Source: an uncultured Candidatus Saccharibacteria bacterium (lineage in GTDB: Bacteria; Patescibacteriota; Doudnabacteria; UBA920). From it: 64,000 bases of DNA. Position numbers and translations under genes: made by a program. The DNA lies in NCBI GenBank assembly GCA_964384035.1, contig CAYLIB010000007.1, forward strand, positions 18,769-82,768. The letters are read 5' to 3'. A model generated the notes under the pieces. The model searched no databases. It was not told the DNA's origin and saw only the letters and a program-made list of their open reading frames with translations. Below, one piece after another: positions 1-64,000 of this stretch (the first letter of the stretch is position 1; every line of letters starts with the position of its first letter).

Positions 1-53
1 CACCGTTATTTTCTAGGAGGGCAAATGGTGCGCCATGTGTTGCTCAAATAGTA

Positions 54-2252
54 GTGGGTGCTGTAACCAACTATAATTTGCAATTTGATTCTGTAATTGG
101 GTCTGTAATGCAGGATGATAACACTAATCCTTCTGATAATACAGTTGGTAGTCCGATGATCCATCAGTATAAAATTCAGTTAATTAATTGTAGTGGTGCA
201 GCAGTTGCAAACGGTGTGCAATTAAAACCTTTGAATTTTAATGGTGTTACAGGTGCTGACTTTGGGTATTATGAGGAAACAAGTCCGGGTAATTATGTGC
301 TAAGGGGTCAAACTATTGCTATTGCTTGTAATCAAACAAGATATTTAAGGGTCAATGCGAGGGATGCATTAGCTCCTTTAAACCCAAATAATACACCTAC
401 AAACAATAGGTCTATTAACTTCTTGTCTGGAACACCAGGGGTTTCTGATAAACAGAACAATTTAGTTTTAACACTTTATGGAAGACCAAAGGTTACTGCA
501 TTTACTGCTACTCCAGCGAGTGTTACAGATATACAATCTTCAAACTTAGCTTGGACAACAGCCTTTGTACCGACAAATGGATTTTACTGTAACGGAACGG
601 CTGGTACAGGTGCTTGGTCAGGACCTAAGTTTAATAGCTTGAATTCCGGTGTTGCTGGAGGTACGTATGCTACTGGTAGTATGCCGGCAGGAAGTAGGAT
701 ATTTACTGTTGCTTGCGGAGTGTCTTTCAGAAATTCACTTTATTATTCTAATCCTGTTTCGATTACTATAAATGTAACCCCAAGTGGTTCTAATCAGCCG
801 GTAAATGTAATTGGAGATAATTCAGTTTGTGGAAAAATTACTGTGACTTGGCAAAAGCCAAGTACTGGACTAGCTCCTACAGGATATAAAGTGTATAAAT
901 TTAATGGTTCGAGCTGGGTGCAGATGGGTGCAACGGTAAATGTGACTAATGCGGCTCAGTTAAGCTACTCTTTAGTTGATCCTTCTCCAAGTGCTCAGAA
1001 CACTTATGCGGTCACGTCCCTTCAGGGAGTAGTGGAATCTGCCAGAACTCAGGCAAACAATAATCCGGTACCATTGGTTGTATGTGCGTCTAATCCTCCT
1101 GAATCGATACTTGCGAATAATGCGACTTGTGGAAAAATATTTATAGATTGGAAGAAGCCAAGTAGTGGAACTGCGCCAACCTCCTACAGGGTATATAGAT
1201 GGAATTCATCTACGAGTGTTTGGCAACCCATAGCTAATGTCTCGGTAAATAATGCTTCTGTGGTGGATTACAGGTTTGAAGATCCTTCGCCTTCTGCTAC
1301 AGGAAATAGATATGCTGTATCGTCGATTCAGGGAGCACAGGAGTCTGTGAAGGTTGCTGCAAGTAATAACCCAATAGACTTGCTCTCTTGTACACCAAAT
1401 GCCCCGGCTATAACAGGAACTTCAACAACTTGTGCTGGAATAACAATAAACTGGAATTACGGTGGAGCTATTGCTTTGAGTAGATTCAGGGTTTATAGAA
1501 ATAATGCGCAGATAGCTGAGGTTCCAGCAACTCAGTTTAGTTATCAAGATGCAACACCTATTTCCAGTAACAATTATCAGATCTCTGCGATCAGTACGAC
1601 CAATATTGAATCTAGTAAGTCGAACGCTGTGTCGCTAGGTTGGAGTGGCTGTGAGCCTAAGCTAGATGCTTCAAATAAGAGAATTCTTTCTGTAGATGGT
1701 GTGGTAAATAATTTTGCCACACAAAATCCATGTGATCCTAATTTTACGAAATTGGATTTGAAAACTAGGATAGATCAACCGGTTGTGTTTTTGATGAATA
1801 TCTGTAATAACGGCACAGCTCCTCTTGTCGCCGGTGCAACCCCAGCTAAATACGTTTTGATTGATGATACGAAGTTGACACATTTGAAAAAGAATGGGAA
1901 TAGTTGGAAAGTAAAGATTCAAGGGAATAACTGTACTCAGTTCCCGGTATGGTCGGCTCCTACATCTACTTCGCCTCAGTGTCAGTATCAGGATGTGTCA
2001 GGTGGCTTAAGGATTAGTTTAAGGAATGGATCTTTGCCCATAGGTGGAATATGGCAGTTACAGTTTGAAGCACTAACAACAGTGGGTCCTAATGAAAATG
2101 GAGATACTTTCTATTATGGAAATAAGGCTACAATTACTTATCCAAAAAACACACCTCCGAATGGCACAAAAGTAATAGACACTGGACTTAAGACATTTAT
2201 TAGAGGTAGTGGTGATGGGGTAAAGTTCATAGAGATTCCGCCGGGGAGCTAA
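54..2252 (+). CDS. Large surface/secreted-type protein with three tandem fibronectin type III-like repeats (about 100 aa each) plus a C-terminal Cys-containing domain. The 5' end is uncertain: GTG start, no signal peptide, gene may continue or be frameshifted upstream.
   Basis: The repeats share CGKI(T/F)(V/I)xW(Q/K)KPS(T/S)G(L/T)APT(G/S)Y(K/R)VY(K/R)... W ... DPSPSA ... YAV(T/S)S(L/I)QG, a typical FN3 W/Y/YxV core. An in-frame TAG lies at 15-17 and the first start after it is GTG at 54. AGGAGG at 15-20 serves only an 8-codon uORF. Confidence 0.6.
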   Translation: MGAVTNYNLQFDSVIGSVMQDDNTNPSDNTVGSPMIHQYKIQLINCSGAAVANGVQLKPLNFNGVTGADFGYYEETSPGNYVLRGQTIAIACNQTRYLRVNARDALAPLNPNNTPTNNRSINFLSGTPGVSDKQNNLVLTLYGRPKVTAFTATPASVTDIQSSNLAWTTAFVPTNGFYCNGTAGTGAWSGPKFNSLNSGVAGGTYATGSMPAGSRIFTVACGVSFRNSLYYSNPVSITINVTPSGSNQPVNVIGDNSVCGKITVTWQKPSTGLAPTGYKVYKFNGSSWVQMGATVNVTNAAQLSYSLVDPSPSAQNTYAVTSLQGVVESARTQANNNPVPLVVCASNPPESILANNATCGKIFIDWKKPSSGTAPTSYRVYRWNSSTSVWQPIANVSVNNASVVDYRFEDPSPSATGNRYAVSSIQGAQESVKVAASNNPIDLLSCTPNAPAITGTSTTCAGITINWNYGGAIALSRFRVYRNNAQIAEVPATQFSYQDATPISSNNYQISAISTTNIESSKSNAVSLGWSGCEPKLDASNKRILSVDGVVNNFATQNPCDPNFTKLDLKTRIDQPVVFLMNICNNGTAPLVAGATPAKYVLIDDTKLTHLKKNGNSWKVKIQGNNCTQFPVWSAPTSTSPQCQYQDVSGGLRISLRNGSLPIGGIWQLQFEALTTVGPNENGDTFYYGNKATITYPKNTPPNGTKVIDTGLKTFIRGSGDGVKFIEIPPGS

Positions 2253-2258
2253 AAAACT

Positions 2259-2392
2259 ATGGGAAGGAAAACATGGTTTTCCGACTTGAGTTTGGGAACA
2301 GGAAAACCCTGATTCCCATCAAGAGTTCTCCCCATTACCCATCCTTTCCGCTGAATTTTTTTGGACACGGGAAACCCGGATCCCAAAAAAGC
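2259..2392. repeat. Intergenic repeat element, copy A. The homologous copy B is downstream of gatC.
   Basis: Shares with 2917-3088 the blocks AAGGAAA(A)CA(T/C)GGTTTTCCGA, CAAGAGT, CCTTTCCGCTGA(A/T)TTTT and GACAC(G/A)GGGAAC. The 5' block is itself a hairpin (GGAAAAC-ATG-GTTTTCC). Confidence 0.5.
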
Positions 2393-2421
2393 TATAAACT
2401 TAAATCTCATTTAGTTTAGAT

Positions 2422-2451
2422 AAAAGACCCTTTAACAAGAGGGTCTTTTTG
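2422..2451 (+). terminator. Rho-independent terminator downstream of the FN3 protein gene
   Basis: AAAAGACCCT-TTAACA-AGAGGGTCT followed by TTTTT. Confidence 0.5.
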
Positions 2452-2629
2452 TATATAATATGTTAGAGTCTGTGCCGAATATCATTTTTGCCCAAAATGT
2501 GCACATTCGGCATCTTGCTCCAAAAAATTTTTAACCGTAATTAAATCATTACGCTGAAAAATTTTTTGAATCAATCTGCTCGAATATACGCATTTTGGTT
2601 CAAAAAGCATATTCGGCAAAAGACTCTTT

Positions 2630-2911
2630 ATGCTTACTATAGAAGAAACTAAAAAAATAGCTGAATTGGCTCGGATAGAGCTTACGGAGGCTGAGTTGGT
2701 TAAGTTTTCGGGGGAACTATCTTCGGTTCTTGAATATGTTGAAGAGTTGAAGAAAGTGGATACTGAAGGAGTTGAGGTGCTCTCGACGGTTACTGGTCTA
2801 GAGAATGTGTCTAGAAAAGACGAAATAGAGAAATTAATTACTAGAGAAGTTTTATTTACTAATACTCCAGAGACAAAAGACGGACTAGTGAAGGTAAAGG
2901 CTATCTTGTAA
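2630..2911 (+). CDS. gatC: Asp-tRNA(Asn)/Glu-tRNA(Gln) amidotransferase subunit C
   Basis: 93 aa; LTxEExxKIAxLARIxLTEAE...ELSSVLEYVEEL pattern typical of GatC; immediately upstream of gatA and gatB. Confidence 0.85.
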   Translation: MLTIEETKKIAELARIELTEAELVKFSGELSSVLEYVEELKKVDTEGVEVLSTVTGLENVSRKDEIEKLITREVLFTNTPETKDGLVKVKAIL

Positions 2912-2916
2912 AAAAA

Positions 2917-3088
2917 ATGAAAAGGAAACACGGTTTTCCGATTAGAGCAGGGTCAGGCATAATCATCATCGGGCAAAGCCCGAGACTCCTAAGCCTGCTT
3001 CCTTCAAGAGTGCTTCTCGTGACTTCTCCTTTCCGCTGATTTTCCCCCGACACAGGGAACTTAGATTGGGGGAAGGCTAAGGCTTAAA
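2917..3088. repeat. Intergenic repeat element, copy B (homolog of 2259-2392), between gatC and gatA
   Basis: Same conserved blocks as copy A, with a different central insert containing the GGGCAAAGCCC hairpin. Confidence 0.5.
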
Positions 3089-3114
3089 AGACAGAAAATA
3101 ATTGCAATAGAAAA

Positions 3115-4605
3115 ATGGAAAACTTTGAATATTTAGAATTATCTGAGTTAAGAAAATTATTGGATGAAAAGAAGGTTAGCTCGCTTGAGCTGACTGAGTA
3201 TTTTTTGAAACGTATAGAAAGCATTAATCCTAAGCTTAATGCTTATTTAACTGTTTGTTCAGAAGAGGCAAGAGAAGATGCTAAGCGGGCTGATGCATAT
3301 ATTGCTGCTCCAGGTGAAAATCCATTGTTATGCGGTATTCCTTATGCTGCGAAGGATTTATTTTTAACACGAGGGATTAGAACGACAGCTTCCTCTAGAA
3401 TATTGGAAAATTATATTGCTCCCTATGATGCAACTGCAGTTGTTAAAGTTAAAGAGCAGTACGGCGTGTTATTAGGTAAAACAAATTTGGATGAGTTTGC
3501 TCATGGTTCAAGTACGGAGACTTCAGCTTTTGGATCCAGTCGTAATCCTTGGGATTTAAGCCGTAACCCAGGTGGGTCTTCGGGGGGTTCTTCCTCGGCT
3601 GTTTCAGCGGGTATTGCTCCATGGTCACTTGCTACTGAAACCGGAGGTAGTATCCGTCAACCAGCAAGTCTTACAGGTACATCCGGTTGGAAACCAACAT
3701 ATGGCAGGGTTAGTCGTTATGGTGTTATTGCTATGGCTTCATCCTTAGATAGTATTGGTGTTATAGGAAACTCTGTTCGTGATTTAGCCATGCTCGCGAG
3801 TGTAATTTCGGGTAAGGACGATAGAGATTCTACTACTGGAAGTGTAGAGGTTGGTAATTATTATAGAAATATCGACACAAATGTTAAGGGGGTTAAAATA
3901 GGTGTTCCGGAAGAATACTTTGTTTCAGGTATGGAAGAAGGGGTTAGAAAGGCTATAGAAGCTGGTATAGAAAAATATAGAGAGATGGGGGCCGAGATCG
4001 TACCGGTGAGTTTACCATTGACCAAATATGGTTCTTTAGTATATGCAATAATTTGCCCTAGTGAGGTTTCTTCAAATTTAATGCGTTATGATGGGATTCG
4101 TTATGGTCATATATCGGGGAAAGCAAATACCTTAGCTGAAGTTTATGCTAAGTCTAGAGGTGAAGGTTTTGGTGATGAGGCTAAGAGAAGAGTGATGACG
4201 GGTACTTATGTTCTATCTGCCGGATATTACGATGCATATTATAAGAAAGCCCAGAAGGTTAGAAGGCTTATTCTTAATGAATTTATAGACGTATTTAAAA
4301 AAGTGGATTTACTAGCCTGCGCTTCTACCCCAAATGTAGCATTGCCTATCGGGGAAGCAAAAGATAATCCATTGTTTGGTTACATTGCTGACCAATTGAA
4401 TATTCCTTCAAGTCTTGCAGGATTGCCTGGTATTTCCATGCCTTGTGGGTTTAGTAAGCCAACTACAGGTGCTGATCAAATGAATGATATGCCTGTAGGA
4501 TTGCAATTGATAGGTCCACAGTGGAGTGAGCAATTGTTGTTTAATGTGGGAGTTGCTTACCAAGATGCTACGGAACATCATAAAAGACATCCGAATATAG
4601 AATAA
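3115..4605 (+). CDS. gatA: Glutamyl-tRNA(Gln) amidotransferase subunit A (amidase signature family)
   Basis: 496 aa; amidase signature GGSSGGSSSAV; operon position between gatC and gatB. Confidence 0.9.
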   Translation: MENFEYLELSELRKLLDEKKVSSLELTEYFLKRIESINPKLNAYLTVCSEEAREDAKRADAYIAAPGENPLLCGIPYAAKDLFLTRGIRTTASSRILENYIAPYDATAVVKVKEQYGVLLGKTNLDEFAHGSSTETSAFGSSRNPWDLSRNPGGSSGGSSSAVSAGIAPWSLATETGGSIRQPASLTGTSGWKPTYGRVSRYGVIAMASSLDSIGVIGNSVRDLAMLASVISGKDDRDSTTGSVEVGNYYRNIDTNVKGVKIGVPEEYFVSGMEEGVRKAIEAGIEKYREMGAEIVPVSLPLTKYGSLVYAIICPSEVSSNLMRYDGIRYGHISGKANTLAEVYAKSRGEGFGDEAKRRVMTGTYVLSAGYYDAYYKKAQKVRRLILNEFIDVFKKVDLLACASTPNVALPIGEAKDNPLFGYIADQLNIPSSLAGLPGISMPCGFSKPTTGADQMNDMPVGLQLIGPQWSEQLLFNVGVAYQDATEHHKRHPNIE

Positions 4606-4615
4606 CGAATAAAGA

Positions 4616-6136
4616 ATGAACAATAATGAAGATTTAAATACATATAGAACAGTAGTTGGGTGTGAGATACATGTTCAGCTTAAGACTAAAACCAAAATGT
4701 TTAGTCCTGCTGCAAACAATCCTGATGAAAAAGAACCTAACACTAATATTGATGAAATTGTAACCGGTCAACCAGGAAGTCTTCCTGTTTTAAATGAGGA
4801 AGCGGTAAGGTTGGGTGTTGCTTTAGGTTTGGCTTTGAACTGTGAAATACCGGAATATTCTAAATTTGATAGGAAGCATTATTTTTATCCTGATTTACCT
4901 AAGGGTTATCAGATTTCTCAATTAGATGAACCTATTGCTAAGAATGGATGGGTAGAGATAGAAGTCGAGGGTAAGAAAAAACGCATTGGGATAACAAGGG
5001 CGCACTTAGAAGAAGATGCGGGAAAGAATGTTCATCCAGAAGGCTTACCTTATAGTTTGGTTGATTATAACAGAGCTGGAGCCCCGCTCCTCGAGATTGT
5101 TACTGAGCCTGATATTGAGTCTGCGTTGGAGGCTAGGATATTTTTGCAAGAGCTGCAAAATATTGTTAGGTATGTTGGTGCGGGAAGTGCAGATATGGAG
5201 AAGGGGACCATGCGATGTGAGCCAAATATTTCTGTGCGTAAACCAGGTGAAATTGAGCTACCTAAATACAAGGTTGAGGTAAAAAATATAAATTCTTTTA
5301 AGTTTGCGGAGGCAGCTATTAATTATGAGGTAAATAGGCATACAGATATACTTAAAGAAGGTGGTCAGCCGCGTCAGGTTACGATGGGTTGGAATGAAAA
5401 AGGTGGGTTTACTGTAGAACAAAGAAGTAAAGAAGAAGCAAATGACTATAGGTATTTTCCTGATCCCGATTTGCCAATTTTACATTTTTCGAGAGATTTT
5501 GTTGAAAATTTGAAAAATAATTTACCGGAATTACCAAACGCAAAAAGAGTTAGGTTTAAGAATGCATTTTCATTACCAGATGCTGATATTGATAATTTAA
5601 TTGCATGGAAAGATCTAAATGAATTTTTTGAAAATACAATTTCTGAACTTGAGCTTTGGGTAAAAGATGAAGGTTTGCTAGGCGAAGAAGTTATGAATAA
5701 ACTTACCAAGCAATGTGCTAACTGGTGCTTGCAGGATTTTTCTGCTCTTTTGAATGCAAAGCAAATGAATCCTTTTGATAGTAAGCTTACTCCGGAGAAT
5801 CTAGCTGAAATGGTTGTTTTGATCGAAAAAGGTAAGATTTCTAAATCTGCAGGAAAAGAAGTATTAAAAGTTATGTTTGAAAAAGGCGGAGAACCGGATT
5901 CTATTGTGATGGATTTAGGGCTTGTACAAACCAGTGATGAGGGTGAGATCTCGGTAGTGATAGATAAGGTTCTCGGAGAAAATCCTAAAGCAGTCGAAGA
6001 CTATTTATCAGGTCAGCAAAGGAGTTTTGGTTTTCTGGTAGGTCAAAGTATGAAGGCGTTGGCTGGAAAGGGTAATCCCGAGGTGGTAAATGGGATACTT
6101 CGAAAAAAATTGGATGATAAAAAGACCGCGAGTTAA
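4616..6136 (+). CDS. gatB: Asp/Glu-tRNA amidotransferase subunit B
   Basis: 506 aa; N-terminal VVGCEIHVQL...; Glu-rich motifs of the GatB/GatE family; follows gatA. Confidence 0.9.
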   Translation: MNNNEDLNTYRTVVGCEIHVQLKTKTKMFSPAANNPDEKEPNTNIDEIVTGQPGSLPVLNEEAVRLGVALGLALNCEIPEYSKFDRKHYFYPDLPKGYQISQLDEPIAKNGWVEIEVEGKKKRIGITRAHLEEDAGKNVHPEGLPYSLVDYNRAGAPLLEIVTEPDIESALEARIFLQELQNIVRYVGAGSADMEKGTMRCEPNISVRKPGEIELPKYKVEVKNINSFKFAEAAINYEVNRHTDILKEGGQPRQVTMGWNEKGGFTVEQRSKEEANDYRYFPDPDLPILHFSRDFVENLKNNLPELPNAKRVRFKNAFSLPDADIDNLIAWKDLNEFFENTISELELWVKDEGLLGEEVMNKLTKQCANWCLQDFSALLNAKQMNPFDSKLTPENLAEMVVLIEKGKISKSAGKEVLKVMFEKGGEPDSIVMDLGLVQTSDEGEISVVIDKVLGENPKAVEDYLSGQQRSFGFLVGQSMKALAGKGNPEVVNGILRKKLDDKKTAS

Positions 6137-7152
6137 TTGATTCGCGGTTCTTCTTTTAAGTAGACTTTATACCCGTAAGATCCTAATCCTTCTGTTAATT
6201 CTTGTTTGGCTGAATTAAGTCTCTCTAAATCTCCACAGCCTTTGGGGTAGAGGATTACTAGAGATGTATTAATTTTGGAATCTGTGATTTTAGATTGGAA
6301 TCTTATTTCTGTGGCTAGGTAAGAAAATTTACCTTTTGTTTCCATTTGGGATTTAATTTTTTTTACTAAATCTTCAAGGAAATAAGGAAGTGCATACTCT
6401 TCCAAATAAGCTAGTCTGATCAAAGCGATTCGGTTTTCGGGTAGAAGTAATAGAAAACCTTTAGTGCTTGCATGCCCTCTTTCGATTTTGGGTGTTGGGA
6501 AAAGTTGCTCCAAGTCTGATTCAAATAAATTATATTCAAATATGGCTTGTGGGTTACCTTTTTTGTTCGTTTGTAATTTGAGGGTTATTGAGGTGGTATG
6601 GAATAAATATACGTTACCTAAAAGAATACTTTGATTTTTTTTCTGTTTGGGCTTGGTCTCAAGTTTACATTCGAACGCCGGTAATTCCCGTCTTAGCTCT
6701 TCTTTGATGATTTTTCGAACTTTTTCTTCAGTGTCAGGGTCTTTGGAATCGGATGATAGGGTTACCGAATAACGAGGGGGAAGGTTTTCAAAATATTCCG
6801 ATTTAAACTTAGCTTGAAGGCATAATTTTGGAACGAGACTCATTGGTAAATTGTATTCTTTTTTAAAGGCCTCGCCCATTATGAGGGCTGTTTCCAGGTC
6901 AAGATTCGAGTGGTCTTTTTTTACGAAAAGTATTATGTGGGTTTCTTCATTGAATTCATGAACTAAAACACCCCCGGTATTTTCGGTGACAGGATTATGT
7001 TTGGTTACTTCACCAAACATCCTTTTTAACCCTTTTAGGATAAGATCAGCAGAGAGGGATTTCAGATGTATTCCTTGTATAGCTTGTTCTGTTTTTATGG
7101 CTAGGCTGGGAGAGCTTAGCTCGACAGTAAATGGATAAAAGTTGGTATTCAT
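6133..7152 (-). CDS. Hypothetical protein (339 aa), no recognisable motif
   Basis: Long ORF convergent with gatB; a divergent promoter region is shared with the GH1 gene. Confidence 0.45.
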   Translation of the reverse strand: MNTNFYPFTVELSSPSLAIKTEQAIQGIHLKSLSADLILKGLKRMFGEVTKHNPVTENTGGVLVHEFNEETHIILFVKKDHSNLDLETALIMGEAFKKEYNLPMSLVPKLCLQAKFKSEYFENLPPRYSVTLSSDSKDPDTEEKVRKIIKEELRRELPAFECKLETKPKQKKNQSILLGNVYLFHTTSITLKLQTNKKGNPQAIFEYNLFESDLEQLFPTPKIERGHASTKGFLLLLPENRIALIRLAYLEEYALPYFLEDLVKKIKSQMETKGKFSYLATEIRFQSKITDSKINTSLVILYPKGCGDLERLNSAKQELTEGLGSYGYKVYLKEEPRIN

Positions 7153-7286
7153 GATTAATCCTCCTATTTTTTGAAATTTAGATCATTGACTATGATGACT
7201 GTAAGATTTTTAATTATTCAATTTAATTACAAGCCTGTCAATTTTATTTGAGTTATAGACGCTAGAGTAGTTTATAATAATATTAT

Positions 7287-8456
7287 ATGGAAATAGACAA
7301 AGATGGATTTTTATGGGGAGCCGCGATTTCAGCCCACCAGACGGAAGGTGATAACACTAACAGTGATTGGTGGTACTTTGAACAAATAGGAAAACTACCT
7401 AAATCTGGAAAAGCGTGTGAGCATTATAAGAGGTTTTCAGAAGATTTTGCCATGGCAAAAGAGATCGGGCTCAATGCTATGAGGATATCGATAGAATGGG
7501 CGAGGGTAGAACCTGAGGAGGGGATTTATGATCTTGCTCAAATAAAACATTATTCAGAGGTATTGCAGGATTTAGGGAATAAGGGGATTAAAAGATTTCT
7601 TACTTTACATCATTTCTCTTTACCACTTTGGGCGGCAAAGAAAGGAGGGTTTTTAAACAAGTCAGTTATAGATAGTTTTGTAAATTTTTCAGGACTGGTG
7701 GTGAAAGAGTTGGGTGAGAAAACAGATTTTTTATGTACGATTAATGAACCAGAGGTTCACGCTCTTCTTTCCTATATAAGAGGTGTTCATCCTCCTTTTA
7801 GAAAAAATCCTTTGGTGGCTTTGAGGTATTTATTAAAATTGGTAAAAGTTCATAATAAGGTTTTTACAGAAGTGAAAAGAATAAAATCAGATTTACCAGT
7901 AGGGATTGTAAAAAATAATGTCTATTATGAACCAAATCAAATAAACAATTTTTTTGATAATTTCGTTTGTTCTGTGGCTAACTTTTTGGGGAATGATTTA
8001 CTTCTTTATATGGTTAGAAAAAAATCCGATTTTATAGGATTGAATTATTATTTTACAAATACACTTAGGTTATCGTTAAAAGGGGTAAGAGTTGAAAATA
8101 AAAATGTACCTAAATCGGATATGGGTTGGAGAACATATCCGCCTGGGTTGTATTTTTTACTTTTGGATTTAAAGAAATATAATTTACCAGTGTATATAAC
8201 TGAAAATGGTATAGCGGATTCAGAGGATAATATGCGGGGAAGATTTATTACAGAACATATCGAGTCAGTGATGAAAGCTAAGAACGAGGGGGTTGATGTT
8301 AGGGGGTATCTGTATTGGTCATTGATAGATAACTATGAGTGGCATGATGGTTATGGTCCTAGATTTGGGCTTATTCATGTTGACTATTCTACTCAAGAAA
8401 GAAAGATTAGGGAGAGTGCAAAGCTTTATAAGGAATTAATACAATCAAATGGATAA
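7287..8456 (+). CDS. Glycoside hydrolase family 1 beta-glucosidase/beta-galactosidase (short, archaeal-like form)
   Basis: 389 aa; TINEPE acid/base motif and ITENG nucleophile motif; N-terminal FLWGAAxSAHQxEG. Confidence 0.8.
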   Translation: MEIDKDGFLWGAAISAHQTEGDNTNSDWWYFEQIGKLPKSGKACEHYKRFSEDFAMAKEIGLNAMRISIEWARVEPEEGIYDLAQIKHYSEVLQDLGNKGIKRFLTLHHFSLPLWAAKKGGFLNKSVIDSFVNFSGLVVKELGEKTDFLCTINEPEVHALLSYIRGVHPPFRKNPLVALRYLLKLVKVHNKVFTEVKRIKSDLPVGIVKNNVYYEPNQINNFFDNFVCSVANFLGNDLLLYMVRKKSDFIGLNYYFTNTLRLSLKGVRVENKNVPKSDMGWRTYPPGLYFLLLDLKKYNLPVYITENGIADSEDNMRGRFITEHIESVMKAKNEGVDVRGYLYWSLIDNYEWHDGYGPRFGLIHVDYSTQERKIRESAKLYKELIQSNG

Positions 8457-9348
8457 TTGGGTAATATTGGCAATAGTGGCGTACTTATTTAATGCTGTTA
8501 ATGGTGTAGTGGATAAGTTTATGCTTAGTAAGACCGTGAGGCATCCGGTGGTTTATGCTTTTTATACCGGTGTGACTTCTTTATTTGTGTTATTACTCAT
8601 TCCTTTTGGGGTACATGTACCAAGTGGTTTGGGGATATTTTTCTCGTTGGTTGGTGGGGCCGCGTTTTCTGTAGCTTTGTACTTTTTGTATAGTGCCATA
8701 CAGGCAACTAGTGTCTCTAGAGTGTTGCCAATAGAAGGTGGGTTTATACCAATGTTTACTTTGGTTTTAGCATATTTTATTTTGGGAGAAAGGTTGTCTG
8801 AGTATCAGTATTTTGCCTTTGTTTTTTTGGTTTTTGGTGCGGTGTTGATTTCAATTAGGAAGGATGAAGCTAAAGGTGGATTTCACCCACAGGCGTTGGC
8901 TTCTTCTTTATTGGCAGCTGTGTTTTTTTCTATATCTTTTGTATTTTCGAAGTTTGTGTATAGTGATTCAGGTTTTTTAACAGGCCTTGTTTGGACAAGA
9001 TTAGGAATGGGTCTCATGGCTTTAGCTTTTTTGATACCTAAAGCTAATAGACAACATGTTTTTAGTACAGGAGAGAAGGCGAGTTCAGGAAGTAAATTGT
9101 TGTTTTATGGTTCTAAAGTAGCAGGTGGCGTAGGGGGATTGATGGAGAATTATGCGATTAGTATTGGTTCTGTAACATTAGTTAAGGCGATGCAAGGAAC
9201 ACAGTATGTTTTTTTACTTTTACTCACTAGTTTTTTGACAATTTATTTTCCTAAAATTTTAAAAGAAAAAATTACCTTGGCTATACTGATTCAAAAATTA
9301 TTAGCCATAGGGTTTATAACCATTGGTTTAATACTTTTAACAAAATAA
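8449..9348 (+). CDS. Polytopic membrane protein of the DMT/EamA-like transporter type
   Basis: 299 aa with about 9-10 hydrophobic helices; 8-nt overlap with the upstream GH1 gene suggests co-transcription. Confidence 0.5.
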   Translation: MDNWVILAIVAYLFNAVNGVVDKFMLSKTVRHPVVYAFYTGVTSLFVLLLIPFGVHVPSGLGIFFSLVGGAAFSVALYFLYSAIQATSVSRVLPIEGGFIPMFTLVLAYFILGERLSEYQYFAFVFLVFGAVLISIRKDEAKGGFHPQALASSLLAAVFFSISFVFSKFVYSDSGFLTGLVWTRLGMGLMALAFLIPKANRQHVFSTGEKASSGSKLLFYGSKVAGGVGGLMENYAISIGSVTLVKAMQGTQYVFLLLLTSFLTIYFPKILKEKITLAILIQKLLAIGFITIGLILLTK

Positions 9349-9363
9349 AAAAGAAATAGGACA

Positions 9364-10374
9364 ATGAAAAATAAAAGTAAAGTAAATAAAGTATTGGTAT
9401 TACTAGGGATATTGTTATTATTTGTAATAGGAGTTTTATTTTTTTTGTACCTGCAGTTTACACCGTTTGAAAAATCGGAATTAGGTCTGAATTTTTCTTC
9501 TAGGCATATTACTTATTTGGGTATGGACTGGAAGAAGATTTATTCTAATATTTTTACAGATTTAAAACCTAAGTATTTAAGACTTCCAGTGTATTGGGAT
9601 GATGTAGAAAAACAACCAGGTGTGTATAATTTTTCTGATCTAGAGTATCAATTGGAAGTAGCCAAGCAAAATAATGCAAAAGTTATTTTGGTTGTTGGAA
9701 AAAAACAACCAAGGTGGCCTGAGTGTCATGTACCGGAATGGGTAAAGGGGTTGGAGGTTGAAGAGCAAAGAAACTCACTTAGGGACTATATTATGGAGTC
9801 GGTGAAGCATTTTAAAAGCTATGACGCTGTGGAATTGTGGCAAGTGGAGAACGAGCCTATATTCGGATTCGGTCCAAATTGTCCTAAAATTGATACTAAA
9901 GAATTATCGGAAGAGATTGGTTGGGTAAGGAGTGGGGATGATAGAAAAATTATTGTTACAGATAGTGGGGAATTAGGTAGATGGGTACCAACCGCTAATT
10001 CCGGTGCGGATTATTTTGGATCTACTATGTATAGGGTTGTTCATAATCCGAAAATTGGATATTACTCATATCATCTACCGCCGTTATTTTTTAGATTAAA
10101 AGCTGGAATGTTAAATACTTTAGTACATCCAAAAAAGATTTATGGGGTTGAGCTGCAGGCTGAACCTTGGTTTGCAACAGATGTGCTGCTAACGCCGATT
10201 ACAAGGCAAAAAGAGTTGATGAATGCTGATATTCTTCTGGATAATATTAGATATGCTCAGAAGAGTGGATTTGAAAGGCATTATCTTTGGGGTGTTGAGT
10301 GGTGGTATTGGATGAAGGAGAAAAATAATGACAGTAGTTTATTGGATGTTGCTAAAAAAGAATTTAAATATTAA
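9364..10374 (+). CDS. Membrane-anchored glycoside hydrolase, GH5-like TIM barrel (clan GH-A)
   Basis: 336 aa; N-terminal TM; RLPVYWDDVE and WQVENEP (acid/base Glu in an NEP motif); candidate nucleophile in TDSGELG. Confidence 0.5.
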   Translation: MKNKSKVNKVLVLLGILLLFVIGVLFFLYLQFTPFEKSELGLNFSSRHITYLGMDWKKIYSNIFTDLKPKYLRLPVYWDDVEKQPGVYNFSDLEYQLEVAKQNNAKVILVVGKKQPRWPECHVPEWVKGLEVEEQRNSLRDYIMESVKHFKSYDAVELWQVENEPIFGFGPNCPKIDTKELSEEIGWVRSGDDRKIIVTDSGELGRWVPTANSGADYFGSTMYRVVHNPKIGYYSYHLPPLFFRLKAGMLNTLVHPKKIYGVELQAEPWFATDVLLTPITRQKELMNADILLDNIRYAQKSGFERHYLWGVEWWYWMKEKNNDSSLLDVAKKEFKY

Positions 10375-10383
10375 TGAGTAATT

Positions 10384-11208
10384 ATGAAAGCTGTTTTTGA
10401 TATAGGAGGCACGACAACAAGGGTTGCTGTTTACGAGAATGAAAGTATTCCATTAAAACCTATGGTTTTTAAAACACCTAAGAGACTTGATGAGGTGATT
10501 AGTAAATTGGTAGGGGAAATTAGGGCCAGTATAGCTGGTGCTCTTTTATCCGAAGTGGCAGGAGGACTAGCAGGGGTTATTTCCACAGAAGGAAAAATAG
10601 AAAGATCTGTAAACTTGCCGAATTATGAAGGAAAAAATTTAGCGGCTATTTTAAAGAAAGAGTTAGGGTGCGATGTATATTTAGAAAATGACTGTACTAT
10701 GATAGGTTTAGGTGAAATTCAGAAAATTAGTAAGAGTAATTCTAAGGTCTTAGCGTATTTGACAATAAGTACGGGAGTCGGTGCTAAAAGATTTGTGGAA
10801 GGGAAGCCGTCTGAGAGCTATTTAAATTTTGAACCCGGTAAACAACTTTTATTAATAGAGAAAAATAAAAATAAAACTTGGGAACAGTTGGTTTCGGGTT
10901 CTGCAATTTTTAAAAATACAGGAAAAATTCCATCTACTATTAAAGAAAGAAAGTTTTGGGAAGAAGAAGAGAGGTTGGTAGCTATGGGTTTGTATAATTT
11001 AATTTTACATTGGAGACCTGATGTGGTGATACTAGGTGGCGGGGTAGTTATTAATACTCAGTTGAGTTTATTGGGAATTGAGAAACAATTGAAAAAAATA
11101 AATGTTATATATCCAACATTGCCAAAAATTGTGAAAGCTAAACTCGGTGACTATGGGGGTCTTTATGGGGCAAGGTATTATTTGGAGAAGATTAAAAAGA
11201 ACGCGTAA
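10384..11208 (+). CDS. ROK/BadF-type sugar kinase (glucokinase or N-acetylglucosamine kinase-like)
   Basis: 274 aa; N-terminal FDIGGTTTRVAVYE ATPase motif; ILGGGV second glycine-rich motif. Confidence 0.55.
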   Translation: MKAVFDIGGTTTRVAVYENESIPLKPMVFKTPKRLDEVISKLVGEIRASIAGALLSEVAGGLAGVISTEGKIERSVNLPNYEGKNLAAILKKELGCDVYLENDCTMIGLGEIQKISKSNSKVLAYLTISTGVGAKRFVEGKPSESYLNFEPGKQLLLIEKNKNKTWEQLVSGSAIFKNTGKIPSTIKERKFWEEEERLVAMGLYNLILHWRPDVVILGGGVVINTQLSLLGIEKQLKKINVIYPTLPKIVKAKLGDYGGLYGARYYLEKIKKNA

Positions 11209-11211
11209 TAT

Positions 11212-11727
11212 TTACGCGTTTAGTGGGAATGGGTAAGATAGATCCGTAGAAGATGAGGTTAGATTTGTAACGTCTCTTTCTAGATCGGCTCTTCCCATTT
11301 TTAGGGCGACTCTGTTTTGTGGGTGCTCGATGCGTTGTCTCGACCCTTTTCTGCGGTTCAAGCTTAGGAAGTAATAGTTTTTTGTTGTAGAATCTTGTGT
11401 GTGTTTGATAAGGATTTCATCCACCGCAAAATTATCCACTACTCCGCTTTCTATAGCGAGTAAGAAATATACAGCCGCTATATTTTTTTTGAAATATATT
11501 TCCGGGTTGTTTTCACCACCGTGTTTTTCCTTAAAAAAAGGGTGGTTTTGAAAATATTCCGTAGCGAGGCTGTCTATGTTACGTAGTTTTTCTTCCAAAG
11601 AGAGTACGCTTTTAAGTGCGGATGCTCTTTGGAGATAGCCACAAAGTAAATCGTAGTTCAAAGCAATTTGGAAGTGATTTTGGATTTTTTTGATTACTTC
11701 CAAAGGAAGATCGGCGCAGTATGCCAT
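11212..11727 (-). CDS. Hypothetical protein (171 aa)
   Basis: ORF only; no motif recognised. Confidence 0.4.
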   Translation of the reverse strand: MAYCADLPLEVIKKIQNHFQIALNYDLLCGYLQRASALKSVLSLEEKLRNIDSLATEYFQNHPFFKEKHGGENNPEIYFKKNIAAVYFLLAIESGVVDNFAVDEILIKHTQDSTTKNYYFLSLNRRKGSRQRIEHPQNRVALKMGRADLERDVTNLTSSSTDLSYPFPLNA

Positions 11728-11969
11728 ATTCCCTCCTAGAGTTTTTGCAAAAGCGACAGGATTGTATATTTTGGTGTAATTTCGCTGATTTTTTTTGTGC
11801 GTCCTTTCACAGTAGGGAGCAGTCTTTATTCCAGGACCGGCATAGCCGGATTATTGCATAAACACTTCACTTTTTCCCAATCAATGACGCTTCAGGTCCG
11901 TACTTAAAAATCGACGAAACTACACACAAAATCTGCAATCCGTTGGAGTATGACGTTAGGAACGCATGC
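11728..11969. repeat. About 240-bp intergenic element, copy C1 of a family. Homologs are at 29013-29276 and 49445-49696.
   Basis: Shares ATTTTGGTRKAWTTT, TTCCAGG and the 52-nt core CTTCAxxxCCGxAGTACTTRAAAATCGACSAAxxxxxACAMAAATCTGCAATC with the other copies. Confidence 0.45.
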
Positions 11970-12968
11970 TTAGTCACGGTGTGAAATTTCGTCTTTGTTA
12001 TGGTGCCAGTGTAGGTGGGTTCTGTCAATGAAATTTAAAGCTTCCTCGGAAGTTTGGAACCAGTGGATTTCTTTGTTTCTTTTCCACCAGGTCATTTGTC
12101 GTTTGGCATAATGTAGGATATCCGTTGTTAGATTGTTCACGAATTTTTCATAATCAATTTTTTTTTGGAGGTATAGACTGCTATGTTTATATTCTAAGCC
12201 AAAATCTATCAACTTTTTCCAACTTAGCCCCTTATCGTGTAAATTTTGGACTTCATCCAGTAATCCTTCTTGTATTCTTGTTTCGAGTCTTTTTGAGATT
12301 TTATTTTTTAGGTCTTCGGGTTTTGGATTTAGTCCTATCCAGATATAGTTGCTTATTTTTGATTCGTCTCTTGTAGGGACAGGCTTCCCACTAGTAATTA
12401 CAATTTCTAAAGCCCTAATGAGTCTTCTTCTGTTGTGCTTGTCTATGGCATTTGTTCTGGCTGGGTCTAGTTTGGAAAGTTTTATTATTAAATTTTCGGT
12501 TGTTTCTATTTCTAAGGTTTTTCTTAGTTCTGGATTTGGGGGGACATCCGGAAAGTTTTGATCGTAAATAATAGCGTCCATCCAATGCATTGTACCACCA
12601 CAAAGTATAGGGATTTTACTTTGCTCTGCTATTTTATTGATTATTTTTTTAGCATAATTTTTGAATTCTGCTGCGGAGAATTGTTTTTGAGGGGATATTA
12701 GATTAATTCCGTAGTGTGGGATGTTTTTGTACATATATGATCTGGGTGGTTTGGATCCCCGCCTCTGTGGGGATGACACGCTATATTTAGTTTTAGTTAG
12801 AGGGGTTACTTTTCCTGAGCCAATGTCCATTCCTTTGTAAATTTGTCTTGAGTCTACGGAAAGAATCTCCCCGTCTAGTTTTTTCGCTAAGCTAACTGCT
12901 AGTTCGCTCTTACCACTAGCGGTTGGTCCTATGATAGCTAAGCCAATAAATTCTGGTTTTTTAATCAT
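11970..12968 (-). CDS. miaA: tRNA dimethylallyltransferase
   Basis: 332 aa; N-terminal P-loop IAIIGPTASGKSELAV...LSVDSRQIYKGMDIGSGK; extra internal insertion relative to typical MiaA. Confidence 0.85.
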   Translation of the reverse strand: MIKKPEFIGLAIIGPTASGKSELAVSLAKKLDGEILSVDSRQIYKGMDIGSGKVTPLTKTKYSVSSPQRRGSKPPRSYMYKNIPHYGINLISPQKQFSAAEFKNYAKKIINKIAEQSKIPILCGGTMHWMDAIIYDQNFPDVPPNPELRKTLEIETTENLIIKLSKLDPARTNAIDKHNRRRLIRALEIVITSGKPVPTRDESKISNYIWIGLNPKPEDLKNKISKRLETRIQEGLLDEVQNLHDKGLSWKKLIDFGLEYKHSSLYLQKKIDYEKFVNNLTTDILHYAKRQMTWWKRNKEIHWFQTSEEALNFIDRTHLHWHHNKDEISHRD

Positions 12969-13569
12969 GGTAATTTATTGTATAATAAAGGGAGCAATGA
13001 AAAGAAAATATACTATTTTATTCGTAATATTAGTAATAATACTGATTTTAGCAGGTCTTTTAATTATGCGGAAAAATAGTGGAGATTTAGAGAATAATAA
13101 GGGTGGAGATACTAAAGCCATAAACGATAGGGAGATAAACTCGAATAAAGACATAAATTCAAGCCAGCAAAAAATAGATACAAATCAGGATGCTTTGAAT
13201 GGGGGTGCTGAGAATTCTCCAAGTGAACAAAACGATGCAAATCTTGCAGATAAGGAAATACAGGGTAGGTTTAGCTCAGAGGAGGATATAGGTGGTGGGT
13301 CTGCTCAGGTTTTTAGAGTTACTTTCGACGGTAAGAGTTTTAATCCGCCCAGTTTAAAATTATCTAAGGGTGATATTGTATGGTTTGAGAATAATTCTAG
13401 TGAAGCCCTTTGGATTACAAATAATAATTTGATTGATTTTTCTCAGTTAGATTCTGGTAAAGATATTAAGCACGGTGAGAGGTTTGAGTTAATGTTTCAG
13501 AGAACCGGGAAATTTGATTATGTTAATAAGCATGATGGCACCAAAGGATTATTGGAGGTAATTCAATAA
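12931..13569 (+). CDS. Hypothetical membrane-anchored protein with a C-terminal beta-sandwich (cupredoxin-like) region. The true start is probably the Met at about 12997.
   Basis: TM helix ILFVILVIILILAGLLI followed by a low-complexity linker and VTFDGKSFNPPSLKLSKGDIVWFEN; no copper ligand set seen. Confidence 0.4.
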   Translation: MIAKPINSGFLIMVIYCIIKGAMKRKYTILFVILVIILILAGLLIMRKNSGDLENNKGGDTKAINDREINSNKDINSSQQKIDTNQDALNGGAENSPSEQNDANLADKEIQGRFSSEEDIGGGSAQVFRVTFDGKSFNPPSLKLSKGDIVWFENNSSEALWITNNNLIDFSQLDSGKDIKHGERFELMFQRTGKFDYVNKHDGTKGLLEVIQ

Positions 13570-14397
13570 ATGAATATTGAATGGGATACAGTTGGCCATG
13601 ATTTTATTAAAAGTCTTTTTGCGAAGATAGAAAAGACTGGGCGATTTTCAAATGCTTATTTAGGAATAGGCCCTAAGGGTGTTGGCAAAGCGACTTTGTT
13701 TAAAGAGTATGCAAGGAGAATAACAGGGAGGAATTTTGGGGAGCACCCTGATTTGTTGTTTCTCGATGGCGAAAGCGAGGGTTCTATGGATACGCTTCGG
13801 TCTTTTTTAGCTAGTACTAGGTTTTCATCTGTAGAGTTCAGAAATACATTTGTGCTCTTAGATAACATAGATAGTATAAGTCTTGCTAATATGAACGTTA
13901 TGCTTAAGACACTGGAGGAGCCATCTGAAGGAACTGTGTTTTTTTTGGTTTCTCATACTAAAAATATACCTAAAACAATAATCTCAAGATGTTTACCTTT
14001 AACTTTTTCAAAATTAAGTAAGGTTGAATTGAGTAAACTGGCGGAATTGAAGGGGTTTAAGGTTTTGCCTGAAAATTTATTAGCTTGCCAAGGCTCTTTT
14101 TCACGACTTATTCAAATGAGTGAAGATGCAAAATATGAAAATATTTATTTACCCGCGGCAAAAGAAATTGCAATGTGCTTGAGGAAAGGTTTGTTCGAGA
14201 GATTGCTGCTTTTAAATAAGCTATCTGTATTGGAGAGCGAAGATATTAAATGTATTTTTGAAATTACTCTAGAGTTAGTTAAAAAAGACTTGATAGACGG
14301 ATTGTCTGTAGATAGAGTGAAAAAAGTGTTAGAAGCCTTAAGAAGGATGCAAACTAATATGAATAAAAAATTAATTTTACAAGGAGTTTTGCTCTAA
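13570..14397 (+). CDS. holB: DNA polymerase III delta-prime subunit
   Basis: 275 aa; AAA+ clamp-loader pattern: GPKGVGKATL P-loop, LKTLEEPSEGTVFFLV, SRC motif IISRCLPLTF. Confidence 0.65.
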   Translation: MNIEWDTVGHDFIKSLFAKIEKTGRFSNAYLGIGPKGVGKATLFKEYARRITGRNFGEHPDLLFLDGESEGSMDTLRSFLASTRFSSVEFRNTFVLLDNIDSISLANMNVMLKTLEEPSEGTVFFLVSHTKNIPKTIISRCLPLTFSKLSKVELSKLAELKGFKVLPENLLACQGSFSRLIQMSEDAKYENIYLPAAKEIAMCLRKGLFERLLLLNKLSVLESEDIKCIFEITLELVKKDLIDGLSVDRVKKVLEALRRMQTNMNKKLILQGVLL

Positions 14398-14402
14398 AAT
14401 TT

Positions 14403-15473
14403 ATGAAATTTAATTGGAAAAATTTAATAACATTGCTTTTGCTCTCGACTATAGCCGCTGGTTGCAATCCTTTTGTGAGCACGAGACCGGCTGGATTAGT
14501 GCGTACCTCAAATGGTGGTGCGGATTGGGTGATGGCTAATGTGATTTCGGGGAATCAAAAAGCTAGTCTAGCTGACTATTCTTTTTCTGTACTTACTTTT
14601 GCTAATAATAAACGCGAAGTTATTTATGCTGGTAGCTATACTGGGGGTTTGTATAAATCTGAGGATTCAGCAGGGTCTTGGAAGCAGGTGCTTAGTCGCA
14701 TATCTGTGTATGATGTAGTGGTTAGTCCTACAGATGAGCAGGTTATATACGCGGCTGGGTTTGGTGTAGACCATGGTAAGCTTTTAAGAAGTTTGGATTC
14801 TGGTAAAACATGGGAAGAAATGTATAGTGAGGAGGCAACGAATAATGCAGTCCGTGCGGTTGCGATAAATCCTGCAAATGTAAGCGAGGTTACAATCGGT
14901 CTTTCGTCTGGAAATTTGGTAAAAAGTTTCGACGGGGGTAGGAATTGGGTACTTGTAAGAAATTTTGAAGATCGGATTAATAGGATTAACTGGTCAAATG
15001 GAGCGATGTTTGTAGTCTTGAGAACCAAGGGGGTATTTGTCTCTACGGATGGGGGTGTAAATTTTACTGAGTTAACCGCACCAATTCTACATAAAAGCGG
15101 GGATGCTTCTGGTTTATATTTAAACTCGACTGATGGGGCTTCTGTATTTAGTCAGTTTGCGGTAAATGATAGTGACCCATCGGAAATGTATGTCACAACA
15201 GATAAAGGTGTATTTAAAACGATTACTGGTGGAAAAACTTGGGTTAAGTTGAATGTTCCGATACAAAGAGGAGATATTCAATTTAGGGCAGTAGCTTTTG
15301 CTCATTCTAATCCTAAAATTGTTTATTTGAGTGCTGGGAGTACAGTATATAAGACTTTGGATGGTGGGGTTTCGTTTCAGACCCAGGGTATTGTTACTTC
15401 AGGGTTTATTAACTATATTTTAGTAGATAGAGAATTGCCGCAGATAGTTTACGCAGGTGTCTTTACTGAATAG
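14403..15473 (+). CDS. Lipoprotein with BNR/Asp-box repeats (beta-propeller, Ycf48-like family)
   Basis: Lipobox LLLSTIAAGC; five SxDxGxTW-type Asp boxes (SEDSAGSW, SLDSGKTW, SFDGGRNW, STDGGVNF, TLDGGVSF). Confidence 0.6.
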   Translation: MKFNWKNLITLLLLSTIAAGCNPFVSTRPAGLVRTSNGGADWVMANVISGNQKASLADYSFSVLTFANNKREVIYAGSYTGGLYKSEDSAGSWKQVLSRISVYDVVVSPTDEQVIYAAGFGVDHGKLLRSLDSGKTWEEMYSEEATNNAVRAVAINPANVSEVTIGLSSGNLVKSFDGGRNWVLVRNFEDRINRINWSNGAMFVVLRTKGVFVSTDGGVNFTELTAPILHKSGDASGLYLNSTDGASVFSQFAVNDSDPSEMYVTTDKGVFKTITGGKTWVKLNVPIQRGDIQFRAVAFAHSNPKIVYLSAGSTVYKTLDGGVSFQTQGIVTSGFINYILVDRELPQIVYAGVFTE

Positions 15474-15618
15474 TTTTGATGGAATTTGGGGTCTATCGAA
15501 GTCGGGGTCCTGCCACTGCGGTACTCCAAAAAGTCCTCGGCTGCACTGCGGGCTTTTTAGAGGCCTCCCCTCCGTGTCACCCCTCCCGGAGTTTCATTAA
15601 TAAATAAATAAGATTTTT

Positions 15619-16176
15619 ATGGTAGATTCTATAATAAATTCGAAGAAAGAGGAGTTTGAGAAGGTTTTGGGGCATTTTGAACATGAAATTAATGGGCTTA
15701 GGACGGGGAGGGCTTCGACTGGGTTGCTTGGGACGGTAAGGGTGGAAGTTTACGGTAGTGAAATGCCTTTGGATCATGTAGCTAGTGTTACGGTAAGTGA
15801 TGCTAAGACTCTAACTATTAGTCCGTGGGACAAGGGGAGTATGCAGGCAATAGAGAAGGGTATTCAGCAGGCTAATTTGGGGCTTAATCCTTCTAATGAT
15901 GGGAATGTAATTAGAATTACTGTACCGGCTTTAACCGAAGAACGTCGTAAGGAAATGGTAAAGGTTTTAGGACAGATGACTGAGCAAGCTAGGATTGGAA
16001 TAAGACAAGTTAGGGAAGAAATATTAAGAGCCTTAAAAAAAGCTAAGGAAGACGCAGAGATTTCTGAGGATGACTTCTCTTATGCTCAAAAGAAATTGCA
16101 AGATGTTGTAGATAAGCAAAATGAATTAATCAAGCAAATATCTACCGAGAAAGAAAAAGATTTATTAACTGTATAA
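15619..16176 (+). CDS. frr: Ribosome recycling factor
   Basis: 185 aa; INGLRTGRAS...LGxVxVEVYGSxMPL...V...DA signature of RRF. Confidence 0.9.
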   Translation: MVDSIINSKKEEFEKVLGHFEHEINGLRTGRASTGLLGTVRVEVYGSEMPLDHVASVTVSDAKTLTISPWDKGSMQAIEKGIQQANLGLNPSNDGNVIRITVPALTEERRKEMVKVLGQMTEQARIGIRQVREEILRALKKAKEDAEISEDDFSYAQKKLQDVVDKQNELIKQISTEKEKDLLTV

Positions 16177-16272
16177 TTGTCAGTAACAAGTGGCAAGTAA
16201 AAAGAATAAAGGATCTCGTTATTTATTACTTGCCACTTGTTACTTTTTACTAAGATTATTTAAAACGATTGA

Positions 16273-17394
16273 ATGTTTTTTACAATATTTATTTTTGTTC
16301 TAATTTTGGGAATTCTAGTGCTAGTGCATGAGTTTGGCCATTTTATAGCTGCGAAAAAAAGTGGGATGAAAGTAGAGGAATTTGGTTTCGGTTTCCCTCC
16401 TAGGCTTTTTGGTGTTCAGAAAATTGATGGAAAGTTTAAATTCATTTTGGGTCATCCAAAAGAGGTTAATAAAGATGCTGTTGTCTATTCTTTTAATCTT
16501 ATTCCACTGGGTGGGTTTGTTAAGATATTAGGTGAAAATAACGATGCCGCTGATGTGCCAGGTAGTTTTACAAGTAAAGCTTTTCGGCCGCGATTAGCAA
16601 CTTTGCTTGCTGGTGTGGCGATGAATTTTATATTGGCTTGGTTTTTGATATCTATTGGTTATATGGTTGGTTTGCCGGTTGGAATAGATGAGACAGTAAA
16701 GATATCTAAGTATGCAAAGTTGAGTGATGTTAAGACAAATATTCTTGAAGTTGACCAGGATTCTCCGGCTTTTAAATCAGGCTTAAAACCGAATGATATT
16801 ATTGTAAGCATAGACGGAAAACCTTTTAGTATTGTAGAAGATGTGCAGGAGTATATAAGAAAAAATAGGGGGAAAGAATTCAACTTTGTAGTTAATAGAG
16901 GAGGTAAGAAAGTAGATCTGATAGTAAAGTCTATAGAGAAGCCTGGTGAAGGACAGGGTTCGGTAGGCATAAGTATGGTTTCTGTGGGCAAGTTAAAGTA
17001 TCCATTCCCGTATGCGTTTTATGAGGGGGTAACTACAACTGGAATACAAGTTAGAAACATATTTTATGGATTGTATGACCTTGTAACTAGTGGTCATGGT
17101 CTGTCGAGTGTGGGCGGTCCAGTAAAGATTGCTCAGTTGACAGGTGAAGTAGCAGGGTTGGGGCTTATATACTTGTTGCAATTTACTGCATTTTTGTCTT
17201 TAAACTTGGGTGTTTTAAACAGTTTGCCGTTCCCGGCGCTTGATGGTGGTAGGGTTTTGTTTTTGCTCATTGAGAAAATTAGAGGTAAAAAAAATAATCA
17301 GAAAATGGAACAGTACGCAAATGTGATTGGTTTTTCTTTACTACTTCTTTTAATGTTAGTAGTAACCATTAAAGACATTAAGGGGTTCTTTTAG
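16273..17394 (+). CDS. rseP: Site-2 protease (RseP/zinc metalloprotease M50) with PDZ domain
   Basis: 373 aa; HEFGHF zinc motif in the first TM; central PDZ-like segment; C-terminal LNxxPxPxLDGG motif. Confidence 0.8.
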   Translation: MFFTIFIFVLILGILVLVHEFGHFIAAKKSGMKVEEFGFGFPPRLFGVQKIDGKFKFILGHPKEVNKDAVVYSFNLIPLGGFVKILGENNDAADVPGSFTSKAFRPRLATLLAGVAMNFILAWFLISIGYMVGLPVGIDETVKISKYAKLSDVKTNILEVDQDSPAFKSGLKPNDIIVSIDGKPFSIVEDVQEYIRKNRGKEFNFVVNRGGKKVDLIVKSIEKPGEGQGSVGISMVSVGKLKYPFPYAFYEGVTTTGIQVRNIFYGLYDLVTSGHGLSSVGGPVKIAQLTGEVAGLGLIYLLQFTAFLSLNLGVLNSLPFPALDGGRVLFLLIEKIRGKKNNQKMEQYANVIGFSLLLLLMLVVTIKDIKGFF

Positions 17395-17413
17395 ACAGAT
17401 CGTAAGGTAGGAT

Positions 17414-17494
17414 AATGAATGAAGAATAACGAATGACGAGAAGGGGAAATCTCCTAAGCACATTCAATAGTCTTTATTCTCTATTCTTCATTCT
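17414..17494. repeat. Approximately 85-bp hairpin element of MITE-like type (copy a) immediately upstream of proS. The homolog is at 40602-40679.
   Basis: Terminal inverted repeats GAATGAAGAATA ... TATTCTTCATTC; shared internal words ACGAATGACGA and TATTCTTCATTCT; followed by TTTATTTTT 15 nt before the proS ATG. Confidence 0.45.
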
Positions 17495-17514
17495 TTATTT
17501 TTCATCCACATTAT

Positions 17515-19218
17515 ATGAGACAGAGTAGGTATTTTTTAAAAACAAGTAAAACTTTTTCCGCAGAGGATACGATTATATCGGCTCGTTTATTAAAACAGGC
17601 TGGTTTTATTCGTGAATCTGTAGCTGGTCGGTATTATTATCTTCCGTTGGGTATGAGGGTGTTAGAGAAGGTTATGGGTGTAGTGAGAGAAGAAATGGAT
17701 ATGAGCGGTGCTCAGGAAATGCTTTCTCCAATTTTGCATCCATTAGAATTATGGAAGGAGACTAACCGTACAAATACAGCAGGTTTTGAACTTATGCAGG
17801 TGGAGGATAGGCGAGGTGCGAAATTTGCTTTAGGGGGAACAGCTGAGGAGATGTTTGTGGACCTGGTTAGGAAGTTTACAATGAGCTATAAAGATCTTCC
17901 TTTTCATATATATCAATTCTCACCTAAATTTAGAGATGAATTGAGAGCAAGAGGTGGCTTGCTTCGTGTGAGGGAATTTATTATGAAAGATGGGTACTCT
18001 TTTCATAGAGGGGAGGAGGATTTTGGGGAGGAGTATGAGAAGATGAAAGAAGTTTATTCGAGAATTTTTAAAAGGTTGGGTCTTAGGACAGATACTGTAT
18101 TAGCTGATAACGGTTACATTGGTGGTGAATATTGTCATGAATTTATTGTCGAGTCGGAGAGTGGAGAAAGTAGGTATTTTGTAACAGAGAAAGGTACTGC
18201 TGCTCATGAGGACGTAGCAACTTTTGTAAGAAATCCAGCTAATAAAGATCAGGACATACTGCCAATTGAGGTGATTGAACAACCAGATTGGGTTAGAAAT
18301 ATGGAAGAAAATGAAAAGCACTACAGAAAGTCAAAAAATCATTTTTTAAAGAATGTTGTTTATAAAAATACAAAAAGTGGTCAAATTATTGTAGTTACCC
18401 TTACAGGTGATTTAGAAGTTAATAAGACTAAGTTAGAACAGGTTTTAAAGTCGGTTGGGCAGTTAGAGGATGCTACAGATGAGGATTTAGAAAAAATGGG
18501 AACAAAATCCGGTTATGTACATTCATGGGGTTATCCAAATGTATTTACTGTTGCTGACGTCGTTCTTTTGGAGGCCAGAAACTTGATAGGTGGGCAAAAA
18601 ACGGAAACTACGGATACGATAAATGTTAATTACGGTAGGGACTTTACTTGTGACATGATTGCGGATGTGGCAATGGCTTATCCTGGTGCTCGCGCTGAGG
18701 ATGGGGGTGTATATGAAGAAAAGAAAGGTATTGAAGTCGGTAATATCTTCCAGTTGGGGTATCACTACTCCAACCTTATGAAGGGTGCGGTTTTTACCGA
18801 TATAGATGGTGAGGAAAAACCATATTATATGGGTTGTTATGGTATCGGAATCGGGAGAACAATGGCTGCAGTTGTTGAGATGTGTAATGACGAAAGGGGT
18901 ATTATTTGGCCTGAAAGTATCGCTCCATTTAAAGTACATTTAGTATATGTTTCTGGTAAAGGTGAGGGTTTAAAGGAAAAAGCTGATCGAATTTATAAAG
19001 ATTTACTTGAAGCGGGGATAGAGGTTTTGTATGACGATAGGGAAGGGGTGACAGCAGGAGAAAAATTTGCTGACAGTGATTTGATAGGGATTCCTTATAG
19101 GGTAGTGGTCTCAACTAGAAGTCTTGAGAAGGATAGTGTGGAAATTAAGAGACGAGATGAGAAAGATGGTGTATTGGAACCTTTGAGTACGCTCGTCAGT
19201 TATTTCAGGAATAGTTAG
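17515..19218 (+). CDS. proS: Prolyl-tRNA synthetase (bacterial type)
   Basis: 567 aa; class II aaRS motifs; N-terminal YFLKTxK...ARLLxQAGFIR; C-terminal anticodon-binding domain. Confidence 0.9.
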   Translation: MRQSRYFLKTSKTFSAEDTIISARLLKQAGFIRESVAGRYYYLPLGMRVLEKVMGVVREEMDMSGAQEMLSPILHPLELWKETNRTNTAGFELMQVEDRRGAKFALGGTAEEMFVDLVRKFTMSYKDLPFHIYQFSPKFRDELRARGGLLRVREFIMKDGYSFHRGEEDFGEEYEKMKEVYSRIFKRLGLRTDTVLADNGYIGGEYCHEFIVESESGESRYFVTEKGTAAHEDVATFVRNPANKDQDILPIEVIEQPDWVRNMEENEKHYRKSKNHFLKNVVYKNTKSGQIIVVTLTGDLEVNKTKLEQVLKSVGQLEDATDEDLEKMGTKSGYVHSWGYPNVFTVADVVLLEARNLIGGQKTETTDTINVNYGRDFTCDMIADVAMAYPGARAEDGGVYEEKKGIEVGNIFQLGYHYSNLMKGAVFTDIDGEEKPYYMGCYGIGIGRTMAAVVEMCNDERGIIWPESIAPFKVHLVYVSGKGEGLKEKADRIYKDLLEAGIEVLYDDREGVTAGEKFADSDLIGIPYRVVVSTRSLEKDSVEIKRRDEKDGVLEPLSTLVSYFRNS

Positions 19219-19300
19219 GTAATTCAAAATTCAAAAATAAAAATTCAAAATTTAAAGTAAAAACTCAAAATTTGGTATTTACTTTTGAATTTTGAATTAC
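19219..19300 (+). terminator. Long AT-rich hairpin downstream of proS (18-bp perfect stem, 46-nt loop), candidate terminator
   Basis: GTAATTCAAAATTCAAAA (19219-19236) pairs with TTTTGAATTTTGAATTAC (19283-19300); sits inside an array of AATTCAAAA/TTTTGAMTT direct repeats. Confidence 0.4.
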
Positions 19301-19318
19301 AATTTTGACTTTTGATTT

Positions 19319-20395
19319 TTGACTTTTAAATTTACGATCGTGTTTGAGTTTTTGTTTAAACAATTTTCAAAAGATATAGGGATCGATCTTGGTACTGCAA
19401 ATACTCTTGTCTATGTGAAAGGCAAGGGTATTGTTATCAATGAGCCTTCTGTTGTGGCTATTAATCAAAGGACAAAACAGATAGTTGCTATTGGTAGTGA
19501 AGCACAAAGAATGGTAGGTAGAACCCCCACGCATATTGTTGCTACGAGACCTTTGGTCGACGGAGTTATTTCGGATTTTGAGATAACTGAACAGATGTTA
19601 CGGTATTTTATAGATAAGGTTCATAATAAAACTTATACTTTTCTTCGCAGACCAAGGGTTGTGATTGGTATACCTTCCGGGGTTACTGAGGTCGAGAAAA
19701 GAGCTGTTCAAGATGCTGCTCAGAATGCTGGTGCTCGTCAAGCGTATTTAATAGAAGAACCCATGGCTGCGGCAATCGGGGCAAGGCTTCCTGTTCAGGA
19801 TGCGCAAGGGTCGATGATAGTAGACATTGGTGGTGGCACAACCGAGATTGCGGTTATTAGTTTGGGTGGCGTGGTAATAGCTAGAAGCCTTAGGGTGGCG
19901 GGAGATAAAATGAATGAAAATATAATCCAATACGCAAGAGAACGTATGGGTTTAGTGATTGGGGAGAGGACTGCTGAAGAAATGAAAATTAAAGCCGGCA
20001 GCGCATATCCAATTCCTGAAACAATATATGTGAATATGCGTGGTAGGGATTTAGTTTCTGGGTTACCCAAAGAGTTACAAGTAAGCGATGCGGATGTCAG
20101 AGAGAGCTTGGCTCCTTCAGTTAAGATGATTGTAAATACGATAAAAGATGTGGTAGAAGAAATTCCCCCAGAGATTATCTCAGATATTATGCATAAGGGG
20201 ATAGTCTTAGCTGGTGGGGGTGCTGGACTTAGAGGGTTGGATAGGCTTATATCTGAGGCTACACAAATACCTGTTGCGGTCGCAGATGATCCTTTGACTT
20301 GTGTTGTTAGGGGTACGGGGGTAGTGGTTGAGGACTTGGAGGCGCTTAAGGATGTATTGCTCCCTACACAATTTGATAAGAGTTTGAGGCAATAA
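19319..20395 (+). CDS. mreB: Rod shape-determining actin homolog MreB. The true start is probably the TTG/GTG near 19340-19352.
   Basis: KDIGIDLGTANTLVYVKGKGIV, DIGGGTTEIAVISLGG, LAGGGAGLRGLD motifs. Confidence 0.9.
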   Translation: MTFKFTIVFEFLFKQFSKDIGIDLGTANTLVYVKGKGIVINEPSVVAINQRTKQIVAIGSEAQRMVGRTPTHIVATRPLVDGVISDFEITEQMLRYFIDKVHNKTYTFLRRPRVVIGIPSGVTEVEKRAVQDAAQNAGARQAYLIEEPMAAAIGARLPVQDAQGSMIVDIGGGTTEIAVISLGGVVIARSLRVAGDKMNENIIQYARERMGLVIGERTAEEMKIKAGSAYPIPETIYVNMRGRDLVSGLPKELQVSDADVRESLAPSVKMIVNTIKDVVEEIPPEIISDIMHKGIVLAGGGAGLRGLDRLISEATQIPVAVADDPLTCVVRGTGVVVEDLEALKDVLLPTQFDKSLRQ

Positions 20396-20401
20396 AAAAT
20401 T

Positions 20402-21199
20402 ATGAGGTTTATATATACAAGAACATTTGCAGTATTTTTTGGTCTATTAACTCTCGGTGCTATATTTGTATTTCTTCAGACTAAAGGATTTGTAGATCCG
20501 ATAAAAAGAATAATGCTAGAAGCTCCAAAACCTGTGACATACGTGATAAGGGGGATAGTAAGTCCTATTAAGGAATTTTTTTCAACTGTTTCAACCTTAA
20601 AAGAAATTGCAAAAGAGAATGTGAGGTTAAATGAGAGGATTAGAGAGTTGGAACAACAGGTTGTAGCCGGTGATCAGCTTAGGAGTGAAAATCAATTATT
20701 GTTATCTGAATTGGGTTTTGTAAAAGCGAGTAAATTTGAGCTTATAAGGTGTACAGTTTTGTCTTATGACCCACAGGGGATAACAAATACTTTTGTGGTA
20801 AATTGCGGGAAAAACAAAGGATTAAGCCAGGGAATGGCTGTGTTGTCGAACAGTCATTTAGCGGGTAGGTTGATTTATGTAGGGAATCAAACTAGTACCG
20901 CGGAGTTCGTGACAAATCCTAATAGTACTATCGATGGGAAAATATCAAGAAGTGGTAGTCTAGGATTGGTCAGGGGGTCGTTTGCTTCTGGTTTATTATT
21001 TGAATCGCTTTCTCAGACAAGCGATTTTAATAAGGGAGATTTAGTGGTTACTGCTGGGGTGAATAGTTTGATCCCAGCGGGGTTAGTAATAGGTGAGGTG
21101 GATAAGGTTATTACGCAAGATAATGAATTGTTTAAAAAATCTACCGTGATTAGTCCTTTGGTTTTTAGGACGCTTAACTATGTATTTATTGTTAAATAA
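20402..21199 (+). CDS. mreC: Rod shape-determining protein MreC
   Basis: 265 aa; N-terminal TM, coiled-coil (LKEIAKENVRLNERIRELEQQ), C-terminal beta domain; located between mreB and mreD. Confidence 0.65.
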   Translation: MRFIYTRTFAVFFGLLTLGAIFVFLQTKGFVDPIKRIMLEAPKPVTYVIRGIVSPIKEFFSTVSTLKEIAKENVRLNERIRELEQQVVAGDQLRSENQLLLSELGFVKASKFELIRCTVLSYDPQGITNTFVVNCGKNKGLSQGMAVLSNSHLAGRLIYVGNQTSTAEFVTNPNSTIDGKISRSGSLGLVRGSFASGLLFESLSQTSDFNKGDLVVTAGVNSLIPAGLVIGEVDKVITQDNELFKKSTVISPLVFRTLNYVFIVK

Positions 21200-21204
21200 T
21201 AAAA

Positions 21205-21729
21205 TTGAGGTACTTTCTATACATATTAGTAATTATAGTTTTGCTTGGCTTGAATTTTGGCATGTTCACATATTTGCCGTTTTTTGGGATGCATGATTTG
21301 TTGTTACTTTTTTTGTTAGTTTTGGTAACTAATAATGAAGAGGGTTATTATTTTTTTGCCATTTTAGCGGGTGTGTATATGGATTTTATGGTGAATGCGT
21401 TTCCAGGGACTTATCTTTTAGTCTATATACTTTTAGTTTATTTAATTAGGATAATTTTTGATAAAGTTATATTTAATCAAAACCCTATAGGTTATCTTCT
21501 ACTCTCTGTGGCTTCGGTGACTATTGTAATGCCTTTTTGGGTATACTTATATAATCAAGTGTTTTATTGGCTTAAGATAAATGGGGCAATAGGACTTGGT
21601 TTTCCCACGCTTAAAGAAGTGGTAATTAGGCTTGTTTGTAACTTATTATTGCTATTTCCAATTTATTTTTTGGAGAATTTTGTTAGCAATATTCTTATTA
21701 AATTAAGGCATAATAGAAGATTGCTTTAA
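21205..21729 (+). CDS. mreD: Rod shape-determining protein MreD (polytopic membrane)
   Basis: 174 aa, very hydrophobic; operon position after mreC and before PBP2. Confidence 0.5.
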   Translation: MRYFLYILVIIVLLGLNFGMFTYLPFFGMHDLLLLFLLVLVTNNEEGYYFFAILAGVYMDFMVNAFPGTYLLVYILLVYLIRIIFDKVIFNQNPIGYLLLSVASVTIVMPFWVYLYNQVFYWLKINGAIGLGFPTLKEVVIRLVCNLLLLFPIYFLENFVSNILIKLRHNRRLL

Positions 21730-21733
21730 AGTT

Positions 21734-23698
21734 ATGATAAGAAAAGTTAGAAAATTACATAATCCTTTTGATGACCGTCCTAGTACGGAAATTAAACATG
21801 GTCAAGGATTGGAATGGGATGAAGCTATTGCTGATTCAAATAGTGATGTTGACGAGCAGTCTTCGCAAGCAGATACAGCATTGGATATTAAATGGTTGAA
21901 GCCGATAATTGTTTTAGGTTTTGTTTTGTTGTTTGCAAGGTTGTCATATTTGCAAGTTGTGAAAGGTGAGAGCTTGGCGGATAGAGCTGAAGGTAATAGG
22001 ACAAGAAAATTAAGTTTACCTGCACCAAGGGGATTAATAGTTGACAGGTACGGGAATAATTTAACGCATAATGGCGCTAGCTTTAACTTGGTCGCGATAC
22101 CTTTCGACCTACCTCAAGATGGGTTATCTCAAACAATTGAATCGCTGTCTAACACTTTAGGACTAGATGCTAGTGTGATTACAAAAACCATACAAAGTGC
22201 TAATAGGAAATCGTTCCAACCAATACTAATTAAATCTGACTTAGCGGAGAAGGATAGAATATTATTCGAAACTAAGGCGGCTAGCTTTCCAGGCTTTACT
22301 ATTATTACGGTTCCCGTTAGGGATTATGTAGAGCCTCAGATTTACTCGCATTTATTAGGTTATACAAGTGTTATATCTGAAAGTGAGCTAGATAAATTTG
22401 GAGAAGGATACGAGCTATCAGATGTGGTTGGTAAAAGTGGAATAGAGAATCAGTATGAAAGATTTCTGAAAGGAATAAACGGCAGAGAGGAAATTGAGGT
22501 GGACGCTACGGGTAAGCTTATGAAAGTAATAGGTGAAGTTGAACCTAAGGTTGGGAATACTTTGGTGTTGAATATAGATAAAGATCTTCAGGATGAAATA
22601 TATAAATATTTTTCAGTGGGGATTGCTGGGACAAAAGGGGCAGTGGTTGCTATGGATCCCAGAAGCGGAGAAGTGTTGGCATTTTTAAGTTTACCGGGGT
22701 ATAACACTAATTTATTCTCAAGAGGGATTTCTAATGACGATTATAAAAACTTATTGGGTGATAAAAATTTACCTTTATTTAATCGTGTTGTGGCTGGGAC
22801 TTATCCACCGGGTTCTACTGTTAAGCCGATGGTAGGATTGGCGGCTCTTGAAGAGGGTAGTGTGAAGGAAAACACAATCGTACATGATAACGGTAAGTTA
22901 GTTATCCCTAACCAATATAATCCCGGTGTATCATATGACTTCGTGGGTTGGAAAAGAGATGGGTTGGGACCAGTAAATGTCGCTAAGGCAATTGCTGTCT
23001 CGAGTGATATTTTCTTTTATGTGGTTACAGGCGGGCATTCAAGTTCTAATATAACCCCCTTAGGTATAGAAAAGCTTTCCAGGTGGTATAGAAAATTTAA
23101 TTTAGGTAAACCGACTGGTATAGATTTGCCGGGAGAAAAAAGTGGTGTTGTGGCGGATCCTGATTGGAAAGCAAAATATTTTGCAGGAGATAATGTATTA
23201 TCGAGATGGTATCTAGGTGATACGTACCATGTTGGTATTGGACAAGGTGATATGCTTGTAACTCCACTTCAGGTGGCTTCCTGGACAGCTACGATAGCGA
23301 ATAATGGCGTGGGTATGAAGCCGAGGTTACTTAATTCTGTGAAGGATGGCACTGGTAAGGTGGTTTATGAGAGTAAAGAGCAGGTACTCATTCCGAAAGT
23401 GGGGACTGACAAGAATTTGGCTATTGTACAAGGGGGGATGAGGGAGACTATTTTGTATGGTTCCGGTAGGCAGTTGTCTGCGTTACCAATAACAAGCGCA
23501 GGGAAAACCGGGACTTCTCAGTTTGATGGTAGTGACCCTAAAAAGACGCACGCATGGTTTACTGCATACGCCCCATTTGAAAATCCACAAATAGTTGTTA
23601 CTGTATTAGTGGAGGCGGGGGGTGAGGGTCATGCGGCAGCGGTGCCTATTGTGAATAAGGTATTGGCATGGTGGGCTGAACACCGCTACCAAAAGTAG
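21734..23698 (+). CDS. mrdA: Penicillin-binding protein 2 (peptidoglycan D,D-transpeptidase)
   Basis: 654 aa; N-terminal TM; transpeptidase motifs SxxK (GSTVKP), SxN-like (SSD), KTG (AGKTGTSQ); follows mreBCD. Confidence 0.8.
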   Translation: MIRKVRKLHNPFDDRPSTEIKHGQGLEWDEAIADSNSDVDEQSSQADTALDIKWLKPIIVLGFVLLFARLSYLQVVKGESLADRAEGNRTRKLSLPAPRGLIVDRYGNNLTHNGASFNLVAIPFDLPQDGLSQTIESLSNTLGLDASVITKTIQSANRKSFQPILIKSDLAEKDRILFETKAASFPGFTIITVPVRDYVEPQIYSHLLGYTSVISESELDKFGEGYELSDVVGKSGIENQYERFLKGINGREEIEVDATGKLMKVIGEVEPKVGNTLVLNIDKDLQDEIYKYFSVGIAGTKGAVVAMDPRSGEVLAFLSLPGYNTNLFSRGISNDDYKNLLGDKNLPLFNRVVAGTYPPGSTVKPMVGLAALEEGSVKENTIVHDNGKLVIPNQYNPGVSYDFVGWKRDGLGPVNVAKAIAVSSDIFFYVVTGGHSSSNITPLGIEKLSRWYRKFNLGKPTGIDLPGEKSGVVADPDWKAKYFAGDNVLSRWYLGDTYHVGIGQGDMLVTPLQVASWTATIANNGVGMKPRLLNSVKDGTGKVVYESKEQVLIPKVGTDKNLAIVQGGMRETILYGSGRQLSALPITSAGKTGTSQFDGSDPKKTHAWFTAYAPFENPQIVVTVLVEAGGEGHAAAVPIVNKVLAWWAEHRYQK

Positions 23699-23784
23699 CG
23701 AGACTAAGTTCGTAAAATTGAAATTATATTGTGAGATTAGTTTTTGAACTTTACAAGCCATATTAACTTTTAAGAACCACTAAT

Positions 23785-24612
23785 ATGTTAATTGATGGGG
23801 TAAAAATTGCGGAGGCGATATACGATGACTTGGCCAAAAAGGTAAAGAATCTTCCTTTTATTCCTGTGTTTGCAGACCTGGTAGTCGGTGAAGACCAGGT
23901 AAGTATGCAGTATGTCGGAGTGAAGCAAAAAGTTGCCCAAAGAATCGGTGTAGAATTTATTGTTAGTAAGTTACCAGCAGGTTCAGAAGTGACTACTATA
24001 ATAAATGAATTAGAAAAGTTGTCTCATCTTGCCAAGGTATCGGGGATTATTGTTCAGTTACCACTACCTAATGGTATAGATACTGGTTTAGTATTAAGCG
24101 CTTTGCCAATTGGTTTAGATGTTGATGTTGTGAGTGGTCAGGGTAGTGAGCTGTTTTATTCTAATAATAATTTTATTTTGACACCGCCAACTGCGGCGGC
24201 AGTTATGGAAATTTTGAATAGTACGGGCGTTGTGTTGGAGAACAAGAATATATTGGTAATAGGAAAAGGTCAGTTAGTAGGAAAACCTTTCGCTAGATTA
24301 TTGGAGCTAAGAGGACTTCCGTATACGGTATTAGATACTGCTTCCGAAAATCCGAATGAGAAAATAAAAGAAGCGGATGTTATTATAAGTGGGACAGGAA
24401 GGCCGAGATTTATTACAGGGGAGATGATTAAACAGGGGGCTATAGTTATAGATGCCGGCACTGCTGAATCAGCTGGTCAAATAGTTGGGGATATTGATAC
24501 AGAGAGTGTATCGAAAGTTGCCAGTTTTGTTTCCCCTGTACCTGGTGGGGTTGGTCCCGTGACTGTGGCTATGTTGTATAAGAATGTATTAAAAGTTGCT
24601 GGTGGTTCTTGA
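23785..24612 (+). CDS. folD: Bifunctional methylenetetrahydrofolate dehydrogenase/cyclohydrolase
   Basis: 275 aa; PVPGGVGPVTVAMLYKN C-terminal signature; Rossmann GKGQLVGKP. Confidence 0.85.
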   Translation: MLIDGVKIAEAIYDDLAKKVKNLPFIPVFADLVVGEDQVSMQYVGVKQKVAQRIGVEFIVSKLPAGSEVTTIINELEKLSHLAKVSGIIVQLPLPNGIDTGLVLSALPIGLDVDVVSGQGSELFYSNNNFILTPPTAAAVMEILNSTGVVLENKNILVIGKGQLVGKPFARLLELRGLPYTVLDTASENPNEKIKEADVIISGTGRPRFITGEMIKQGAIVIDAGTAESAGQIVGDIDTESVSKVASFVSPVPGGVGPVTVAMLYKNVLKVAGGS

Positions 24613-24663
24613 CCTTATGGTTTATTTTTGGTATAGTTAGGTCATTATTTTTCAAAATTATAA

Positions 24664-25125
24664 ATGAGTAAAAAGTATCTATTGACCCATGAGGGTCTGG
24701 CTAAATTAAATGATGAATTGAAGTTTCTTATAAACGAGAAGCGAAAAGAAGTTATTGAAAGAATTAGAGAAGCAGCGGCTCATGGAGATTTATCCGAAAA
24801 TGCTGACTATGCGCAAGCAAGAGAGGAGCAATCGTTTATAGAAGGTAGGATCCAAGAGATTGAAGAGATGATTAAGAATGCTGAGATAATTACAGCTGCT
24901 ACTCAGCATAATACCGTAACGATCGGTTCTACTGTAACTGTAAAGGTAAACGATCAAAAAAGAACTTATAGTATTGTCGGAAGTAATGAAGCTAATCCAG
25001 GGGAAGGTAAAATTTCTAATGAGTCTTTGGTAGGCAAGTCTCTTTTAGGGAAAAAACTCGGCGATAAATTTACAGTTCAAGCACCAGCTGGTCCAATGGA
25101 ATATGAGATAGTCGAGATAGCTTAA
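24664..25125 (+). CDS. greA: Transcription elongation factor GreA
   Basis: 153 aa; GDLSENADY acidic finger motif; C-terminal FKBP-like domain. Confidence 0.85.
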   Translation: MSKKYLLTHEGLAKLNDELKFLINEKRKEVIERIREAAAHGDLSENADYAQAREEQSFIEGRIQEIEEMIKNAEIITAATQHNTVTIGSTVTVKVNDQKRTYSIVGSNEANPGEGKISNESLVGKSLLGKKLGDKFTVQAPAGPMEYEIVEIA

Positions 25126-25129
25126 ATAA

Positions 25130-25315
25130 AAAAAGATCTTTTGAGGTTGTCCCAAAATTTCATTTCAGTCAATTTTTAAAAATCCCGGCTATGAAGTTTC
25201 CAAAAAAAAATTCAACGATATCGCTGAATTTTTTTTTTGAAATCTTCTCGCCCGGAATTTTTTAAAAAATACCCCGAAAGCAAGTTTTGGGACAGCCTCT
25301 TTGGCGTCTTTTTTG
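25130..25315. repeat. 154-bp near-perfect palindrome (imperfect extension to about 185 bp) centred on GATATC at 25217-25222
   Basis: Left arm GGTTGTCCCAAAA...TTTAAAAATCCCGGC...GTTTCCAAAAAAAAATTCAACGATATCG mirrors right arm CGATATCGCTGAATTTTTTTTTTGAAATC...GCCCGGAATTTTTTAAAA...TTTTGGGACAGCC. Confidence 0.5.
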
Positions 25316-25335
25316 GTATAAAAAAATAGCGCTTG

Positions 25336-25620
25336 TCACGCTGGTATTTCTAACCTTGATTCTTCCTCTAATACTTTGTAACCAGAAAAACCTAGGTCGG
25401 ACATGCTTATGCAGCTACTAACTGGAAAGGTTAAGTTTTGACCTGCGGAGTCGCAAATAGTTACACAGCGTATATCCCAAGTAGGGGTACCGGTCACTGC
25501 GAGAATGCAGCCGTTGTTGGTAAGAATGAATGTCTTGGGGTATATGACTCTATCCAGTCGAGCTTTGGTAAAATTGTTGAGTCGTTCACATAACCAATTT
25601 TCATTGTTTCGATTTGACAT
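25336..25620 (-). CDS. Small Cys-containing hypothetical protein (94 aa), divergent from lysS
   Basis: ORF only; six Cys; no motif recognised. Confidence 0.3.
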   Translation of the reverse strand: MSNRNNENWLCERLNNFTKARLDRVIYPKTFILTNNGCILAVTGTPTWDIRCVTICDSAGQNLTFPVSSCISMSDLGFSGYKVLEEESRLEIPA

Positions 25621-25737
25621 GCGTTTTGCTCCTGAGTTTTGTCATGAAAAGATTTTAGATTATGTGATTTTTTTTGGGTTTTGTCAACTGGGATAGAAAC
25701 CTGTTAAAATGAATGGGTAATTTAATAAATTGGATGT

Positions 25738-27642
25738 ATGCAAGAACGACTTGAAGATATAATTCGAATAAGGAAAGATAAGATATTGGCTTTGGAAAAG
25801 CTCTCTATTGATGTTTATCCTTCGACAACTAACCGTACCCATAGTAATGCGGAAGTACTGGAGAAATTTTCAGACTTACAGGCTAGGGAATTGGTAATAG
25901 TGGGCAGGATAAGATCCTTTAGAGATATGGGAAAACTTATTTTTGTACACATCGATGACGGTACTGCTCGTGTGCAGGTATTGTTAAAAGATGAGCATGT
26001 TGGTGCTGAGAATTTGAAATTTTTTAAGAAACATTTTGATTTAGGAGATTTCGCGGAATTTGCAGGGACGTTATTTGAAACAAAGACAGGTGAGAAAACT
26101 TTGCAGGCTAAAGAATTTAAAATGCTTGCTAAAAGTATTTTACCGTTGCCAAGTGAGCATTTCGGGATAGAAGATACCGAACTAAAACTAAGAAAAAGGT
26201 ATCTGGATATTTTGTTAGATCCAGAGGTTAAGGAGATTTTTATTAAGAAAAACAAATTTTGGCAGGCTTTTAGAAATTTTTTGGAACAAAGAGGTTTTTT
26301 GGAAGTAGAAATGCCAATTTTAGAAGGTATACCTGGAGGCGCAGAAGCGGATCCGTTTATTACCCACCACAATGCACTTGATCGTGATTTTTATTTGCGA
26401 ATCTCACTAGAATTACCTTTGAAGAAAATGTTGGTGGCAGGGTATGAGAAAGTATTCGAAATTGGGAGGATTTTTAGAAATGAAGGTATCTCAACTGAAC
26501 ATTTGCAAGATTACACACAAATGGAGTTTTATTGGGCATATGGGGACTTTGAAGGGCTTCTGAAATTTTGGCAGGAAATGTATCAGTATGTAATAAAAGA
26601 GACTTTTGGGACATTGACTATAGCGTCTAGGGGGAAAACTGTGGACTGGAGTGGCGAGTGGCCAAGGGTTAGTTATGTGCAAGTATTTAAAGAGTATACA
26701 GGTTTAGATTTGCTTTCTTGTTCGGATGAGGACTTAAGGAATTATGCGGATTCAAATTCAATTGAGTATGAAGATTTTGCTCAAAGGGGTAGGCTAATAG
26801 ATGTAATTTTTAAAAAATTTAGAAAACAAATTCCTGGAGACAAGCCATTTTTCTTGATAGATCAACCTATTGAGCTAGAACCATTGGCTAAAAAAGATCC
26901 TAAGAATCCAAAGCTTGTTCAGAGGGCACAAGTAGTTGCTTATGGTACCGAATTGGGTAAAGGGTTTGGAGAGTTAAATGATCCAATAGATCAAAGACAG
27001 AGGTTTACTGAACAGGCTAAGTTAAGAGAAGCAGGTGATAGTGAAGCTCAAATGTTTGATGAAGGTTATGTGGAAGCCATGGAATATGGGATGCCGCCAG
27101 CCGCCGGATTTGGTGTAAGTGAAAGATTGTTTGCTTTGCTTATGGATAAATCTGTAAGAGAAACACAGATTTTTCCTCTGATGAAGGAAGAAGATTTAGG
27201 AAGAGTAGTGAAAAATGAGAAAGAAACACCTTTGGCTGTGGTAGTGGTTAATAATTCTTCTAAATTAGAAAAATGGCAAGAGTTAAATACAGTCGCGCAT
27301 CTAAATGCTGCTTATGGGGCAAGGATGGGTAAGAAATTGTTTTATTCCGAGTCTGCTCATTCTAAGGATGGCAAAGATGTAAAAATGAATACAAGTCATG
27401 CGATTATTATAAAGAGCGCTAATTCAGGAAGCGAGCTTGGTGAGCTTTTGGAAAAAGCAGTTGATTTAAATTTGCACACAGAGGTTTTTTCCAGAGAGAT
27501 GATTAATTCTAGTGATGATAAAAAAGTAATGAAGGAGATAGGTTCAAAAGAATTTAAAGATATTGAATTATTAGGAGTTTTGGTTTTTGGATCTAAGAAA
27601 AAAGTCTCAGAAATCACTTCTGGATTCTCATTATATTCTTAA
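25738..27642 (+). CDS. lysS: Lysyl-tRNA synthetase (class II) with a C-terminal extension of about 140 aa resembling the PTH2 peptidyl-tRNA hydrolase fold
   Basis: 634 aa versus about 500 typical; core FRNEGISTEHLQDYTQMEFYWAY and class II motif 3; the extension (AVVVVNN...NTVAHLNAAYG ... AIIIKSANSGSELGELLEKAVDLNLHTEVF ... LLGVLVFGS) matches Pth2 block order (VIAVR...AAQVAHAA ... VVVKVNSLEELLELYEKAKSLNLPVSLI ... ALGIGP). Confidence 0.85.
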   Translation: MQERLEDIIRIRKDKILALEKLSIDVYPSTTNRTHSNAEVLEKFSDLQARELVIVGRIRSFRDMGKLIFVHIDDGTARVQVLLKDEHVGAENLKFFKKHFDLGDFAEFAGTLFETKTGEKTLQAKEFKMLAKSILPLPSEHFGIEDTELKLRKRYLDILLDPEVKEIFIKKNKFWQAFRNFLEQRGFLEVEMPILEGIPGGAEADPFITHHNALDRDFYLRISLELPLKKMLVAGYEKVFEIGRIFRNEGISTEHLQDYTQMEFYWAYGDFEGLLKFWQEMYQYVIKETFGTLTIASRGKTVDWSGEWPRVSYVQVFKEYTGLDLLSCSDEDLRNYADSNSIEYEDFAQRGRLIDVIFKKFRKQIPGDKPFFLIDQPIELEPLAKKDPKNPKLVQRAQVVAYGTELGKGFGELNDPIDQRQRFTEQAKLREAGDSEAQMFDEGYVEAMEYGMPPAAGFGVSERLFALLMDKSVRETQIFPLMKEEDLGRVVKNEKETPLAVVVVNNSSKLEKWQELNTVAHLNAAYGARMGKKLFYSESAHSKDGKDVKMNTSHAIIIKSANSGSELGELLEKAVDLNLHTEVFSREMINSSDDKKVMKEIGSKEFKDIELLGVLVFGSKKKVSEITSGFSLYS

Positions 27643-27656
27643 TTATCTATAAAAAT

Positions 27657-29012
27657 ATGCTTGATATAAAATATATTCGCGAAAATGTTGAGAAGGTTAA
27701 GAAGGCAATCTTCGATAAAAGGGTGGATTTGAGTTTAGATGAATTATTAGATGTAGACTCTGAAAGAAGGACTTTGCTCGTGGAGGTCGAAGAATTAGCA
27801 GCAACAAAAAATAATGTCTCTAAAGAGCTACCTAAATTGTCTGAAGAGGAAAAGAAAGTAAAACTGCTTGAGATGAAAGAAGTCGATTTTAGGCAGAGCG
27901 AACTTAAAGAAAAACTTAGAACAATTACTGAAAGATATGATTATCTTATGTATTTGGTGCCGAATATTCCCGCTCCTGAAACCCCAGTTGGGAAAAGTGA
28001 TGCAGAGAATATTCCATGGAAATATTGGTCTCCTCCTCTTGGGGTGGTAGATCCTAAAGATATAGATAATGTTGCTAAAGTTCCTTCTGTTTATAGTTTT
28101 CCTGTGAAAGATCATGTAGAGTTGGGTAAGAACTTAGACATTATAGATACAGATGCAGGGGTAAGGACGTCTGGTTTTAGGGGTTACTATTTGAAGAATG
28201 AGGCTGTGTTGTTACAGCAGGCTTTGGTAAATTTGGCCTTGGAAAAGTTAAGAAATAGAGAATTTACATTAATGGTGCCTCCTGTTTTAGTGAGAGAGTC
28301 AGCATTGTTAGGTAGTGGGCATTTTCCTACGGGTAGGGATGAGATTTATCAAGTAGCAAGTAGTGGCTCTGTGAAAAATGGTAAGTTTTCTGAAGAGGAA
28401 CCTACTTTTTTAGCTGGGACTAGTGAGCCTAGTTTACTTGCTTATTATCAAGATCAGGTACTCGAAGAAAAGGATTTGCCTATTAAGCTTGCTGGTGTAT
28501 CTGCTTGTTTTAGAAGCGAGGTTGGTAGTTACGGTAAGGACACGAGGGGTATATATAGGATTCATGAATTTCAGAAGGTAGAGCAAGTTGTTATGTGTAA
28601 GGCAGATGTTAATGAAGCAGATCAATGGTTGGAAAATTTACGAGAGGTTGCCGAAGAGATTCTGCAAGACCTTAAGCTTCCTTATAGAGTAATACATGTA
28701 TGTACAGGGGATATGGGTGCTGGAAAGTATAAGATGTATGATATAGAGACTTGGATGCCTTCGAGGGCAAGTTACGGTGAAACTCATAGCGATAGTAGTT
28801 TAACTGACTGGCAAAGTAGACGTCTGGGTATTAGATATAAAGATGCTTCGGGAAAAATACGTTATGTTTATACTTTAAATAATACAGCTGTCGCAAGTCC
28901 TAGAATATTAATTCCTATTTTAGAGACGTATCAACAGCAAGATGGTAGTGTTATAGTTCCGGATGTGCTCAGAAAATGGACTGGTTTCGAAGTAATAAAA
29001 CCAAAAAATTAG
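27657..29012 (+). CDS. serS: Seryl-tRNA synthetase
   Basis: 451 aa; N-terminal coiled-coil tRNA-binding arm MLDIKYIRENVE...; class II catalytic core. Confidence 0.9.
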   Translation: MLDIKYIRENVEKVKKAIFDKRVDLSLDELLDVDSERRTLLVEVEELAATKNNVSKELPKLSEEEKKVKLLEMKEVDFRQSELKEKLRTITERYDYLMYLVPNIPAPETPVGKSDAENIPWKYWSPPLGVVDPKDIDNVAKVPSVYSFPVKDHVELGKNLDIIDTDAGVRTSGFRGYYLKNEAVLLQQALVNLALEKLRNREFTLMVPPVLVRESALLGSGHFPTGRDEIYQVASSGSVKNGKFSEEEPTFLAGTSEPSLLAYYQDQVLEEKDLPIKLAGVSACFRSEVGSYGKDTRGIYRIHEFQKVEQVVMCKADVNEADQWLENLREVAEEILQDLKLPYRVIHVCTGDMGAGKYKMYDIETWMPSRASYGETHSDSSLTDWQSRRLGIRYKDASGKIRYVYTLNNTAVASPRILIPILETYQQQDGSVIVPDVLRKWTGFEVIKPKN

Positions 29013-29276
29013 CGCGCAACTTTAGAACACGGGATCGCATAGTTTGGTACATTTTGGTAGATTTTATTCCCAGTAGCGAATTCCAGGTTGAGGAGTAGGC
29101 TCAGTCCGTCCTAAGCTTTGGAATGTTCCTTTTGCGACTATCCACCGTCCCAGTGCAGACGACCTTAGTAAGAACCGACAAAGTTAGATCTTTTCAAGAG
29201 TCCTTCATCCGCAGTACTTGAAAATCGACCAATTTGTACAAAAATCTGCAATCGATCATAAATAGTAAGAGATTAA
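29013..29276. repeat. About 240-bp intergenic element copy C2 (family with 11728-11969 and 49445-49696), directly upstream of the MurF-like gene
   Basis: Core CTTCATCCGCAGTACTTGAAAATCGACCAATTTGTACAAAAATCTGCAATCGA at 29204-29256 aligns with 11890-11942; further shared blocks upstream; contains sigma70-like TTGTAC-N17-CATAAAT. Confidence 0.45.
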
Positions 29277-30539
29277 ATGAAACAAATATTGCAATATTTA
29301 TTATCCTTCTTGGCTAAGAAGATAATATTAAAATACAAACCAATCGTTGTGGGTATTACCGGTAGTGTGGGCAAGACAAGCGCCAGGAAAGCAATTTCAC
29401 TGGTGCTCTCTTCTAGTATGAGTGTGCGATCTAGTAATAAGAATTACAATAATGAGTTAGGGCTGCCGTTAACAATAATTGGTGAAGATCCTAAAGGTAG
29501 AAATGTTTTTGGTTGGTTGTTTGTTTTACTCAAAGGAATATTTGTTTGGTTATATCCGATAGAGTTCCCTAAAGTTTTAGTTCTAGAGATGGGGATAGAT
29601 AAACCTGGGGATATGGATAATTTATTAGATATTGTTAAGCCCGATATAGGGATTATTACCAGTATTGCTGAGAATCATTATGCGCAATTTGAGAGTCCGA
29701 CTGGTATTGAAATCGAGAAGGGTAAGCTTGCTGAGGCTTTGTCTGACGAAGGTGTATTATTAGTTAATGCAGATAATTTGATAGCTAATAGACAGAGGAA
29801 TAAGACAAAAGCAAAGGTATACTCTTATGGTCGCGCTGTTTTGGCCGATATTAGGGTTTTGACAAGTAAGACTGTGCTTGAACCAGAAGTACATACGGAT
29901 ATTGTGTACGGGTTTGCTGATAAGGAATTTTCTTTACAAATACCTTCTATAGGCGAAGCTCATATATTAGCAACTAGTGCGGCTGCTGCTGTGGGGATGA
30001 TTTTTGGTATAAGCGTGTCTGCACTTCAGGAGAGTTTATTAGAGTACACGCCTGAAGTGGGTAGAATGAATCCTCTTCCGGGGAAAAATGGGTCTGTATT
30101 GCTGGATGATAGTTATAATGCTTCACCGGTTTCCGTTAGGGCTGCACTTGAATTGCTTTCTACTTTTTTACCAAGAAGAAGAATAGCTGTGCTAGGTGAT
30201 ATGCTAGAGTTGGGTAGTATTTCTGATGATAAACATAAAGAAATTGGGCATATGAATATCGGGGGAAATGTTGATTTGTTGGTAACCGTAGGTGAAAGGG
30301 CCAAGCTAATAGCACAAGGTGCTATGGAAAAAGGTTTTCCACAAGAAAGAGTTCGTGTCTATAGGGATATTTTTAGTGCTATTTATTTTCTCCAAGAGGA
30401 ATTGACTGCACAAGATATAATTTTAGTAAAGGGTTCACAGGGGATGAGAATGGAAAAGATTTCTAAGGAATTGTTATCTGACCAGGTAGTGGCTGATGAA
30501 GTTTTGTGTAGGCAGTATGGAAAGTGGTTAAATAACTAA
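29277..30539 (+). CDS. murF: Mur ligase family protein, MurF-like (UDP-MurNAc-peptide D-Ala-D-Ala ligase), lacking the usual N-terminal domain
   Basis: 420 aa; GITGSVGKTS P-loop at residue 28; C-terminal VLGDMLELG motif typical of MurF. Confidence 0.7.
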   Translation: MKQILQYLLSFLAKKIILKYKPIVVGITGSVGKTSARKAISLVLSSSMSVRSSNKNYNNELGLPLTIIGEDPKGRNVFGWLFVLLKGIFVWLYPIEFPKVLVLEMGIDKPGDMDNLLDIVKPDIGIITSIAENHYAQFESPTGIEIEKGKLAEALSDEGVLLVNADNLIANRQRNKTKAKVYSYGRAVLADIRVLTSKTVLEPEVHTDIVYGFADKEFSLQIPSIGEAHILATSAAAAVGMIFGISVSALQESLLEYTPEVGRMNPLPGKNGSVLLDDSYNASPVSVRAALELLSTFLPRRRIAVLGDMLELGSISDDKHKEIGHMNIGGNVDLLVTVGERAKLIAQGAMEKGFPQERVRVYRDIFSAIYFLQEELTAQDIILVKGSQGMRMEKISKELLSDQVVADEVLCRQYGKWLNN

Positions 30540-30550
30540 ATATTGGGGGT

Positions 30551-31678
30551 ATGAATTTACTTAAATCTAAAAATGTAAAAGATAATAAAGTTAGATACCA
30601 AACTCGTGAATTTACAGGGAAATTAGTTGAGGCAAGGAGTTATAAAAGAAAATCTAAGGCACTATCCGAAAATTCATTTTTTAGATTTTTACAAAAAATT
30701 GGACTATACGGTTCTTTGTTTATAGTTTTTATATTTATTCTCATTTTTTTCGTAATTTATGTATTATATTTTTCTTCTTTTTTTAAAGTTGAAAAAATTG
30801 AGGTAAATGGAGGTAATGATATAGAGAAAGAGCGATTAAGAGTAGAGGCGGAGAAATTTTTAGACAAAAGGGGTTATTTGGGGGTTCCTAGAAGTAATTT
30901 ATTAACGTTAGGTAAGGGGGATTTAAGGAAATCGCTCTTAGAGAATATTATAGAAGTTCGCAATAACCTTGAATTTAAAAAAAAGTTCCCAAATACTTTG
31001 GTTATTAATGCAGATTTTAGGAAATCCAAATTTATTATTGGCAATAAGTCTGGTACATATTTATATTTTGATGATTCGCAATATTATAAAAAATTATCTG
31101 AGAATCCAGCGAGTTTTTTTGACTATTCTGGATCTGAGATAAAAATTTGGTGGCAAGGGTTAGAGAATGAAGGTAGGCCAGAGGTGGATAATATAGTTTT
31201 TGAGAATGTATCCAAGATAAAGGATTTATACTTTCCTCCATCTGGTAATAGTTTTGATTTTTTGGTAATGGGGGTCGGCTCAAGGGATCAAGAAGAAGTG
31301 AATTCTGGATTGGATCCTAGGGTGATTTTAGTTAATGAGGATTTGGGTCCTGGAGAGGCAGTCGTGTATACGCGTTGGTTTGATTCTGATATAAATAAGA
31401 TTCCTGGCGGGTTTAAGGTTTATCTTGATACTAAAACTAGTCTGCCAGAGGTAATGGCTAGGGCAGAATTGGTTATAGATAAGCGACCACTCGACAAGCG
31501 AAAGCTGCTCTATTATATTGATATGCGATATGAGAATCGAGCTTTTTTGTGTGAAATGGGATCTGTTTGTGCTCAAGTAGAGGCACCAAAAGTGCCAAGT
31601 TTACCAGGTACAGAAATAAATGAAAATTTAGAGAGTATTCCCCCGCATCTCCAAACCAAAGTCAGGGGTGAAAATTAA
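30551..31678 (+). CDS. Membrane-anchored cell division protein candidate, FtsQ/DivIB-like (POTRA)
   Basis: 375 aa; single N-terminal TM; POTRA-like KVEKIEVNGGNDIEKERLRVEAEKFL...SNLLTL just after the TM; position after murF. Confidence 0.4.
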   Translation: MNLLKSKNVKDNKVRYQTREFTGKLVEARSYKRKSKALSENSFFRFLQKIGLYGSLFIVFIFILIFFVIYVLYFSSFFKVEKIEVNGGNDIEKERLRVEAEKFLDKRGYLGVPRSNLLTLGKGDLRKSLLENIIEVRNNLEFKKKFPNTLVINADFRKSKFIIGNKSGTYLYFDDSQYYKKLSENPASFFDYSGSEIKIWWQGLENEGRPEVDNIVFENVSKIKDLYFPPSGNSFDFLVMGVGSRDQEEVNSGLDPRVILVNEDLGPGEAVVYTRWFDSDINKIPGGFKVYLDTKTSLPEVMARAELVIDKRPLDKRKLLYYIDMRYENRAFLCEMGSVCAQVEAPKVPSLPGTEINENLESIPPHLQTKVRGEN

Positions 31679-31693
31679 TTAGAAAGTCGAATT

Positions 31694-32377
31694 ATGAAAA
31701 AATTATATGTTTTGTCTCTAGGTGGGTCATTGTTCTCCGGGGAAAATGGTCCAAATACTGAATTTGTAAAAAAAATATTAGTTTTTTTAAAAAAACAGGC
31801 AAAACAGGGGAGTCGATTTATAATTATTACTGGAGGGGGTATAGTTTGCAGGCAGTATCAGCAGTCATTAACCAAATTAGGTATTTCAAATTCCATTTCA
31901 TTAGATTGGATGGGGATCTTTGCTACCAGGCTCAATGCTGAGTATTTTAGATTGAGTTTGGGATCTGAGGCTCATCCAACTGTGGTAATCGATCCAAACA
32001 AAAAAATAAATTTTAAAGAAAATTTTCTAATAGCAGGTGGTTGGATGCCAGGAAGAAGTAGCGATGATGATGCTGTAAGGCTTGCTAAGATGTATGGTTC
32101 AGATTATATAGTTAATCTAAGTAATATTGATTATCTTTATGATAAGGACCCTAATTTGCATTCTGATGCTAGTCGTATAGAAGAGATTTCTTGGAAAGAC
32201 TATATAAAGTTGGTGGGTAAAAAATGGGTTCCAGGAGCTCATGTGCCTTTTGACCCTATTGCTTCCCAGTTTGCAAGTAAGAATAGGTTGAATGTGGTTA
32301 TAGCCAATGGGAATGATTTAAAAAATTTGGAAAATATTTTTAAGAATAAGAAATATAAAGGAACTGTAATAAAATAA
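31694..32377 (+). CDS. pyrH: Amino-acid-kinase family protein, archaeal-type uridylate kinase. The alternative is isopentenyl phosphate kinase.
   Basis: 227 aa; LSLGGSLF, ITGGG, GGWMPGRSSDDDAVRLA (compare archaeal PyrH GGTHPGHTTDAVAALLA). Confidence 0.55.
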   Translation: MKKLYVLSLGGSLFSGENGPNTEFVKKILVFLKKQAKQGSRFIIITGGGIVCRQYQQSLTKLGISNSISLDWMGIFATRLNAEYFRLSLGSEAHPTVVIDPNKKINFKENFLIAGGWMPGRSSDDDAVRLAKMYGSDYIVNLSNIDYLYDKDPNLHSDASRIEEISWKDYIKLVGKKWVPGAHVPFDPIASQFASKNRLNVVIANGNDLKNLENIFKNKKYKGTVIK

Positions 32378-32390
32378 CCCCTTCTGGGGG

Positions 32391-33956
32391 TTATTTTATT
32401 ATGTACTGTGTTACGTAGATGTTTGTTCCCACATATGGTCTGACATCTGGGTAGTAAATTTCTTTGTTTACTTGAACAAAGTTTGAGGGTATTTCTGGTT
32501 TGCTTCCCCCGAATCCATTTGTCCAAAGTAACCAAACAGTTTTACCTTTCGGTAAACTATTTAACTCCGGGAGTAAATCTTCATTGGTTAGAATAGCAGT
32601 ACCTGCGAAATGTGGTAGTTGATGAATGTCTTTGGTGCCTCCACTGTATAGTTTAGGTATTAGACCAGTACTGAGATTTGGGCGAGAGTTATAGTACTTA
32701 TAATTAAAGAATTCAAAGCTAGAACCTATGATTATTTCATCGTCTTTTGTAGCATTTGCTTTTAGGTATTTTGCTGCCGCCGACATACCGGGTCTTTCCA
32801 TTACTTTGGTTTCGTCCCAGAAATGGTAGATGCTGAATAAACAGAGAAAAGCGTAGAGTGTTAAAAGAGTGTACTTTAGTTTATCTAGTTTTAGTTTATA
32901 AATAGCACCTGTTGCCATTATGATCAGGAATGGCGAGGAGTAGAGAAAATATCTAACTAAATATACTGAGCTATTTGAACCTTTGAGGTGAGCAAGTACC
33001 GCGAATAACAAGCTTCCTATAAAGGGAGCTAGGAAAGATAATAGAATTAACCACTTCTCTGGTTTTTTATATTTAAATAAGAAATTGAAAATAAGCCAGA
33101 TTACTAAAATTGTGATTACGCTAACTAGTATTTGGCTTCTTGATTTGTTAATATCTATACCAATTCCTACTATAAGAGTCCATAGAGTGCTTGGTATGCT
33201 CCACCTGTCTATGGGAGGTATCCAATAACCTGCCCCTACCTGCCTGAACTGGAATAGAAAGGTAGGTATGTATGATGAGAAGGCTAAAACTATAAAGATG
33301 TAACTAAGTAGGAGTGAAGCATAGTTTTTGATTTTGAGTCTGTATAGGTAGGTGGTATAAAGAAACGCGTAACCTAAAAGTGCGAGCGCGGTAAATAATA
33401 AGTAATAATGGGTGAGGATTATTATGCTAATTGATGCAGAGAAAGATAGATAGTAAAGTATTCTTTTTCCTGGATTTTTCTCTAAACCCATGTTTTTGGA
33501 CTTTTGGGTTTCCATCTTTAAAGCCTTAGTAAGAAATAGTGCTGAAAGTACACCAAAGAAAGCGCCCATTGTATACATTCTTGCTTCGGTAACATAGGCA
33601 ATTTGGAAAGGGTTAAGGGCGGTGAGGATACTTGCTAGTATCGCATATTTTTCGTCTTCAAATATTTCTTTGACCAGAAGATAAACTACTAAAATTAACG
33701 CTACTCCAAAGAAAACGGAAAATCCCCTGAGTGATCCGAGTGAGTCCCCGAATGCATAGTTCCAAAAACGTAGAAAAATATAATACATCGGAGGGTGTAC
33801 ATCTAATCCGATTCTGTAAATCATCTCAGGGAATGAGTATTTTATTAAGAGAGCGGAGAAAGCTTCGTCGTGCCAAAGGCTGATACCCGTTAGGTTTATA
33901 AGTCTAATGACTAGACCAAGGGTAAGGCTTGATATTATACCTAGGTATTTTTTCAT
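32391..33956 (-). CDS. GT-C fold membrane glycosyltransferase (GT39/GT83, PMT/ArnT-like; polyprenyl-phosphate-sugar dependent)
   Basis: 521 aa; first-loop motif WHDEAFSAL...DVHPP typical of PMT/ArnT-like enzymes; 11+ TM helices. Confidence 0.65.
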   Translation of the reverse strand: MKKYLGIISSLTLGLVIRLINLTGISLWHDEAFSALLIKYSFPEMIYRIGLDVHPPMYYIFLRFWNYAFGDSLGSLRGFSVFFGVALILVVYLLVKEIFEDEKYAILASILTALNPFQIAYVTEARMYTMGAFFGVLSALFLTKALKMETQKSKNMGLEKNPGKRILYYLSFSASISIIILTHYYLLFTALALLGYAFLYTTYLYRLKIKNYASLLLSYIFIVLAFSSYIPTFLFQFRQVGAGYWIPPIDRWSIPSTLWTLIVGIGIDINKSRSQILVSVITILVIWLIFNFLFKYKKPEKWLILLSFLAPFIGSLLFAVLAHLKGSNSSVYLVRYFLYSSPFLIIMATGAIYKLKLDKLKYTLLTLYAFLCLFSIYHFWDETKVMERPGMSAAAKYLKANATKDDEIIIGSSFEFFNYKYYNSRPNLSTGLIPKLYSGGTKDIHQLPHFAGTAILTNEDLLPELNSLPKGKTVWLLWTNGFGGSKPEIPSNFVQVNKEIYYPDVRPYVGTNIYVTQYIIK

Positions 33957-34026
33957 AACTTGGGTGTGTGGTATTATTATTTATTGTTTCTATAAATTGG
34001 TTACTAAGCTAAATAGGAGGTTTGAG

Positions 34027-34350
34027 ATGGAATTCAGGTACTTTGAGTGTTCATGTCAGGGTCAGGGGATGGTTATACTAGGTCAACAAGTATATTTTGT
34101 TTATAGTCAAAAGGAGGCATTTGGTGTTTTAGGGAGAGTTGTGGTTTCACCTGGCAATGGAATTTTTGCAAAATTACAAACACAAGGATTGAGGGAATTA
34201 CAGTCGATTCTTTCGGTTCGGTGTTATTTACCTGAGTCTGAAGATGGGGTGACTTATAGTGTTAATACTCATCCTGAGCACTCTTTGGTCCACAAGGAAT
34301 TGTTTGAAAAATTGTTAGAGTTTCAAAGAAGACTTTTAAAAGAAGATTAG
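34027..34350 (+). CDS. Small hypothetical protein. The track ORF 33907-34350 overlaps the GT-C gene; the probable start is the internal Met at 34027.
   Basis: ORF only. Confidence 0.3.
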   Translation: MEFRYFECSCQGQGMVILGQQVYFVYSQKEAFGVLGRVVVSPGNGIFAKLQTQGLRELQSILSVRCYLPESEDGVTYSVNTHPEHSLVHKELFEKLLEFQRRLLKED

Positions 34351-34369
34351 CCGTATTTAACGGTATTTT

Positions 34370-36127
34370 TTATTTTACATAAACTGCAATAACTACTTGT
34401 CCGAATTTGTTCCTCTGTTCATAAGTTAGTCGATAATTTGGGTAAGCTTCTTTGAAGCGTTTTATATCGTAAATACTAGACTGTGTGAATACGATTTGGT
34501 CACCGATTTTTATATTGTGGAGCTTTTCCAATATTTGGATTTGTTCCGGGTCAACTTGGGTGTATGGGCGATTTTTTGGGTTCTCGTCTAGGTGTTTTGG
34601 GTCAATTACAGTTAAGTAGTCTGGGGTTTGTACGGAGAATTTATCAAGTACTAAGTATGTTGTTTTTTTATTACCGTAAGTTTTTAGGTATTCAGAGACG
34701 ATGGTAAGGTCTGATCGAAATGAATAGAAATTTGCAGGATCGTTATATGCTATTACAAAATAGTTTGCATAGGTTTCTAAGGGTATACCAATAAAGAACA
34801 GTGTAGCCAATAAGATTCCGAAAGATTTACATACCCACCATCTAATAGTTTCTCCTTTGTATATACTTAAACTTTTGGTGTAGCTTTGTAAAAGTTCCAG
34901 TTTGTAACGTATGAGTTTTTTGACCAGTTCTGAAACTTGAATTATTCCATATGCTGAAATAATAAAGACAGCTGGGATGGTGCCGATGCTTCGTAGACCG
35001 TGCGGAATGCCTTCGGCAGTGGTTATAACTGGGATAAGCATGCCTAAAAACCAGCCTATGATCAGAAAATGTGGCCAATATTTTCTAAATTTTTCTGGCC
35101 TTAGGAAATAATATAAAGCTAAGAGAAGGGAAGTTGCTAATCCAAATGCAAAAAAAGGAGAAACGAGTGGGGATAAGAACGGGAGTCCTGAGATATTATG
35201 TCTATAGTTAAGGTCTCCGATAGTAAAATAGGCTAGGAAGCTTTCTTTGCTTACTTCTAATACAGTACCAGTAAGGTTTCCCTTATTGAGTTCAGGATTA
35301 AAAACACTTACTTGTCCGCTTCTTCCAATAAAACTACCTGGATGTGTGTAAAAGTAATGGGCGAGTGGAAATATGAAGATAGTAAATGCAATAATCGCCA
35401 AGCTTAACTGTTTTATCCAATCTAGTTTGATTGCTGAAAGTCTTCTGTTATGCCAAAGATGGTTTAACAGAGGCCAGAATACGGCGAAGAATAGAATCGG
35501 TACAAGAATTCGGTAAGCGATATAGGTATAAAAACCTAATGCAAAGGTCGCTCCAAAGAGAGTTGAATAAATTAGTTTTTTCTTTACAGTTTCACTATTC
35601 CAGCTTTTTAATAGGAAATAAAAAGTAAAAGTGGCAAAAAGAGGAATTAGATTGGCCCTAAAAGCAGTTCTAGAAAGTACAGTATGCCATGAGCTTGTAG
35701 AGATTAGAAAGAAGCTGAGGAGGGCGATATTTGTGCTTTTGTGTTTTTCTTCGTATGTGTCAAATAGAACCTTGGTGAGAAAAAATGTACCAACGCAAGC
35801 GACTATGCCAACTAAAGCTGAAGTTAAATGGTGTTGCCAAACACCAAAGCCAAATATTTTGACCATAGTCCAGATCATGTAGAAAAATAGAGCTTCTCGT
35901 CCATTTCCTCTTTCGTAGAAGGGCTGTAGTTGCCCCTGTTCCATCGAAATAATATCTAAACCATTAGCGGCTTCGTCTGGGAAAAGACCACCAGGCATAT
36001 CAGCTTGTACGGTTTTTACATTTGTTGGATTTAAGGGAGACTTTTCGTATTTGATGAGATGAAAAGTTCTAAAAAATATCGCCAGAAAAAGGATCAGAAA
36101 GAATGCAATTTTTTGATTTTTTGTCAA
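34370..36127 (-). CDS. Second GT-C fold membrane glycosyltransferase (PMT/ArnT-like)
   Basis: 585 aa; N-terminal TM then loop with FPDEAANGLD...; many TM helices; C-terminal soluble domain. Confidence 0.6.
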   Translation of the reverse strand: MTKNQKIAFFLILFLAIFFRTFHLIKYEKSPLNPTNVKTVQADMPGGLFPDEAANGLDIISMEQGQLQPFYERGNGREALFFYMIWTMVKIFGFGVWQHHLTSALVGIVACVGTFFLTKVLFDTYEEKHKSTNIALLSFFLISTSSWHTVLSRTAFRANLIPLFATFTFYFLLKSWNSETVKKKLIYSTLFGATFALGFYTYIAYRILVPILFFAVFWPLLNHLWHNRRLSAIKLDWIKQLSLAIIAFTIFIFPLAHYFYTHPGSFIGRSGQVSVFNPELNKGNLTGTVLEVSKESFLAYFTIGDLNYRHNISGLPFLSPLVSPFFAFGLATSLLLALYYFLRPEKFRKYWPHFLIIGWFLGMLIPVITTAEGIPHGLRSIGTIPAVFIISAYGIIQVSELVKKLIRYKLELLQSYTKSLSIYKGETIRWWVCKSFGILLATLFFIGIPLETYANYFVIAYNDPANFYSFRSDLTIVSEYLKTYGNKKTTYLVLDKFSVQTPDYLTVIDPKHLDENPKNRPYTQVDPEQIQILEKLHNIKIGDQIVFTQSSIYDIKRFKEAYPNYRLTYEQRNKFGQVVIAVYVK

Positions 36128-36173
36128 TTTGTTTGTTTTACGTAAGTAATGATTTTGATTAAACTATGTAGGT

Positions 36174-36500
36174 ATGCTCAAATATCGAATTTTTATAGTT
36201 TGGATCGCAACTTTTATTGTTAATATTATAACATTGGCAATTATTGTTGCCCAGGGAAAAGTTTCTAGATCGGTAGTCTTACATTACAATGTAATTGTAG
36301 GTGCTGAATATTTTGGTGATGCATCGAATAATTATAAGATTCCGGCAATAGGTCTTTTTATTCTTGTTTTTAATACAGTAATGTACGTGTTTTTGCGAAG
36401 AGCTAAGCAAGATTTTTTAGCAGAGGTATCAATTTACACAACTTTATTAGTAAGTATAGTGCTTTTAGTCGCTTATATGTTTTTGTTAAGTATTAATTAA
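36174..36500 (+). CDS. Small integral membrane protein (108 aa, 3 TM)
   Basis: Hydrophobic ORF between the GT-C gene and the GT2 gene. Confidence 0.35.
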   Translation: MLKYRIFIVWIATFIVNIITLAIIVAQGKVSRSVVLHYNVIVGAEYFGDASNNYKIPAIGLFILVFNTVMYVFLRRAKQDFLAEVSIYTTLLVSIVLLVAYMFLLSIN

Positions 36501-36506
36501 TTAGGA

Positions 36507-38186
36507 TTGCTCTGTATGAGTTATAGAAAGAGAACATCAAGGGAGAGATTTTGGGAAATTCTGCCAGGTCTATCGTTTTGGGTGGTGTTTTTATCAGCTA
36601 TTGCCCTTTCCTTTTTAAAACCAGTGGCAGCAGCTTTGTTTATAATCTGTTTTGATCTGTATTGGGTTTTAAAAGCAGTTAATACAGCTTTTCATTTAAT
36701 GTCGAGTTATAGGATTTTTCGTGTTGTAGTTAAAATCGATTGGCGTAAGTTGTTAAGCCTAACTACTGATTTGAAAGAATTGATTACGGAGTTACAAAGT
36801 AGGTTAGATTTAAGCACAAAAAGAGTTGAAAGATTTTTTTTAAGAAAAGAAATTTCGAGAATAAACAAACTAATTGAAATAAAAAGCAATATTCCGGACT
36901 ATCGAAATGTATATCATTTAATAATTATCCCGTTTGTTGATGAGTCATTAGAGGTTCTAGATTCTACGGTTTCAGCTCTTGTAAATACCAATTATGCTCG
37001 TGAAAATTTAATTTTGCTTTTAGCTAACGAGGAAAGAGCAGGTGATACTGCGCTACGGATAGCTGAACAGATTAAAGAAAAGTATAGTAGTGGTTTTTAT
37101 AAAGTATTCATAACTAGGCATCCTGATGGACTACCAGGCGAGATAAAGGGTAAAAGCGCTAATGCAAGTTATGCGGTTTTGTCGGTTTTGGGTGAATTGG
37201 AGTCTTTAAAGATACCAAAAGAAAATGTAATTATTTCTAACTTTGACAGTGATACGATAGTGCATCCCGAGTATTTTGCTAGGGTTGCCTATGAGTTTGT
37301 TCTTTCTCTGAAACGATACAGGAGAAGCTATCAGCCTATAGCTATATATAATAATAATATTTGGGATAGTCCAGCATTTATAAGAGTTGTTTCGGTATCT
37401 AATTCTTTTTGGCAATTTACTGAGTCTAGTCGACCAGACAGATTAAGGACTTTTTCGTCACATTCTATGCCCTTGCTTACTCTTCTTGAGGTGGGAATGT
37501 GGAAAAAAGATATAGTTAACGAAGATGGGTATATTTTTTGGCAATGTTATTTGCATTATAAAGGTGATTATCAGGTAGTGCCTTTATTTATTCCAATATC
37601 TTTAGATACCTGTTTGGCTGATAGTTTTTGGCAAACATTAGTGAATCAATACAAGCAGAAAAGACGTTGGGCTTACAATGTTGAATATTACCCCCATCTA
37701 GTCCCTAAGTTAATTACAAGTAAGGCTCCTTTGTTCGATAGGATGTATAAACTTTGGCAGTACGTCGAGGGTGATTTTAACTGGGCTACAGCAAGTATTT
37801 TAATTTCAACTTTAGGTTGGTTACCGTTATTTGTTGGCGGTCAAGACTTTACTTCGAGCGTGGTTGCATTCAATTTGCCGAAAACGACAAAGACCCTAAT
37901 GACTATTGCAACTTTTTTCTTAATTTTTAGTGTTTATATAAACTTAATACTCTTGCCACCTAGGCCAAAGAAATATGGTAGAAGCAGGAGTGTGATGATG
38001 TATTTGCAATGGTTTTTAGTGCCTATAGTTTCGCTTGTGTTTGGTAGTCTGCCAGCAATAGAAGCACAAACCCGATTAATGCTTGGTAAGTATCTTGAAT
38101 TTTGGGTAACCCCTAAAACAAGGAAGGGGGTCACTACAGGTTTAGATATGAAAGAGATGCAAAGTGTTGGAGAAGAAAACGTATGA
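36507..38186 (+). CDS. Membrane-embedded processive family 2 glycosyltransferase (cellulose/chitin/hyaluronan synthase-like)
   Basis: 559 aa; N- and C-terminal TM bundles; DxD (NFDSDT), ED (NEDGYIF) and Q(Y)K(Q)KRRW, i.e. a QxxRW processivity motif. Confidence 0.65.
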   Translation: MLCMSYRKRTSRERFWEILPGLSFWVVFLSAIALSFLKPVAAALFIICFDLYWVLKAVNTAFHLMSSYRIFRVVVKIDWRKLLSLTTDLKELITELQSRLDLSTKRVERFFLRKEISRINKLIEIKSNIPDYRNVYHLIIIPFVDESLEVLDSTVSALVNTNYARENLILLLANEERAGDTALRIAEQIKEKYSSGFYKVFITRHPDGLPGEIKGKSANASYAVLSVLGELESLKIPKENVIISNFDSDTIVHPEYFARVAYEFVLSLKRYRRSYQPIAIYNNNIWDSPAFIRVVSVSNSFWQFTESSRPDRLRTFSSHSMPLLTLLEVGMWKKDIVNEDGYIFWQCYLHYKGDYQVVPLFIPISLDTCLADSFWQTLVNQYKQKRRWAYNVEYYPHLVPKLITSKAPLFDRMYKLWQYVEGDFNWATASILISTLGWLPLFVGGQDFTSSVVAFNLPKTTKTLMTIATFFLIFSVYINLILLPPRPKKYGRSRSVMMYLQWFLVPIVSLVFGSLPAIEAQTRLMLGKYLEFWVTPKTRKGVTTGLDMKEMQSVGEENV

Positions 38187-39241
38187 GATATTTAATTTTG
38201 TTGGTACTTTCAACAGTGGTGTCTGTATATCTGGTCCCAATTATTAAACGATTGGCATTTAAATATAAGGTATTAGACATTCCTGTCTCTGAACGGAAGA
38301 TTCATAAAAAACCAATACCTCTTTTAGGGGGTATATCCGTTGCACTTACTTTTGTTATTGGATTATCTTTTTATTTGTATTTTGGATCTATAGATTTTCG
38401 AGTAGTTCCTGTTAAATTTTTCGTTGCTATAGTCTTGTCTATTTTAATTTTGTGTGTTGGGGGGATATTAGATGATATTTATACACTTAGCGCAAAGTGG
38501 TCTTGGGGTTTTCCCGCATTAGCGAGTTTGTTGTGTGTTGTTTTTGGTATCGGTGTGGGAATTAAATTTATCACTAATCCTTTTGGTGGGATCCTATATT
38601 TTGGGGATGATATATTTGGTATTCCAATTTCTGGTGTGTTTACGTTTGTATGGTTAATGGGGATGACCTATACAACTAAGATTTTAGATGGTATGGATGG
38701 TTTAGTAAGTGGAATAGGGATTATAGCCTCTCTGACTTTGTTTTTTCTATCGTTGACCCCTAAAGTGAATCAACCGGTAACTGCTAGTCTTGCCATACTT
38801 TTGACTGGAGCTTGTTTGGGTTTTTTGTTTTATAATTTTAATCCGGCAAGTATTTTTTTGGGGGAGGGAGGGAGTACTCTAATTGGTTTTTTACTAGGTG
38901 TTATTTCGATTATCCTAGGCGGTAAAATTGCGACTGCGCTTTTAGTAATGGGAATACCAATTTTAGATGTGGCTTGGGCAATATTTAGACGAATTCAGTC
39001 AGGGGTAAGTCCATTTGTGGGCGATAGGAAGCATTTACATTTTAGATTACTTGATATTGGATTGAATCAGAGACAGGCTGTTTACGTGCTCTGGTTGATT
39101 TCTGCTGTATTTGGGTTTTTTGCGGTTTTTTTACAGAGTTTAGGAAAATTGGTTGCCTTGGTGATATTAGTCTTTGTAATGGTTGCTTTGGGTGTTTTAG
39201 TAGCCTACGTTTACAGAAGAAAAGAGCTTAAAAAAAAATAG
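38183..39241 (+). CDS. Polyprenyl-phosphate N-acetylhexosamine-1-phosphate transferase (MraY/WecA family)
   Basis: 352 aa; 10-11 TM; LDDIY..., TKILDGMDGL (DG(L/M)DGL Mg site), FLGEGGSTLIGF; 4-nt overlap with the GT2 gene. Confidence 0.75.
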   Translation: MRYLILLVLSTVVSVYLVPIIKRLAFKYKVLDIPVSERKIHKKPIPLLGGISVALTFVIGLSFYLYFGSIDFRVVPVKFFVAIVLSILILCVGGILDDIYTLSAKWSWGFPALASLLCVVFGIGVGIKFITNPFGGILYFGDDIFGIPISGVFTFVWLMGMTYTTKILDGMDGLVSGIGIIASLTLFFLSLTPKVNQPVTASLAILLTGACLGFLFYNFNPASIFLGEGGSTLIGFLLGVISIILGGKIATALLVMGIPILDVAWAIFRRIQSGVSPFVGDRKHLHFRLLDIGLNQRQAVYVLWLISAVFGFFAVFLQSLGKLVALVILVFVMVALGVLVAYVYRRKELKKK

Positions 39242-39253
39242 CTTAGTAAAAAG

Positions 39254-39430
39254 CTATAGTTTGTAACCTACTTCGTGGTAGCGAGTACCTTTAACGCGGG
39301 CTTGGTAGTGGCGCGAAGTCGGAATTAGGTAGGATTTGATTGAATAAGCGATAATGGGGCGATATCGGATCGCGCCAATGGTCATTGATAACAGGGCCAA
39401 AACGGAAATGGCCAGGAATGAAGTATTCAT
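39254..39430 (-). CDS. Candidate small protein (58 aa) not in the ORF track; hydrophobic N-terminus
   Basis: AAGGAGGAATT-ATG: a perfect Shine-Dalgarno 5 nt upstream of the ATG at 39430; MNTSFLAISVLALLSMTIGAIRYRPIIAYS... Confidence 0.3.
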   Translation of the reverse strand: MNTSFLAISVLALLSMTIGAIRYRPIIAYSIKSYLIPTSRHYQARVKGTRYHEVGYKL

Positions 39431-39552
39431 AATTCCTCCTTAAGACGTTAAAATTCACAAAATATCTGGATTTTGTGCTGGTTTTATATTAACTAAACCT
39501 TTGGGCAATTTTACTTAGGATTATTGCTATAGTCAAGCTAAATATGAGTATT

Positions 39553-39581
39553 TTGACTTTTTTGGCAGTTTTAGCTAAAAT
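39553..39581 (+). promoter_or_regulatory. Sigma70-like promoter upstream of rplU
   Basis: TTGACT (39553-39558), 17-bp spacer, TAAAAT (39576-39581); 75-nt leader before the rplU ATG. Confidence 0.4.
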
Positions 39582-39655
39582 AGTTTCTGCACTATAGTTT
39601 AGAACTCTGAATTAAGAGTTTAGAAGTTAAGAGAAATTATTTAATTTATTTAGAG

Positions 39656-39961
39656 ATGAGCGCAATATTTGAAATAGGTGGTAAGCAGTATCTGGTTAAG
39701 GAAGGGGACAAAGTCCAAATAGAAAAAATTGACCAAGCGGTTGGTGAATCTATTTCTTTGGATAAGGTTCTGTTTACTGAAGACGGTGATAAATACAGCG
39801 TAGGAAAGCCTTATATTGCCGGAGCTGTTATAACTGCAAAAGTTTTAAAACAGGGTAGAGGCAAGAAAGTAGAAGTTCTTAAGTATAAGGCAAAAAGTAA
39901 GTACCGTAAGAAAATTGGACACAGGCAAGCATATACTGAAATAGAAATTGTAAAAATATAA
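39656..39961 (+). CDS. rplU: 50S ribosomal protein L21
   Basis: 101 aa; MSAIFEIGGKQYLVKEGDKV... Confidence 0.9.
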   Translation: MSAIFEIGGKQYLVKEGDKVQIEKIDQAVGESISLDKVLFTEDGDKYSVGKPYIAGAVITAKVLKQGRGKKVEVLKYKAKSKYRKKIGHRQAYTEIEIVKI

Positions 39962-39998
39962 AAAAACTCCGCTTCATTTAAGCGGAGTTTTTTTATAT
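39961..39998. terminator. Bidirectional intrinsic terminator between rplU and convergent recR
   Basis: AAAAAACTCCGCTT-CATTTA-AGCGGAGTTTTTTT. Confidence 0.6.
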
Positions 39999-40595
39999 AT
40001 TTCTTCTTCCTTCGAGTGCGCGGGAAAGAGTAATTTCGTCTGCATATTCGAGAACTCCTCCCATGGGAAGTCCACGAGCTATTCGGGTGACTGTTATGCC
40101 TGTGGGGGCGAGGATCTTAGTAAGATGCATGGCTGTGGTTTCGCCTTCGAGTGTGGGGTTTGTAGCTATAATTATTTCTTCGATCGGTTCCGTAGAATTT
40201 TGGATGCGGTTCAGTAGAGAGTTAATATTTAGTTTTTCCGGACCTATGCCTTCCATGGGGTTTAATACTCCGCCAAGGATGTGGAATAAGCCTTTATAGG
40301 CACCTGTTTTATCGAGTGCTAAAGCATCCATGGGTTCTTCTACGATACAGATTATGGTTTTATTTCGGTTTTGGTCTGTACATGTATTGCATGGGTTTGC
40401 GTCGTCCATGTTGTGGCAAAGTGAGCAGAAGGTGACATCGTTTCTTACATTTTTTACCGCTTCGGATAGTTGGTTTACTTCATATAAATCCCTTTTAAGC
40501 ATATAAAAAGCAAGTCGCTGGGCGGACTTTGGGCCGATCCCAGGAAGTTTGCTGAATTCCGTTATTAGTTTTTCGAGAGATTTTGGGAGTTGCAT
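39993..40595 (-). CDS. recR: Recombination protein RecR
   Basis: 200 aa; HhH LPGIGPKSAQRLAF, C4 zinc finger CxxC...CxxC, Toprim domain. Confidence 0.9.
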   Translation of the reverse strand: MQLPKSLEKLITEFSKLPGIGPKSAQRLAFYMLKRDLYEVNQLSEAVKNVRNDVTFCSLCHNMDDANPCNTCTDQNRNKTIICIVEEPMDALALDKTGAYKGLFHILGGVLNPMEGIGPEKLNINSLLNRIQNSTEPIEEIIIATNPTLEGETTAMHLTKILAPTGITVTRIARGLPMGGVLEYADEITLSRALEGRRNI

Positions 40596-40601
40596 GGGGG
40601 T

Positions 40602-40679
40602 GAATTACGAATGACGAATAGAGAATGGGAGTGATTATTTATGAGTCTTCGACATTTGTTATTCTATATTCTTCATTCT
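40602..40679. repeat. Approximately 85-bp hairpin element of MITE-like type, copy b (homolog of 17414-17494), immediately upstream of the recR start
   Basis: GAATTACGAATGACGAATAGAGAATGG ... TTATTCTATATTCTTCATTCT; imperfect terminal inverted repeats. Confidence 0.45.
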
Positions 40680-40681
40680 AA

Positions 40682-42082
40682 TTAACTAAAGTCTTCTTCG
40701 GTGCTATTTACTGCTTGCATAACTGTTTGAGGACGCGTGTCGAATTGTTTAGCGAGGTTTTTGAAAGCTGTTTTTTCGTTGTCGAAGTATAAGTCTACTT
40801 GTCCGGTAGGACCGTTACGATGTTTTTTAATGTGTATTTCAGCAATATGAGGACGTTTGCTATCTGCGCCTTTATACATATCTTCTCGATAAATAAACAT
40901 GACTACGTCTGCATCTTGTTCTATAGAACCAGATTCTCTAAGGTCTGAAAGTTGTGGTACTTTGTCTGGGCGTTGTTCAACGCTTCGAGATAACTGAGAT
41001 AAAGCTAAGACTGGAACATTAAGTTCACGAGCGAGTATTTTAAGAGATCTGGAAATTTCGCTAACTTCTTGTACGCGGTTGTCGGTATTGTGGCCTGACA
41101 TGAGTTGAAGGTAGTCGATAACTACCATTCCTATACCATGTTCCTGTTGTAATCTACGAGCTTTGGTTCTTACTTCCATAATATTGCTACCAGCAGCGTC
41201 GTCGATGAATATTTGGGCTTCTCCGAGACGCCCCATAGCAACACCAATTTTTTCAAAGTCTTCTTCATTCAAATTACCGGTACGAATTTTCCAAAGATTA
41301 ACGTCTGACTCAGAAGAAAGAAGTCTGTCTACTAATTGATCTTTGCTCATTTCGAGTGAGAAGATAGCAGTTGGAATTTTTGCTTGCGTTGAAATGTTCT
41401 TAATTATTTCCAAAGCGAAAGAGGTCTTACCCATACTTGGACGAGCGGCGAGTATAATAAGGTCGGATTTTTGAAAACCGCCAAGGATATTGTCCATGTC
41501 TACGTAACCTGTAGGGAGACCGCGGAATTTGCCTTTATCTCTATGAAGTTCGTCTATTCTTTCAAAAGTTTCGTGAAGGACATCTGAGATAGAGATAAAA
41601 TTTTGTTTAAGATGTTTTTGGGTAACACCGTATAGTTTTTGCTCAGCTTGGTCGAGAATGGTTTCTACTTCGCCTTCTTCTTCGTAGGCGAGATGAGTTA
41701 TTTCGGAAGCGGAGTTAATAAGTCTTCTAAGGGTACCTTTTTTTCTAACTATGCCAGCGTAGTGGACTATATGAGCGCTATTTGGTACTACACTGCCGAG
41801 TTCAGCTATGTAGGAGGTGCCACCAGCTCTGTCTAGGGACTTAACATCCTCTAGGGCAGAAGAGACAGTAAGGATGTCTATTGGTGAGTTTTTTTGATAG
41901 AGCCTTAATATAGCCTCGAAAATAAGTTTGTGGCGGTGGTCGTAAAAGTCGTCTGAAATTAAGATATCGGCGATTTTTATAATACCGTCGCGGTCGAGCA
42001 GTAAACAGCCAAGAACCGACTTTTCGGCTTCTAGGTTTTGCGGGGGAATTCTATCTATATTTGGTGTTGATTTTGTAGTCAT
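40682..42082 (-). CDS. dnaB: Replicative DNA helicase DnaB
   Basis: 466 aa; Walker A ARPSMGKTSFAL, DnaB N-terminal domain, RecA-like fold motifs. Confidence 0.9.
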   Translation of the reverse strand: MTTKSTPNIDRIPPQNLEAEKSVLGCLLLDRDGIIKIADILISDDFYDHRHKLIFEAILRLYQKNSPIDILTVSSALEDVKSLDRAGGTSYIAELGSVVPNSAHIVHYAGIVRKKGTLRRLINSASEITHLAYEEEGEVETILDQAEQKLYGVTQKHLKQNFISISDVLHETFERIDELHRDKGKFRGLPTGYVDMDNILGGFQKSDLIILAARPSMGKTSFALEIIKNISTQAKIPTAIFSLEMSKDQLVDRLLSSESDVNLWKIRTGNLNEEDFEKIGVAMGRLGEAQIFIDDAAGSNIMEVRTKARRLQQEHGIGMVVIDYLQLMSGHNTDNRVQEVSEISRSLKILARELNVPVLALSQLSRSVEQRPDKVPQLSDLRESGSIEQDADVVMFIYREDMYKGADSKRPHIAEIHIKKHRNGPTGQVDLYFDNEKTAFKNLAKQFDTRPQTVMQAVNSTEEDFS

Positions 42083-42167
42083 AGGTTTGAGTATTTTAAC
42101 ACAATGAAAGGTATGGGTATACCAAATAAGAGCATCTTCAGAAGTGCTAAATTTTGTGCTTTACTTG

Positions 42168-43550
42168 TTATTTTTTCTTAACTTTTTGTCCTTCAGGGGT
42201 GTCCATCAAGATCCAGCCCTGGGTTTCTATTTCTTGCCTTAGTTTGTCTGAGGTTTCGAAATCTTTATCTTTTTTTGCTGTTTCTCTTTGTGTTAAGAGC
42301 TGTGCAATTTTTTCTGGGATTGTAAATTCATCAACTGGTGGGTTATTTAAAGACAATCCGAAGACTTGATCGAATTTAAGTAGTGTTTTTAGTTTATTTT
42401 CTTTTGGGTGGTCGGTTGCAAGCATTTTCCAAGTAAGGGCGAGTGCTCCTGGGAGATTTAGGTCTTCGTTAATGAGTTTTAGGAATTCGGTTTCGTATTC
42501 TTCTAGGCCAACTGCTGCTGGGGTAATGTTTTTTGTGAACTCGTAGAGTCTATTTAATGCCGTTTCGCTGGCTTTTAAATTTTCTTCGGTGAAGTTTAGT
42601 TGGGTTCTGTAGTGAGCGGTTAAGCATAGGTAACGGTAAACAAGAGGGTTGAAACCGGTTTCTCTAAGCGAGTCTATTGTTTTTAAATTGCCTTCGCTTT
42701 TACCCATTCGACCACCGTTTATGAGCAGGAATTCACCATGCATCCATATATTGCAGAGAGGTGTACCGAAAGCCGTCTCGCTTTGGGCGATTTCGTTGGT
42801 GTGGTGGGTGCCTATGTGGTCTACGCCACCACAGTGAATGTCGAATGGTTGACCTAGGAGTTTTTTGCTAATAGCAGAGCATTCTATGTGCCAACCGGGA
42901 AAACCTTCGCCCCATGGGGAAGGCCATTTTAGTATATGGTTTTCGAATTTACCTTTTAGGAAAAACCAGAGCACGAAGTCTTGGGGATTTTTCTTTTTTT
43001 CGTCTATTACTACTTCTTCCCTAGCTCCAACTTTTTTTTCGCTTAGGTTCTGCCCACTTAGCTTTCCATAGTCTTGTAGCTTACTTGTGTCAAAATAAAT
43101 AGCGAATTCATCTTGATAAGTGAAACCTTTTTCTTCCAAGAGTTTTATTATTTCTATTTGCTCGGTTATAGATTCTGTTGCGCGGAGGAGTTTGTGTGGG
43201 GGAAGTATGTTTAATTTACTAGCGTCTTCGAAAAATTTACTTTCGTAGAACTTGGCTATCTCAAGAGGGTGTTTGCCTTCTCTTTTAGCACCTTTTTCCA
43301 TTTTATCTTCACCGTCGTCGCCGTCGCCAACTAAATGACCCACGTCGGTTATGTTCATTGCGTGGGTAACTTTTAGGCCGTTGTATTCGAGGGTTCTTCT
43401 AAGTAGGTCTTCGAAGATGTAAGTACGTAAATTGCCAATATGAGCAAAATCGTAAACAGTTGGTCCGCAGGTGTAGAGACTAACTTCGTTTTTTTGAATT
43501 GGGTTTAGTTGCTCTAATTTCCTTCCCAGGGTGTTGAATAGTTTTATCAT
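42168..43550 (-). CDS. cysS: Cysteinyl-tRNA synthetase
   Basis: 460 aa; HIGN (HIGH) and KMSKS-like RMGKSEGN; zinc-binding Cys; typical N-terminus MIKLFNTLGRK...YTCGPTVYD. Confidence 0.9.
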   Translation of the reverse strand: MIKLFNTLGRKLEQLNPIQKNEVSLYTCGPTVYDFAHIGNLRTYIFEDLLRRTLEYNGLKVTHAMNITDVGHLVGDGDDGEDKMEKGAKREGKHPLEIAKFYESKFFEDASKLNILPPHKLLRATESITEQIEIIKLLEEKGFTYQDEFAIYFDTSKLQDYGKLSGQNLSEKKVGAREEVVIDEKKKNPQDFVLWFFLKGKFENHILKWPSPWGEGFPGWHIECSAISKKLLGQPFDIHCGGVDHIGTHHTNEIAQSETAFGTPLCNIWMHGEFLLINGGRMGKSEGNLKTIDSLRETGFNPLVYRYLCLTAHYRTQLNFTEENLKASETALNRLYEFTKNITPAAVGLEEYETEFLKLINEDLNLPGALALTWKMLATDHPKENKLKTLLKFDQVFGLSLNNPPVDEFTIPEKIAQLLTQRETAKKDKDFETSDKLRQEIETQGWILMDTPEGQKVKKK

Positions 43551-44277
43551 CGTGGTTTAGCAGTTCTTTAATCTTTTCCATTGCTTCTTCTGGGGTATCT
43601 ACTAATATGTAGTACTCAGTCTCGGCTTCGGTAACGGTATTATACTGCTTAACTAAGGTTTCATCTATCCAGGCTAGTAGGGGAGTCCAGAATTTTTTAT
43701 CTACCAGAATAATAGGCACTGGTTGGATTTTGTGAGTCTTTACTAGGGTTACAAGTTCAAAAAGTTCATCTAGTGTGCCAAATCCACCAGGAAAAAATAC
43801 GTACATTTGTGAGGCGTAGACTAGCATTACTTTCCTGGTGAAAAAGTATTTGTATTCTGTGGACTTGTTTGCGTATTGGTTGGTGCCCTGTTCGGTTGGG
43901 ATTTTTATGGAGATGCCAACGGAGTGCCCACCGGCATCGTTTGCGCCGCGGTTAGCGGCTTCCATAATACCAGGTCCTCCACCTGTCATGATGGCAAAAC
44001 CTTCTTTGCTAAGCATGGAAGCAAGTTTTTGAGTTTCTTTGTATGAGGGGTGGCTTTCGTCGAATCTGGCTGAGCCGAAGATGGTAGCGGCTTTGGTGAA
44101 TTGTTTTAGGAAGTCAAAACCCATTACAAACTCTGTCATAATTCTAAAAATTCTCCATGGGTCCCGTGGGTCCTCTGCGCTTTCTGTAGGGTCTTCAATT
44201 TCTACACGTGATGTGGTAAGGCTAACTTTCTTTTTTTTATGTTTAGAGCTTTTGGGTAAAGATTTTAAGTAGTTCAT
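43480..44277 (-). CDS. LOG family protein (cytokinin riboside 5'-monophosphate phosphoribohydrolase-like / TIGR00730). The start is possibly the internal Met.
   Basis: GSARxxE...GGGPGIMEAANRGA...PGGFGTLDELFE motifs; the 3' end overlaps the cysS start by 71 nt. Confidence 0.7.
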   Translation of the reverse strand: MNYLKSLPKSSKHKKKKVSLTTSRVEIEDPTESAEDPRDPWRIFRIMTEFVMGFDFLKQFTKAATIFGSARFDESHPSYKETQKLASMLSKEGFAIMTGGGPGIMEAANRGANDAGGHSVGISIKIPTEQGTNQYANKSTEYKYFFTRKVMLVYASQMYVFFPGGFGTLDELFELVTLVKTHKIQPVPIILVDKKFWTPLLAWIDETLVKQYNTVTEAETEYYILVDTPEEAMEKIKELLNHDDKTIQHPGKEIRATKPNSKKRS

Positions 44278-44348
44278 AAAATATTGGATTAATTACGAAG
44301 TGTCATTATATTACTTTGTATGATTATATCATACAATTCGCAGTTTTG

Positions 44349-44381
44349 AAAAACACCTGTGTAGTATAACAGGTGTTTTTT
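44349..44381. terminator. Bidirectional intrinsic terminator
   Basis: AAAAACACCTGT-GTAGTATA-ACAGGTGTTTTTT. Confidence 0.55.
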
Positions 44382-44392
44382 AGCTTCCCATA

Positions 44393-46078
44393 TTAACTTA
44401 TATCAGCCAACTGTTTTACATGTCTTACTTTTAGGTTCTTTAAGTTCGTGTTGGTGTTTTTATTTTCTAGAATTTGTTTTAAGTGATCTGCGCCGATAAA
44501 GTGGGGGAGTAGAACATAGTCGGCTTGGTGGTCGTAAAGTTTTAGGGCTTCGGCTTCGTCTCTTGCTGTGACTATGAATTTAGCTTTTGAGTTAGTGGCT
44601 TCGATGGCTTCTATAAGGGAAAGCGTGTCGAACATATTTGGTAAGGTGGAAATTATTAGTTTAGCTTTTTTAATATTTGCTAAATCTTGAATGTAGGGGT
44701 CAGTAATGTCGCCACATATAACGTTGTATCCTTTAGCTTCAAGTTTTTCTACTATATCGGGATTGAAATCTATAATAACAAACTCTGTTTTTAAATGTGA
44801 GAGTGACTCGATAACTCTACTACCTAGTCGATGAGCGCCTATTAATATGAAGTGGTTTCTAAGGACCGATCTTTTAAGGTTTCTTTCTGCGGATCCTTTT
44901 TTGAAATCTAACCAAGAAATTAAATGTTTTGATTTTTCATAGATTTGACGGGTATGAAGGATTAGGTAAGAAGATACGGCAATGGTAGCGATGCCTGTGA
45001 AAGTGATTATACTTAGTTCATTTTGGGTAATATGGTTAAGGCTTAGCCCTAAAGAAGCAAGGATCAAGCTGAATTCGGAAATTTGACCGACAGTGAATCC
45101 GGTAAAGAATGCAGTTCTGGGCTTAAATCCTAATAGAGCAAGGATGACAAGGACGATTATAGGGTTTCCTATAAGTACGAAAGTTGAAAAAGCTATGCTT
45201 GGGATAACAACATTTTGCCAACCACTGAATATTAATTGGGAACCAAGTACTATAAAGAACAGCATTATAAAGAAATCTCTGAGTGGGGTTATCTTAGCGC
45301 TTATCTCGTAGTGTACTGCAGTGTTTGCGAGAGCTACCCCAGCCAGAAATCCTCCAATTGCTAGGTTGAAACCCACTAATGGTAACGCCGTTAAAGCAGC
45401 AAAGCCGAGAGCCCAGGCAAGAGAAAAAACTAGAAGAAGTTCCTGTGATTTGCTTACAGTTTTTAGGACTAATGGAAAAATAAATTTACTATGGAGGTAA
45501 ATTATTAAAAGTAAGCAAATTAACTTTATTAGTGTGTAAAGAAAGTTTAGAGGTAAGTTGCCTGCGGTGCTGTTTAATCCTTGTAGGAATACGAGAATAA
45601 AGATTGCTACGATATCTTGTATAACAAATATGCCTACAGCTAATTTTCCATATAGAGACTGTAGGTCTTTTTTTTCTGAAAGCAGTTTAACTACAATTAT
45701 TGTGGAAGAGAAAGTGAGAGCAAGACCTAAGTAGATGCTCTTAAGTGAATCAAATCCTAGGAATTTGGCTATGGTAAACCCGAGTAAAGTCGTGACTAGG
45801 ATTTGTAGGACTCCTGCGATACTTGCTGTTTTTCCGATTTTTTTTAGTTCTGTTACGTCTAGCTCTAAGCCCACCATAAATAATAAAAGTGTCACACCTA
45901 TTTCAGATAAGCCTTTAAGAGAGTCTCCTTCAGAAAGTTTGGAGAGACCAAGTGGTCCAAGGATAAGCCCAGTAAGTATATATGCAAGAATACTTGGTTG
46001 TTTAAAAAAACTAACTATAACCGCAATAGCTCCGGCTAGAATTAGTGCTAGTGTAATTTCAAAAAAAATTGATTGCAC
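44393..46078 (-). CDS. Monovalent cation:proton antiporter (CPA2/Kef-type) with C-terminal RCK/TrkA-N domain
   Basis: 561 aa; about 12 TM; Rossmann HFILIGAHRLGSRVIESL in the C-terminal domain. Confidence 0.75.
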   Translation of the reverse strand: MQSIFFEITLALILAGAIAVIVSFFKQPSILAYILTGLILGPLGLSKLSEGDSLKGLSEIGVTLLLFMVGLELDVTELKKIGKTASIAGVLQILVTTLLGFTIAKFLGFDSLKSIYLGLALTFSSTIIVVKLLSEKKDLQSLYGKLAVGIFVIQDIVAIFILVFLQGLNSTAGNLPLNFLYTLIKLICLLLIIYLHSKFIFPLVLKTVSKSQELLLVFSLAWALGFAALTALPLVGFNLAIGGFLAGVALANTAVHYEISAKITPLRDFFIMLFFIVLGSQLIFSGWQNVVIPSIAFSTFVLIGNPIIVLVILALLGFKPRTAFFTGFTVGQISEFSLILASLGLSLNHITQNELSIITFTGIATIAVSSYLILHTRQIYEKSKHLISWLDFKKGSAERNLKRSVLRNHFILIGAHRLGSRVIESLSHLKTEFVIIDFNPDIVEKLEAKGYNVICGDITDPYIQDLANIKKAKLIISTLPNMFDTLSLIEAIEATNSKAKFIVTARDEAEALKLYDHQADYVLLPHFIGADHLKQILENKNTNTNLKNLKVRHVKQLADIS

Positions 46079-46178
46079 GAAAATTGTGATTTTTTGTTTC
46101 TCTAGGTACTTGTATTTTTCAGACTAGACCATTATATCATAAAACGCTATATTTAAGAGATTTGAGACCGGAAATTTT

Positions 46179-46862
46179 ATGGAGGAAAAAATGGAAGAAA
46201 AAGCAGTTTGTAAATGCGGTGTAAATATACATTTAAACGAGCTTAATGGGGCATGTTCTGCCTGTAAGGTGAGATATTGGAAATCTAGGTCGAAACCTGA
46301 ATGTCCCTATGGTCATAAGAGTCAGTATTTGTGGCCAAATCTTCAAGTGATAATAACTCGGATCGTGAATAAGAAAGGTGAAATTCTATATTATTCCTTA
46401 TATTGTGGGATTTGTGATCATCAATACACGGAAGAGCAGATGATTGCAGTTCTTGAGAAATTGAAAAGTCCACAACAAGAATTCATTCATGAAAAAATTT
46501 CGTTGGCACAGTCAATTAATGAGTTGTATTTAGAAACTTTGGCCCCAATATTTAGACCATTGATAAATTTGTTGATTTGGTTGATTGGAGATTTGAAGCT
46601 AGCATTTTCTCAGGTTTATGCTTATGTATACGCTGATAAGCTGAGTCAGGTACAAGTAGAAAATGTCCAGCTAGCATTTTATTCTGAGCCGAATTTTTCA
46701 GGTCAAGAGACGTCGGATGGGATCCCGATAGTTTCTTGGTCTATGCTAGTCGATGAAGGTATGGCTTTCCCGCAGGATAATATATTAGCTACTTCTCGAG
46801 CCGTGGAATCAGCGTCGGTTCATGGGAATGAGATAGAACTTGCTGCAGAAATCCCTGGATAG
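46179..46862 (+). CDS. Hypothetical protein with N-terminal Cys4 zinc-ribbon-like motif
   Basis: CKCGVNIHLNELNGACSACKV; remainder unassigned. Confidence 0.4.
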   Translation: MEEKMEEKAVCKCGVNIHLNELNGACSACKVRYWKSRSKPECPYGHKSQYLWPNLQVIITRIVNKKGEILYYSLYCGICDHQYTEEQMIAVLEKLKSPQQEFIHEKISLAQSINELYLETLAPIFRPLINLLIWLIGDLKLAFSQVYAYVYADKLSQVQVENVQLAFYSEPNFSGQETSDGIPIVSWSMLVDEGMAFPQDNILATSRAVESASVHGNEIELAAEIPG

Positions 46863-46887
46863 GGTTAATTTTTTTTCAAAAAAATAT

Positions 46888-46914
46888 CGCAGATTTTTTA
46901 TCTGCGTTTTTTAT
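46888..46914. terminator. Bidirectional intrinsic terminator
   Basis: CGCAGAT-TTTTT-ATCTGCG followed by TTTTTTATTTT. Confidence 0.5.
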
Positions 46915-47683
46915 TTTCTTTGATAGTTGGATTTGGGCTTGTTTCCCATATGTTAGGCATGGATTTTTCCAAAAGCCAGCTTTCGATATCATCCAATAGG
47001 AAACTTGTAATTTCAATACCAGAGTAGTTTAGGAAGATTTTTCGTGGTTCGGAAATTTTTACCCTAAATCCTACATAGGAGAATTGAGAGTTAAAAGATG
47101 TATTCACTTGAGGTGGCTCACCTTTTTTTCTTGGACTGAATATAGTGACGCTAACAGGAGTTTCAGGGTTAGTCTCAAACTTAATACGTTTAAGAATTTT
47201 TCCTTCACCAGATATTATTAAAGTTTCGTATTCAGGATTGTGTTCGAATCGCTTTCTTCTGAGGATTGTATTCTCGTCAGAAGGGAAGGCTTCGTATTGT
47301 GATCCATTTAGGGTGAAATTGGTAATCCCTTCGCAGTGGCTGATTTTATCAGATGGAATACGAGAGATTAGGTCGCCGACGAAGGTATTTTCCAAGCTAC
47401 TAGAAGTAATGGGGAAGTTTATAGATAAGGTTGCTGTTATGGGGGTAGGCGATGGTGAGGGTAGTAGAATGGGTTTTGTCTGGTCAGTAGAGATTCTTTC
47501 CTGTTCTGCTCTTTCTTTCTCTTTTTTTCTTAATTCAGCAATGAGAGACTTTTCCTTCTCTGCTTGGTAGTGCATGTAAATCATATCGACTTGGTTTGTG
47601 ATGATGCTGGGTGAAGTAAGTGCAATTTGAAGTGTGGTTGCCAGCATTAAAATTAGCGAAAAAAGTCGAAGTTTTGAAAACAT
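46898..47683 (-). CDS. Hypothetical secreted protein (signal peptide, Pro/Ser-rich linker)
   Basis: MFSKLRLFSLILMLATTLQIALTSPS signal-like N-terminus; KEKERAEQER charged segment; no family recognised. Confidence 0.4.
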   Translation of the reverse strand: MFSKLRLFSLILMLATTLQIALTSPSIITNQVDMIYMHYQAEKEKSLIAELRKKEKERAEQERISTDQTKPILLPSPSPTPITATLSINFPITSSSLENTFVGDLISRIPSDKISHCEGITNFTLNGSQYEAFPSDENTILRRKRFEHNPEYETLIISGEGKILKRIKFETNPETPVSVTIFSPRKKGEPPQVNTSFNSQFSYVGFRVKISEPRKIFLNYSGIEITSFLLDDIESWLLEKSMPNIWETSPNPTIKENKKRR

Positions 47684-48019
47684 TATTGTTACCTCCTCAA
47701 GTGTTAAATTGAATTTGTGATAATACGGAAAATTTGGGTTTCTGTCAATAAGTATCGAATATTTATACTGGAGTAATTATTTGACAATTCTTTCCATACT
47801 AGGTATAGTCAGCGGAAGTCTTTTTTAGGTTTGGCCGTTAACAGAAAGGTGCCAAAAGGCAATTTTTGTGGTTTAACTTCAAGATTTCAAAGGTTTATAA
47901 CGTTCACGGATAAGCTTGCGTGGACGTGTTAGAGGGCTTTTTAGGACGCTAAAGAGTTTATCTAGCAAAAAGTAGTCATCAAAAACAAAGATAGAATAGA
48001 GTTTTACGGAGGTTTTGAA

Positions 48020-49444
48020 ATGTTGAGCAATGAATTATTTCTTTTGGTTGATCCTGTCGGTGCATCGCAGCAAGCTATTGATGCTTGGCAGGCATTTAAA
48101 AGTTTGCCGTGGCCACGGGTTGCTGTGCCTGCATCTGTGGTTATTGGTGGGCTTTCTGTTGCCGGTTATTCCTTGGTCCGGAAATTTGGACCTGGTTTTA
48201 TTAACTCGGTAAATAGGAAACAGCAAGAATTTGATTTGGAACATGAGTCGTTTTATTTTATATACGATGAAGTGTTCAGAAACAATCAAATGCTCGCGAA
48301 CCACTTGGTGAATGTGGCGCAGAGTAAGCGCGGTAAAGTTTATTCACCGAATTCGAATCCTGGTATTACGCCTAGCGGACGTCGCTATAAGACGCCGTAT
48401 GCGCCGAGTACCGAAACGACTTTCGTGGAATTCGACTTGGAAACAGGTAAAGAATTCTCGCTTACCAGATCGCAGTCCAACCCTGAATTTATTTCTTGGT
48501 TGGAGACCGAATACCCTGAAGTCTTTAATGTCGGTAAGGCTGATGAAGAGTTAGGGATGATGCGTCCTTATGATCTGTGCTTGTATCTTGGTTTCCCTGA
48601 GAAATCCAAGAGATTTGGTCGTAAGAAGGATCTGCCTACCGCGAAGAAAGTTATGACTGAGTTTCGCAAGGCTACTGGTTTTGCTACCGAGAAGAAGAAG
48701 CCTGTCCAGTTCACCCCAGTGCGCGTTACATTTCGCGCCTGGAAAGAATCCTTTGACGGCAACCAGACTCTGGTTGCGAGTGGCTCGCTTGAAAGCGACT
48801 TCGAGACTTTAAAGACTGCAAATCTCGTGTTTGCTAAAATGGCTCGTGAGATGATGCTCCTGATTGCCCGCAAGAACCGCGTCGAAACTAACCCTGAATT
48901 CCTGAGCAACCCCAAAAGTTGCTTCTACAAGTTCATTTCGGACGAGATCAAGTCCAAAGACAGAATCGAGAAACCTGAGGCCCAAACCTCAGATGGGCTA
49001 ACCCCAGATACAAATCCTTTGAAGGTTAATGATCGAGTTCATGATTACCTTAAGGAGAATGGAACTGTGAGTGACTATACGGCGGGTGCATATGTTATGC
49101 GGGAAGCAAGCGATGTCGATCCTTATCCTAGGGCCTGGTTTGCAGTAAACGATGCCTACCTTGACTACACCGAAGCAGACTTCCTGGAAGCTGCTATGGC
49201 ATACCACGCCGCTACTCGTGAGAGTGACCCACAAGTCCAGAACGATTTAGCTCTATGGCGTTCGTGGGTGCGTGACAGAAAGGCGTACCTGAAAACTGAG
49301 GATACTTACCGGATTACCAGAGATGAGCCAGCAACAAGCAGGATTTGGGCCAGTGTGAGGGAATACTGCGCGAGGAGTCCAATCCTTGGTTATTTCTTTC
49401 GCGATCTGAGTACGGCTGAAGGGGGTCGTGACCTGATCTCGTAA
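48020..49444 (+). CDS. Hypothetical protein (474 aa) with atypical composition (about 52-55% GC, CG-rich Arg codons), candidate horizontally acquired gene
   Basis: The ORF is preceded by GGAGG. Sampled 60-nt windows inside the gene gave 48-57% GC against about 35-43% in neighbouring genes. Arg is encoded by CGC/CGT/CGG here but mostly AGA elsewhere. Confidence 0.5.
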   Translation: MLSNELFLLVDPVGASQQAIDAWQAFKSLPWPRVAVPASVVIGGLSVAGYSLVRKFGPGFINSVNRKQQEFDLEHESFYFIYDEVFRNNQMLANHLVNVAQSKRGKVYSPNSNPGITPSGRRYKTPYAPSTETTFVEFDLETGKEFSLTRSQSNPEFISWLETEYPEVFNVGKADEELGMMRPYDLCLYLGFPEKSKRFGRKKDLPTAKKVMTEFRKATGFATEKKKPVQFTPVRVTFRAWKESFDGNQTLVASGSLESDFETLKTANLVFAKMAREMMLLIARKNRVETNPEFLSNPKSCFYKFISDEIKSKDRIEKPEAQTSDGLTPDTNPLKVNDRVHDYLKENGTVSDYTAGAYVMREASDVDPYPRAWFAVNDAYLDYTEADFLEAAMAYHAATRESDPQVQNDLALWRSWVRDRKAYLKTEDTYRITRDEPATSRIWASVREYCARSPILGYFFRDLSTAEGGRDLIS

Positions 49445-49696
49445 TCGACAATAAGAAAAAAATTGTGCTCAACATAAGTACACACACAATACTTTGGCTG
49501 CATGAACCCCACATGCAGCCTTTTCCTTTGGTTTTGTGTTTTGTGGCTATGGCATCGCACATTTTGCTCCAGCTCGCACGATTTTTTGGATTTTTTTACT
49601 CCATCGTCCCGTCACGGACGCTTGCGTAAAAAAATCGAAAAAGATCGTGCAATCTGAACCAAAATCTGCAATGCGTACTTTTTTCAGGAGAGATAA
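49445..49696. repeat. Intergenic element copy C3 (partial homolog of the approximately 240-bp family) upstream of adk
   Basis: CCATCGTCCCGTCACGGACG matches CCACCGTCCCAGTGCAGACG in C2; ATTTTGCTCCAG matches ATTTTATTCCCAG; AAAATCGAAAAAGATCGTGCAATCTGAACCAAAATCTGCAATGCG core; also the GGCTGCATG...CATGCAGCC hairpin. Confidence 0.4.
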
Positions 49697-50329
49697 GTGT
49701 TGCAAAAAATGGGGGGATGGCTTATTATCGGGGAGATGAAGTTTGATGTGATTTTTTTTATAGGACCTCAAGGGAGTGGGAAGGGGACGCAAGCTCGGCT
49801 GCTAGCCACGAAGCTTGGTTTTTATTTTTGGGAGATGGGTGGAATTCTGAGAGAGATTGGGAAAGAAGATTCCGTATTGGGTAAAAAGATAAAAGTGTTG
49901 CTTGATGCAGGTATTTTGGTTCCTGATCAAGTAATTTTAGAAATATTGGATGAGAAACTCCCAGGTTTAATGAATGAGAAAGGTTTGGTGTTCGATGGTG
50001 TACCTAGGCAGTTGGGACAGGCTGTGCATTTGTTGTCCTTTTTGGAGAAAAGCAATAAGCAGAAAATGGTGACTATCTTTATAGATTTACCTAAGGAAGA
50101 ATCAATCAAGAGATTGTTACTCAGAGCAGAGAAAGAAGGTCGTGTGGATGATAATAAAGAGAGTATAGAAATGCGGTTGTCTATGTATGAGAATCAAACG
50201 GTCCCGGTATTGGATTATCTGAGAGAGAGGACTACTTTTATTACGATTGACGGTTCGCCTGAAGTCGATATGGTTACTGAACAAATAAATTACGCACTTG
50301 AAGGAAGAGAAGACAAAGAATCCAATTAA
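49697..50329 (+). CDS. adk: Adenylate kinase (short form without zinc lid). The true start is probably MKFDVIFFIG near 49736.
   Basis: P-loop GPQGSGKGTQ; NMP-binding GxxLRE; LID region without Cys4. Confidence 0.8.
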   Translation: MLQKMGGWLIIGEMKFDVIFFIGPQGSGKGTQARLLATKLGFYFWEMGGILREIGKEDSVLGKKIKVLLDAGILVPDQVILEILDEKLPGLMNEKGLVFDGVPRQLGQAVHLLSFLEKSNKQKMVTIFIDLPKEESIKRLLLRAEKEGRVDDNKESIEMRLSMYENQTVPVLDYLRERTTFITIDGSPEVDMVTEQINYALEGREDKESN

Positions 50330-50933
50330 CATAATACTGATTGGTGATCCGGCAGCAGGAAAAGCTACTCAAGCTAGTTTTTTAACTAGAAAGTATGACC
50401 TGTATGATTTTGACATGGGCAAAGAGCTGACTGTTCTTAGGTCAAAAGATAAGCAGGTAGATGAGGTGTTAAAACAGAACACAGATAAGGGTAATTTGTC
50501 TCCTACTCAAATTGTAAGACAAATATTGAAAGATAAAATTAGTGAGTGCCCAAAGGAAAAGGGGATATTATTTGATGGCCATCCCAAAATGCTTGGTGAG
50601 GCTAAGCTTGTAAGTAAATTACTCAGAGAGCAAGGCAGAAGTAATCCCATAGTAATTTATTTGAGTATCCCTACCAAGGAAACTATAACCCGGATGCATA
50701 AAAGAGTTGGATATTTTGAAGGTAAGTTTGGGAAAAGAGCAGATGATTCTGTCGAGGCGTTGAAAAATAGAGTGGCATACTATAGGAAAAATGTCTCTCA
50801 GGTTATCGATTTTTTTAAACAACAGTACCAATATAAAAAGGTAAGTGGTTTAGGTAATAAGTCTGAAGTAAAGCTACGTATTTTTTTGACTATTGATAAA
50901 TATTTAGAGAAAGTTAAAAATACCTCTAAATAA
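50298..50933 (+). CDS. Second adenylate-kinase-family nucleoside monophosphate kinase (tandem paralog), TTG start
   Basis: P-loop GDPAAGKATQ; same domain order as adk; overlaps the upstream adk by about 30 nt. Confidence 0.6.
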   Translation: MKEEKTKNPINIILIGDPAAGKATQASFLTRKYDLYDFDMGKELTVLRSKDKQVDEVLKQNTDKGNLSPTQIVRQILKDKISECPKEKGILFDGHPKMLGEAKLVSKLLREQGRSNPIVIYLSIPTKETITRMHKRVGYFEGKFGKRADDSVEALKNRVAYYRKNVSQVIDFFKQQYQYKKVSGLGNKSEVKLRIFLTIDKYLEKVKNTSK

Positions 50934-50948
50934 CTTTAGAGGTATTAT
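50917..50948 (+). terminator. Hairpin overlapping the stop of the adk paralog, 5 nt before map
   Basis: AATACCTCTAAA-TAAC-TTTAGAGGTATT followed by ATTTTGT. Confidence 0.4.
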
Positions 50949-50953
50949 TTTGT

Positions 50954-51721
50954 ATGCCAGACAAGCAAGGGTTTATTAAAACTTCAGAGGAGATAAATAT
51001 TATCGGAGAGGGTGGAAAGATAATGAGGGATATTTTAAGTATGCTTTCTGAGAAATCTATCCCTGGAATTTCTACTTATGAGTTAAATAAGATTGCTTGG
51101 AAAGAAATAGAATCCTGTGGGGGTAGGCCGAGTTTTTTGGGTTATGGGCCACGAAATAATCCATTTCCAGCAGCGTTATGTACTTCTTTAAATGATGTTG
51201 TGGTGCATGGTATCCCATCTGAAAAAGTGATTTTGAAGGAAGGTGATATATTGGGTTTAGATATTGGTATGGAATATAAAGGGTTATATACGGATACGGC
51301 GATTACTGTAATGGTTGGGAAAGTGAAAGATCGTGTCAAAGAGTTGGTATTAACCACACAGGAGGCACTTAACAAAGCGATTGATAAGGCTAGAGTGGGT
51401 AATAGAATTGGTGATATCTCTGCTGTCATATTTGAAACTGCAAAACACTCAGGGTTTACGGTGGTAAGAGAGCTAGTTGGTCATGGTGTGGGTTATCAGG
51501 TTCATGAAGACCCTGCTGTGCCCTGTTATGGACGTCCAGGAACGGGACCCGAGTTATTCGAGGGTATGGTTTTAGCTATTGAACCAATGGTGTGCGAAAA
51601 GAGTCCGAGGATTTACGTAGATAGGGATGGATGGACGATTAGAACAGATGATGGGGGTAGGGCCGCGCATTTTGAACACACAATTGCTATAACAAAAAGT
51701 GGACCTAGGATTCTTACTTAA
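50954..51721 (+). CDS. map: Methionine aminopeptidase type I
   Basis: 255 aa; the His/Asp/Glu metal-ligand pattern of the pita-bread fold (DIxxLDIG, HGVG, EPM). Confidence 0.9.
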   Translation: MPDKQGFIKTSEEINIIGEGGKIMRDILSMLSEKSIPGISTYELNKIAWKEIESCGGRPSFLGYGPRNNPFPAALCTSLNDVVVHGIPSEKVILKEGDILGLDIGMEYKGLYTDTAITVMVGKVKDRVKELVLTTQEALNKAIDKARVGNRIGDISAVIFETAKHSGFTVVRELVGHGVGYQVHEDPAVPCYGRPGTGPELFEGMVLAIEPMVCEKSPRIYVDRDGWTIRTDDGGRAAHFEHTIAITKSGPRILT

Positions 51722-51747
51722 GATACAGAAAATAAAAAAACAAGTAG

Positions 51748-52182
51748 TCAATGTACTTGTTGTTTTTTTTGATTGTTTAAAATAGATTTACGCCAAGTAT
51801 AGAAGAATGTAAACCCGCATGTGAGATAAAGTAGAATCCCCAAGATTATTAATCTTTTAGCCTGAACTTCTAAGAAGTATACGGATTCTTCCAGGTCATT
51901 TAGCGTATGTTTTTTCTGAAAAGGATCTTGATTGCTTTTTATACCCATTAACTGGGTTTCAAGCTCGGTTTCCTTTAATGTTAACTGATCGATTCTGTTT
52001 TCTAGAAATCTGATTTTGTTGTACGCGAGAGTGAGTTTTTTCTCTAGTTTTTGAATTTTTTGTCTAGCAGTTAATTTGGGGCGTGCGCTAATTTGTGGGG
52101 CAAGAGCGCATAAAAGTAAACACATTACAATAAACCATTTTGATTTCATCGGGGGTTCCTCATGTTTGATTTTGCCGTACAA
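51748..52182 (-). CDS. Hypothetical protein with N-terminal signal/TM and coiled coil, C-terminal TM
   Basis: ORF only. Confidence 0.35.
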   Translation of the reverse strand: MYGKIKHEEPPMKSKWFIVMCLLLCALAPQISARPKLTARQKIQKLEKKLTLAYNKIRFLENRIDQLTLKETELETQLMGIKSNQDPFQKKHTLNDLEESVYFLEVQAKRLIILGILLYLTCGFTFFYTWRKSILNNQKKQQVH

Positions 52183-52284
52183 GATTAAAGATTATGCCTT
52201 TTTTATGATGAATGCGTCAAGTATGTGCTATAATTTTCTTTGTATTAACACTCAGTATTAAGAGTAAAAACAAATCATATTTAG

Positions 52285-52659
52285 ATGCAAAATTTACAAG
52301 ACGTTTTTCAAAGAATGCGCGCGACTAAGCGTGAACAGAAACAAATAACTAATATGTACAAGGATTCACTCGAGTCCTCTTCGGAATATCGAGATGTTTT
52401 AGAGAAACTGCGTGGTTTTAAGCTTAGAAAACAGCAAATTGAGGAAGAGGTTAAGGCTGAATTGGGAAATGATTTAGCAAAATTAGAGGCTTTAAAAAAG
52501 GATGTGCAGGCAGATAAAGAATTGCTAGCTGACTTAGCCATTAATAAGTTAATGTCTGGTGAAACTGTGAGTGTAGAGGATGAAGACAAAAATCCGTATG
52601 AGCCGGTGTTTAGTGTTAAATTTAAGAAAACAAACGAGGTTAGACAAGAAGGGGTTTAA
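52285..52659 (+). CDS. Hypothetical coiled-coil protein (124 aa)
   Basis: ORF only; charged heptad-like sequence. Confidence 0.35.
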   Translation: MQNLQDVFQRMRATKREQKQITNMYKDSLESSSEYRDVLEKLRGFKLRKQQIEEEVKAELGNDLAKLEALKKDVQADKELLADLAINKLMSGETVSVEDEDKNPYEPVFSVKFKKTNEVRQEGV

Positions 52660-52664
52660 AGAAT

Positions 52665-53072
52665 ATGTCAGGTAATGTACCAGTAAGTTTTGCTTATTTG
52701 GAGAGAGACGGGAGGGTTCTACTTGTCCAAGAAGGGGGGAGACAGCCTTATGGCTTGTGGTGTTTTCCTGGTGGGCATGTAGATCCTGGTGAGACACCTG
52801 ATATTGCTTGTGTAAGAGAGACCAAGGAAGAAACTGGTTACGAAGTGGAAATTGTAAAACCATTGCTTATTCGGACTGTAAGTGGGTTGGAGTACAAAGG
52901 TCCTTTTTCTGAAAATGATAAACAGATTGATATTCATTTATTTGAAGTAAGGATAGTAGGAGGCGATTTGATAGGTTTGAATAATGAGTTATTAGATGTT
53001 GCTTGGTTTGCGAAAGATCATGCGATTAAACTTCCGCATAGGTGGGAGTGGCTAAAAGAGATAATCGGTTAG
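52665..53072 (+). CDS. NUDIX hydrolase
   Basis: Nudix box GGHVDPGETPDIACVRETKEETG. Confidence 0.75.
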   Translation: MSGNVPVSFAYLERDGRVLLVQEGGRQPYGLWCFPGGHVDPGETPDIACVRETKEETGYEVEIVKPLLIRTVSGLEYKGPFSENDKQIDIHLFEVRIVGGDLIGLNNELLDVAWFAKDHAIKLPHRWEWLKEIIG

Positions 53073-53164
53073 TTTACAGGAAATGTAAAAGTGTATATAA
53101 TTGTCACCGGCGCTAACTTAGGTTAGCGCTATTAAGTTTTTGTCGAATTTTTTCTGGAGGAAAT

Positions 53165-54454
53165 ATGAAAAGACCGAAACCGAATTTCAAGAATACACTT
53201 GGGATTATTATTGGTGGTGGAGAGGGTAACAGGCTTTGGCCTATAACAGCTAGCGTCCCTAAGCCCGCTGTGCCCGTTGGGGCAGACTATGTAATGCTTG
53301 ATTTTCCAATATCTTCCTTGTTGAATTCTGGGTTTGGTAAAATAGTGCTGATCGCTCAGCATTTACCACATGTGATTACTGAACATGTAAATTCTTATCC
53401 AGCAATTTTTGCATCGGGTAGAGGGGAGTTCGGTTCAGTCCGCATGCCTTTCTATCAACAAGATCAGTTTTTGTCTGACCAGCATGCGCTTAGAAGGGTG
53501 CATGAGTTTTTGGAGTTAGATGGAATTGATTATGTTATTTTGCTCAACGCGGATCAGATTTGGGCGTTGGATTTTGAACAAGTTTTTGATGAAATGTTCA
53601 AAGTGGGTGCTCATGCTGCGTTGGTGTATAAGAAAGTTGGGATTGAGGAAGCAAGGAAAAAATTGGGAGTAGTAAAGATGTCAGAGAATGGTCTGGTTGA
53701 GTCTATGGCTGAGAAACCAGACAATCCATACCCTGATTCGCTTGATCCTGCACAAACTTGTGCGAATACTGCAATTTACTGCATGGACAAGCAAGCATAC
53801 ATTGAGATGATAGCTCATATAGCCGATGCTGATCCTGGGCCAAACTTGAGTAATACCGGCATACGGTGGTTGATAGGGCAGAAGGAAGTGCTTGGCTATG
53901 ATATTACTAGTAATGTTATTGATAATTCTGCTGAATTCCAGCAGGGTTTCTGGTTTGATGCCGGAACTCATGAGACTTATCTTGAAGTACAAAAATTACT
54001 AGCAGTGAAAGGAGGAAGGCATTTCAATTTGTATAATGACAAATGGCCGATTTACCGAGGAGTGCCTGGGAATGTTTATCCTGGTCCCGTGAAGCTGGAC
54101 GCTGCTATTTGTGAGGCTAGTTTACTTGGAGCTGGTGTGATTTTGGCCCAAGAAACTGAGCTTTATAATTCTGTTTTGAGTCCGGGTACAAGAGTCTTTG
54201 ATAAAAGCACTCTGGAAACGGTGGTAACTCTAAGAAATTGCCAGATAGGGGCAGGTTCTGTTCTGAAAAAGGTAATTCTTGGTGAGGGGGTATGTGTACC
54301 ACCAGGGACAGTCCTGGGTGGTGGATATTACCCTGATGGTACGCTGGATTTTGATGAGGCGATTGTTCGCCTGCAGTCTGGAAAACGACCAGTACCCGTA
54401 CCCATAAAGACAGAAAGTGGTATTCTGGTTATACCAGCAAGGTGGAAGTTTTGA
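53165..54454 (+). CDS. Sugar-1-phosphate nucleotidyltransferase, GlgC-like (glucose-1-phosphate adenylyltransferase family) with C-terminal left-handed beta-helix
   Basis: 429 aa; GIIIGGGEGNRLWPIT...KPAVPVG N-terminal motif; LLNADQIW; C-terminal hexapeptide-repeat-like region. Confidence 0.6.
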   Translation: MKRPKPNFKNTLGIIIGGGEGNRLWPITASVPKPAVPVGADYVMLDFPISSLLNSGFGKIVLIAQHLPHVITEHVNSYPAIFASGRGEFGSVRMPFYQQDQFLSDQHALRRVHEFLELDGIDYVILLNADQIWALDFEQVFDEMFKVGAHAALVYKKVGIEEARKKLGVVKMSENGLVESMAEKPDNPYPDSLDPAQTCANTAIYCMDKQAYIEMIAHIADADPGPNLSNTGIRWLIGQKEVLGYDITSNVIDNSAEFQQGFWFDAGTHETYLEVQKLLAVKGGRHFNLYNDKWPIYRGVPGNVYPGPVKLDAAICEASLLGAGVILAQETELYNSVLSPGTRVFDKSTLETVVTLRNCQIGAGSVLKKVILGEGVCVPPGTVLGGGYYPDGTLDFDEAIVRLQSGKRPVPVPIKTESGILVIPARWKF

Positions 54455-54581
54455 TCCGCCTTTTTTTATTAGTATTTAATATTCTAGCTATTGTTTTTTC
54501 TTTGAAAAATAGATACCCTAGAATTGTTGTAAGTTTTCCGACGAGTATTATGGATTCTCACAAGTTTGCGAGGAGGACGCA

Positions 54582-55106
54582 ATGCAGGATCAAAAAAATA
54601 CAAAAAGAAAACCCAGAATGTTTCGTGTGGTGGAGACATTGGTAAATAATAAAACAATAAAATTAATTGTCCCTTGCAAAAAAAATACGGAGGAAAATTT
54701 TTCTAATAGGGAAGGATTTGGGGTTTATATTCACTTGGATGCTAGAATAAGGAAAGCCTTGTGCATGTATTCAAAACTTCAGAAGGTAAAAGCGAGAATT
54801 TTCAATCTATCATTTTCGAATATCCCTGAATATGAAATTGTTTTGGAGCCACCACCCGATAATCCTTTTATGTTTACCGAGGTTGATATTCATTTTTTCC
54901 CATGTGGGTCTTTGTTTCAAGAGATAGTAGAGGTAGTAGCTGGTGATCCTAAATTGGAGAAGAAGGAAAGTTCTAAAAAGAAATCGACCGCATTGGGTAT
55001 CAGAAAAACTCCGGGTCCGTTTTTCGTTGGTGGGAAAGGTGATGGCCCAACAGGGATCGATGATCTAAAAAAAGCGGCTCAAGATTATTACGATGATTTA
55101 ACATAG
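54582..55106 (+). CDS. Hypothetical protein (174 aa)
   Basis: ORF only. Confidence 0.35.
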   Translation: MQDQKNTKRKPRMFRVVETLVNNKTIKLIVPCKKNTEENFSNREGFGVYIHLDARIRKALCMYSKLQKVKARIFNLSFSNIPEYEIVLEPPPDNPFMFTEVDIHFFPCGSLFQEIVEVVAGDPKLEKKESSKKKSTALGIRKTPGPFFVGGKGDGPTGIDDLKKAAQDYYDDLT

Positions 55107-55206
55107 CATGTGGAAAAGTGCTATGTTTTTTATATTAGGAGTATGGTATATTTAGGTGTACAAAGGTATACCTATTTAGAGCCTAGTATGATAATTTAGT
55201 TAATTT

Positions 55207-56343
55207 GTGCTTATGGAACCATTAGCAAATAGAATTAGACCATTAGGTTTAGATAAATATTATGGACAGGAGCATTTGGTGGGTGAGGATGGACCAATTC
55301 GTAAGGCTATATTAGAAAAGCATATTTTTAGTTTTATTCTATGGGGACCTCCTGGTACGGGTAAGACAACTCTAGCGAAGATATATGCTAATTCTGTTGG
55401 GGCAGAGATGTTTACACTTTCGGCTGTTTCGGCTGGAAAAGATCAGGTTAGACAAATATTAGAACTCCCGACTTTTTTAGGTAAGACAAAAATATTATTT
55501 TTAGACGAAATTCACAGGTTTAATAAAGCTCAGCAAGATTTTTTATTACCTTTTGTTGAGTCAGGGCAAATATATTTAATAGGCGCAACGACAGAAAATC
55601 CTAGCTTTGAGGTTGTTCCGGCTTTGTTATCGAGATGTAGGGTTTTTACTTTGAAAGCTTTAGATTCGGATTCGCTACGAAAAATTATTTTAAATACAGA
55701 GATACCGGTAGATGAAGACGCGATGAACTTGCTGTTGGGACAATCGGGAGGGGATGCGAGGCAAGCAATCGGAATTTTAGAAAATGTTGGTAAATTGTAT
55801 CCGAGAGTGACCCTGGAGACACTCAAAAAAAGCATGCAGTCCAGTGTGCTTCGTTACGATAAAAATGGAGAGGAGCATTACAATACTATTTCGGCTTTTA
55901 TAAAAAGTATGCGTGCTAGTCAAGTTGATGCTGCGCTTTATTACTTAGCAAGAATGACCGAAGCTCATGAGGATCCGCTTTTTATTGCGAGAAGGATGAT
56001 TATTTTCGCATCTGAAGACATTGGAATGGAAGATCCACAAGCTCTTCAGGTAGCTAATGCGGTTTTTCAGGCATGTCAGATAATTGGATACCCTGAATGC
56101 TCAATAACCTTGGCGGAGGGGGTTACTTATCTTGCTCTTGCCCCGAAGAGCCGTGCGGTTTACGACGCGATTATGGAGGCTAAAATGGATGCAGTTAGGT
56201 TGGGGAATTTAGAGATACCTTTAGAAATTCGAAATGCACCTACAAAATTAATGAAGGAGTTAGGGTATGGAAATGGATATGAGATGTATTCACAGAGTGA
56301 TTTCTTACCAAAAGAACTCAAAAGGAAAAAGTATTACAAATAA
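55207..56343 (+). CDS. rarA: Replication-associated recombination protein A (AAA+ ATPase)
   Basis: 378 aa; Walker [10 protein letters not shown]; Walker [11 protein letters not shown]; MgsA C-terminal domain. Confidence 0.85.
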
Positions 56344-56363
56344 AAAAGACCTTTTTGGTTTAT

Positions 56364-56915
56364 TTAAGAAATGAACTTAGAGAAAAATTCTTTTAAGAAT
56401 CCGGCCCTAGGGGTATTTGATTCGCTGACCGCGCCAGTTAGTTCATATCCCGCTCGAAGCACTACCACTTCTTCCTCGAAGCGTTGTTGTTCAAGATGGC
56501 TGGCTTCGACACAGAATTCTTGGATTTTCTGTATTAGGTCTGAGATGCCTAGTTTTTTGAACTCGCCGGTGTCATTACAGTTAATTCTAACTAATTCTTT
56601 TGTCCCAATTAGAGCGTTTTTAATTAGTAAGGCTGATTTTGAATTATTGGGCTGTTCGTAGATACAAATCGCGTAGTTCACAGGAATGTCAGTGTAAGTG
56701 GGGTAGCTCCCGAATACATAGCCGTCGTTTACTTGGTATGAAACCTCACGGTTATCAAACCGGTGAACAACTACATGGAATTGGGGATTTATGTCATTGT
56801 GTCTAAATGCTGTAAAAACCAGTATGCTTTCTATAAGCCCTTTGTTGTTACCCCAGGGAAATTGAGCTGATTCAACTTTCTCGTATTTGTGAACGTACAT
56901 ATTAACTTCCTCCAT
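56364..56915 (-). CDS. Hypothetical protein (183 aa)
   Basis: ORF only. Confidence 0.4.
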   Translation of the reverse strand: MEEVNMYVHKYEKVESAQFPWGNNKGLIESILVFTAFRHNDINPQFHVVVHRFDNREVSYQVNDGYVFGSYPTYTDIPVNYAICIYEQPNNSKSALLIKNALIGTKELVRINCNDTGEFKKLGISDLIQKIQEFCVEASHLEQQRFEEEVVVLRAGYELTGAVSESNTPRAGFLKEFFSKFIS

Positions 56916-57002
56916 TTAAAGTACCCCCTCGCTTCGCGAATAGGGAAAATTTAAATCGATGTAATACGAGACTATATAGTATATGTACGCATTGCGCAAG
57001 AT

Positions 57003-57037
57003 TAAAAAACCGCCAGATTAAGACCGGCGGTTTTTTG
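57003..57037. terminator. Bidirectional intrinsic terminator downstream of thrS
   Basis: AAAAAACCGCCAG-ATTAAGA-CCGGCGGTTTTTT. Confidence 0.55.
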
Positions 57038-57039
57038 GG

Positions 57040-58788
57040 TTACGGGTTTTTATTCTCTATTTCAGTTTTCAATTGTGCAGTAAAGTTGGATATTTCTTTT
57101 GTTCCAAGATCTTCGCCGGTTCTTGCTCTTACCGATAGGTTATTGTCTTGCTCTTCTTTTTCACCGACTATTATTTGATAAGGAATTTTTGACATTGAAG
57201 CTTCGCGGATTTTTTTGCCAACCGATTCACTTCGGTCATCTATCTCTATTCGGAGACTTGGTATGTTATCTTCAAGTTCTTTTTTTATTTTGTTAGCGTA
57301 GTCATTGAATTTGTCGGAAATGGGAAGAATGGCAACTTGAACAGGGGAGAGCCAGAGGGGGAAGTTCCCAGCAGAGTGCTCTATAAATATAGAAAGGAAT
57401 CTTTCTATAGAACCCATAATAGCGGCATGGATCATTACGACTTGCTCGTCTTTGCCTTCTTCGTTTATACAGTTTAAGTTAAAGCGCTGAGGCATATTCA
57501 TATCCATTTGTATGGTTGCGACCTGCCAGCGTCTGCCTATGGAGTCGTGTGCGAGGAAGTCTATTTTTGGTCCGTAAAAAGCGGCTTCACCGGGTACGAT
57601 TTCGGCGTCCGTTTTTCTTTCTTCAACAAGTTCTTTAAGTTGTGCTTCGGCGAATTCCCAGTTTTCACTTGTACCTAAGTATTTTTCTTTTTGTTCTGGG
57701 TCGTGGAAAGAAAGTCGGACTTCCAATTTGAACCCAAAGCTCGTGTAGAAACTCTCTATAATATCCCATACTGCTTCCATTTCCTGTTTTACTTGTGAGC
57801 TTCTGCAGAAAACGTGTGCATCGTCTTGAGCGAATGCTCGTACCCGGGAAAGTCCAGAAAGTTCACCTGTTTGCTCGTCTCTGTAGCAAACCGTGGTGTT
57901 GGCGTACCTTACGGGAAGTTGTTTATATGAATGCGGTTTTCTTGCGTAAATTTGGGTGTGATGAGGACAGTTCATCGGCTTCATTGCGAACTCGTGACCC
58001 TCTCTTGTGGTAATGCGAAATAGTTCGTCTTTAAATTTATCCCAGTGACCGCTGGTTTCATAGAGATCTTTTTTGGTGATGTGAGGGATTTCTACTTTTT
58101 CGTAACCCTTGGCTTTTCTGAGTGACCATACGTAGTCATCCAGTAAGCTTCTTACTAGAGTGCCTTTAGGTGTCCAAAGCGGGAGGCCAGGACCAACCAA
58201 TTCTGAGAAAGTGAAAAGGTCTAGGGCGGGGCCTAGTTTTTTATGGTCTCTTTTTTTTGCTTCCTCGAGCATTTTTATGTATTCATCTAATTCTGCTTTG
58301 GTTTCAAATGCTAATCCGTAAATACGAGTGAGCATCGGGTTTTCAGCATTGCCTCGCCAGTAAGCTCCGGTAATTTTATCTAGTTTCCAACTGCTGGGTA
58401 CTATGTCTTTGAAGTTATCAGTGTGGCCACCCTTGCAAAGGTCCCAGTAGTTACCGGATTTATAGAAACTTACGCTTTCACCGTTCTTTGTAAATTCGTT
58501 AATAAGTTCGTGCTTGTATGGATTATCTGGGTACTCTTTTTTGGCTTCTTCAGCTGTAAGTTCGTGTCTTTCAAATGTTGTCCAACTTTTAGATATTTCT
58601 CTCATTTTCTTCTCGATTCTTTCTAAATCTTTTTCGTTTATCGGTTCAGGGAATTCGAAGTCAAAATAAAATCCGTTGTCGATAGCTGGACCGATGGCGC
58701 GTTTGGTATTGGGCCATAACTCCATTACGGCTGCAGCAAGTAGGTGGGCCAGGGAGTGTCTTTTATGTTGGAGTATTTCGTTTTGCAT
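57040..58788 (-). CDS. thrS: Threonyl-tRNA synthetase lacking the N-terminal TGS (N1) domain
   Basis: 582 aa; starts at the editing-domain HSLAHLL...GPAIDNGFYFDF; class II catalytic and anticodon-binding domains. Confidence 0.9.
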   Translation of the reverse strand: MQNEILQHKRHSLAHLLAAAVMELWPNTKRAIGPAIDNGFYFDFEFPEPINEKDLERIEKKMREISKSWTTFERHELTAEEAKKEYPDNPYKHELINEFTKNGESVSFYKSGNYWDLCKGGHTDNFKDIVPSSWKLDKITGAYWRGNAENPMLTRIYGLAFETKAELDEYIKMLEEAKKRDHKKLGPALDLFTFSELVGPGLPLWTPKGTLVRSLLDDYVWSLRKAKGYEKVEIPHITKKDLYETSGHWDKFKDELFRITTREGHEFAMKPMNCPHHTQIYARKPHSYKQLPVRYANTTVCYRDEQTGELSGLSRVRAFAQDDAHVFCRSSQVKQEMEAVWDIIESFYTSFGFKLEVRLSFHDPEQKEKYLGTSENWEFAEAQLKELVEERKTDAEIVPGEAAFYGPKIDFLAHDSIGRRWQVATIQMDMNMPQRFNLNCINEEGKDEQVVMIHAAIMGSIERFLSIFIEHSAGNFPLWLSPVQVAILPISDKFNDYANKIKKELEDNIPSLRIEIDDRSESVGKKIREASMSKIPYQIIVGEKEEQDNNLSVRARTGEDLGTKEISNFTAQLKTEIENKNP

Positions 58789-58821
58789 AGTTTAATTTTA
58801 GAAGTTAATAAAAATTAAAAC

Positions 58822-59185
58822 CCAGAATTTATTTACCAAAAGTTTGGTAGATAAATTCTGGGGTCTAGTTGTTTGCCAGACGGTTCCAACCCAGATAACT
58901 ATTTTATTAAATTTGTAATCGCTCGCCGAGTGGTAGTCGGGTCTTTGTGATAGGTATATTAGAATATTAAAAGTTTGACCGAAGGAAGTCAAACAAGAGA
59001 AAAAGCCGGCCCGAAATATTTCGAGTCGGCTTTTCCTGTGATCACATTTATAGGTTAATGGTTACGCCAATTTGAGCGGCTGCTTGGGGCAAGCGGAAAT
59101 GCCTAATCTCAACTGACGCCGATTTTTCGAAAATGCCCCAGAGGAGTAGTAGTTGAACCAGGGGCTTTGGGTTCAATTGGCTACC
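58822..59185 (-). promoter_or_regulatory. T-box riboswitch leader of thrS (antiterminator/terminator pair; candidate Stem I with Thr ACU specifier). The 5' boundary is approximate.
   Basis: Minus-sense RNA. A1 UCUGGG (plus 58890-58895) pairs with CCCAGA (58857-58862). The 8-nt bulge UUGGAACC (58882-58889) is equivalent to the T-box UGGNACC. A2 is GUCUGG-CAAACAA-CUAGAC. A 19-bp terminator stem (58822-58861) plus a U-rich tract lies 33 nt before the thrS AUG, and its 5' strand includes CCCAGA. Candidate Stem I at 59130-59181: GAGGAG-[CGGUAGCCAA]-UUGAACC-loop-GGUUCAA-[CUACUA]-CUCCUC. Confidence 0.5.
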
Positions 59186-59595
59186 GCTCCTCTAGCAGGA
59201 GTCTTGCTTGACCGAATAGGGGGGGGCAGCAGACTCCGTAATCCTAGAACGTGTAAATCTTAGCGCGTTCTAGAGAAAATAGTTTATTTACCCAAAGACT
59301 TGCTATAGTACAAACTTACACTCTTCCATAGCAAGGAAACCTGTCTTTGGGTTGTTTGTGCAACCGGGATGCCTGCACTTGTGTGCGGGTTGCGCTTACC
59401 GAAGCTTTTTCGGCAAGTGGTTTCCTGGCAATAAAAAAAGAATTTTTTACTACTAGGAAACCACTTGTAAAACCTATTTTTTTAATGTGTTATACAGGGC
59501 TATTGGGAAACCTATTCAGTGAATCCACAGAAAAGGTTATGCCGTTCTAGCCCCATTATATTAAACTTTTTTTAAATTATGTCAAGGTTTATAGC

Positions 59596-62500
59596 CTATT
59601 TTTCCCCAACCATGCTAACTTCTTTTATTGCGGTTAATTGATCTATTAGATCCATAGAAATTGAAACTCTAGTGTGGGTTTTAATTTTTTTTATTCCTTC
59701 GTCGGTTGTGATATCTAATACAACCTCAGCGTTGCCAGGGAATTTGGTAAGTATTTCTTTTATAGAATTTAGAGTATCTTTGGTTCCGTTTTTGGAGATG
59801 TGGATATGGACTTGTTTTTCTTTTTCCATTTCGCTTAAAGCCATCTGGTAAATTTCATCACTGGGGAGGATCTTTATCGAATCTGCGATTATTTTAAGTT
59901 CCTCATCTTTGTCGTTAAGTTTTCCGGTTAACTCAATTACTCTGTCTACTTCGAGTATTGTTACAACTTGAGCCATTGTTTTTGGAAAAACTATGACTTC
60001 CATACTTCCGGATAAGTCTTCGAGAGTGAAGATTGCCATGGGGTCATTCTTTTTGGTCAACATTTTTTTCATTTTTGAAATCATGCCACCCAGATGGACA
60101 CTTGCCCCTAGAGGTGCATCCTGTAGTGCGTTTATGGAACCGAAATTGCTTAAAACTTTTTTATAATTTTTTAGAGGATGTGAAGTAACGTACATTCCCA
60201 GGTGTTCCTTTTCCCAGGTGAGTTTCTCTTGCTCGGATATTTCCCCTGAGGGTTCTAGTTTGAGCTTTCCAATTTGAAAAGATTTACCGAATAAAGAATT
60301 CTGTCCATCTGTTTTAATTTTAAAATGCTCTCTTAGAAAATCTAGGACTCGCTCTGTGTTGAAAATTAGGTTTCCTCTCTCGCCAAATCTATCTAATGCA
60401 CCTCCTTTTACCAACGCTTCGTATGATTTTTTATTTAAATTTTTGGTATGGCATTTGATTAGAAAATCTTCGAGAGTTTTAAATGGGACTTTTTCCTTTG
60501 TTTCTGATCTTAACTTAATAATTTGTTCTACGACATCGCTACCTAAGTTTTTTATAGCATTTAGACCAAAACGAATAGTGTGTTCATCTACTACTGTAAA
60601 ATCTCCGAAGGATTCATTTACGTCTGGTGGGAGCACTGTAATTTTTAAATTCTTACATTCTTCTACTGCGGCATAAATTTTATCTTCATTGCCACTTTCA
60701 CAGGTCATAACAGAAGCCATAAATTCAACAGGAAAATTAGCTTTCATGTAAGCAGTCTGATAAGAAACTACAGCGTAGCTTGCAGAATGGCTTTTATTGA
60801 AACCATATGCAGCAAAAGGTTCTATCCACGCCCATACTTCTTCCGCCTTATTTTTACTCCACCCTACGGTTTTTACACAACCATCTATAAATTTACCTCT
60901 CTCTTTCGCCATAACTTCCACGTCTTTTTTTCCTACTGCTTTTCTGAACTTATCTACTTCTTCCCAAGTGTAACCTGCGAGGTCATGGGCGATGGTTAAC
61001 AGGTCGTCTTGGTAAACTAAAATACCATAAGTTCTTTGGAGTATTTTTTCCAAAGAAGGGTCTAAATAAGTAATAAGATTAGGATCATGTTTTCTTGCTA
61101 TGAATTGCGGAATGAATTGGAGGGGTCCTGGACGATATAACGCAATCATGGCAGAAAGATCGAAAATATTGGAAGGTCTAAGTTCTTTTAAATAGCGGGT
61201 CATTCCACCTGAGCCAAGTTGAAAGACACCGAAGGTTAAGCCTTTTGAAAGTAATTCAAAGGTAGCTTTGTCTGGGTGGGGGAGATTATAGATATCTATT
61301 TTTTTTCCATGTCTCTTTTCTACTAAATTAACAGCAAGCTCTAGAATACTAAGGTTTCTAATCCCGAGTAAATCCATTTTAATCGCACCGATAGCGTTGC
61401 CTTTAGCGTTCACATCGAGCGAATACATATCGTATTGGGTAATCATCCTTTCTCCGTCAGGTTCTTTTTGGAGAGGAACTATGTCAGTAAGAGGAACCGG
61501 AGTAATGATAATCCCAGCGGCGTGGATAGAGGCGTGTCTGCAGCAACCTTCTAACCGCCTTGCGATGTCGATTATTTTGGTAGTTTCGGGATCTCTTTTA
61601 TAAACTTCTTTTAGCTCGGCCGACATTTCGATTGCTTTGTCTAGTGTCATATGGAAACCTTGTTTGCCGATTGGTATCATTTTGGCTATACGGTCGCATT
61701 TTCCGTATGCGACACCTAGTGCTCTACCAACATCTCTGACTGCTGCTCTAGCCATCATGGTTCCAAATGTAATAATTTGAGCAACTTTGTCCTTACCATA
61801 ACTTTCTGTAATGTATGCAATCGCCTCGTCTCTTTTTACGTCAGAAATATCGAGGTCAATATCGGGAGGGGTAGGGCGGTGCATGGTTAAAAAGCGTTCG
61901 AAAGGAAGCTCATAATATAGTGGGTCTACGTTGGTGATTTCGAGTATGTAACCGACTATGCTACCGGCTGCGGATCCCCTAGTGTTAGTGATTGCACCTA
62001 TTTGATGTGAACCATGAACAATATCTGCTACCATCAAGAAATATGGAGCGAAACCTTTTTTGCATATGATATCTAGTTCGTAATCGATTCTCGTAAGTAT
62101 TTCTTGGGGTATAGTTCCAGCTGCGCCATATTTGGCGAAAGATTTTTCGTGAACTGTATCAGTGAGATGTTCCTCCGCGCTTTTCCCTTCTGGGAGCCTA
62201 ACTTTAGGGAAGTATCTTTGATTTATTGGGATTTCAAGATTGCACATATCAGCAATCTTATTACTGTTCTCGATAGCTTCAGGGATATCTTTAAAAAGTT
62301 CTGTCATTTCCTGTGGTGACCTAAGTGACAGGTCGTGTTGACGCATGTCCAGTCTGTTTGGGTCGTTTACTGTTTTTCCTATTCCGATACAGACCATAAT
62401 GTCCTGAGCTTCTGCGTCTTCTTTATCTATATAGTGAGAGTCTTGAGTTGCGACAACGGGTATATTTTTTCTTTTGGCTAACTCGGCCATTGAATCAAAT

Positions 62501-63060
62501 ATTTTTGCCAACTCCGGATCGGGATTTGCGCTTGTGCGTTGCAGTTCTATATAAAAGTTTTCCTTACCAAAAATATTTAAATATTCTTCTAAGGCTTTTT
62601 CTCCTTCTTTTGTGCTTGCCTGCAATTTCCTACCTATTTCACCTCTTGGGCAACCTGAAAGAGCAATAATTCCCTCGTGGTATTTTTGTAGTAACTCTTT
62701 GTCTACTCTGGGTTTATAGTAAAAACCCTCGGTGTGTGAGAGAGTGGCAAGCATGAGTAGGTTTTGATAACCTTCATAATTTTTGGCTAGTAGGGTTAGG
62801 TGATAGTAGTCGCTATCGATTTTTCCTTCTTTGTCGAATCGGGTGCGAGGGGCCACATAACTTTCCATTCCAATTATTGGTTTTATGCCTGCCTCGTGGC
62901 ATAAGTTGTAAAATTCGACAGCTCCATAAAGTACACCGTGGTCTGTTATGCTGAGTGCGGTCATGCCAAGGTTTTTTGCTTTTTCCACTAAGGGTTCAGG
63001 TTTGCTCAGGCCATCAAGTAATGAGTAGTGGGTGTGACAATGTAAATGAGTGAAATTCAT
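59596..63060 (-). CDS. dnaE: DNA polymerase III alpha subunit
   Basis: 1154 aa; N-terminal PHP domain HLHCHTHYSLLDG; polymerase core; OB fold. Confidence 0.9.
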   Translation of the reverse strand: MNFTHLHCHTHYSLLDGLSKPEPLVEKAKNLGMTALSITDHGVLYGAVEFYNLCHEAGIKPIIGMESYVAPRTRFDKEGKIDSDYYHLTLLAKNYEGYQNLLMLATLSHTEGFYYKPRVDKELLQKYHEGIIALSGCPRGEIGRKLQASTKEGEKALEEYLNIFGKENFYIELQRTSANPDPELAKIFDSMAELAKRKNIPVVATQDSHYIDKEDAEAQDIMVCIGIGKTVNDPNRLDMRQHDLSLRSPQEMTELFKDIPEAIENSNKIADMCNLEIPINQRYFPKVRLPEGKSAEEHLTDTVHEKSFAKYGAAGTIPQEILTRIDYELDIICKKGFAPYFLMVADIVHGSHQIGAITNTRGSAAGSIVGYILEITNVDPLYYELPFERFLTMHRPTPPDIDLDISDVKRDEAIAYITESYGKDKVAQIITFGTMMARAAVRDVGRALGVAYGKCDRIAKMIPIGKQGFHMTLDKAIEMSAELKEVYKRDPETTKIIDIARRLEGCCRHASIHAAGIIITPVPLTDIVPLQKEPDGERMITQYDMYSLDVNAKGNAIGAIKMDLLGIRNLSILELAVNLVEKRHGKKIDIYNLPHPDKATFELLSKGLTFGVFQLGSGGMTRYLKELRPSNIFDLSAMIALYRPGPLQFIPQFIARKHDPNLITYLDPSLEKILQRTYGILVYQDDLLTIAHDLAGYTWEEVDKFRKAVGKKDVEVMAKERGKFIDGCVKTVGWSKNKAEEVWAWIEPFAAYGFNKSHSASYAVVSYQTAYMKANFPVEFMASVMTCESGNEDKIYAAVEECKNLKITVLPPDVNESFGDFTVVDEHTIRFGLNAIKNLGSDVVEQIIKLRSETKEKVPFKTLEDFLIKCHTKNLNKKSYEALVKGGALDRFGERGNLIFNTERVLDFLREHFKIKTDGQNSLFGKSFQIGKLKLEPSGEISEQEKLTWEKEHLGMYVTSHPLKNYKKVLSNFGSINALQDAPLGASVHLGGMISKMKKMLTKKNDPMAIFTLEDLSGSMEVIVFPKTMAQVVTILEVDRVIELTGKLNDKDEELKIIADSIKILPSDEIYQMALSEMEKEKQVHIHISKNGTKDTLNSIKEILTKFPGNAEVVLDITTDEGIKKIKTHTRVSISMDLIDQLTAIKEVSMVGEK

Positions 63061-63922
63061 GAGAAGTTTGGTATACTTTGGATATATGGAATCTTTGATA
63101 AAAGAAAAAGCGAAATATCAGGTAGAGAAATCAGTTTATGAGACTGGTTATGCCTTTATGCAGTTTACTAAGTGGGGCAGGATTCTTTTTTTAGTGTTTT
63201 TGATAGGCATAGTACCTGCATTCGTATTATCTAAGTATATATCAATTGTGTATTTTGACACTGTATATAAGTCTTTGAGGCTAAGCGCAAAACCTAGTAC
63301 TGTGCTTGCTTCACCTTTAACGATTTCACCGGTTGAATTATTTCGGATAACAAACAATATATATTCAGCTAGGGCGGTAATTAAGAATCCTAATTTAGAT
63401 ATTGCAGTTGGTAGTAGTCCTGTAAAGGTGGATTTTTATGATAGCGCAGGTGCGCTTATTTATACAGCTTCAGAGACTTACCATATATTACCTAATGGAG
63501 AATATGATGTCGTTATTCCAAGAATAGAAACTACAAGTGCAATAGTGGATGCAAAAATTAATGCAGAAAATCCTCATTTTCAAAAACGGTTAAATATACC
63601 AAAAGTAGATTTCCAAACACCTACACCTGAGATAATAAATGACGGAAGTGGGGGAGTGGAAATAGAGGGTACCGTTTATAACGGAAGTCCTTTTGCTTTA
63701 AAAAAAGTTTTGTTAAAAATTTATTTGTTTGATGCTTCTAATAAATTGATTGCTGTAAGTAGTCGTGCAGAAAATAGTATGAAACCTTTTGAGAGAAGGA
63801 CATATCATATTGTATGGCCGGCAGGAAGTACTGTTGGGTTGTATCGTGTTGAGACGAAAGCAGATACCAATGTTTTAGACCCAGAAAATCTGCGTTTGTC
63901 CACGGTTTATCAGAATAAATAA
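63050..63922 (+). CDS. Hypothetical membrane-anchored protein (290 aa)
   Basis: One TM (ILFLVFLIGIVPAFVL) then a beta-rich domain; no motif recognised. Confidence 0.4.
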   Translation: MKFMRSLVYFGYMESLIKEKAKYQVEKSVYETGYAFMQFTKWGRILFLVFLIGIVPAFVLSKYISIVYFDTVYKSLRLSAKPSTVLASPLTISPVELFRITNNIYSARAVIKNPNLDIAVGSSPVKVDFYDSAGALIYTASETYHILPNGEYDVVIPRIETTSAIVDAKINAENPHFQKRLNIPKVDFQTPTPEIINDGSGGVEIEGTVYNGSPFALKKVLLKIYLFDASNKLIAVSSRAENSMKPFERRTYHIVWPAGSTVGLYRVETKADTNVLDPENLRLSTVYQNK

Positions 63923-64000
63923 TTATGTTTAGCTTATTTCGAAATTTATCTTATTTCGATGTGCCACTTTTTGTGGCAATGTTGTTAGTTCAAGCATTGG

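Follow-up and report, generated by a model that had tools for sequence, protein, structure and literature searches.

The window analysed here, a stretch of DNA of 64,000 nt, is AT-rich (GC 0.38) and shows a positive, very strong GC skew throughout, up to 0.37. Both the genes it carries and their homologs assign it to the Patescibacteria (CPR), the named homologs coming from 'Patescibacteria group bacterium' and 'Candidatus Doudnabacteria' at ~45-67% identity, and near-identical contigs are present in JGI 3300006899, 3300005002 and 3300005039 as well as in several Logan runs. An earlier note on this DNA had singled out three intergenic spacers as copies of one repeat in the same orientation, placed beside miaA (11970-12968, minus strand), between serS (27657-29012) and a MurF-like Mur ligase gene (29277-30539), and upstream of adk (49697-50329). 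This gene context is as claimed, and the common orientation is borne out at all five sites now known, each copy lying on the G-rich strand (p about 0.06). A repeat family does connect the three spacers through a shared arm, but its build is different from the one proposed.

Copy C1 (11754-11946, plus strand, ~190 bp) lies between the stop codon of miaA (11970, minus) and the start of a 171-aa gene (11727, minus), and is inverted relative to the transcription of these flanking genes. It comprises a left arm (11754-11803), a non-homologous centre (11804-11895) and a right arm (11896-11946). An arm profile matches it at 11898-11945 (+) and 11754-11803 (-) with E 1e-10 to 2e-6, and self-comparison by BLASTN finds positions 11759-11793 of the left arm complementary to 11906-11941 of the right arm. 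Copy C2 (29029-29259, plus strand, ~230 bp) occupies the spacer that follows the serS stop (29012) and precedes the murF-like start (29277), with its left arm at 29029-29084, an expanded centre at 29085-29209 and its right arm at 29210-29259; the profile matches it at 29211-29257 (+) and 29029-29070 (-), and BLASTN finds it self-inverted in the same manner as C1. Copy C3 (49547-49679, plus strand, ~125-130 bp) is the minimal form, an almost uninterrupted hairpin whose arms (49552-49609 and 49616-49674) are separated by a loop of 6 nt and whose self-inverted BLASTN match extends over 125 nt at 80% identity (E 1e-20). It is located between adk and a canonical intrinsic terminator (49496-49520, plus strand; a 9-bp stem followed by a T run) that serves a 474-aa ORF upstream of it.

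Two further copies were found outside the window sequence. C5 (~125 bp) occurs in a near relative (GCA_964434195.1, contig CAYSUI010000004.1, and Logan runs), whose MurF protein is 92% and whose DNA is ~83-86% identical. There it spans ~4788-4916 of locus L183 in the folD-greA spacer, upstream of the greA promoter, with profile matches at 4866-4914 (+) and 4788-4834 (-) (E 3e-9 to 6e-7). C6 follows the ftsW stop codon ~1.1 kb past the end of the window, both in the window strain and in the near relative, and carries a duplicated right arm, the second of which is partial. All copies sit in intergenic spacers, mostly ~20 nt after a stop codon, and four of the five lie between co-directional genes. 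The elements are short (125-230 bp), lack a credible ORF and, as had been noted, are richer in GC than their surroundings, if only slightly (0.41-0.44 vs 0.38).

The part common to C1, C2 and C3 is an arm of ~45 nt only. Within it, the 12-mer AAAATCTGCAAT has three exact matches in the window, all on the plus strand (11928, 29241 and 49661); with up to one mismatch there are five matches against 1.13 expected, a number that none of 100 shuffles reached. The near-match at 46886 (-) was rejected as an ordinary terminator hairpin and the one at 31007 because it lies inside a gene. A degenerate 33-nt pattern, ATTGCAGATTTTK-N12-13-CGATYTT, matches exactly the C1, C2 and C3 sites, with 0.00 matches expected. 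The spacers had been described as alignable over most of their length, which did not hold: BLASTN between them recovers shared cores of 41 nt (C1/C2) and 33 nt (C2/C3), and the MAFFT column identity across the three is 59%. Alignment against shuffled controls, which the earlier note had asked for, gives a divided answer. By Smith-Waterman against dinucleotide shuffles the full spacers are clearly related (z=12.2 for C1/C2, 6.4 for C2/C3 and 4.3 for C1/C3), whereas the centres alone remain at shuffle level (z=0.5, -0.7 and -0.1). Homology of the centres was therefore rejected, save for the 8-mer ATTCCAGG, their sole common word. The size of ~240 bp given for the repeat was also too large, the basic unit being ~125 bp. 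Finally, the GC-rich spacer at 15474-15618, thought to be a weaker fourth relative, has no match to the arm profile and no significant alignment, and is ruled out as a family member on both counts.

The right arm corresponds to what had been described as a 3' core (AAAATCG..N14..CAAAATCTGCAAT), and the left arm, which is an inverted copy of the right arm, to the 5' block (ATTTTGG..., ATTTTGGTRKAWTTT). Because ATTTTGGTRKAWTTT reads as the 3' core in reverse complement, each copy amounts to an inverted repeat, or long hairpin, and in C1, C2, C3, C5 and C6 the imperfect inverted arms measure 40-57 nt. C3, C5 and C6 represent the basic hairpin, while C1 and C2 are enlarged variants with unrelated central inserts. 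The unit runs from a left arm GACGGGATCGCATATTTTGG..CGATTTTC through a short GC-rich apex to a right arm GAAAATCG-N14-CAAAATCTGCAATCGAGC. Each arm holds two AAAATC-type boxes ~21 nt apart, arranged as direct repeats without an internal palindrome. When right arms and reverse-complemented left arms are placed in one register, the consensus reads GTAC..GAAAATCG-(3 variable)-AA-..T....C-CAAAAT-N-TG-N-AAT-C. The 14 arms from the five sites in two genomes share this one consensus, with AAAATCG and CAAAAT.TG.AAT nearly invariant at fixed spacing in 14 of 14. They are also the sole matches (E 1e-10 to 1e-6) of a 14-arm HMM run with nhmmer over ~215 kb of the window and its relatives' loci.

Folding predicts a long closing stem in every copy. 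The RNA fold is most extreme for C3 (z of -6.4 on the plus and -9.1 on the minus strand), followed by C1 (-4.8 and -3.9), with C2 at -0.7 and -3.0. As DNA, C3 gives z of -5.6 (+) and -9.7 (-), C5 -3.1 (+) and -3.15 (-), and C6 -1.0 (+) and -4.1 (-).

The presence and completeness of the copies differ between close genomes. The loci available from the near relative (L183, L188, L197, L198, L199 and L203) reach from ~7 kb ahead of the window to 9 kb past its end, minus the window-equivalent of 14.6-19.3 kb, and all comparative evidence comes from this one relative, whose identity profile is mosaic. The C1 site is filled there (L197, L198) and 84.5% identical, vs ~83% genome-wide, the 12-mer reading AAAATATGTAAT; C1 thus diverges at the genome average rate, and its evolution is roughly neutral. 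At the C2 site, the window carries the full copy in a 264-bp spacer and the near relative (L183) has a spacer of 97 bp, in which the right arm is kept and ~167 bp, comprising the left arm and centre, are missing. In the window, the folD-greA spacer (51 bp, 24613-24663) has no copy, and its counterpart in L183 holds the full C5 between the folD stop and greA's promoter (TTGACT-17-TATAGT). Both the gain or loss of C5 and the C2 deletion are unpolarised in direction, there being no outgroup. The C3 site (L188, L199 and L203) and the C6 site are filled in both genomes at 99% and 98% identity, respectively. However, both copies lie within tracts of ~0.8-1 kb that are 94-100% identical, coding sequence included, in a mosaic background of 80-90%, and element-specific constraint at C3 and C6 was rejected on this ground. 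The next relative (ENA ERZ1758445) is already distant, with MurF 54% and GatA 80% identical, in a thinly sampled lineage; the HMM found no copies in ~27 kb of it (L196, L186) or in the 7 kb that precede the window (L192).

The two arms of a unit are not interchangeable. At the C of AAAATC*TG (column 34), a pyrimidine is found in 7 of 8 right arms and a purine, after reverse-complementing, in 6 of 6 left arms, so that two pyrimidines face each other in the stem as a conserved mismatch. The two ends differ in a constant way as well: the left terminus (as its reverse complement) is ..ATCCCGTC, the right one ..ATCGAGC. As the same asymmetries recur in all copies, the copies are homologous as whole oriented units, and for the same reason all of them would descend from one asymmetric master unit. 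Further, an arm is closer to its own partner than to arms elsewhere in the family: the complementarity of the true pairing is 0.70 against a mean of 0.59 for derangements, and is the best of 120 permutations (p about 1/120). Columns 16-17 covary as CG/CG, CC/CC, GC/GC, TG/TG and AA/AA in the five elements, and columns 23-24 behave similarly. Mismatches between the arms consist of 45 transversions, which make up 22% of arm positions, vs 17 wobble-compatible transitions; as the latter divide into 6 (+) and 11 (-), no transcribed strand is clearly favoured. The copies are old, with divergent sequences (65-79% between arms), and hence nothing points to a recent burst. The asymmetry and co-evolution of the arms, their uncompensated mismatches and the rate of C1 fit a DNA-level palindrome with maintained hairpin potential, which could be kept by selection on the element itself or by template-switch correction. 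The same pattern does not fit a tightly constrained RNA or operator.

Searches against known families, enzymes and signals returned little. Rfam gave no match in the whole window at the gathering threshold and none in the C6 region, and in E-value mode C3 drew only plant miRNA hairpin models at 21-36 bits vs thresholds of 83-180. BLASTN against plasmids and phages found nothing similar. In a genome contig collection, the loose pattern AAAATCG-N13-23-AAAATCTGCAAT occurred in at least 118 singletons from unrelated taxa, none of them related by BLASTN, and a tighter pattern found 58 and 2 singletons, again none related, in metagenome and viral collections, the former of which evidently lacks the source metagenomes. 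The flanks of the five copies were read directly, and at none of them is there a target-site duplication or a shared direct repeat; the sole candidate, a 2-bp GA at C5 that appears if the inverted repeat is extended, is at chance level. In either genome, the genes called over ~95 kb include no transposase domain or RAYT, nor did these loci yield a parent IS with the same ends. The literature likewise holds nothing relevant that we could find on MITEs or REPINs in Patescibacteria/CPR.

The copies are best explained as bacterial repeats of an ordinary, selfish or neutral kind. We put at roughly 60% the probability that they form a small, lineage-specific family of non-coding, non-autonomous imperfect palindromes of the MITE/REPIN/ERIC type. 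The earlier note had left three options, namely an sRNA, a cis-regulatory leader and a non-autonomous mobile element. The last of these is the best fit, given the turnover at ~83% identity, which includes presence and absence (by gain or loss), truncation to one arm, growth of the centre and duplication of an arm, together with the genome-average divergence of C1 and the absence of copies from the ~27 kb covered in the next relative. Such a family would probably spread by a function supplied in trans. We infer that a hairpin-recognising, single-strand route (HUH/Y1-type) is more likely than cut-and-paste transposition of the DDE kind, because target-site duplications are lacking, the hairpin is kept with compensatory changes in the arms and the orientation is uniform along a GC-skewed strand. 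Effects on neighbouring genes through an mRNA hairpin, stability or processing would, if any, be a by-product. Some observations speak against a mobile repeat. Target-site duplications are missing, as is a transposase or RAYT gene in the ~95 kb available from each genome. The copies are old, the single gain or loss (C5) is unpolarised, and five sites are all that is known from the loci scanned. Constraint could explain why C3 and C6 are so similar between the genomes, though both sit inside wider high-identity tracts, and a function could explain why the right arm persists upstream of murF where the rest is missing.

On the best-supported reading, the family appears to behave most like REPINs and ERIC elements. 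REPINs are REP doublets that form hairpins, in which conserved ends flank a variable spacer and compensatory changes are common (Bertels and Rainey 2011, PMC3116915). The present copies likewise have two inverted conserved ends around a variable spacer, a predicted hairpin and compensatory changes across it. They are extragenic as well, their presence differs between close strains, and no target-site duplications would be expected. Unlike REPINs, however, their arms have two direct AAAATC boxes in place of the short palindrome of the REP type, the ~95 kb per genome showed no RAYT gene, the density is ~1 copy per 15-20 kb as extrapolated from the loci scanned, and no described REP is similar in sequence. 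With the ERIC/IRU elements of Enterobacteriaceae the family shares an imperfect palindrome of ~125 bp, an intergenic position between co-directional genes, internal insertions that produce larger variants (here C1 and C2), deletions that produce smaller ones (the solo arm in L183), fairly divergent copies and the lack of a known transposase. The two nevertheless differ in host phylum, here Patescibacteria, and in sequence: distant-mode BLASTN of C3 against 5,426 complete E. coli genomes gave no match, and therefore there is no ERIC homology. Correia (NEMIS) elements and MITEs of the DDE type are similar in being short, non-coding and dispersed between genes, in having terminal inverted repeats, in their insertion polymorphism between strains (here the filled and empty folD-greA site, unpolarised) and in that they may affect neighbouring transcripts. 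They differ in that the family here has no TA or other target-site duplication, inverted repeats that are much longer (40-57 nt) and take up almost all of the minimal element, no outward promoter in the scan and, in the loci available, no parent IS whose ends match.

The long stems could instead be maintained by selection as structured RNA: as an sRNA family, or as cis-acting hairpins in the mRNA of operon spacers, where they would be RNase III or stability elements. The hairpins are stable far beyond shuffles, the arms covary within elements, four of the five sites lie soon after a stop codon between co-directional genes, and C3 and C6 are 98-99% conserved. Yet transversions outnumber wobble-compatible mismatches and there is no strand-specific G-U preference, C1 is inverted relative to the transcription around it, and the identity of C3 and C6 is common to their ~1 kb flanks. 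The hairpin is also dispensable, since L183 has only one arm of C2 and the window has no copy between folD and greA. No consistent promoter or terminator accompanies the copies: the intrinsic terminator scan called no element, and a T6 run is present only in C3, where it starts 4 nt past the stem. Together with the absence of an Rfam family, the generic plant miRNA hairpins being far below threshold, these points weaken both the sRNA and the leader option, and we regard a structured RNA as unlikely.

The near-invariance of the AAAATC boxes raises the question of whether the arms are read as DNA by a protein or as promoters by RNA polymerase. An operator or nucleoid-protein array would explain the phasing of the boxes at ~21 nt, with the palindrome reflecting a dimeric binder, and it accords with the fixed spacing in all 14 arms, with the lone right arm kept directly upstream of murF in L183 and with the ends of the C2 and C3 cores, which fall exactly 23 nt before the listed start codons. 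The last point is weakened by the adk start at 49697, which is doubtful because homologs are ~20 aa shorter. The distance to the start also varies, reaching ~77 nt at greA, whose promoter lies downstream of the element, and C1 faces the end of a gene. The neighbours (miaA, murF, adk, greA and ftsW) form no obvious regulon, and over 14 nt the C1 box differs at 3 positions between the close relatives; such an array appears quite improbable. A portable outward promoter in each arm (TCGACN-16/17-TGCAAT), which would drive downstream genes in the manner of Correia elements, is less likely still. All arms allow a weak -35/-10-like pair to be read at a shared position, and the terminator at 49496-49520 separates the upstream ORF from C3, which means that adk needs a promoter somewhere downstream of 49520. 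However, adk has an alternative in TTGCAA-17-TATTAT downstream of C3, and greA has its own promoter downstream of C5. The hexamer TGCAAT lacks an A at position 2 of the -10 element, and the hexamers are not conserved in orthologs, near-relative C1 having TGTAAT and TGCGAT. A sigma-70 scan (-35/-10 with 16-18 nt spacing) did not call the pair in any core and found no promoter common to the cores, its sole match inside one being TTGAAA-16-AAAAAT in C2. The suggestion that the core supplies a promoter, with TTGTAC-N17-CATAAAT proposed for C2, fares no better, as this site falls below the scan criteria and its -35 is not conserved in the L183 ortholog.

A more particular version of the hairpin-repeat reading, which we offer as speculative and of low probability, is that this is a Patescibacteria hairpin family mobilised as single strands without a recognisable enzyme of the RAYT/IS200 type, or else a domesticated derivative in which a host protein would read the pyrimidine-pyrimidine mismatch and the phased AAAATC boxes. 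On such an account the co-orientation of all five copies on a strongly G-rich strand would mean that orientation is locked to the direction of replication. If true, this would be a new partnership of repeat and enzyme in the phylum.

The reduced genomes of Patescibacteria are usually regarded as poor in mobile DNA. If the non-autonomous hairpin repeat holds as the explanation, a very small, streamlined genome of this phylum both carries and turns over hairpin repeats, which could serve as markers for strain typing. It would also explain the oversized spacers beside essential genes (serS-murF, 474-aa ORF-adk, miaA and ftsW). For annotators the family is a caution that repeat evidence alone is insufficient for sRNA or promoter calls in such spacers. 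The covarying arms and fixed orientation provide a modest test case for how palindromes are kept up, be it by selection, template-switch correction or an unknown enzyme. The family does not open a new class of system.

Several genes and spacers next to the copies have features of their own. The 171-aa minus-strand gene beside C1 has no Pfam match. The stretch at 11700-11756, which covers the start of this gene, its Shine-Dalgarno sequence and a 30-nt upstream region, is identical to the near relative in 57 of 57 positions (~83% genome-wide) and includes the perfect palindrome TTTTGCAAAA. The 474-aa ORF (48020-49444) likewise has no Pfam match and is conserved in the near relative, with a GC content of 0.456 in its 2-kb bin vs ~0.37. 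It is followed beyond C3 by two tandem genes with ADK domains that overlap slightly (49697-50329 and 50298-50933). As listed, the first has a GTG start and 210 aa, vs 190 aa in homologs. An alternative ATG at 49736 directly follows the promoter-like TTGCAA-17-TATTAT, and a leaderless start is a possibility. Across the window, comparison with L183, L188, L197, L199 and L203 finds tracts of 94-100% identity alternating with a background of 75-88%, a mosaic that suggests frequent recombination between two populations.

Other repeats and structured spacers also occur nearby. An intergenic direct-repeat pair, unrelated to the hairpin family, flanks gatC (2253-2385 and 2910-3075); its members share GGAAAACATGGTTTTCCGA and CAAGAGT..CTCC..TTTCCGCTGA..GACAC.GGAA and have no Rfam match at the gathering threshold. 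The gatC-gatA spacer (~210 bp), which carries the second copy of this pair, is absent in L197 and L196, where gatC abuts or overlaps gatA. Directly upstream of gatC, at 2465-2627, lies an imperfect palindrome of ~160 bp, whose arms read GCCGAATAT...ATATTCGGC. One stretch of it, CCAAAATGTGCAC, is similar to the arm motif of the hairpin family, but the profile search did not detect it (E 4.8). Adjoining C6, ~1.3 kb past the end of the window, is a GC-rich region of nested stems, GACGGGGAAAAGGGGTGA...TCACCCCTTTTCCCCCGTC (L201 7690-7790/L199 7625-7790), with no Rfam match at E<0.1; it has a 65-nt insertion in the near relative and looks like a structured RNA or another repeat. Downstream of greA, a palindrome of ~157 bp with 47-nt arms is present at 25143-25299. 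It falls within a 740-bp segment (25125-25865) that also has a 94-aa ORF, and in place of this whole segment the near relative has a 1.3-kb segment encoding a Peptidase_M50 protein.

Follow-up and report, generated by a model that had tools for sequence, protein, structure and literature searches.

A GC-rich orphan gene within a genus-restricted block of a Patescibacteria genome, probably acquired before two species split

We describe a block of three orphan genes, orf227, orf261 and orf474, that lies between the gene of a CPA2/Kef-type potassium antiporter and the adenylate kinase gene adk1 of an uncultured, ultra-small Patescibacteria (CPR) bacterium of ~38% GC. The window, that is, the whole stretch of DNA analysed, is 64,000 nucleotides long. 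We favour, with somewhat more confidence than doubt, the explanation that the block is an accessory insert limited to one genus and placed in the divergent spacer that separates the Kef-type antiporter gene from the adk-adk-map cluster. On this view, one of its genes, orf474, probably came from a donor of higher GC content before two species split; it has since been passed on by vertical descent and shuffled by homologous recombination. The block is an ordinary kind of accessory-gene insert and not a recent mobile island. The case for transfer draws on sequence composition and on a single outgroup, and no donor or homolog occurs among the collections searched.

Results

The three open reading frames (ORFs) of the original prediction are present between the antiporter gene and adk (Table 1), and its statement that they lack recognisable families is borne out by searches of Pfam, PHROGs, PADLOC and NCBIfam, which gave zero family matches for all three; the anti-phage defence models of PADLOC matched none of the proteins at E<=1. 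A canonical Shine-Dalgarno sequence, GGAGG, precedes each ORF, and sites that resemble promoters and terminators surround them. All three are real genes that look expressed.

Table 1. Coordinates of the block, its neighbours and its putative signals, counted from the first letter of the window.
Feature	Coordinates	Strand	Details
CPA2/Kef-type antiporter (Na_H_Exchanger + TrkA_N)	44393-46078	-	left neighbour of the block
Kef start/orf227 divergent spacer	46079-46178	.	left block junction relative to the L005 arrangement; 96% identity in L002
orf227, Cys-rich (zinc-ribbon-like) orphan protein	46179-46862	+	227 aa
Bidirectional intrinsic-terminator-like hairpin	46888-46906	.	between convergent orf227 and orf261; detected on both strands
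orf261, orphan protein with N-terminal hydrophobic signal or anchor segment	46898-47683	-	261 aa
Sigma-70-like promoter of orf261, TTGACA-17-TATTAT	47720-47748	-	11/12 matches; hexamers unaltered in L002
Sigma-70-like promoter of orf474, TTGACA-17-TATAGT	47781-47809	+	11/12 matches; in L002, hexamers unaltered and spacer with 2 changes
orf474 5′ leader, predicted structured	47816-48019	+	~200 nt; transcription start inferred; GGAGG 8 nt before the ATG
orf474, GC-rich codon-atypical orphan gene	48020-49444	+	474 aa; GC 0.474, GC3 0.488
Intrinsic-terminator-like hairpin, 9-bp stem and T-rich tail	49496-49520	+	52 nt past the orf474 stop codon
Long imperfect palindrome, 123-nt hairpin	49552-49674	.	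flanked by the orf474 terminator and the ribosome-binding site of adk1; 80% self-complementary
Copy of ~41-nt spacer motif (…AAAATCGA…AAAATCTGCAAT)	49630-49675	+	further copies at 11900-11942 and 29214-29255
Adenylate kinase (adk1)	49697-50329	+	right neighbour of the block

The two shorter genes resemble their host in composition. The GC3 of orf227 is 0.338, which is host-like, and that of orf261 is 0.347; compared with L002, the corresponding locus of the sister species, their dN/dS values are 0.25 (at a dS of 0.09) and 0.27, respectively, and the spacer between them (46863-46897) shows 100% identity. Each forms a single cluster in the protein cluster search, which for orf227 is a single 90% cluster among 5.8 billion clusters. 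The true start of orf227 is probably the ATG at 46191, for a protein of 223 aa; a GGAGG lies 6 nt upstream of this ATG, and the orf227 of relatives is called at 223 aa. Its predicted zinc ribbon is plausible, with seven cysteines (C11xC13, C26xxC29, C42 and C76xxC79) that are all kept in the ortholog, as is the predicted secretion of orf261, which carries a hydrophobic segment at residues ~5-28 and a GGAGG 7 nt ahead of its ATG. We regard orf227 and orf261 as compositionally native; they would either have been gained much earlier or be native orphans.

The third gene, orf474, was compared with its 91%-identical ortholog. The ortholog contains no stops, dN/dS is 0.10, and the mismatches fall 26/18/102 on the three codon positions, with third positions holding 102 of the 146 differences. 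Because of this low dN/dS, the excess of third-position differences and the intact frame of the ortholog, we read orf474 as a real protein-coding gene. The protein has one predicted transmembrane helix at residues ~34-53, followed by a ~420-aa domain without an assigned fold, and it is probably membrane-anchored. Because the positive charges come after the helix, we infer that the ~420-residue body probably faces the cytoplasm. The anchor, together with the neighbouring signal-anchored orf261, would lead us to guess at a membrane-associated or cell-envelope accessory role. AlphaFold2 models of the full-length protein (pLDDT 33) and of residues 230-474 (pLDDT 40) are both unusable, and the alignment of the three known alleles, 97% identical by column, is too shallow to help structure prediction. 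The 5′ leader of the gene has a fold z-score of -4.7 and no Rfam match; identity with L002 is ~92% in the leader and 82% in the 5′ half of the ORF that follows it.

The composition of orf474 differs sharply from that of its surroundings. It has a GC content of 47.4%, where the mean is 37.6%, and a GC3 of 48.8%, where the other ORFs average 31.8%; of the 55 ORFs of the window it is the clearest outlier (mean GC3 of the others 0.318, sd 0.039; z = 4.35), and the two 1-kb windows that cover it (0.461 and 0.451 GC) are the highest of 64, the next being 0.422. The codon choice differs in the same gene, with arginine encoded by CGN in 66% of cases (26% in the rest of the window) and by AGA in 19% (46%), leucine by CTG in 25% (5%), isoleucine by ATA in 7% (40%) and lysine by AAG in 58% (28%). 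The protein is rich in arginine (z = +1.9) and alanine and poor in isoleucine (3.0% vs 7.8% elsewhere; z = -2.4). Windowed GC, GC3 and codon analysis thus upholds the prediction that this gene is a CGN-rich outlier, although the GC content of 52-55% given for it was overstated; a single 300-nt sub-window of the region reaches 51.7%. By dinucleotide signature, orf474 ranks 26th of 132 windows and is no outlier. Codon-usage likelihood favours Patescibacteria loci of 42-48% GC over the host model (-1.19 vs -1.26 log-likelihood per codon), which as an indication of the donor is a generic preference for genomes of 42-48% GC. Because orf227 and orf261 are ordinary in GC3, the compositional island extends over ~47900-49850, that is, orf474 and its 3′ spacer; the original prediction had extended it to the entire 3.6-kb block, which as a whole is not atypical, as one gene of the three is.

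All contigs of the two species-level lineages known, drawn from at least eight independent samples, carry the whole block in synteny, and both of its junctions are reproduced in independent JGI, NCBI and Logan assemblies. Samples in which the family occurs include JGI 3300005002, 3300005039 and 3300006899, and SRR12487045, SRR13287426/7, SRR10132685 and DRR235453. In the window and in L002, the three ORFs occupy the spacer between Kef and adk1. The only more distant syntenic relative, L005 (50% GC), has the gene order map-adk2-adk1, a 239-bp spacer and Kef-cysS-dnaB-recR, without the block. Because Kef and adk1 are directly adjacent there, L005 fits a gain of the block in the present lineage. 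This relative is distant (52-72% amino acid identity); it no longer shows synteny to the right of map, and LOG is missing between Kef and cysS. Scans of genome and metagenome contigs with Kef found no intermediate relatives between 97% and 52% identity and no other locus with Kef next to adk. Between the two species, the dS of orf474 is 0.42 overall, compared with 0.16-0.68 in the housekeeping neighbours, and the ortholog is equally GC-rich (GC3 0.515). The block is thus older than the 'recent acquisition' that had been proposed, given its presence in both lineages, a dS like that of its neighbours and this GC-rich ortholog. Syntenic orthologs in relatives had been named as evidence against an island, and such orthologs exist within the genus, but not at the family level, where L005 lacks the block.

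Divergence along orf474 is mosaic. In comparison with L002, dS is 1.09 in the 5′ half, where dN/dS is 0.065, and 0.09 in the 3′ half, and the L001 allele is patchy; by this pattern, the locus is clearly recombining. A continuous low-divergence tract of 1.1 kb (48700-49800) spans coding sequence and spacer, and the spacer at 49445-49696 is 99.2% identical with L002. RNA-level constraint on this spacer was considered and dropped, because the map of mismatches is that of a low-divergence recombination tract that includes coding sequence. The lesson for method is that a spacer conserved at 99% can mimic a constrained RNA and yet sit in a 1.1-kb recombination tract.

The 256-nt spacer stretch at 49445-49700 has a fold z-score of -6.7 and contains a long palindrome; several similar palindromes are present in other spacers. 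The spacer motif that overlaps it has a 12-mer core, AAAATCTGCAAT, with three exact plus-strand copies in the window, and spacer alignments stretch the similarity to 32-41 nt. The copy in this spacer is presumably the repeat 'C3' that had been said to adjoin the right edge of the block, as it does. Rfam models at gathering thresholds matched nothing in the entire window. A reading of the GC-rich region and its spacers as noncoding RNA was also rejected: in a scan of 47600-49800 by E-value, the only models to match were generic plant miRNA precursors, which hit the long hairpin on either strand and scored far under the threshold (35.7 vs 180 bits).

The three proteins have no detectable homolog outside the genus in ~15 billion proteins, so that their description as taxonomically restricted orphans holds for all of them. 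For orf474, the searches returned no more than its own 90% cluster from 5.8 billion clusters and from 1.84 billion representative proteins, and nothing from PDB sequences (best E-value 0.11, which is noise). The phage or plasmid source that had been suggested receives no support: PHROGs gave 0 hits for the block proteins, and orf474 had no match in the 50,697 phage records of INPHARED by blastn and tblastn, in IMG/VR, in JGI metagenome contigs or, as sole query by tblastn at E<=1, among the plasmids of PLSDB. Pfam, PHROGs and NCBIfam identified no integrase, transposase or other mobility gene among the three ORFs, and the neighbours are housekeeping genes; the whole window contains neither tRNA nor tmRNA genes, and the direct repeats around the block are short and at chance level. 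A classical mobile island is thus not supported, given the lack of an integrase, a tRNA and flanking direct repeats. Of the marks of a genomic island, atypical composition is confined to orf474 and its 3′ spacer, and sporadic presence among close relatives is not observed, as the block is absent only from the family-level relative. A family shared by orf474 and a 451-aa orphan specific to L002 was a further candidate; BLASTP gave E = 0.004 over ~63-84 residues, 13 of 1000 shuffles scored as high, and the relationship is unconfirmed.

Discussion

According to the explanation that we prefer, the GC content, GC3, codon choice and isoleucine-poor, arginine- and alanine-rich make-up of orf474 point to its evolution in another genome, with a GC content of roughly 45-55%. 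From there it was probably passed to the shared ancestor of both known species, by a vehicle that has left no remaining trace, and it has since been inherited vertically, under purifying selection, and swapped between lineages by homologous recombination. Native and de novo prokaryotic orphans normally match or fall below the GC content of their host (PMC11293555), and given this trend, an orphan that is GC-richer than its host indicates an external origin. In this phylum, genomic islands and single-gene transfers, the latter mostly between Patescibacteria, are reported to be common (Gios et al., 2025; PMC12455944). Some observations speak against a transfer. Both alleles of orf474 still have a GC3 of ~0.49-0.52 after a dS of ~0.4 or more, over which some amelioration would be expected, and this persistence could mean that the GC content is maintained by something other than history. 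The missing mobility genes, tRNA and flanking repeats, and the ordinary dinucleotide signature, likewise count against it.

We consider it unlikely, although it is the strongest of the alternatives, that orf474 is a native orphan that arose in this lineage by extreme divergence or de novo and whose high GC content is maintained in some other way, for example through GC-biased gene conversion in a segment prone to recombination or through mRNA/codon selection. Native and de novo orphans typically match or undershoot the GC content of their host (PMC11293555), and gene conversion or expression selection accounts poorly for a shift that combines a GC3 excess of 17 points with low isoleucine and high arginine and alanine. 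L21, the window's sole gene for a ribosomal protein, has a GC3 of 0.284, which gives no hint that high expression goes with high GC3, and other recombining segments (orf227, orf261 and cysS) are not GC-rich. Such an origin would nevertheless agree with the lack of homologs anywhere searched, possible donors included, with the host-like dinucleotide signature, with recombination at the locus (the contrast in dS between its halves and the patchy L001 allele), with high GC in both alleles despite substantial divergence, and with the many other ORFs of the genome that also lack families. Less probable still is an ancestral block that the L005 lineage has lost, with no insertion here. Streamlined CPR genomes lose genes readily, and L005 is distant and differs in other respects, including the missing LOG and the absence of anything syntenic to the right of map. 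However, with no homolog outside the genus in ~15 billion proteins, an ancestral block must have been lost everywhere else or have diverged beyond recognition, and a deletion leaves the atypical composition of orf474 unexplained.

The original reading, in which a phage, plasmid or other mobile element inserted recently and left the block as its remnant, now appears very improbable. The atypical composition of orf474 and the position of the block in a spacer between conserved genes are what such a remnant would show, and the sister genome has another GC-rich orphan (the 451-aa protein) at a different spacer, which suggests a shared pool of GC-richer incoming DNA. Against this stand the lack of matches in PHROGs, the phage records, IMG/VR and PLSDB, the lack of an integrase or transposase, a tRNA and flanking direct repeats, and the fixed, syntenic presence of the block in both species at a dS like that of the flanking genes, which argues that it is not recent. 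Finally, orf474 could be an artefact, either a chance ORF over a GC-rich noncoding RNA or a chimeric or contaminant segment of the assembly. GC-rich segments of AT-rich genomes are often structured RNAs, and both flanking spacers fold well (z-scores of -4.7 and -6.7). However, the bias toward third-position differences and the dN/dS of 0.10 show protein-level selection, no Rfam hit was obtained, and both junctions recur in independent assemblies, and we therefore give this idea almost no credence.

With acquisition before the species split as the preferred reading, the locus illustrates, cleanly and within clear bounds, how lineage-specific genes enter the streamlined genomes of CPR/Patescibacteria at spacers that separate conserved housekeeping genes, and it suggests that compositional atypicality can last long after acquisition. 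With orf474, the CPR 'dark matter' grows by one strongly constrained protein; the gene reveals no new mechanism and renders no long-standing question testable. A bolder proposal, which we think improbable, is that orf474 is the founding member of a protein family so far invisible in ~15 billion predicted proteins, membrane-anchored and held by strong purifying selection in a CPR lineage of episymbionts. The unusually deep allelic divergence of its N-terminal half (dS ~1.1 vs 0.1-0.7 elsewhere) and the patchy exchange between lineages would then be the pattern of long-term balancing selection, for example on a determinant of host or phage interaction. If this were true, the GC-rich 451-aa orphan that sits at another spacer in the sister species would come from the same pool of incoming genes, as its second member.

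Among known systems, the genomic islands and single-gene transfers of groundwater Patescibacteria (Gios et al., 2025; PMC12455944) come from the same phylum. A small insert in a streamlined genome agrees with their reported exchange mostly between Patescibacteria, and a relative of 42-50% GC as donor would match the codon fit of orf474. Those events were called from donor homology or by island predictors, whereas orf474 has no homolog from which a donor or function could be named. The closest likeness in kind is to the compositionally atypical ORFans, or 'genomic islets' (Lawrence & Ochman on amelioration; Daubin & Ochman, 2004; Cortez et al., 2009; as discussed in PMC11293555), with which orf474 shares a restricted distribution, atypical GC, GC3 and codons, a position between genes that are adjacent in a relative, and purifying selection. 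However, classic acquired ORFans and virus-like orphans are AT-richer than their hosts, whereas orf474 is GC-richer; furthermore, the present block has no mobility gene, tRNA or repeat, is fixed in both known species rather than sporadic, and is atypical in only one gene of three. In comparison with the native and de novo species-specific orphans (Vakirlis & Kupczok, 2024; PMC11293555), orf227 and orf261 are alike in their host-like GC, lack of homologs, short length and weaker constraint (dN/dS of ~0.25-0.27). In contrast, orf474, with its length of 474 aa, its dN/dS of 0.10 and a GC3 that is 17 points above that of the host, is the opposite of the de novo trend.

Results

Gene content and distribution of the block

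ORF calling confirmed three ORFs at the predicted positions (see table), which are flanked on the left by the gene of a CPA2/Kef-type antiporter (Na_H_Exchanger and TrkA_N) and on the right by two tandem adenylate-kinase paralogs (adk1 and adk2) and a methionine aminopeptidase gene (map). GGAGG lies 6-8 nt upstream of the start in all three block genes, and its placement at orf227 indicates that translation begins at the second ATG (46191), in agreement with the 223-aa calls in relatives.

Features of the block between the Kef gene and adk1
Feature	Coordinates	Strand	Basis or position
orf227	46179-46862	+	ORF call
orf261	46898-47683	-	ORF call
orf474	48020-49444	+	ORF call
Terminator-like hairpin	49496-49520		3' of the orf474 stop codon

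None of the three proteins has a match in Pfam, PHROGs, PADLOC or NCBIfam; family-less ORFs are common in this genome (4 of 10 large ORFs taken from other parts of the window). No homolog of orf474 beyond its own 90% cluster (3 sequences) was found among 5.8 billion clusters or, by full HMMER, among 1.84 billion 50% representatives, and searches for it in PDB sequences, phage records, plasmid records, IMG/VR and JGI metagenome contigs added nothing. The cluster search returned only the own clusters of orf227 and orf261, which have no match in phage records. The three ORFs are therefore orphans, as originally predicted.

Two lineages at the species level account for the members of the orf474 cluster. 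That of the window is identical to JGI contigs from 3300005002, 3300005039 and 3300006899 and to SRR12487045, and DRR235453 is near-identical to it; the second lineage, L002, includes SRR13287426/7 and SRR10132685. The order Kef, orf227, orf261, orf474, adk1, adk2, map is found in every contig recovered; therefore, an assembly artefact is ruled out as the source of the junctions, and the block is fixed in the genus.

The L002 genome (GCA_964434195.1, contig CAYSUI010000004.1) is collinear with window positions 42165-56291 at ~90.7% DNA identity and carries the three block genes in the same order. Its orf474 ortholog (473 aa, 91% identical) is free of stop codons, the 146 nucleotide differences are distributed as 26/18/102 over codon positions 1/2/3, and dN/dS is 0.10, compared with 0.25 for orf227, in which 7/7 Cys are conserved, and 0.27 for orf261. 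Thus, orf474 is a genuine gene. A single TM helix is predicted at residues ~34-53, and the basic residues that follow it suggest that the body of the protein would face the cytoplasm. Two AlphaFold runs gave unusable models, with pLDDT 33 and 40.

Two back-to-back sigma-70-like promoters (11/12 matches) lie in the 336 nt that separate orf261 from orf474; their hexamers are identical in L002, whereas the surrounding positions vary. The predicted orf474 promoter implies a leader of ~200 nt (fold z = -4.7). Between orf227 and orf261 lies a hairpin that is terminator-like in both directions.

Composition

The window has ~38% GC (mean 0.376 over 55 ORFs). With a GC of 0.474 and a GC3 of 0.488, against a mean GC3 of 0.318 (sd 0.039) in the other ORFs (z = 4.35), orf474 is the clearest single compositional outlier in the window, and the two GC-richest of the 64 1-kb windows are those over it. 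The outlier status originally predicted is thus correct, but the accompanying figure of 52-55% GC is reached in one 300-nt sub-window only. Relative to the rest of the window, orf474 favors CGN (66% vs. 26%) over AGA (19% vs. 46%) for Arg, CTG for Leu (25% vs. 5%), TCG for Ser (28% vs. 9%) and AAG for Lys (58% vs. 28%), and it avoids ATA for Ile (7% vs. 40%) and GTA for Val (6% vs. 34%). The protein is low in Ile (3.0% vs. 7.8%) and high in Arg and Ala. This codon usage fits loci of Patescibacteria with 42-48% GC better than the host, and the dinucleotide signature is within the normal range. The raised GC spans ~47900 to ~49850, including the 3' spacer of orf474. Because orf227 and orf261 are of ordinary, host-like composition, the compositional island comprises orf474 and not the whole block.

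Other features of the window

A spacer motif of ~41 nt (…AAAATCGAC…ACAAAATCTGCAAT), probably the intergenic repeat family of the original prediction, occurs in three + strand copies (11900-11942, 29214-29255 and 49630-49675), the last two of which end ~25 nt upstream of a start codon. The 12-mer core is present in 3 exact copies, or in 5 when one mismatch is allowed (1.1 expected), and the motif is possibly a promoter or operator element common to these sites. Several spacers contain long imperfect palindromes (hairpins of 60-190 nt) of no Rfam family (16182-16244, 17412-17498, 25129-25314, 49552-49674 and 58810-58873), so the one adjacent to adk1 (49552-49674) is not unique. Two spacers, 2932-3114 and 15474-15618, have GC contents of 0.47 and 0.49 (0.16-0.35 in most spacers), and 2305-2404 and 2991-3088 are related to each other over 100 nt (67% identity). 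These spacers are candidates for structured RNAs that lack annotation; at gathering thresholds, Rfam gave no hit in the window. No tRNA, tmRNA or Rfam family was detected across the 64 kb.

The adk paralogs (49697-50329 and 50298-50933) overlap by 32 nt, are ~30% identical to each other and keep their tandem arrangement in L005, a distant relative. Candidate starts of adk1 are GTG 49697 (good SD), ATG 49709 and ATG 49737; its first ~13 residues are not conserved in L005. A LOG/'lysine decarboxylase'-family gene (43480-44277) between Kef and cysS overlaps the longest cysS ORF by 71 nt, and the cysS start is therefore probably further downstream; relatives have cysS calls of 396 aa. Most genes are on the + strand, and nearly all 1-kb windows show a strong and uniform positive GC skew, so that cumulative skew climbs almost monotonically; the whole window is probably part of a single replichore.

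Between cysS and dnaB, L002 has an additional 1.5 kb; the corresponding spacer of the window is 85 nt long (42083-42167). This insert holds a second GC-rich orphan (L002 15538-16893, - strand; 451 aa; GC 0.447, GC3 0.429), which has no match among families or phages and sits in another spacer than orf474. It resembles the C-terminus of orf474 only marginally (BLASTP E = 0.004; shuffle p ~0.013).

Discussion

We consider the block to be a well-supported lineage-specific insert. A search with the Kef protein against one genome per GTDB species found a single further syntenic relative, L005 (CAYJQY010000001.1; 50% GC), whose proteins share 52-72% identity with their counterparts in the window. 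Its order is map-adk2-adk1, a 239-bp spacer, and Kef-cysS-dnaB-recR; the block is absent, and the LOG-family gene is likewise missing. Within the 239-bp spacer, just upstream of Kef, a GC-rich stretch (9860-10000) appears self-complementary. Genome and metagenome collections contained no intermediate relatives and no other loci with Kef adjoining adk. With a single, distant outgroup, the block could instead have been lost in L005. However, the conserved flanks on both sides and the lack of homologs elsewhere favor a gain in the lineage of the window.

The dS of orf474 relative to L002 (0.42) is within the range of its neighbors (0.16-0.68), and the L002 allele is equally GC-rich (GC 0.485, GC3 0.515). 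Therefore, the common ancestor already had the gene in its GC-rich form, which contradicts the recent acquisition originally proposed. A phage or plasmid source is likewise unsupported, with no match to the three genes in phage records or to orf474 in plasmid records and IMG/VR. Neither integrase, transposase, tRNA nor flanking repeat occurs at the block, and a test for the classical island features (mobility genes, tRNA or att sites, sporadic distribution) found none of them. What stands of the transfer reading is a lineage-specific insert in which a horizontal origin of orf474 is somewhat probable.

Divergence between the window and L002 is ~3% over 46100-47500, ~19% over 48000-48700 (dS 1.09, dN/dS 0.065) and ~2% over 48700-49800 (dS 0.09), and identity in the rest of the collinear region ranges from 96% down to 75%. 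Overall, tracts extend from ~2-3% to ~19-25% divergence (dS 0.09 to 1.09). Between the DRR235453 allele and the window there are 8 substitutions, clustered within 110 nt (48427-48536), and at 5 of these sites DRR235453 has the L002 state. This mosaic indicates ongoing, frequent homologous recombination between related CPR populations. The 99.2% identity of spacer 49445-49696 is accounted for by a low-divergence tract, and RNA-level constraint is not needed to explain it.

Horizontally acquired ORFans are characterized by atypical composition, restricted taxonomy and insertion between conserved neighbors. Across 4,644 gut species surveyed, orphans mostly had the GC content of their host, and candidates of virus-like or de novo type had less GC (PMC11293555). 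Unlike these host-like or GC-poorer orphans (PMC11293555), orf474 is GC-richer than its host, and because it is also long and strongly constrained, these trends speak against a native or de novo origin. The short, host-like and less constrained orf227 and orf261 fit among genes that are native or have long been ameliorated. For Patescibacteria, genomic islands and transfers of single genes are reported to be frequent, with most of the exchange inside the phylum (PMC12455944). The block is a further instance of a feature already known.

Follow-up and report, generated by a model that had tools for sequence, protein, structure and literature searches.

Transcriptional T-box riboswitches generally require a distal platform that binds the tRNA elbow, leaders with a truncated Stem I depend on an essential Stem II domain, and the Stem III hairpin with its purines is an integral part of the discriminator (PMC7583486). 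The aminoacyl group is described as being sensed mainly by a G.U wobble at the base of helix A2. The TBDB collection was made with the Rfam model RF00230 and a class II model trained on Actinobacteria (PMC7778990). In a literature search, no report of T-boxes or other riboswitches in CPR, Patescibacteria, Parcubacteria or Saccharibacteria was found, which is not proof that there is none.

Here we describe the leader of a threonyl-tRNA synthetase gene (thrS) on the minus strand of a 64,000-nucleotide stretch of DNA from an uncultured Candidatus Saccharibacteria bacterium (GCA_964384035.1, CAYLIB010000007.1:18769-82768; hereafter the window, with positions counted from its first nucleotide). A first-pass annotation had proposed a T-box-type, tRNA-sensing attenuator in front of this gene, and the proposal holds in its main point: thrS is probably under the control of a reduced T-box riboswitch acting by transcription attenuation. 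Judged from comparative sequence analysis, it is most likely a functional attenuator that senses tRNA-Thr(GGU).

Sequence context of the thrS leader

The thrS gene, with its start at 58788, is separated from dnaE (59596-63060, minus strand) by a gap of 807 nt, and both genes were confirmed with Pfam. The ThrS relatives of the window are found in Patescibacteria/CPR, in MAGs of the Parcubacteria/Paceibacterota type. The nearest, at 90% ThrS identity, is locus L001, which is collinear with the window at 87% nucleotide identity. A metagenome scan for closer relatives yielded ThrS identities of at most 71%, so that covariation of this exact leader variant can be read only from L001, the one close relative that has it in common with the window.

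The dnaE-thrS gap consists of three parts, namely a long hairpin on the dnaE side (59474-59409), a GC-rich structured block and the short thrS leader. The GC-rich block is strongly structured (z = -5.3) and ends in an intrinsic terminator of its own (~59039-58996). Between this block and the thrS leader sits a promoter-like site, TTGACT-17-TAATAT (Table 1), with -35 and -10 hexamers identical in the window and L001 and four substitutions in the spacer; from this site, transcription of the leader is predicted to start at ~58957.

The first-pass annotation had assigned the span 58822-59185 to the leader and had placed an ACU specifier, within a Stem I, about 270 nt upstream of the antiterminator. 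The string CUACUA is indeed present (59152-59147, ~262 nt from the antiterminator bulge) and lies on the 3' side of a hairpin, but no internal loop exposes it: all of CUACU is taken up in pairs with GGUAG (59185-59181), and L001, with CUACCG at this place, conserves the helix. It belongs to a separate, independently terminated RNA, with both the intrinsic terminator and the conserved promoter-like site standing between it and the T-box. The match to the family model described below begins at 58958, and the upstream block recurs only in L001, whereas a proximal hairpin with ACC is found in dozens of thrS leaders. A long T-box with Stem I and an ACU specifier at 59140-59193 was rejected on these grounds and may be set aside as refuted; the predicted specifier is instead ACC followed by A (58934-58931) in a miniature, K-turn-based Stem I. 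The span first assigned was ~230 nt too long at its 5' end, and at its 3' end it stopped before the U-tract.

The upstream region constitutes a candidate structured non-coding RNA of ~550 nt (58996-59560, minus strand) between dnaE and thrS, with its own promoter-like TTGACA-16-TAATAT (59585-59558), which is conserved in L001, and the terminator at ~59039-58996. In comparison with L001 (79% identity), 0 of its 106 predicted pairs are broken, 3 are changed on both sides and 8 by wobble, and the indels are not multiples of three. The candidate RNA has no Rfam match, and nhmmer over the fetched loci finds L001 only. The hairpin at 59409-59474 inside it (both strands) has a stem of ~25 bp and a U/A-rich loop, is conserved in L001, and in Rfam yields only spurious miRNA-like matches.

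Elsewhere in the 64-kb window, two further synthetase genes are present, proS and a class IIb Asp/Asn/Lys-type gene with a C-terminal DUF2000 fusion (17515-19218 and 25738-27642, both on the plus strand). A 613-nt intergenic gap precedes the class IIb gene, and neither gene has a T-box-like leader. No tRNA genes are present in the window, and none of the Rfam families scores at or above its gathering threshold there.

Structure of the leader

The whole element comprises ~100 nt, of which ~95 nt form the sensing domain; its parts are listed in Table 1. The A1/bulge/A2/A1' geometry and the competing terminator, as first proposed, can be read directly from the minus strand: A1' doubles as the 5' end of the terminator stem, and the antiterminator and the intrinsic terminator are thus mutually exclusive, as in T-boxes of the transcriptional class. 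A bulge of the UGGNACC type, with one extra nucleotide at its 5' end, separates A1 from A2. The A2 pair next to the bulge, G58881-C58863, is G-C rather than the G.U wobble; in the family alignment described below, this pair is G-C in 11 leaders, G.U in 6 and A-U in 1. The terminator had been annotated as a 19-bp hairpin. The hairpin is confirmed, but it is not a clean 19-bp stem, having 18 pairs and one internal C.A mismatch.

Table 1. Positions of the thrS leader elements in the window. Components are listed beneath the feature to which they belong, in the direction of transcription.
Feature	Position	Strand	Sequence or description	Basis
thrS	57040..58788	-	threonyl-tRNA synthetase, regulated gene	Pfam tRNA-synt_2b, HGTP_anticodon, tRNA_SAD
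Promoter-like site of the thrS leader	58964..58992	-	-35 TTGACT 58992-58987, 17-nt spacer, -10 TAATAT 58969-58964	consensus scan, 9/12 matches
Ultrashort Stem I on K-turn	58918..58951	-		same module in 12 subfamily leaders; R1 alignment, high posterior probability
K-turn C-stem	58951-58947 with 58922-58918	-	AUCAC with GCGAU	
K-turn 3-nt bulge	58946-58944	-	AAA	
Tandem G.A pairs	58943-58942 with 58924-58923	-	GA with GA	
3b.3n position	58941/58925	-	C.C	
Stem I 4-bp stem	58940-58937 with 58929-58926	-	CCGA/UCGG	
Specifier loop	58930..58936	-	CUACCAC, 7-nt terminal loop; U 58935, codon ACC 58934-58932, conserved purine A 58931	ACCA invariant in aligned leaders; identical in L001
Linker	58896..58917	-	AU-rich, single-stranded, 22 nt, with purine string AAUAAAAUAG; without Stem III	truncated-RNA fold: no stable structure
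Antiterminator (discriminator core)	58857..58895	-	A1 UCUGGG/CCCAGA, 8-nt bulge U+UGGAACC, A2 GUCUGG/CUAGAC, loop CAAACAA	sequence; part of R1 match
A1	58895-58890	-	UCUGGG	read from sequence
Bulge	58889-58882	-	UUGGAACC	
A2, 5' strand	58881-58876	-	GUCUGG	
A2 loop	58875-58869	-	CAAACAA	
A2, 3' strand	58868-58863	-	CUAGAC	
A1'	58862-58857	-	CCCAGA	
Intrinsic terminator	58806..58862	-	hairpin and U-rich tract	sequence, folding, relatives
Terminator hairpin	58862-58821	-	CCCAGAAUUUAU(C)UACCAA-ACUU-UUGGUA(A)AUAAAUUCUGGG	
U-rich tract	58820-58806	-	UUUUAAUUUUUAUUA	

Both conformers were folded, with energies of -13.7 kcal/mol for the antiterminator, -23.2 kcal/mol for the terminator and -29.2 kcal/mol for A2 together with the terminator, the terminator state being ~15 kcal/mol more stable than the antiterminator. 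For an RNA truncated at A1', the minimum-free-energy fold consists of the specifier hairpin and the antiterminator. On the strength of these folds, the energetics should fit a switch with termination by default and a co-transcriptional window for the antiterminator. In the full-length minimum-free-energy fold, CCA of the specifier and the 3' strand of its stem (58926-58933) pair with the 5' strand of A1 and UGG of the bulge (58886-58895, minus strand); the Thr specifier ACC-A resembles the NCCA end of a tRNA. In the terminated state, this pairing might sequester both sensing sites.

The specifier hairpin, CCGA-CUACCAC-UCGG (58940-58926), stands 35 nt upstream of A1 and is the same in L001; on its own it is weak (-3.0 kcal/mol). 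In layout its loop resembles an anticodon loop, U preceding the triplet and a purine following it, and, as expected of a T-box, the codon that it carries matches the regulated gene and has the conserved purine behind it (ACC and A in front of thrS). ACCA is invariant in 19 of 19 family-aligned leaders and in 12 of 12 leaders with the K-turn module, and the flanking stem covaries. The base of Stem I is a K-turn (GA motif), likewise a feature of T-boxes, with one A.C mismatch in the C-stem of the window.

The variant architecture that had been suspected for this reduced-genome lineage is borne out. The element has no long Stem I with a distal bulge/apical-loop platform (interdigitated T-loops) and no internal-loop S-turn specifier; Stem I is 4 bp followed by a 7-nt loop, and it contains no sequence that could form a distal platform. 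Stem II is absent, with only the 22-nt AU-rich linker between Stem I and A1. The Stem III hairpin with flanking purines (5'-RRRxG-Stem III-AA-3') is likewise absent, and only the purine string is left of it.

The strict conservation of a consensus K-turn at the base of Stem I could also be read as the mark of a protein site. An L7Ae-family K-turn binder, or ThrRS itself, would then bind the mini Stem I, either replacing the tRNA or as a requirement for tRNA binding, and a bound protein could possibly act as a helper that compensates for the missing RNA modules; E. coli ThrRS autoregulates through a leader hairpin. The loop, however, has the codon ACC and not an anticodon-like GGU or CGU, and so does not mimic the tRNA-Thr anticodon arm, and pairing with the 3' end of a tRNA accounts best for the conserved UGGA bulge and the A1/A2 geometry. 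Protein control is therefore very unlikely, and mimicry of the ThrRS operator was rejected, because the loop carries a codon instead of an anticodon; it is located ~140 nt upstream of the start codon.

Homology searches and related leaders

A total of 160 thrS loci were gathered from genomes and metagenomes, 154 of which were usable for a survey of leaders. A near-canonical T-box sequence, e.g. GGAAGCUCGGUGGAACCGCG, was found in ~30 of these 154, 90-250 nt upstream of thrS; most of these loci have a small hairpin 42-117 nt further upstream, with a near-invariant loop YUACCAM and a stem whose sequence is free to vary. An alignment of 19 Patescibacteria thrS leaders, from which the window and L001 were left out, backs five helices, namely P1 as the closing helix, the hairpin with the specifier, Stem III, A1 and A2. 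In these helices 90.9% of cells are paired, compared with 33-45% in slid controls, both sides change in 23 of the 25 pairs, and the observed values were reached in 0 of 500 shuffles. A1, A2 and Stem III covary across the alignment, which for A1 and A2 upholds the pairing first read from the window.

A covariance model (R1) was built from the 19-leader alignment. When applied to both strands of the 64-kb window, it gave a single match, at 58958-58856 on the minus strand, with 40.3 bits and E ~3e-9, spanning the full model apart from deletions of the middle domain and Stem III. R1 also matches 44 of the 160 Patescibacteria thrS loci, in every case on the coding strand at a distance of 69-812 nt upstream of the gene, and across ~1.08 Mb no off-target match occurs at E<1. 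The bare motif TGGNACC is not enriched in the window (18 observed against 18.05 expected), and GGNTGGNACC is so only weakly (3 against 0.8); since TGGNACC by itself is at chance level, the significance of the element derives from the covariance-model match and the comparative data.

The first-pass annotation had let its assignment depend on a match to RF00230. In the window there is none at the gathering score, and over 58700-59650, which includes the leader, none even at E<=10, where only spurious miRNA-like hairpin matches are returned. The absence of a match is a poor criterion here, because the related leaders score below the threshold as well: at its gathering score of 93 bits, RF00230 misses all related Patescibacteria leaders, and in permissive mode it reaches sub-threshold scores of only 30-44 bits on four, namely L028 (43.8 bits, E 2e-6), L018 (33.2), L055 (31.6) and L015 (29.8), with E from 2e-6 to 1e-2 across the four. 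In its RF00230 alignment, L018 has a long Stem I of near-canonical form that includes a K-turn, an AG-type bulge, a distal loop and an ACCA specifier. As L028, L055 and L015 are seed members of R1 and L018 is matched by it, homology to accepted T-boxes is established by a chain, in which R1 matches the window and RF00230 matches R1 members; by this comparison, the element of the window is a T-box homologue.

The Patescibacteria thrS leaders thus form a graded series, comprising near-canonical leaders (L018, L070, L015), a majority class and a K-turn subfamily. In the majority class (L055, L050, L047, L057, L061, L101, L141, L152, L122, L046, L028), a covarying P1 closes a three-way junction, unlike the classical Stem I/Stem II arrangement; two hairpins, the one with the specifier and another that is variable, make up the junction, CCUAAUC is conserved on the 3' side, and Stem III follows.

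The K-turn subfamily consists of L002, L004, L036, L013, L014, L073, L033, L027, L054, L107, L049, L024 and the window. Its Stem I is organized as C-stem / 3-nt bulge / GA / short stem / CUACCAA / short stem / GA / C-stem and corresponds to the simple K-turn consensus, with a variable, non-Watson-Crick 3b.3n position. In the K-turn module of 12 leaders, 90% of cells are paired compared with 20-41% in slid controls, both GA dinucleotides are invariant, and the C-stem covaries. Downstream of the module, the relatives continue as AAUAAAAAG-[Stem III]-AGUA-CUGGG-N-[U/C]GGAA[C/U]C-GUCU...AGAC-CCCAGA and the window as AAUAAAAUAG-UUAU-CUGGG-U-UGGAACC-GUCU...AGAC-CCCAGA, with Stem III cleanly missing and the purine string retained. 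In each of the 14 subfamily leaders examined, a long hairpin starts from A1' CCCCAGA and leads into a U-tract, the hairpin interiors being unrelated in sequence. Stem III is also missing in L024/L098 and L061/L135/L101 (possibly in L070, too), so that the window is not alone in having lost it.

Several further features of these loci were noted. The bulge reads A-CGGAAUC (or CGGAACC or CGGAAAC) instead of UGGNACC in L004, L036, L013, L014, L073, L033, L011 and L027, and also in L002, L054 and L049; bulges of the CGGAAUC type place C opposite A76 of the tRNA and have an altered ACC trinucleotide, both positions being near-invariant in known T-boxes. In L002 (2537-2893), L004 (2572-2952) and L049 (2248-2958), the T-box terminator is separated from thrS by an ORF of 118-236 aa, so that the leader would govern a two-gene unit. 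Finally, some MAGs with a Patescibacteria-type thrS are titled Gammaproteobacteria, Pseudomonadales or Bdellovibrionales (L016, L019, L022, L034, L037, L041, L043, L048, L053, L070); these titles are probably automatic mislabels.

Conservation and selection

Between the window and L001, identity reaches 93.1% in the T-box segment (58958-58857) and 92% in the terminator's 3' half, compared with 58% at the third codon positions of thrS and 76% at those of dnaE. The seven differences in the T-box segment are located in the 5' flank, at K-turn bulge position L1, in the linker, in the A2 loop and in the outermost A1 pair, with zero differences in the codon loop, the G.A pairs, the bulge and A2. The leader sequence is identical in four independent assemblies, and strain-level contigs, in which it is identical as well, add no variation. 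The higher identity of the leader than of the third positions, together with its recovery in four assemblies, points to purifying selection on the reduced element and argues against an assembly artefact.

These data also bear on whether the element is a decaying relic, in which platform and Stem II were lost earlier and Stem III later, and in which tRNA sensing has been lost, leaving either a leaky constitutive attenuator or readthrough set by NTP levels or polymerase pausing. Such a reading would accommodate the weak specifier hairpin, a terminator much more stable than the antiterminator, and the G-C in place of G.U at the base of A2. A relic would not, however, preserve the specifier and UGGAACC, and the selective sparing of codon loop, G.A pairs, bulge and A2 in an otherwise diverging locus speaks against decay, as do the intact T-box cores of the other leaders that lack Stem III and the cost of an unregulated strong terminator 20 nt before an essential gene. 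We therefore consider a relic rather unlikely and retain a functional, tRNA-Thr-sensing attenuator as the preferred reading.

Proposed mechanism

According to this reading, transcription would begin near 58957, and the nascent RNA would fold the mini Stem I, i.e. the K-turn, the 4-bp stem and the loop CUACCAC, which would present the Thr codon ACC in the way that an anticodon loop presents its triplet. The anticodon of uncharged tRNA-Thr(GGU) would pair with ACC, and its predicted 3' end, UCCA, with UGGA of the bulge, stabilising the antiterminator (A1 and A2) until RNA polymerase has passed. With charged tRNA, or with none, A1' would be taken by the more stable terminator, and transcription would end ~20 nt before the thrS start codon.

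The pairing of two complementary anticodon loops is unusually stable for three base pairs. The proposed codon-anticodon contact would approximate such a complex and could partly offset the missing Stem II and platform, with the K-turn directing the linker and discriminator to the acceptor end of the tRNA. The cognate tRNA is predicted to have the anticodon GGU and the discriminator base U73; no tRNA-Thr gene was found in the window, within ~9 kb past each of its ends (on contigs with identical proteins), or in 167 loci.

Going one step further, we lean towards regarding the element as a working, natural minimal transcriptional T-box (~95 nt) that would read both identity and charging of tRNA-Thr without platform, Stem II and Stem III, and as one end of an unreported T-box radiation in Patescibacteria that Rfam does not detect. 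T-box control may then be possible with far fewer parts than the textbook examples suggest. A conserved natural element without these three modules would provide a test case for the minimum RNA needed for tRNA recognition and charge sensing, and might hint at a helper factor still to be discovered. More generally, predicted tRNA-sensing leaders are common before thrS in Patescibacteria, where gene regulation has hardly been studied; as these leaders fall below the Rfam detection threshold, riboswitch censuses undercount them.

Comparison with known systems

With the classical transcriptional T-boxes (RF00230; e.g. Bacillus subtilis tyrS, thrS and glyQS), the element shares the GGGU(U)GGAACCG bulge between A1 and A2, the A1' strand common to antiterminator and terminator, a codon that matches the synthetase (ACC for Thr, then A), the K-turn at the base of Stem I, and the position directly upstream of an aminoacyl-tRNA synthetase gene. 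Unlike them, it has no long Stem I, distal platform or internal specifier loop with S-turn, the codon being placed in a 7-nt terminal loop, and it has neither Stem II or IIA/B nor Stem III; its bulge is 8 nt long, and the base pair of A2 is G-C and not G.U.

The glyQS leader, regarded as the simplest natural T-box, resembles the element in having no Stem II domain and a short linker between Stem I and the discriminator, but it keeps a long Stem I with platform as well as Stem III, in a sensing domain of ~180 nt compared with ~95 nt here. That glyQS can dispense with Stem II has been put down to the strength of its codon-anticodon pairing, GGC/GCC; in the element, the predicted pairing is ACC/GGU.

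As summarized in PMC7583486, the translational 'class II' T-boxes of actinobacterial ileS (Sherwood et al. 2015) are similar in their truncated, K-turn-based Stem I without elbow platform and in a codon near the 5' end. By the same summary, they differ from the element in their Stem II S-turn, IIA/B pseudoknot and Shine-Dalgarno sequestrator, none of which it has; it ends in a terminator with U-tract. Unlike the E. coli-type thrS operator, the element has no anticodon-like loop beside the ribosome-binding site.

The other Patescibacteria thrS leaders of the R1 family are direct homologues. Common to the element and their K-turn subfamily (L002, L004, L033, L073, L107 and others) are Stem I, the purine string, a bulge of 8 nt, the GUCU...AGAC helix A2 and an A1' of the CCCCAGA type. 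It differs from most of its Patescibacteria relatives, which keep Stem III, and its bulge has the canonical UGGAACC, in contrast to the CGGAAUC of many subfamily members.
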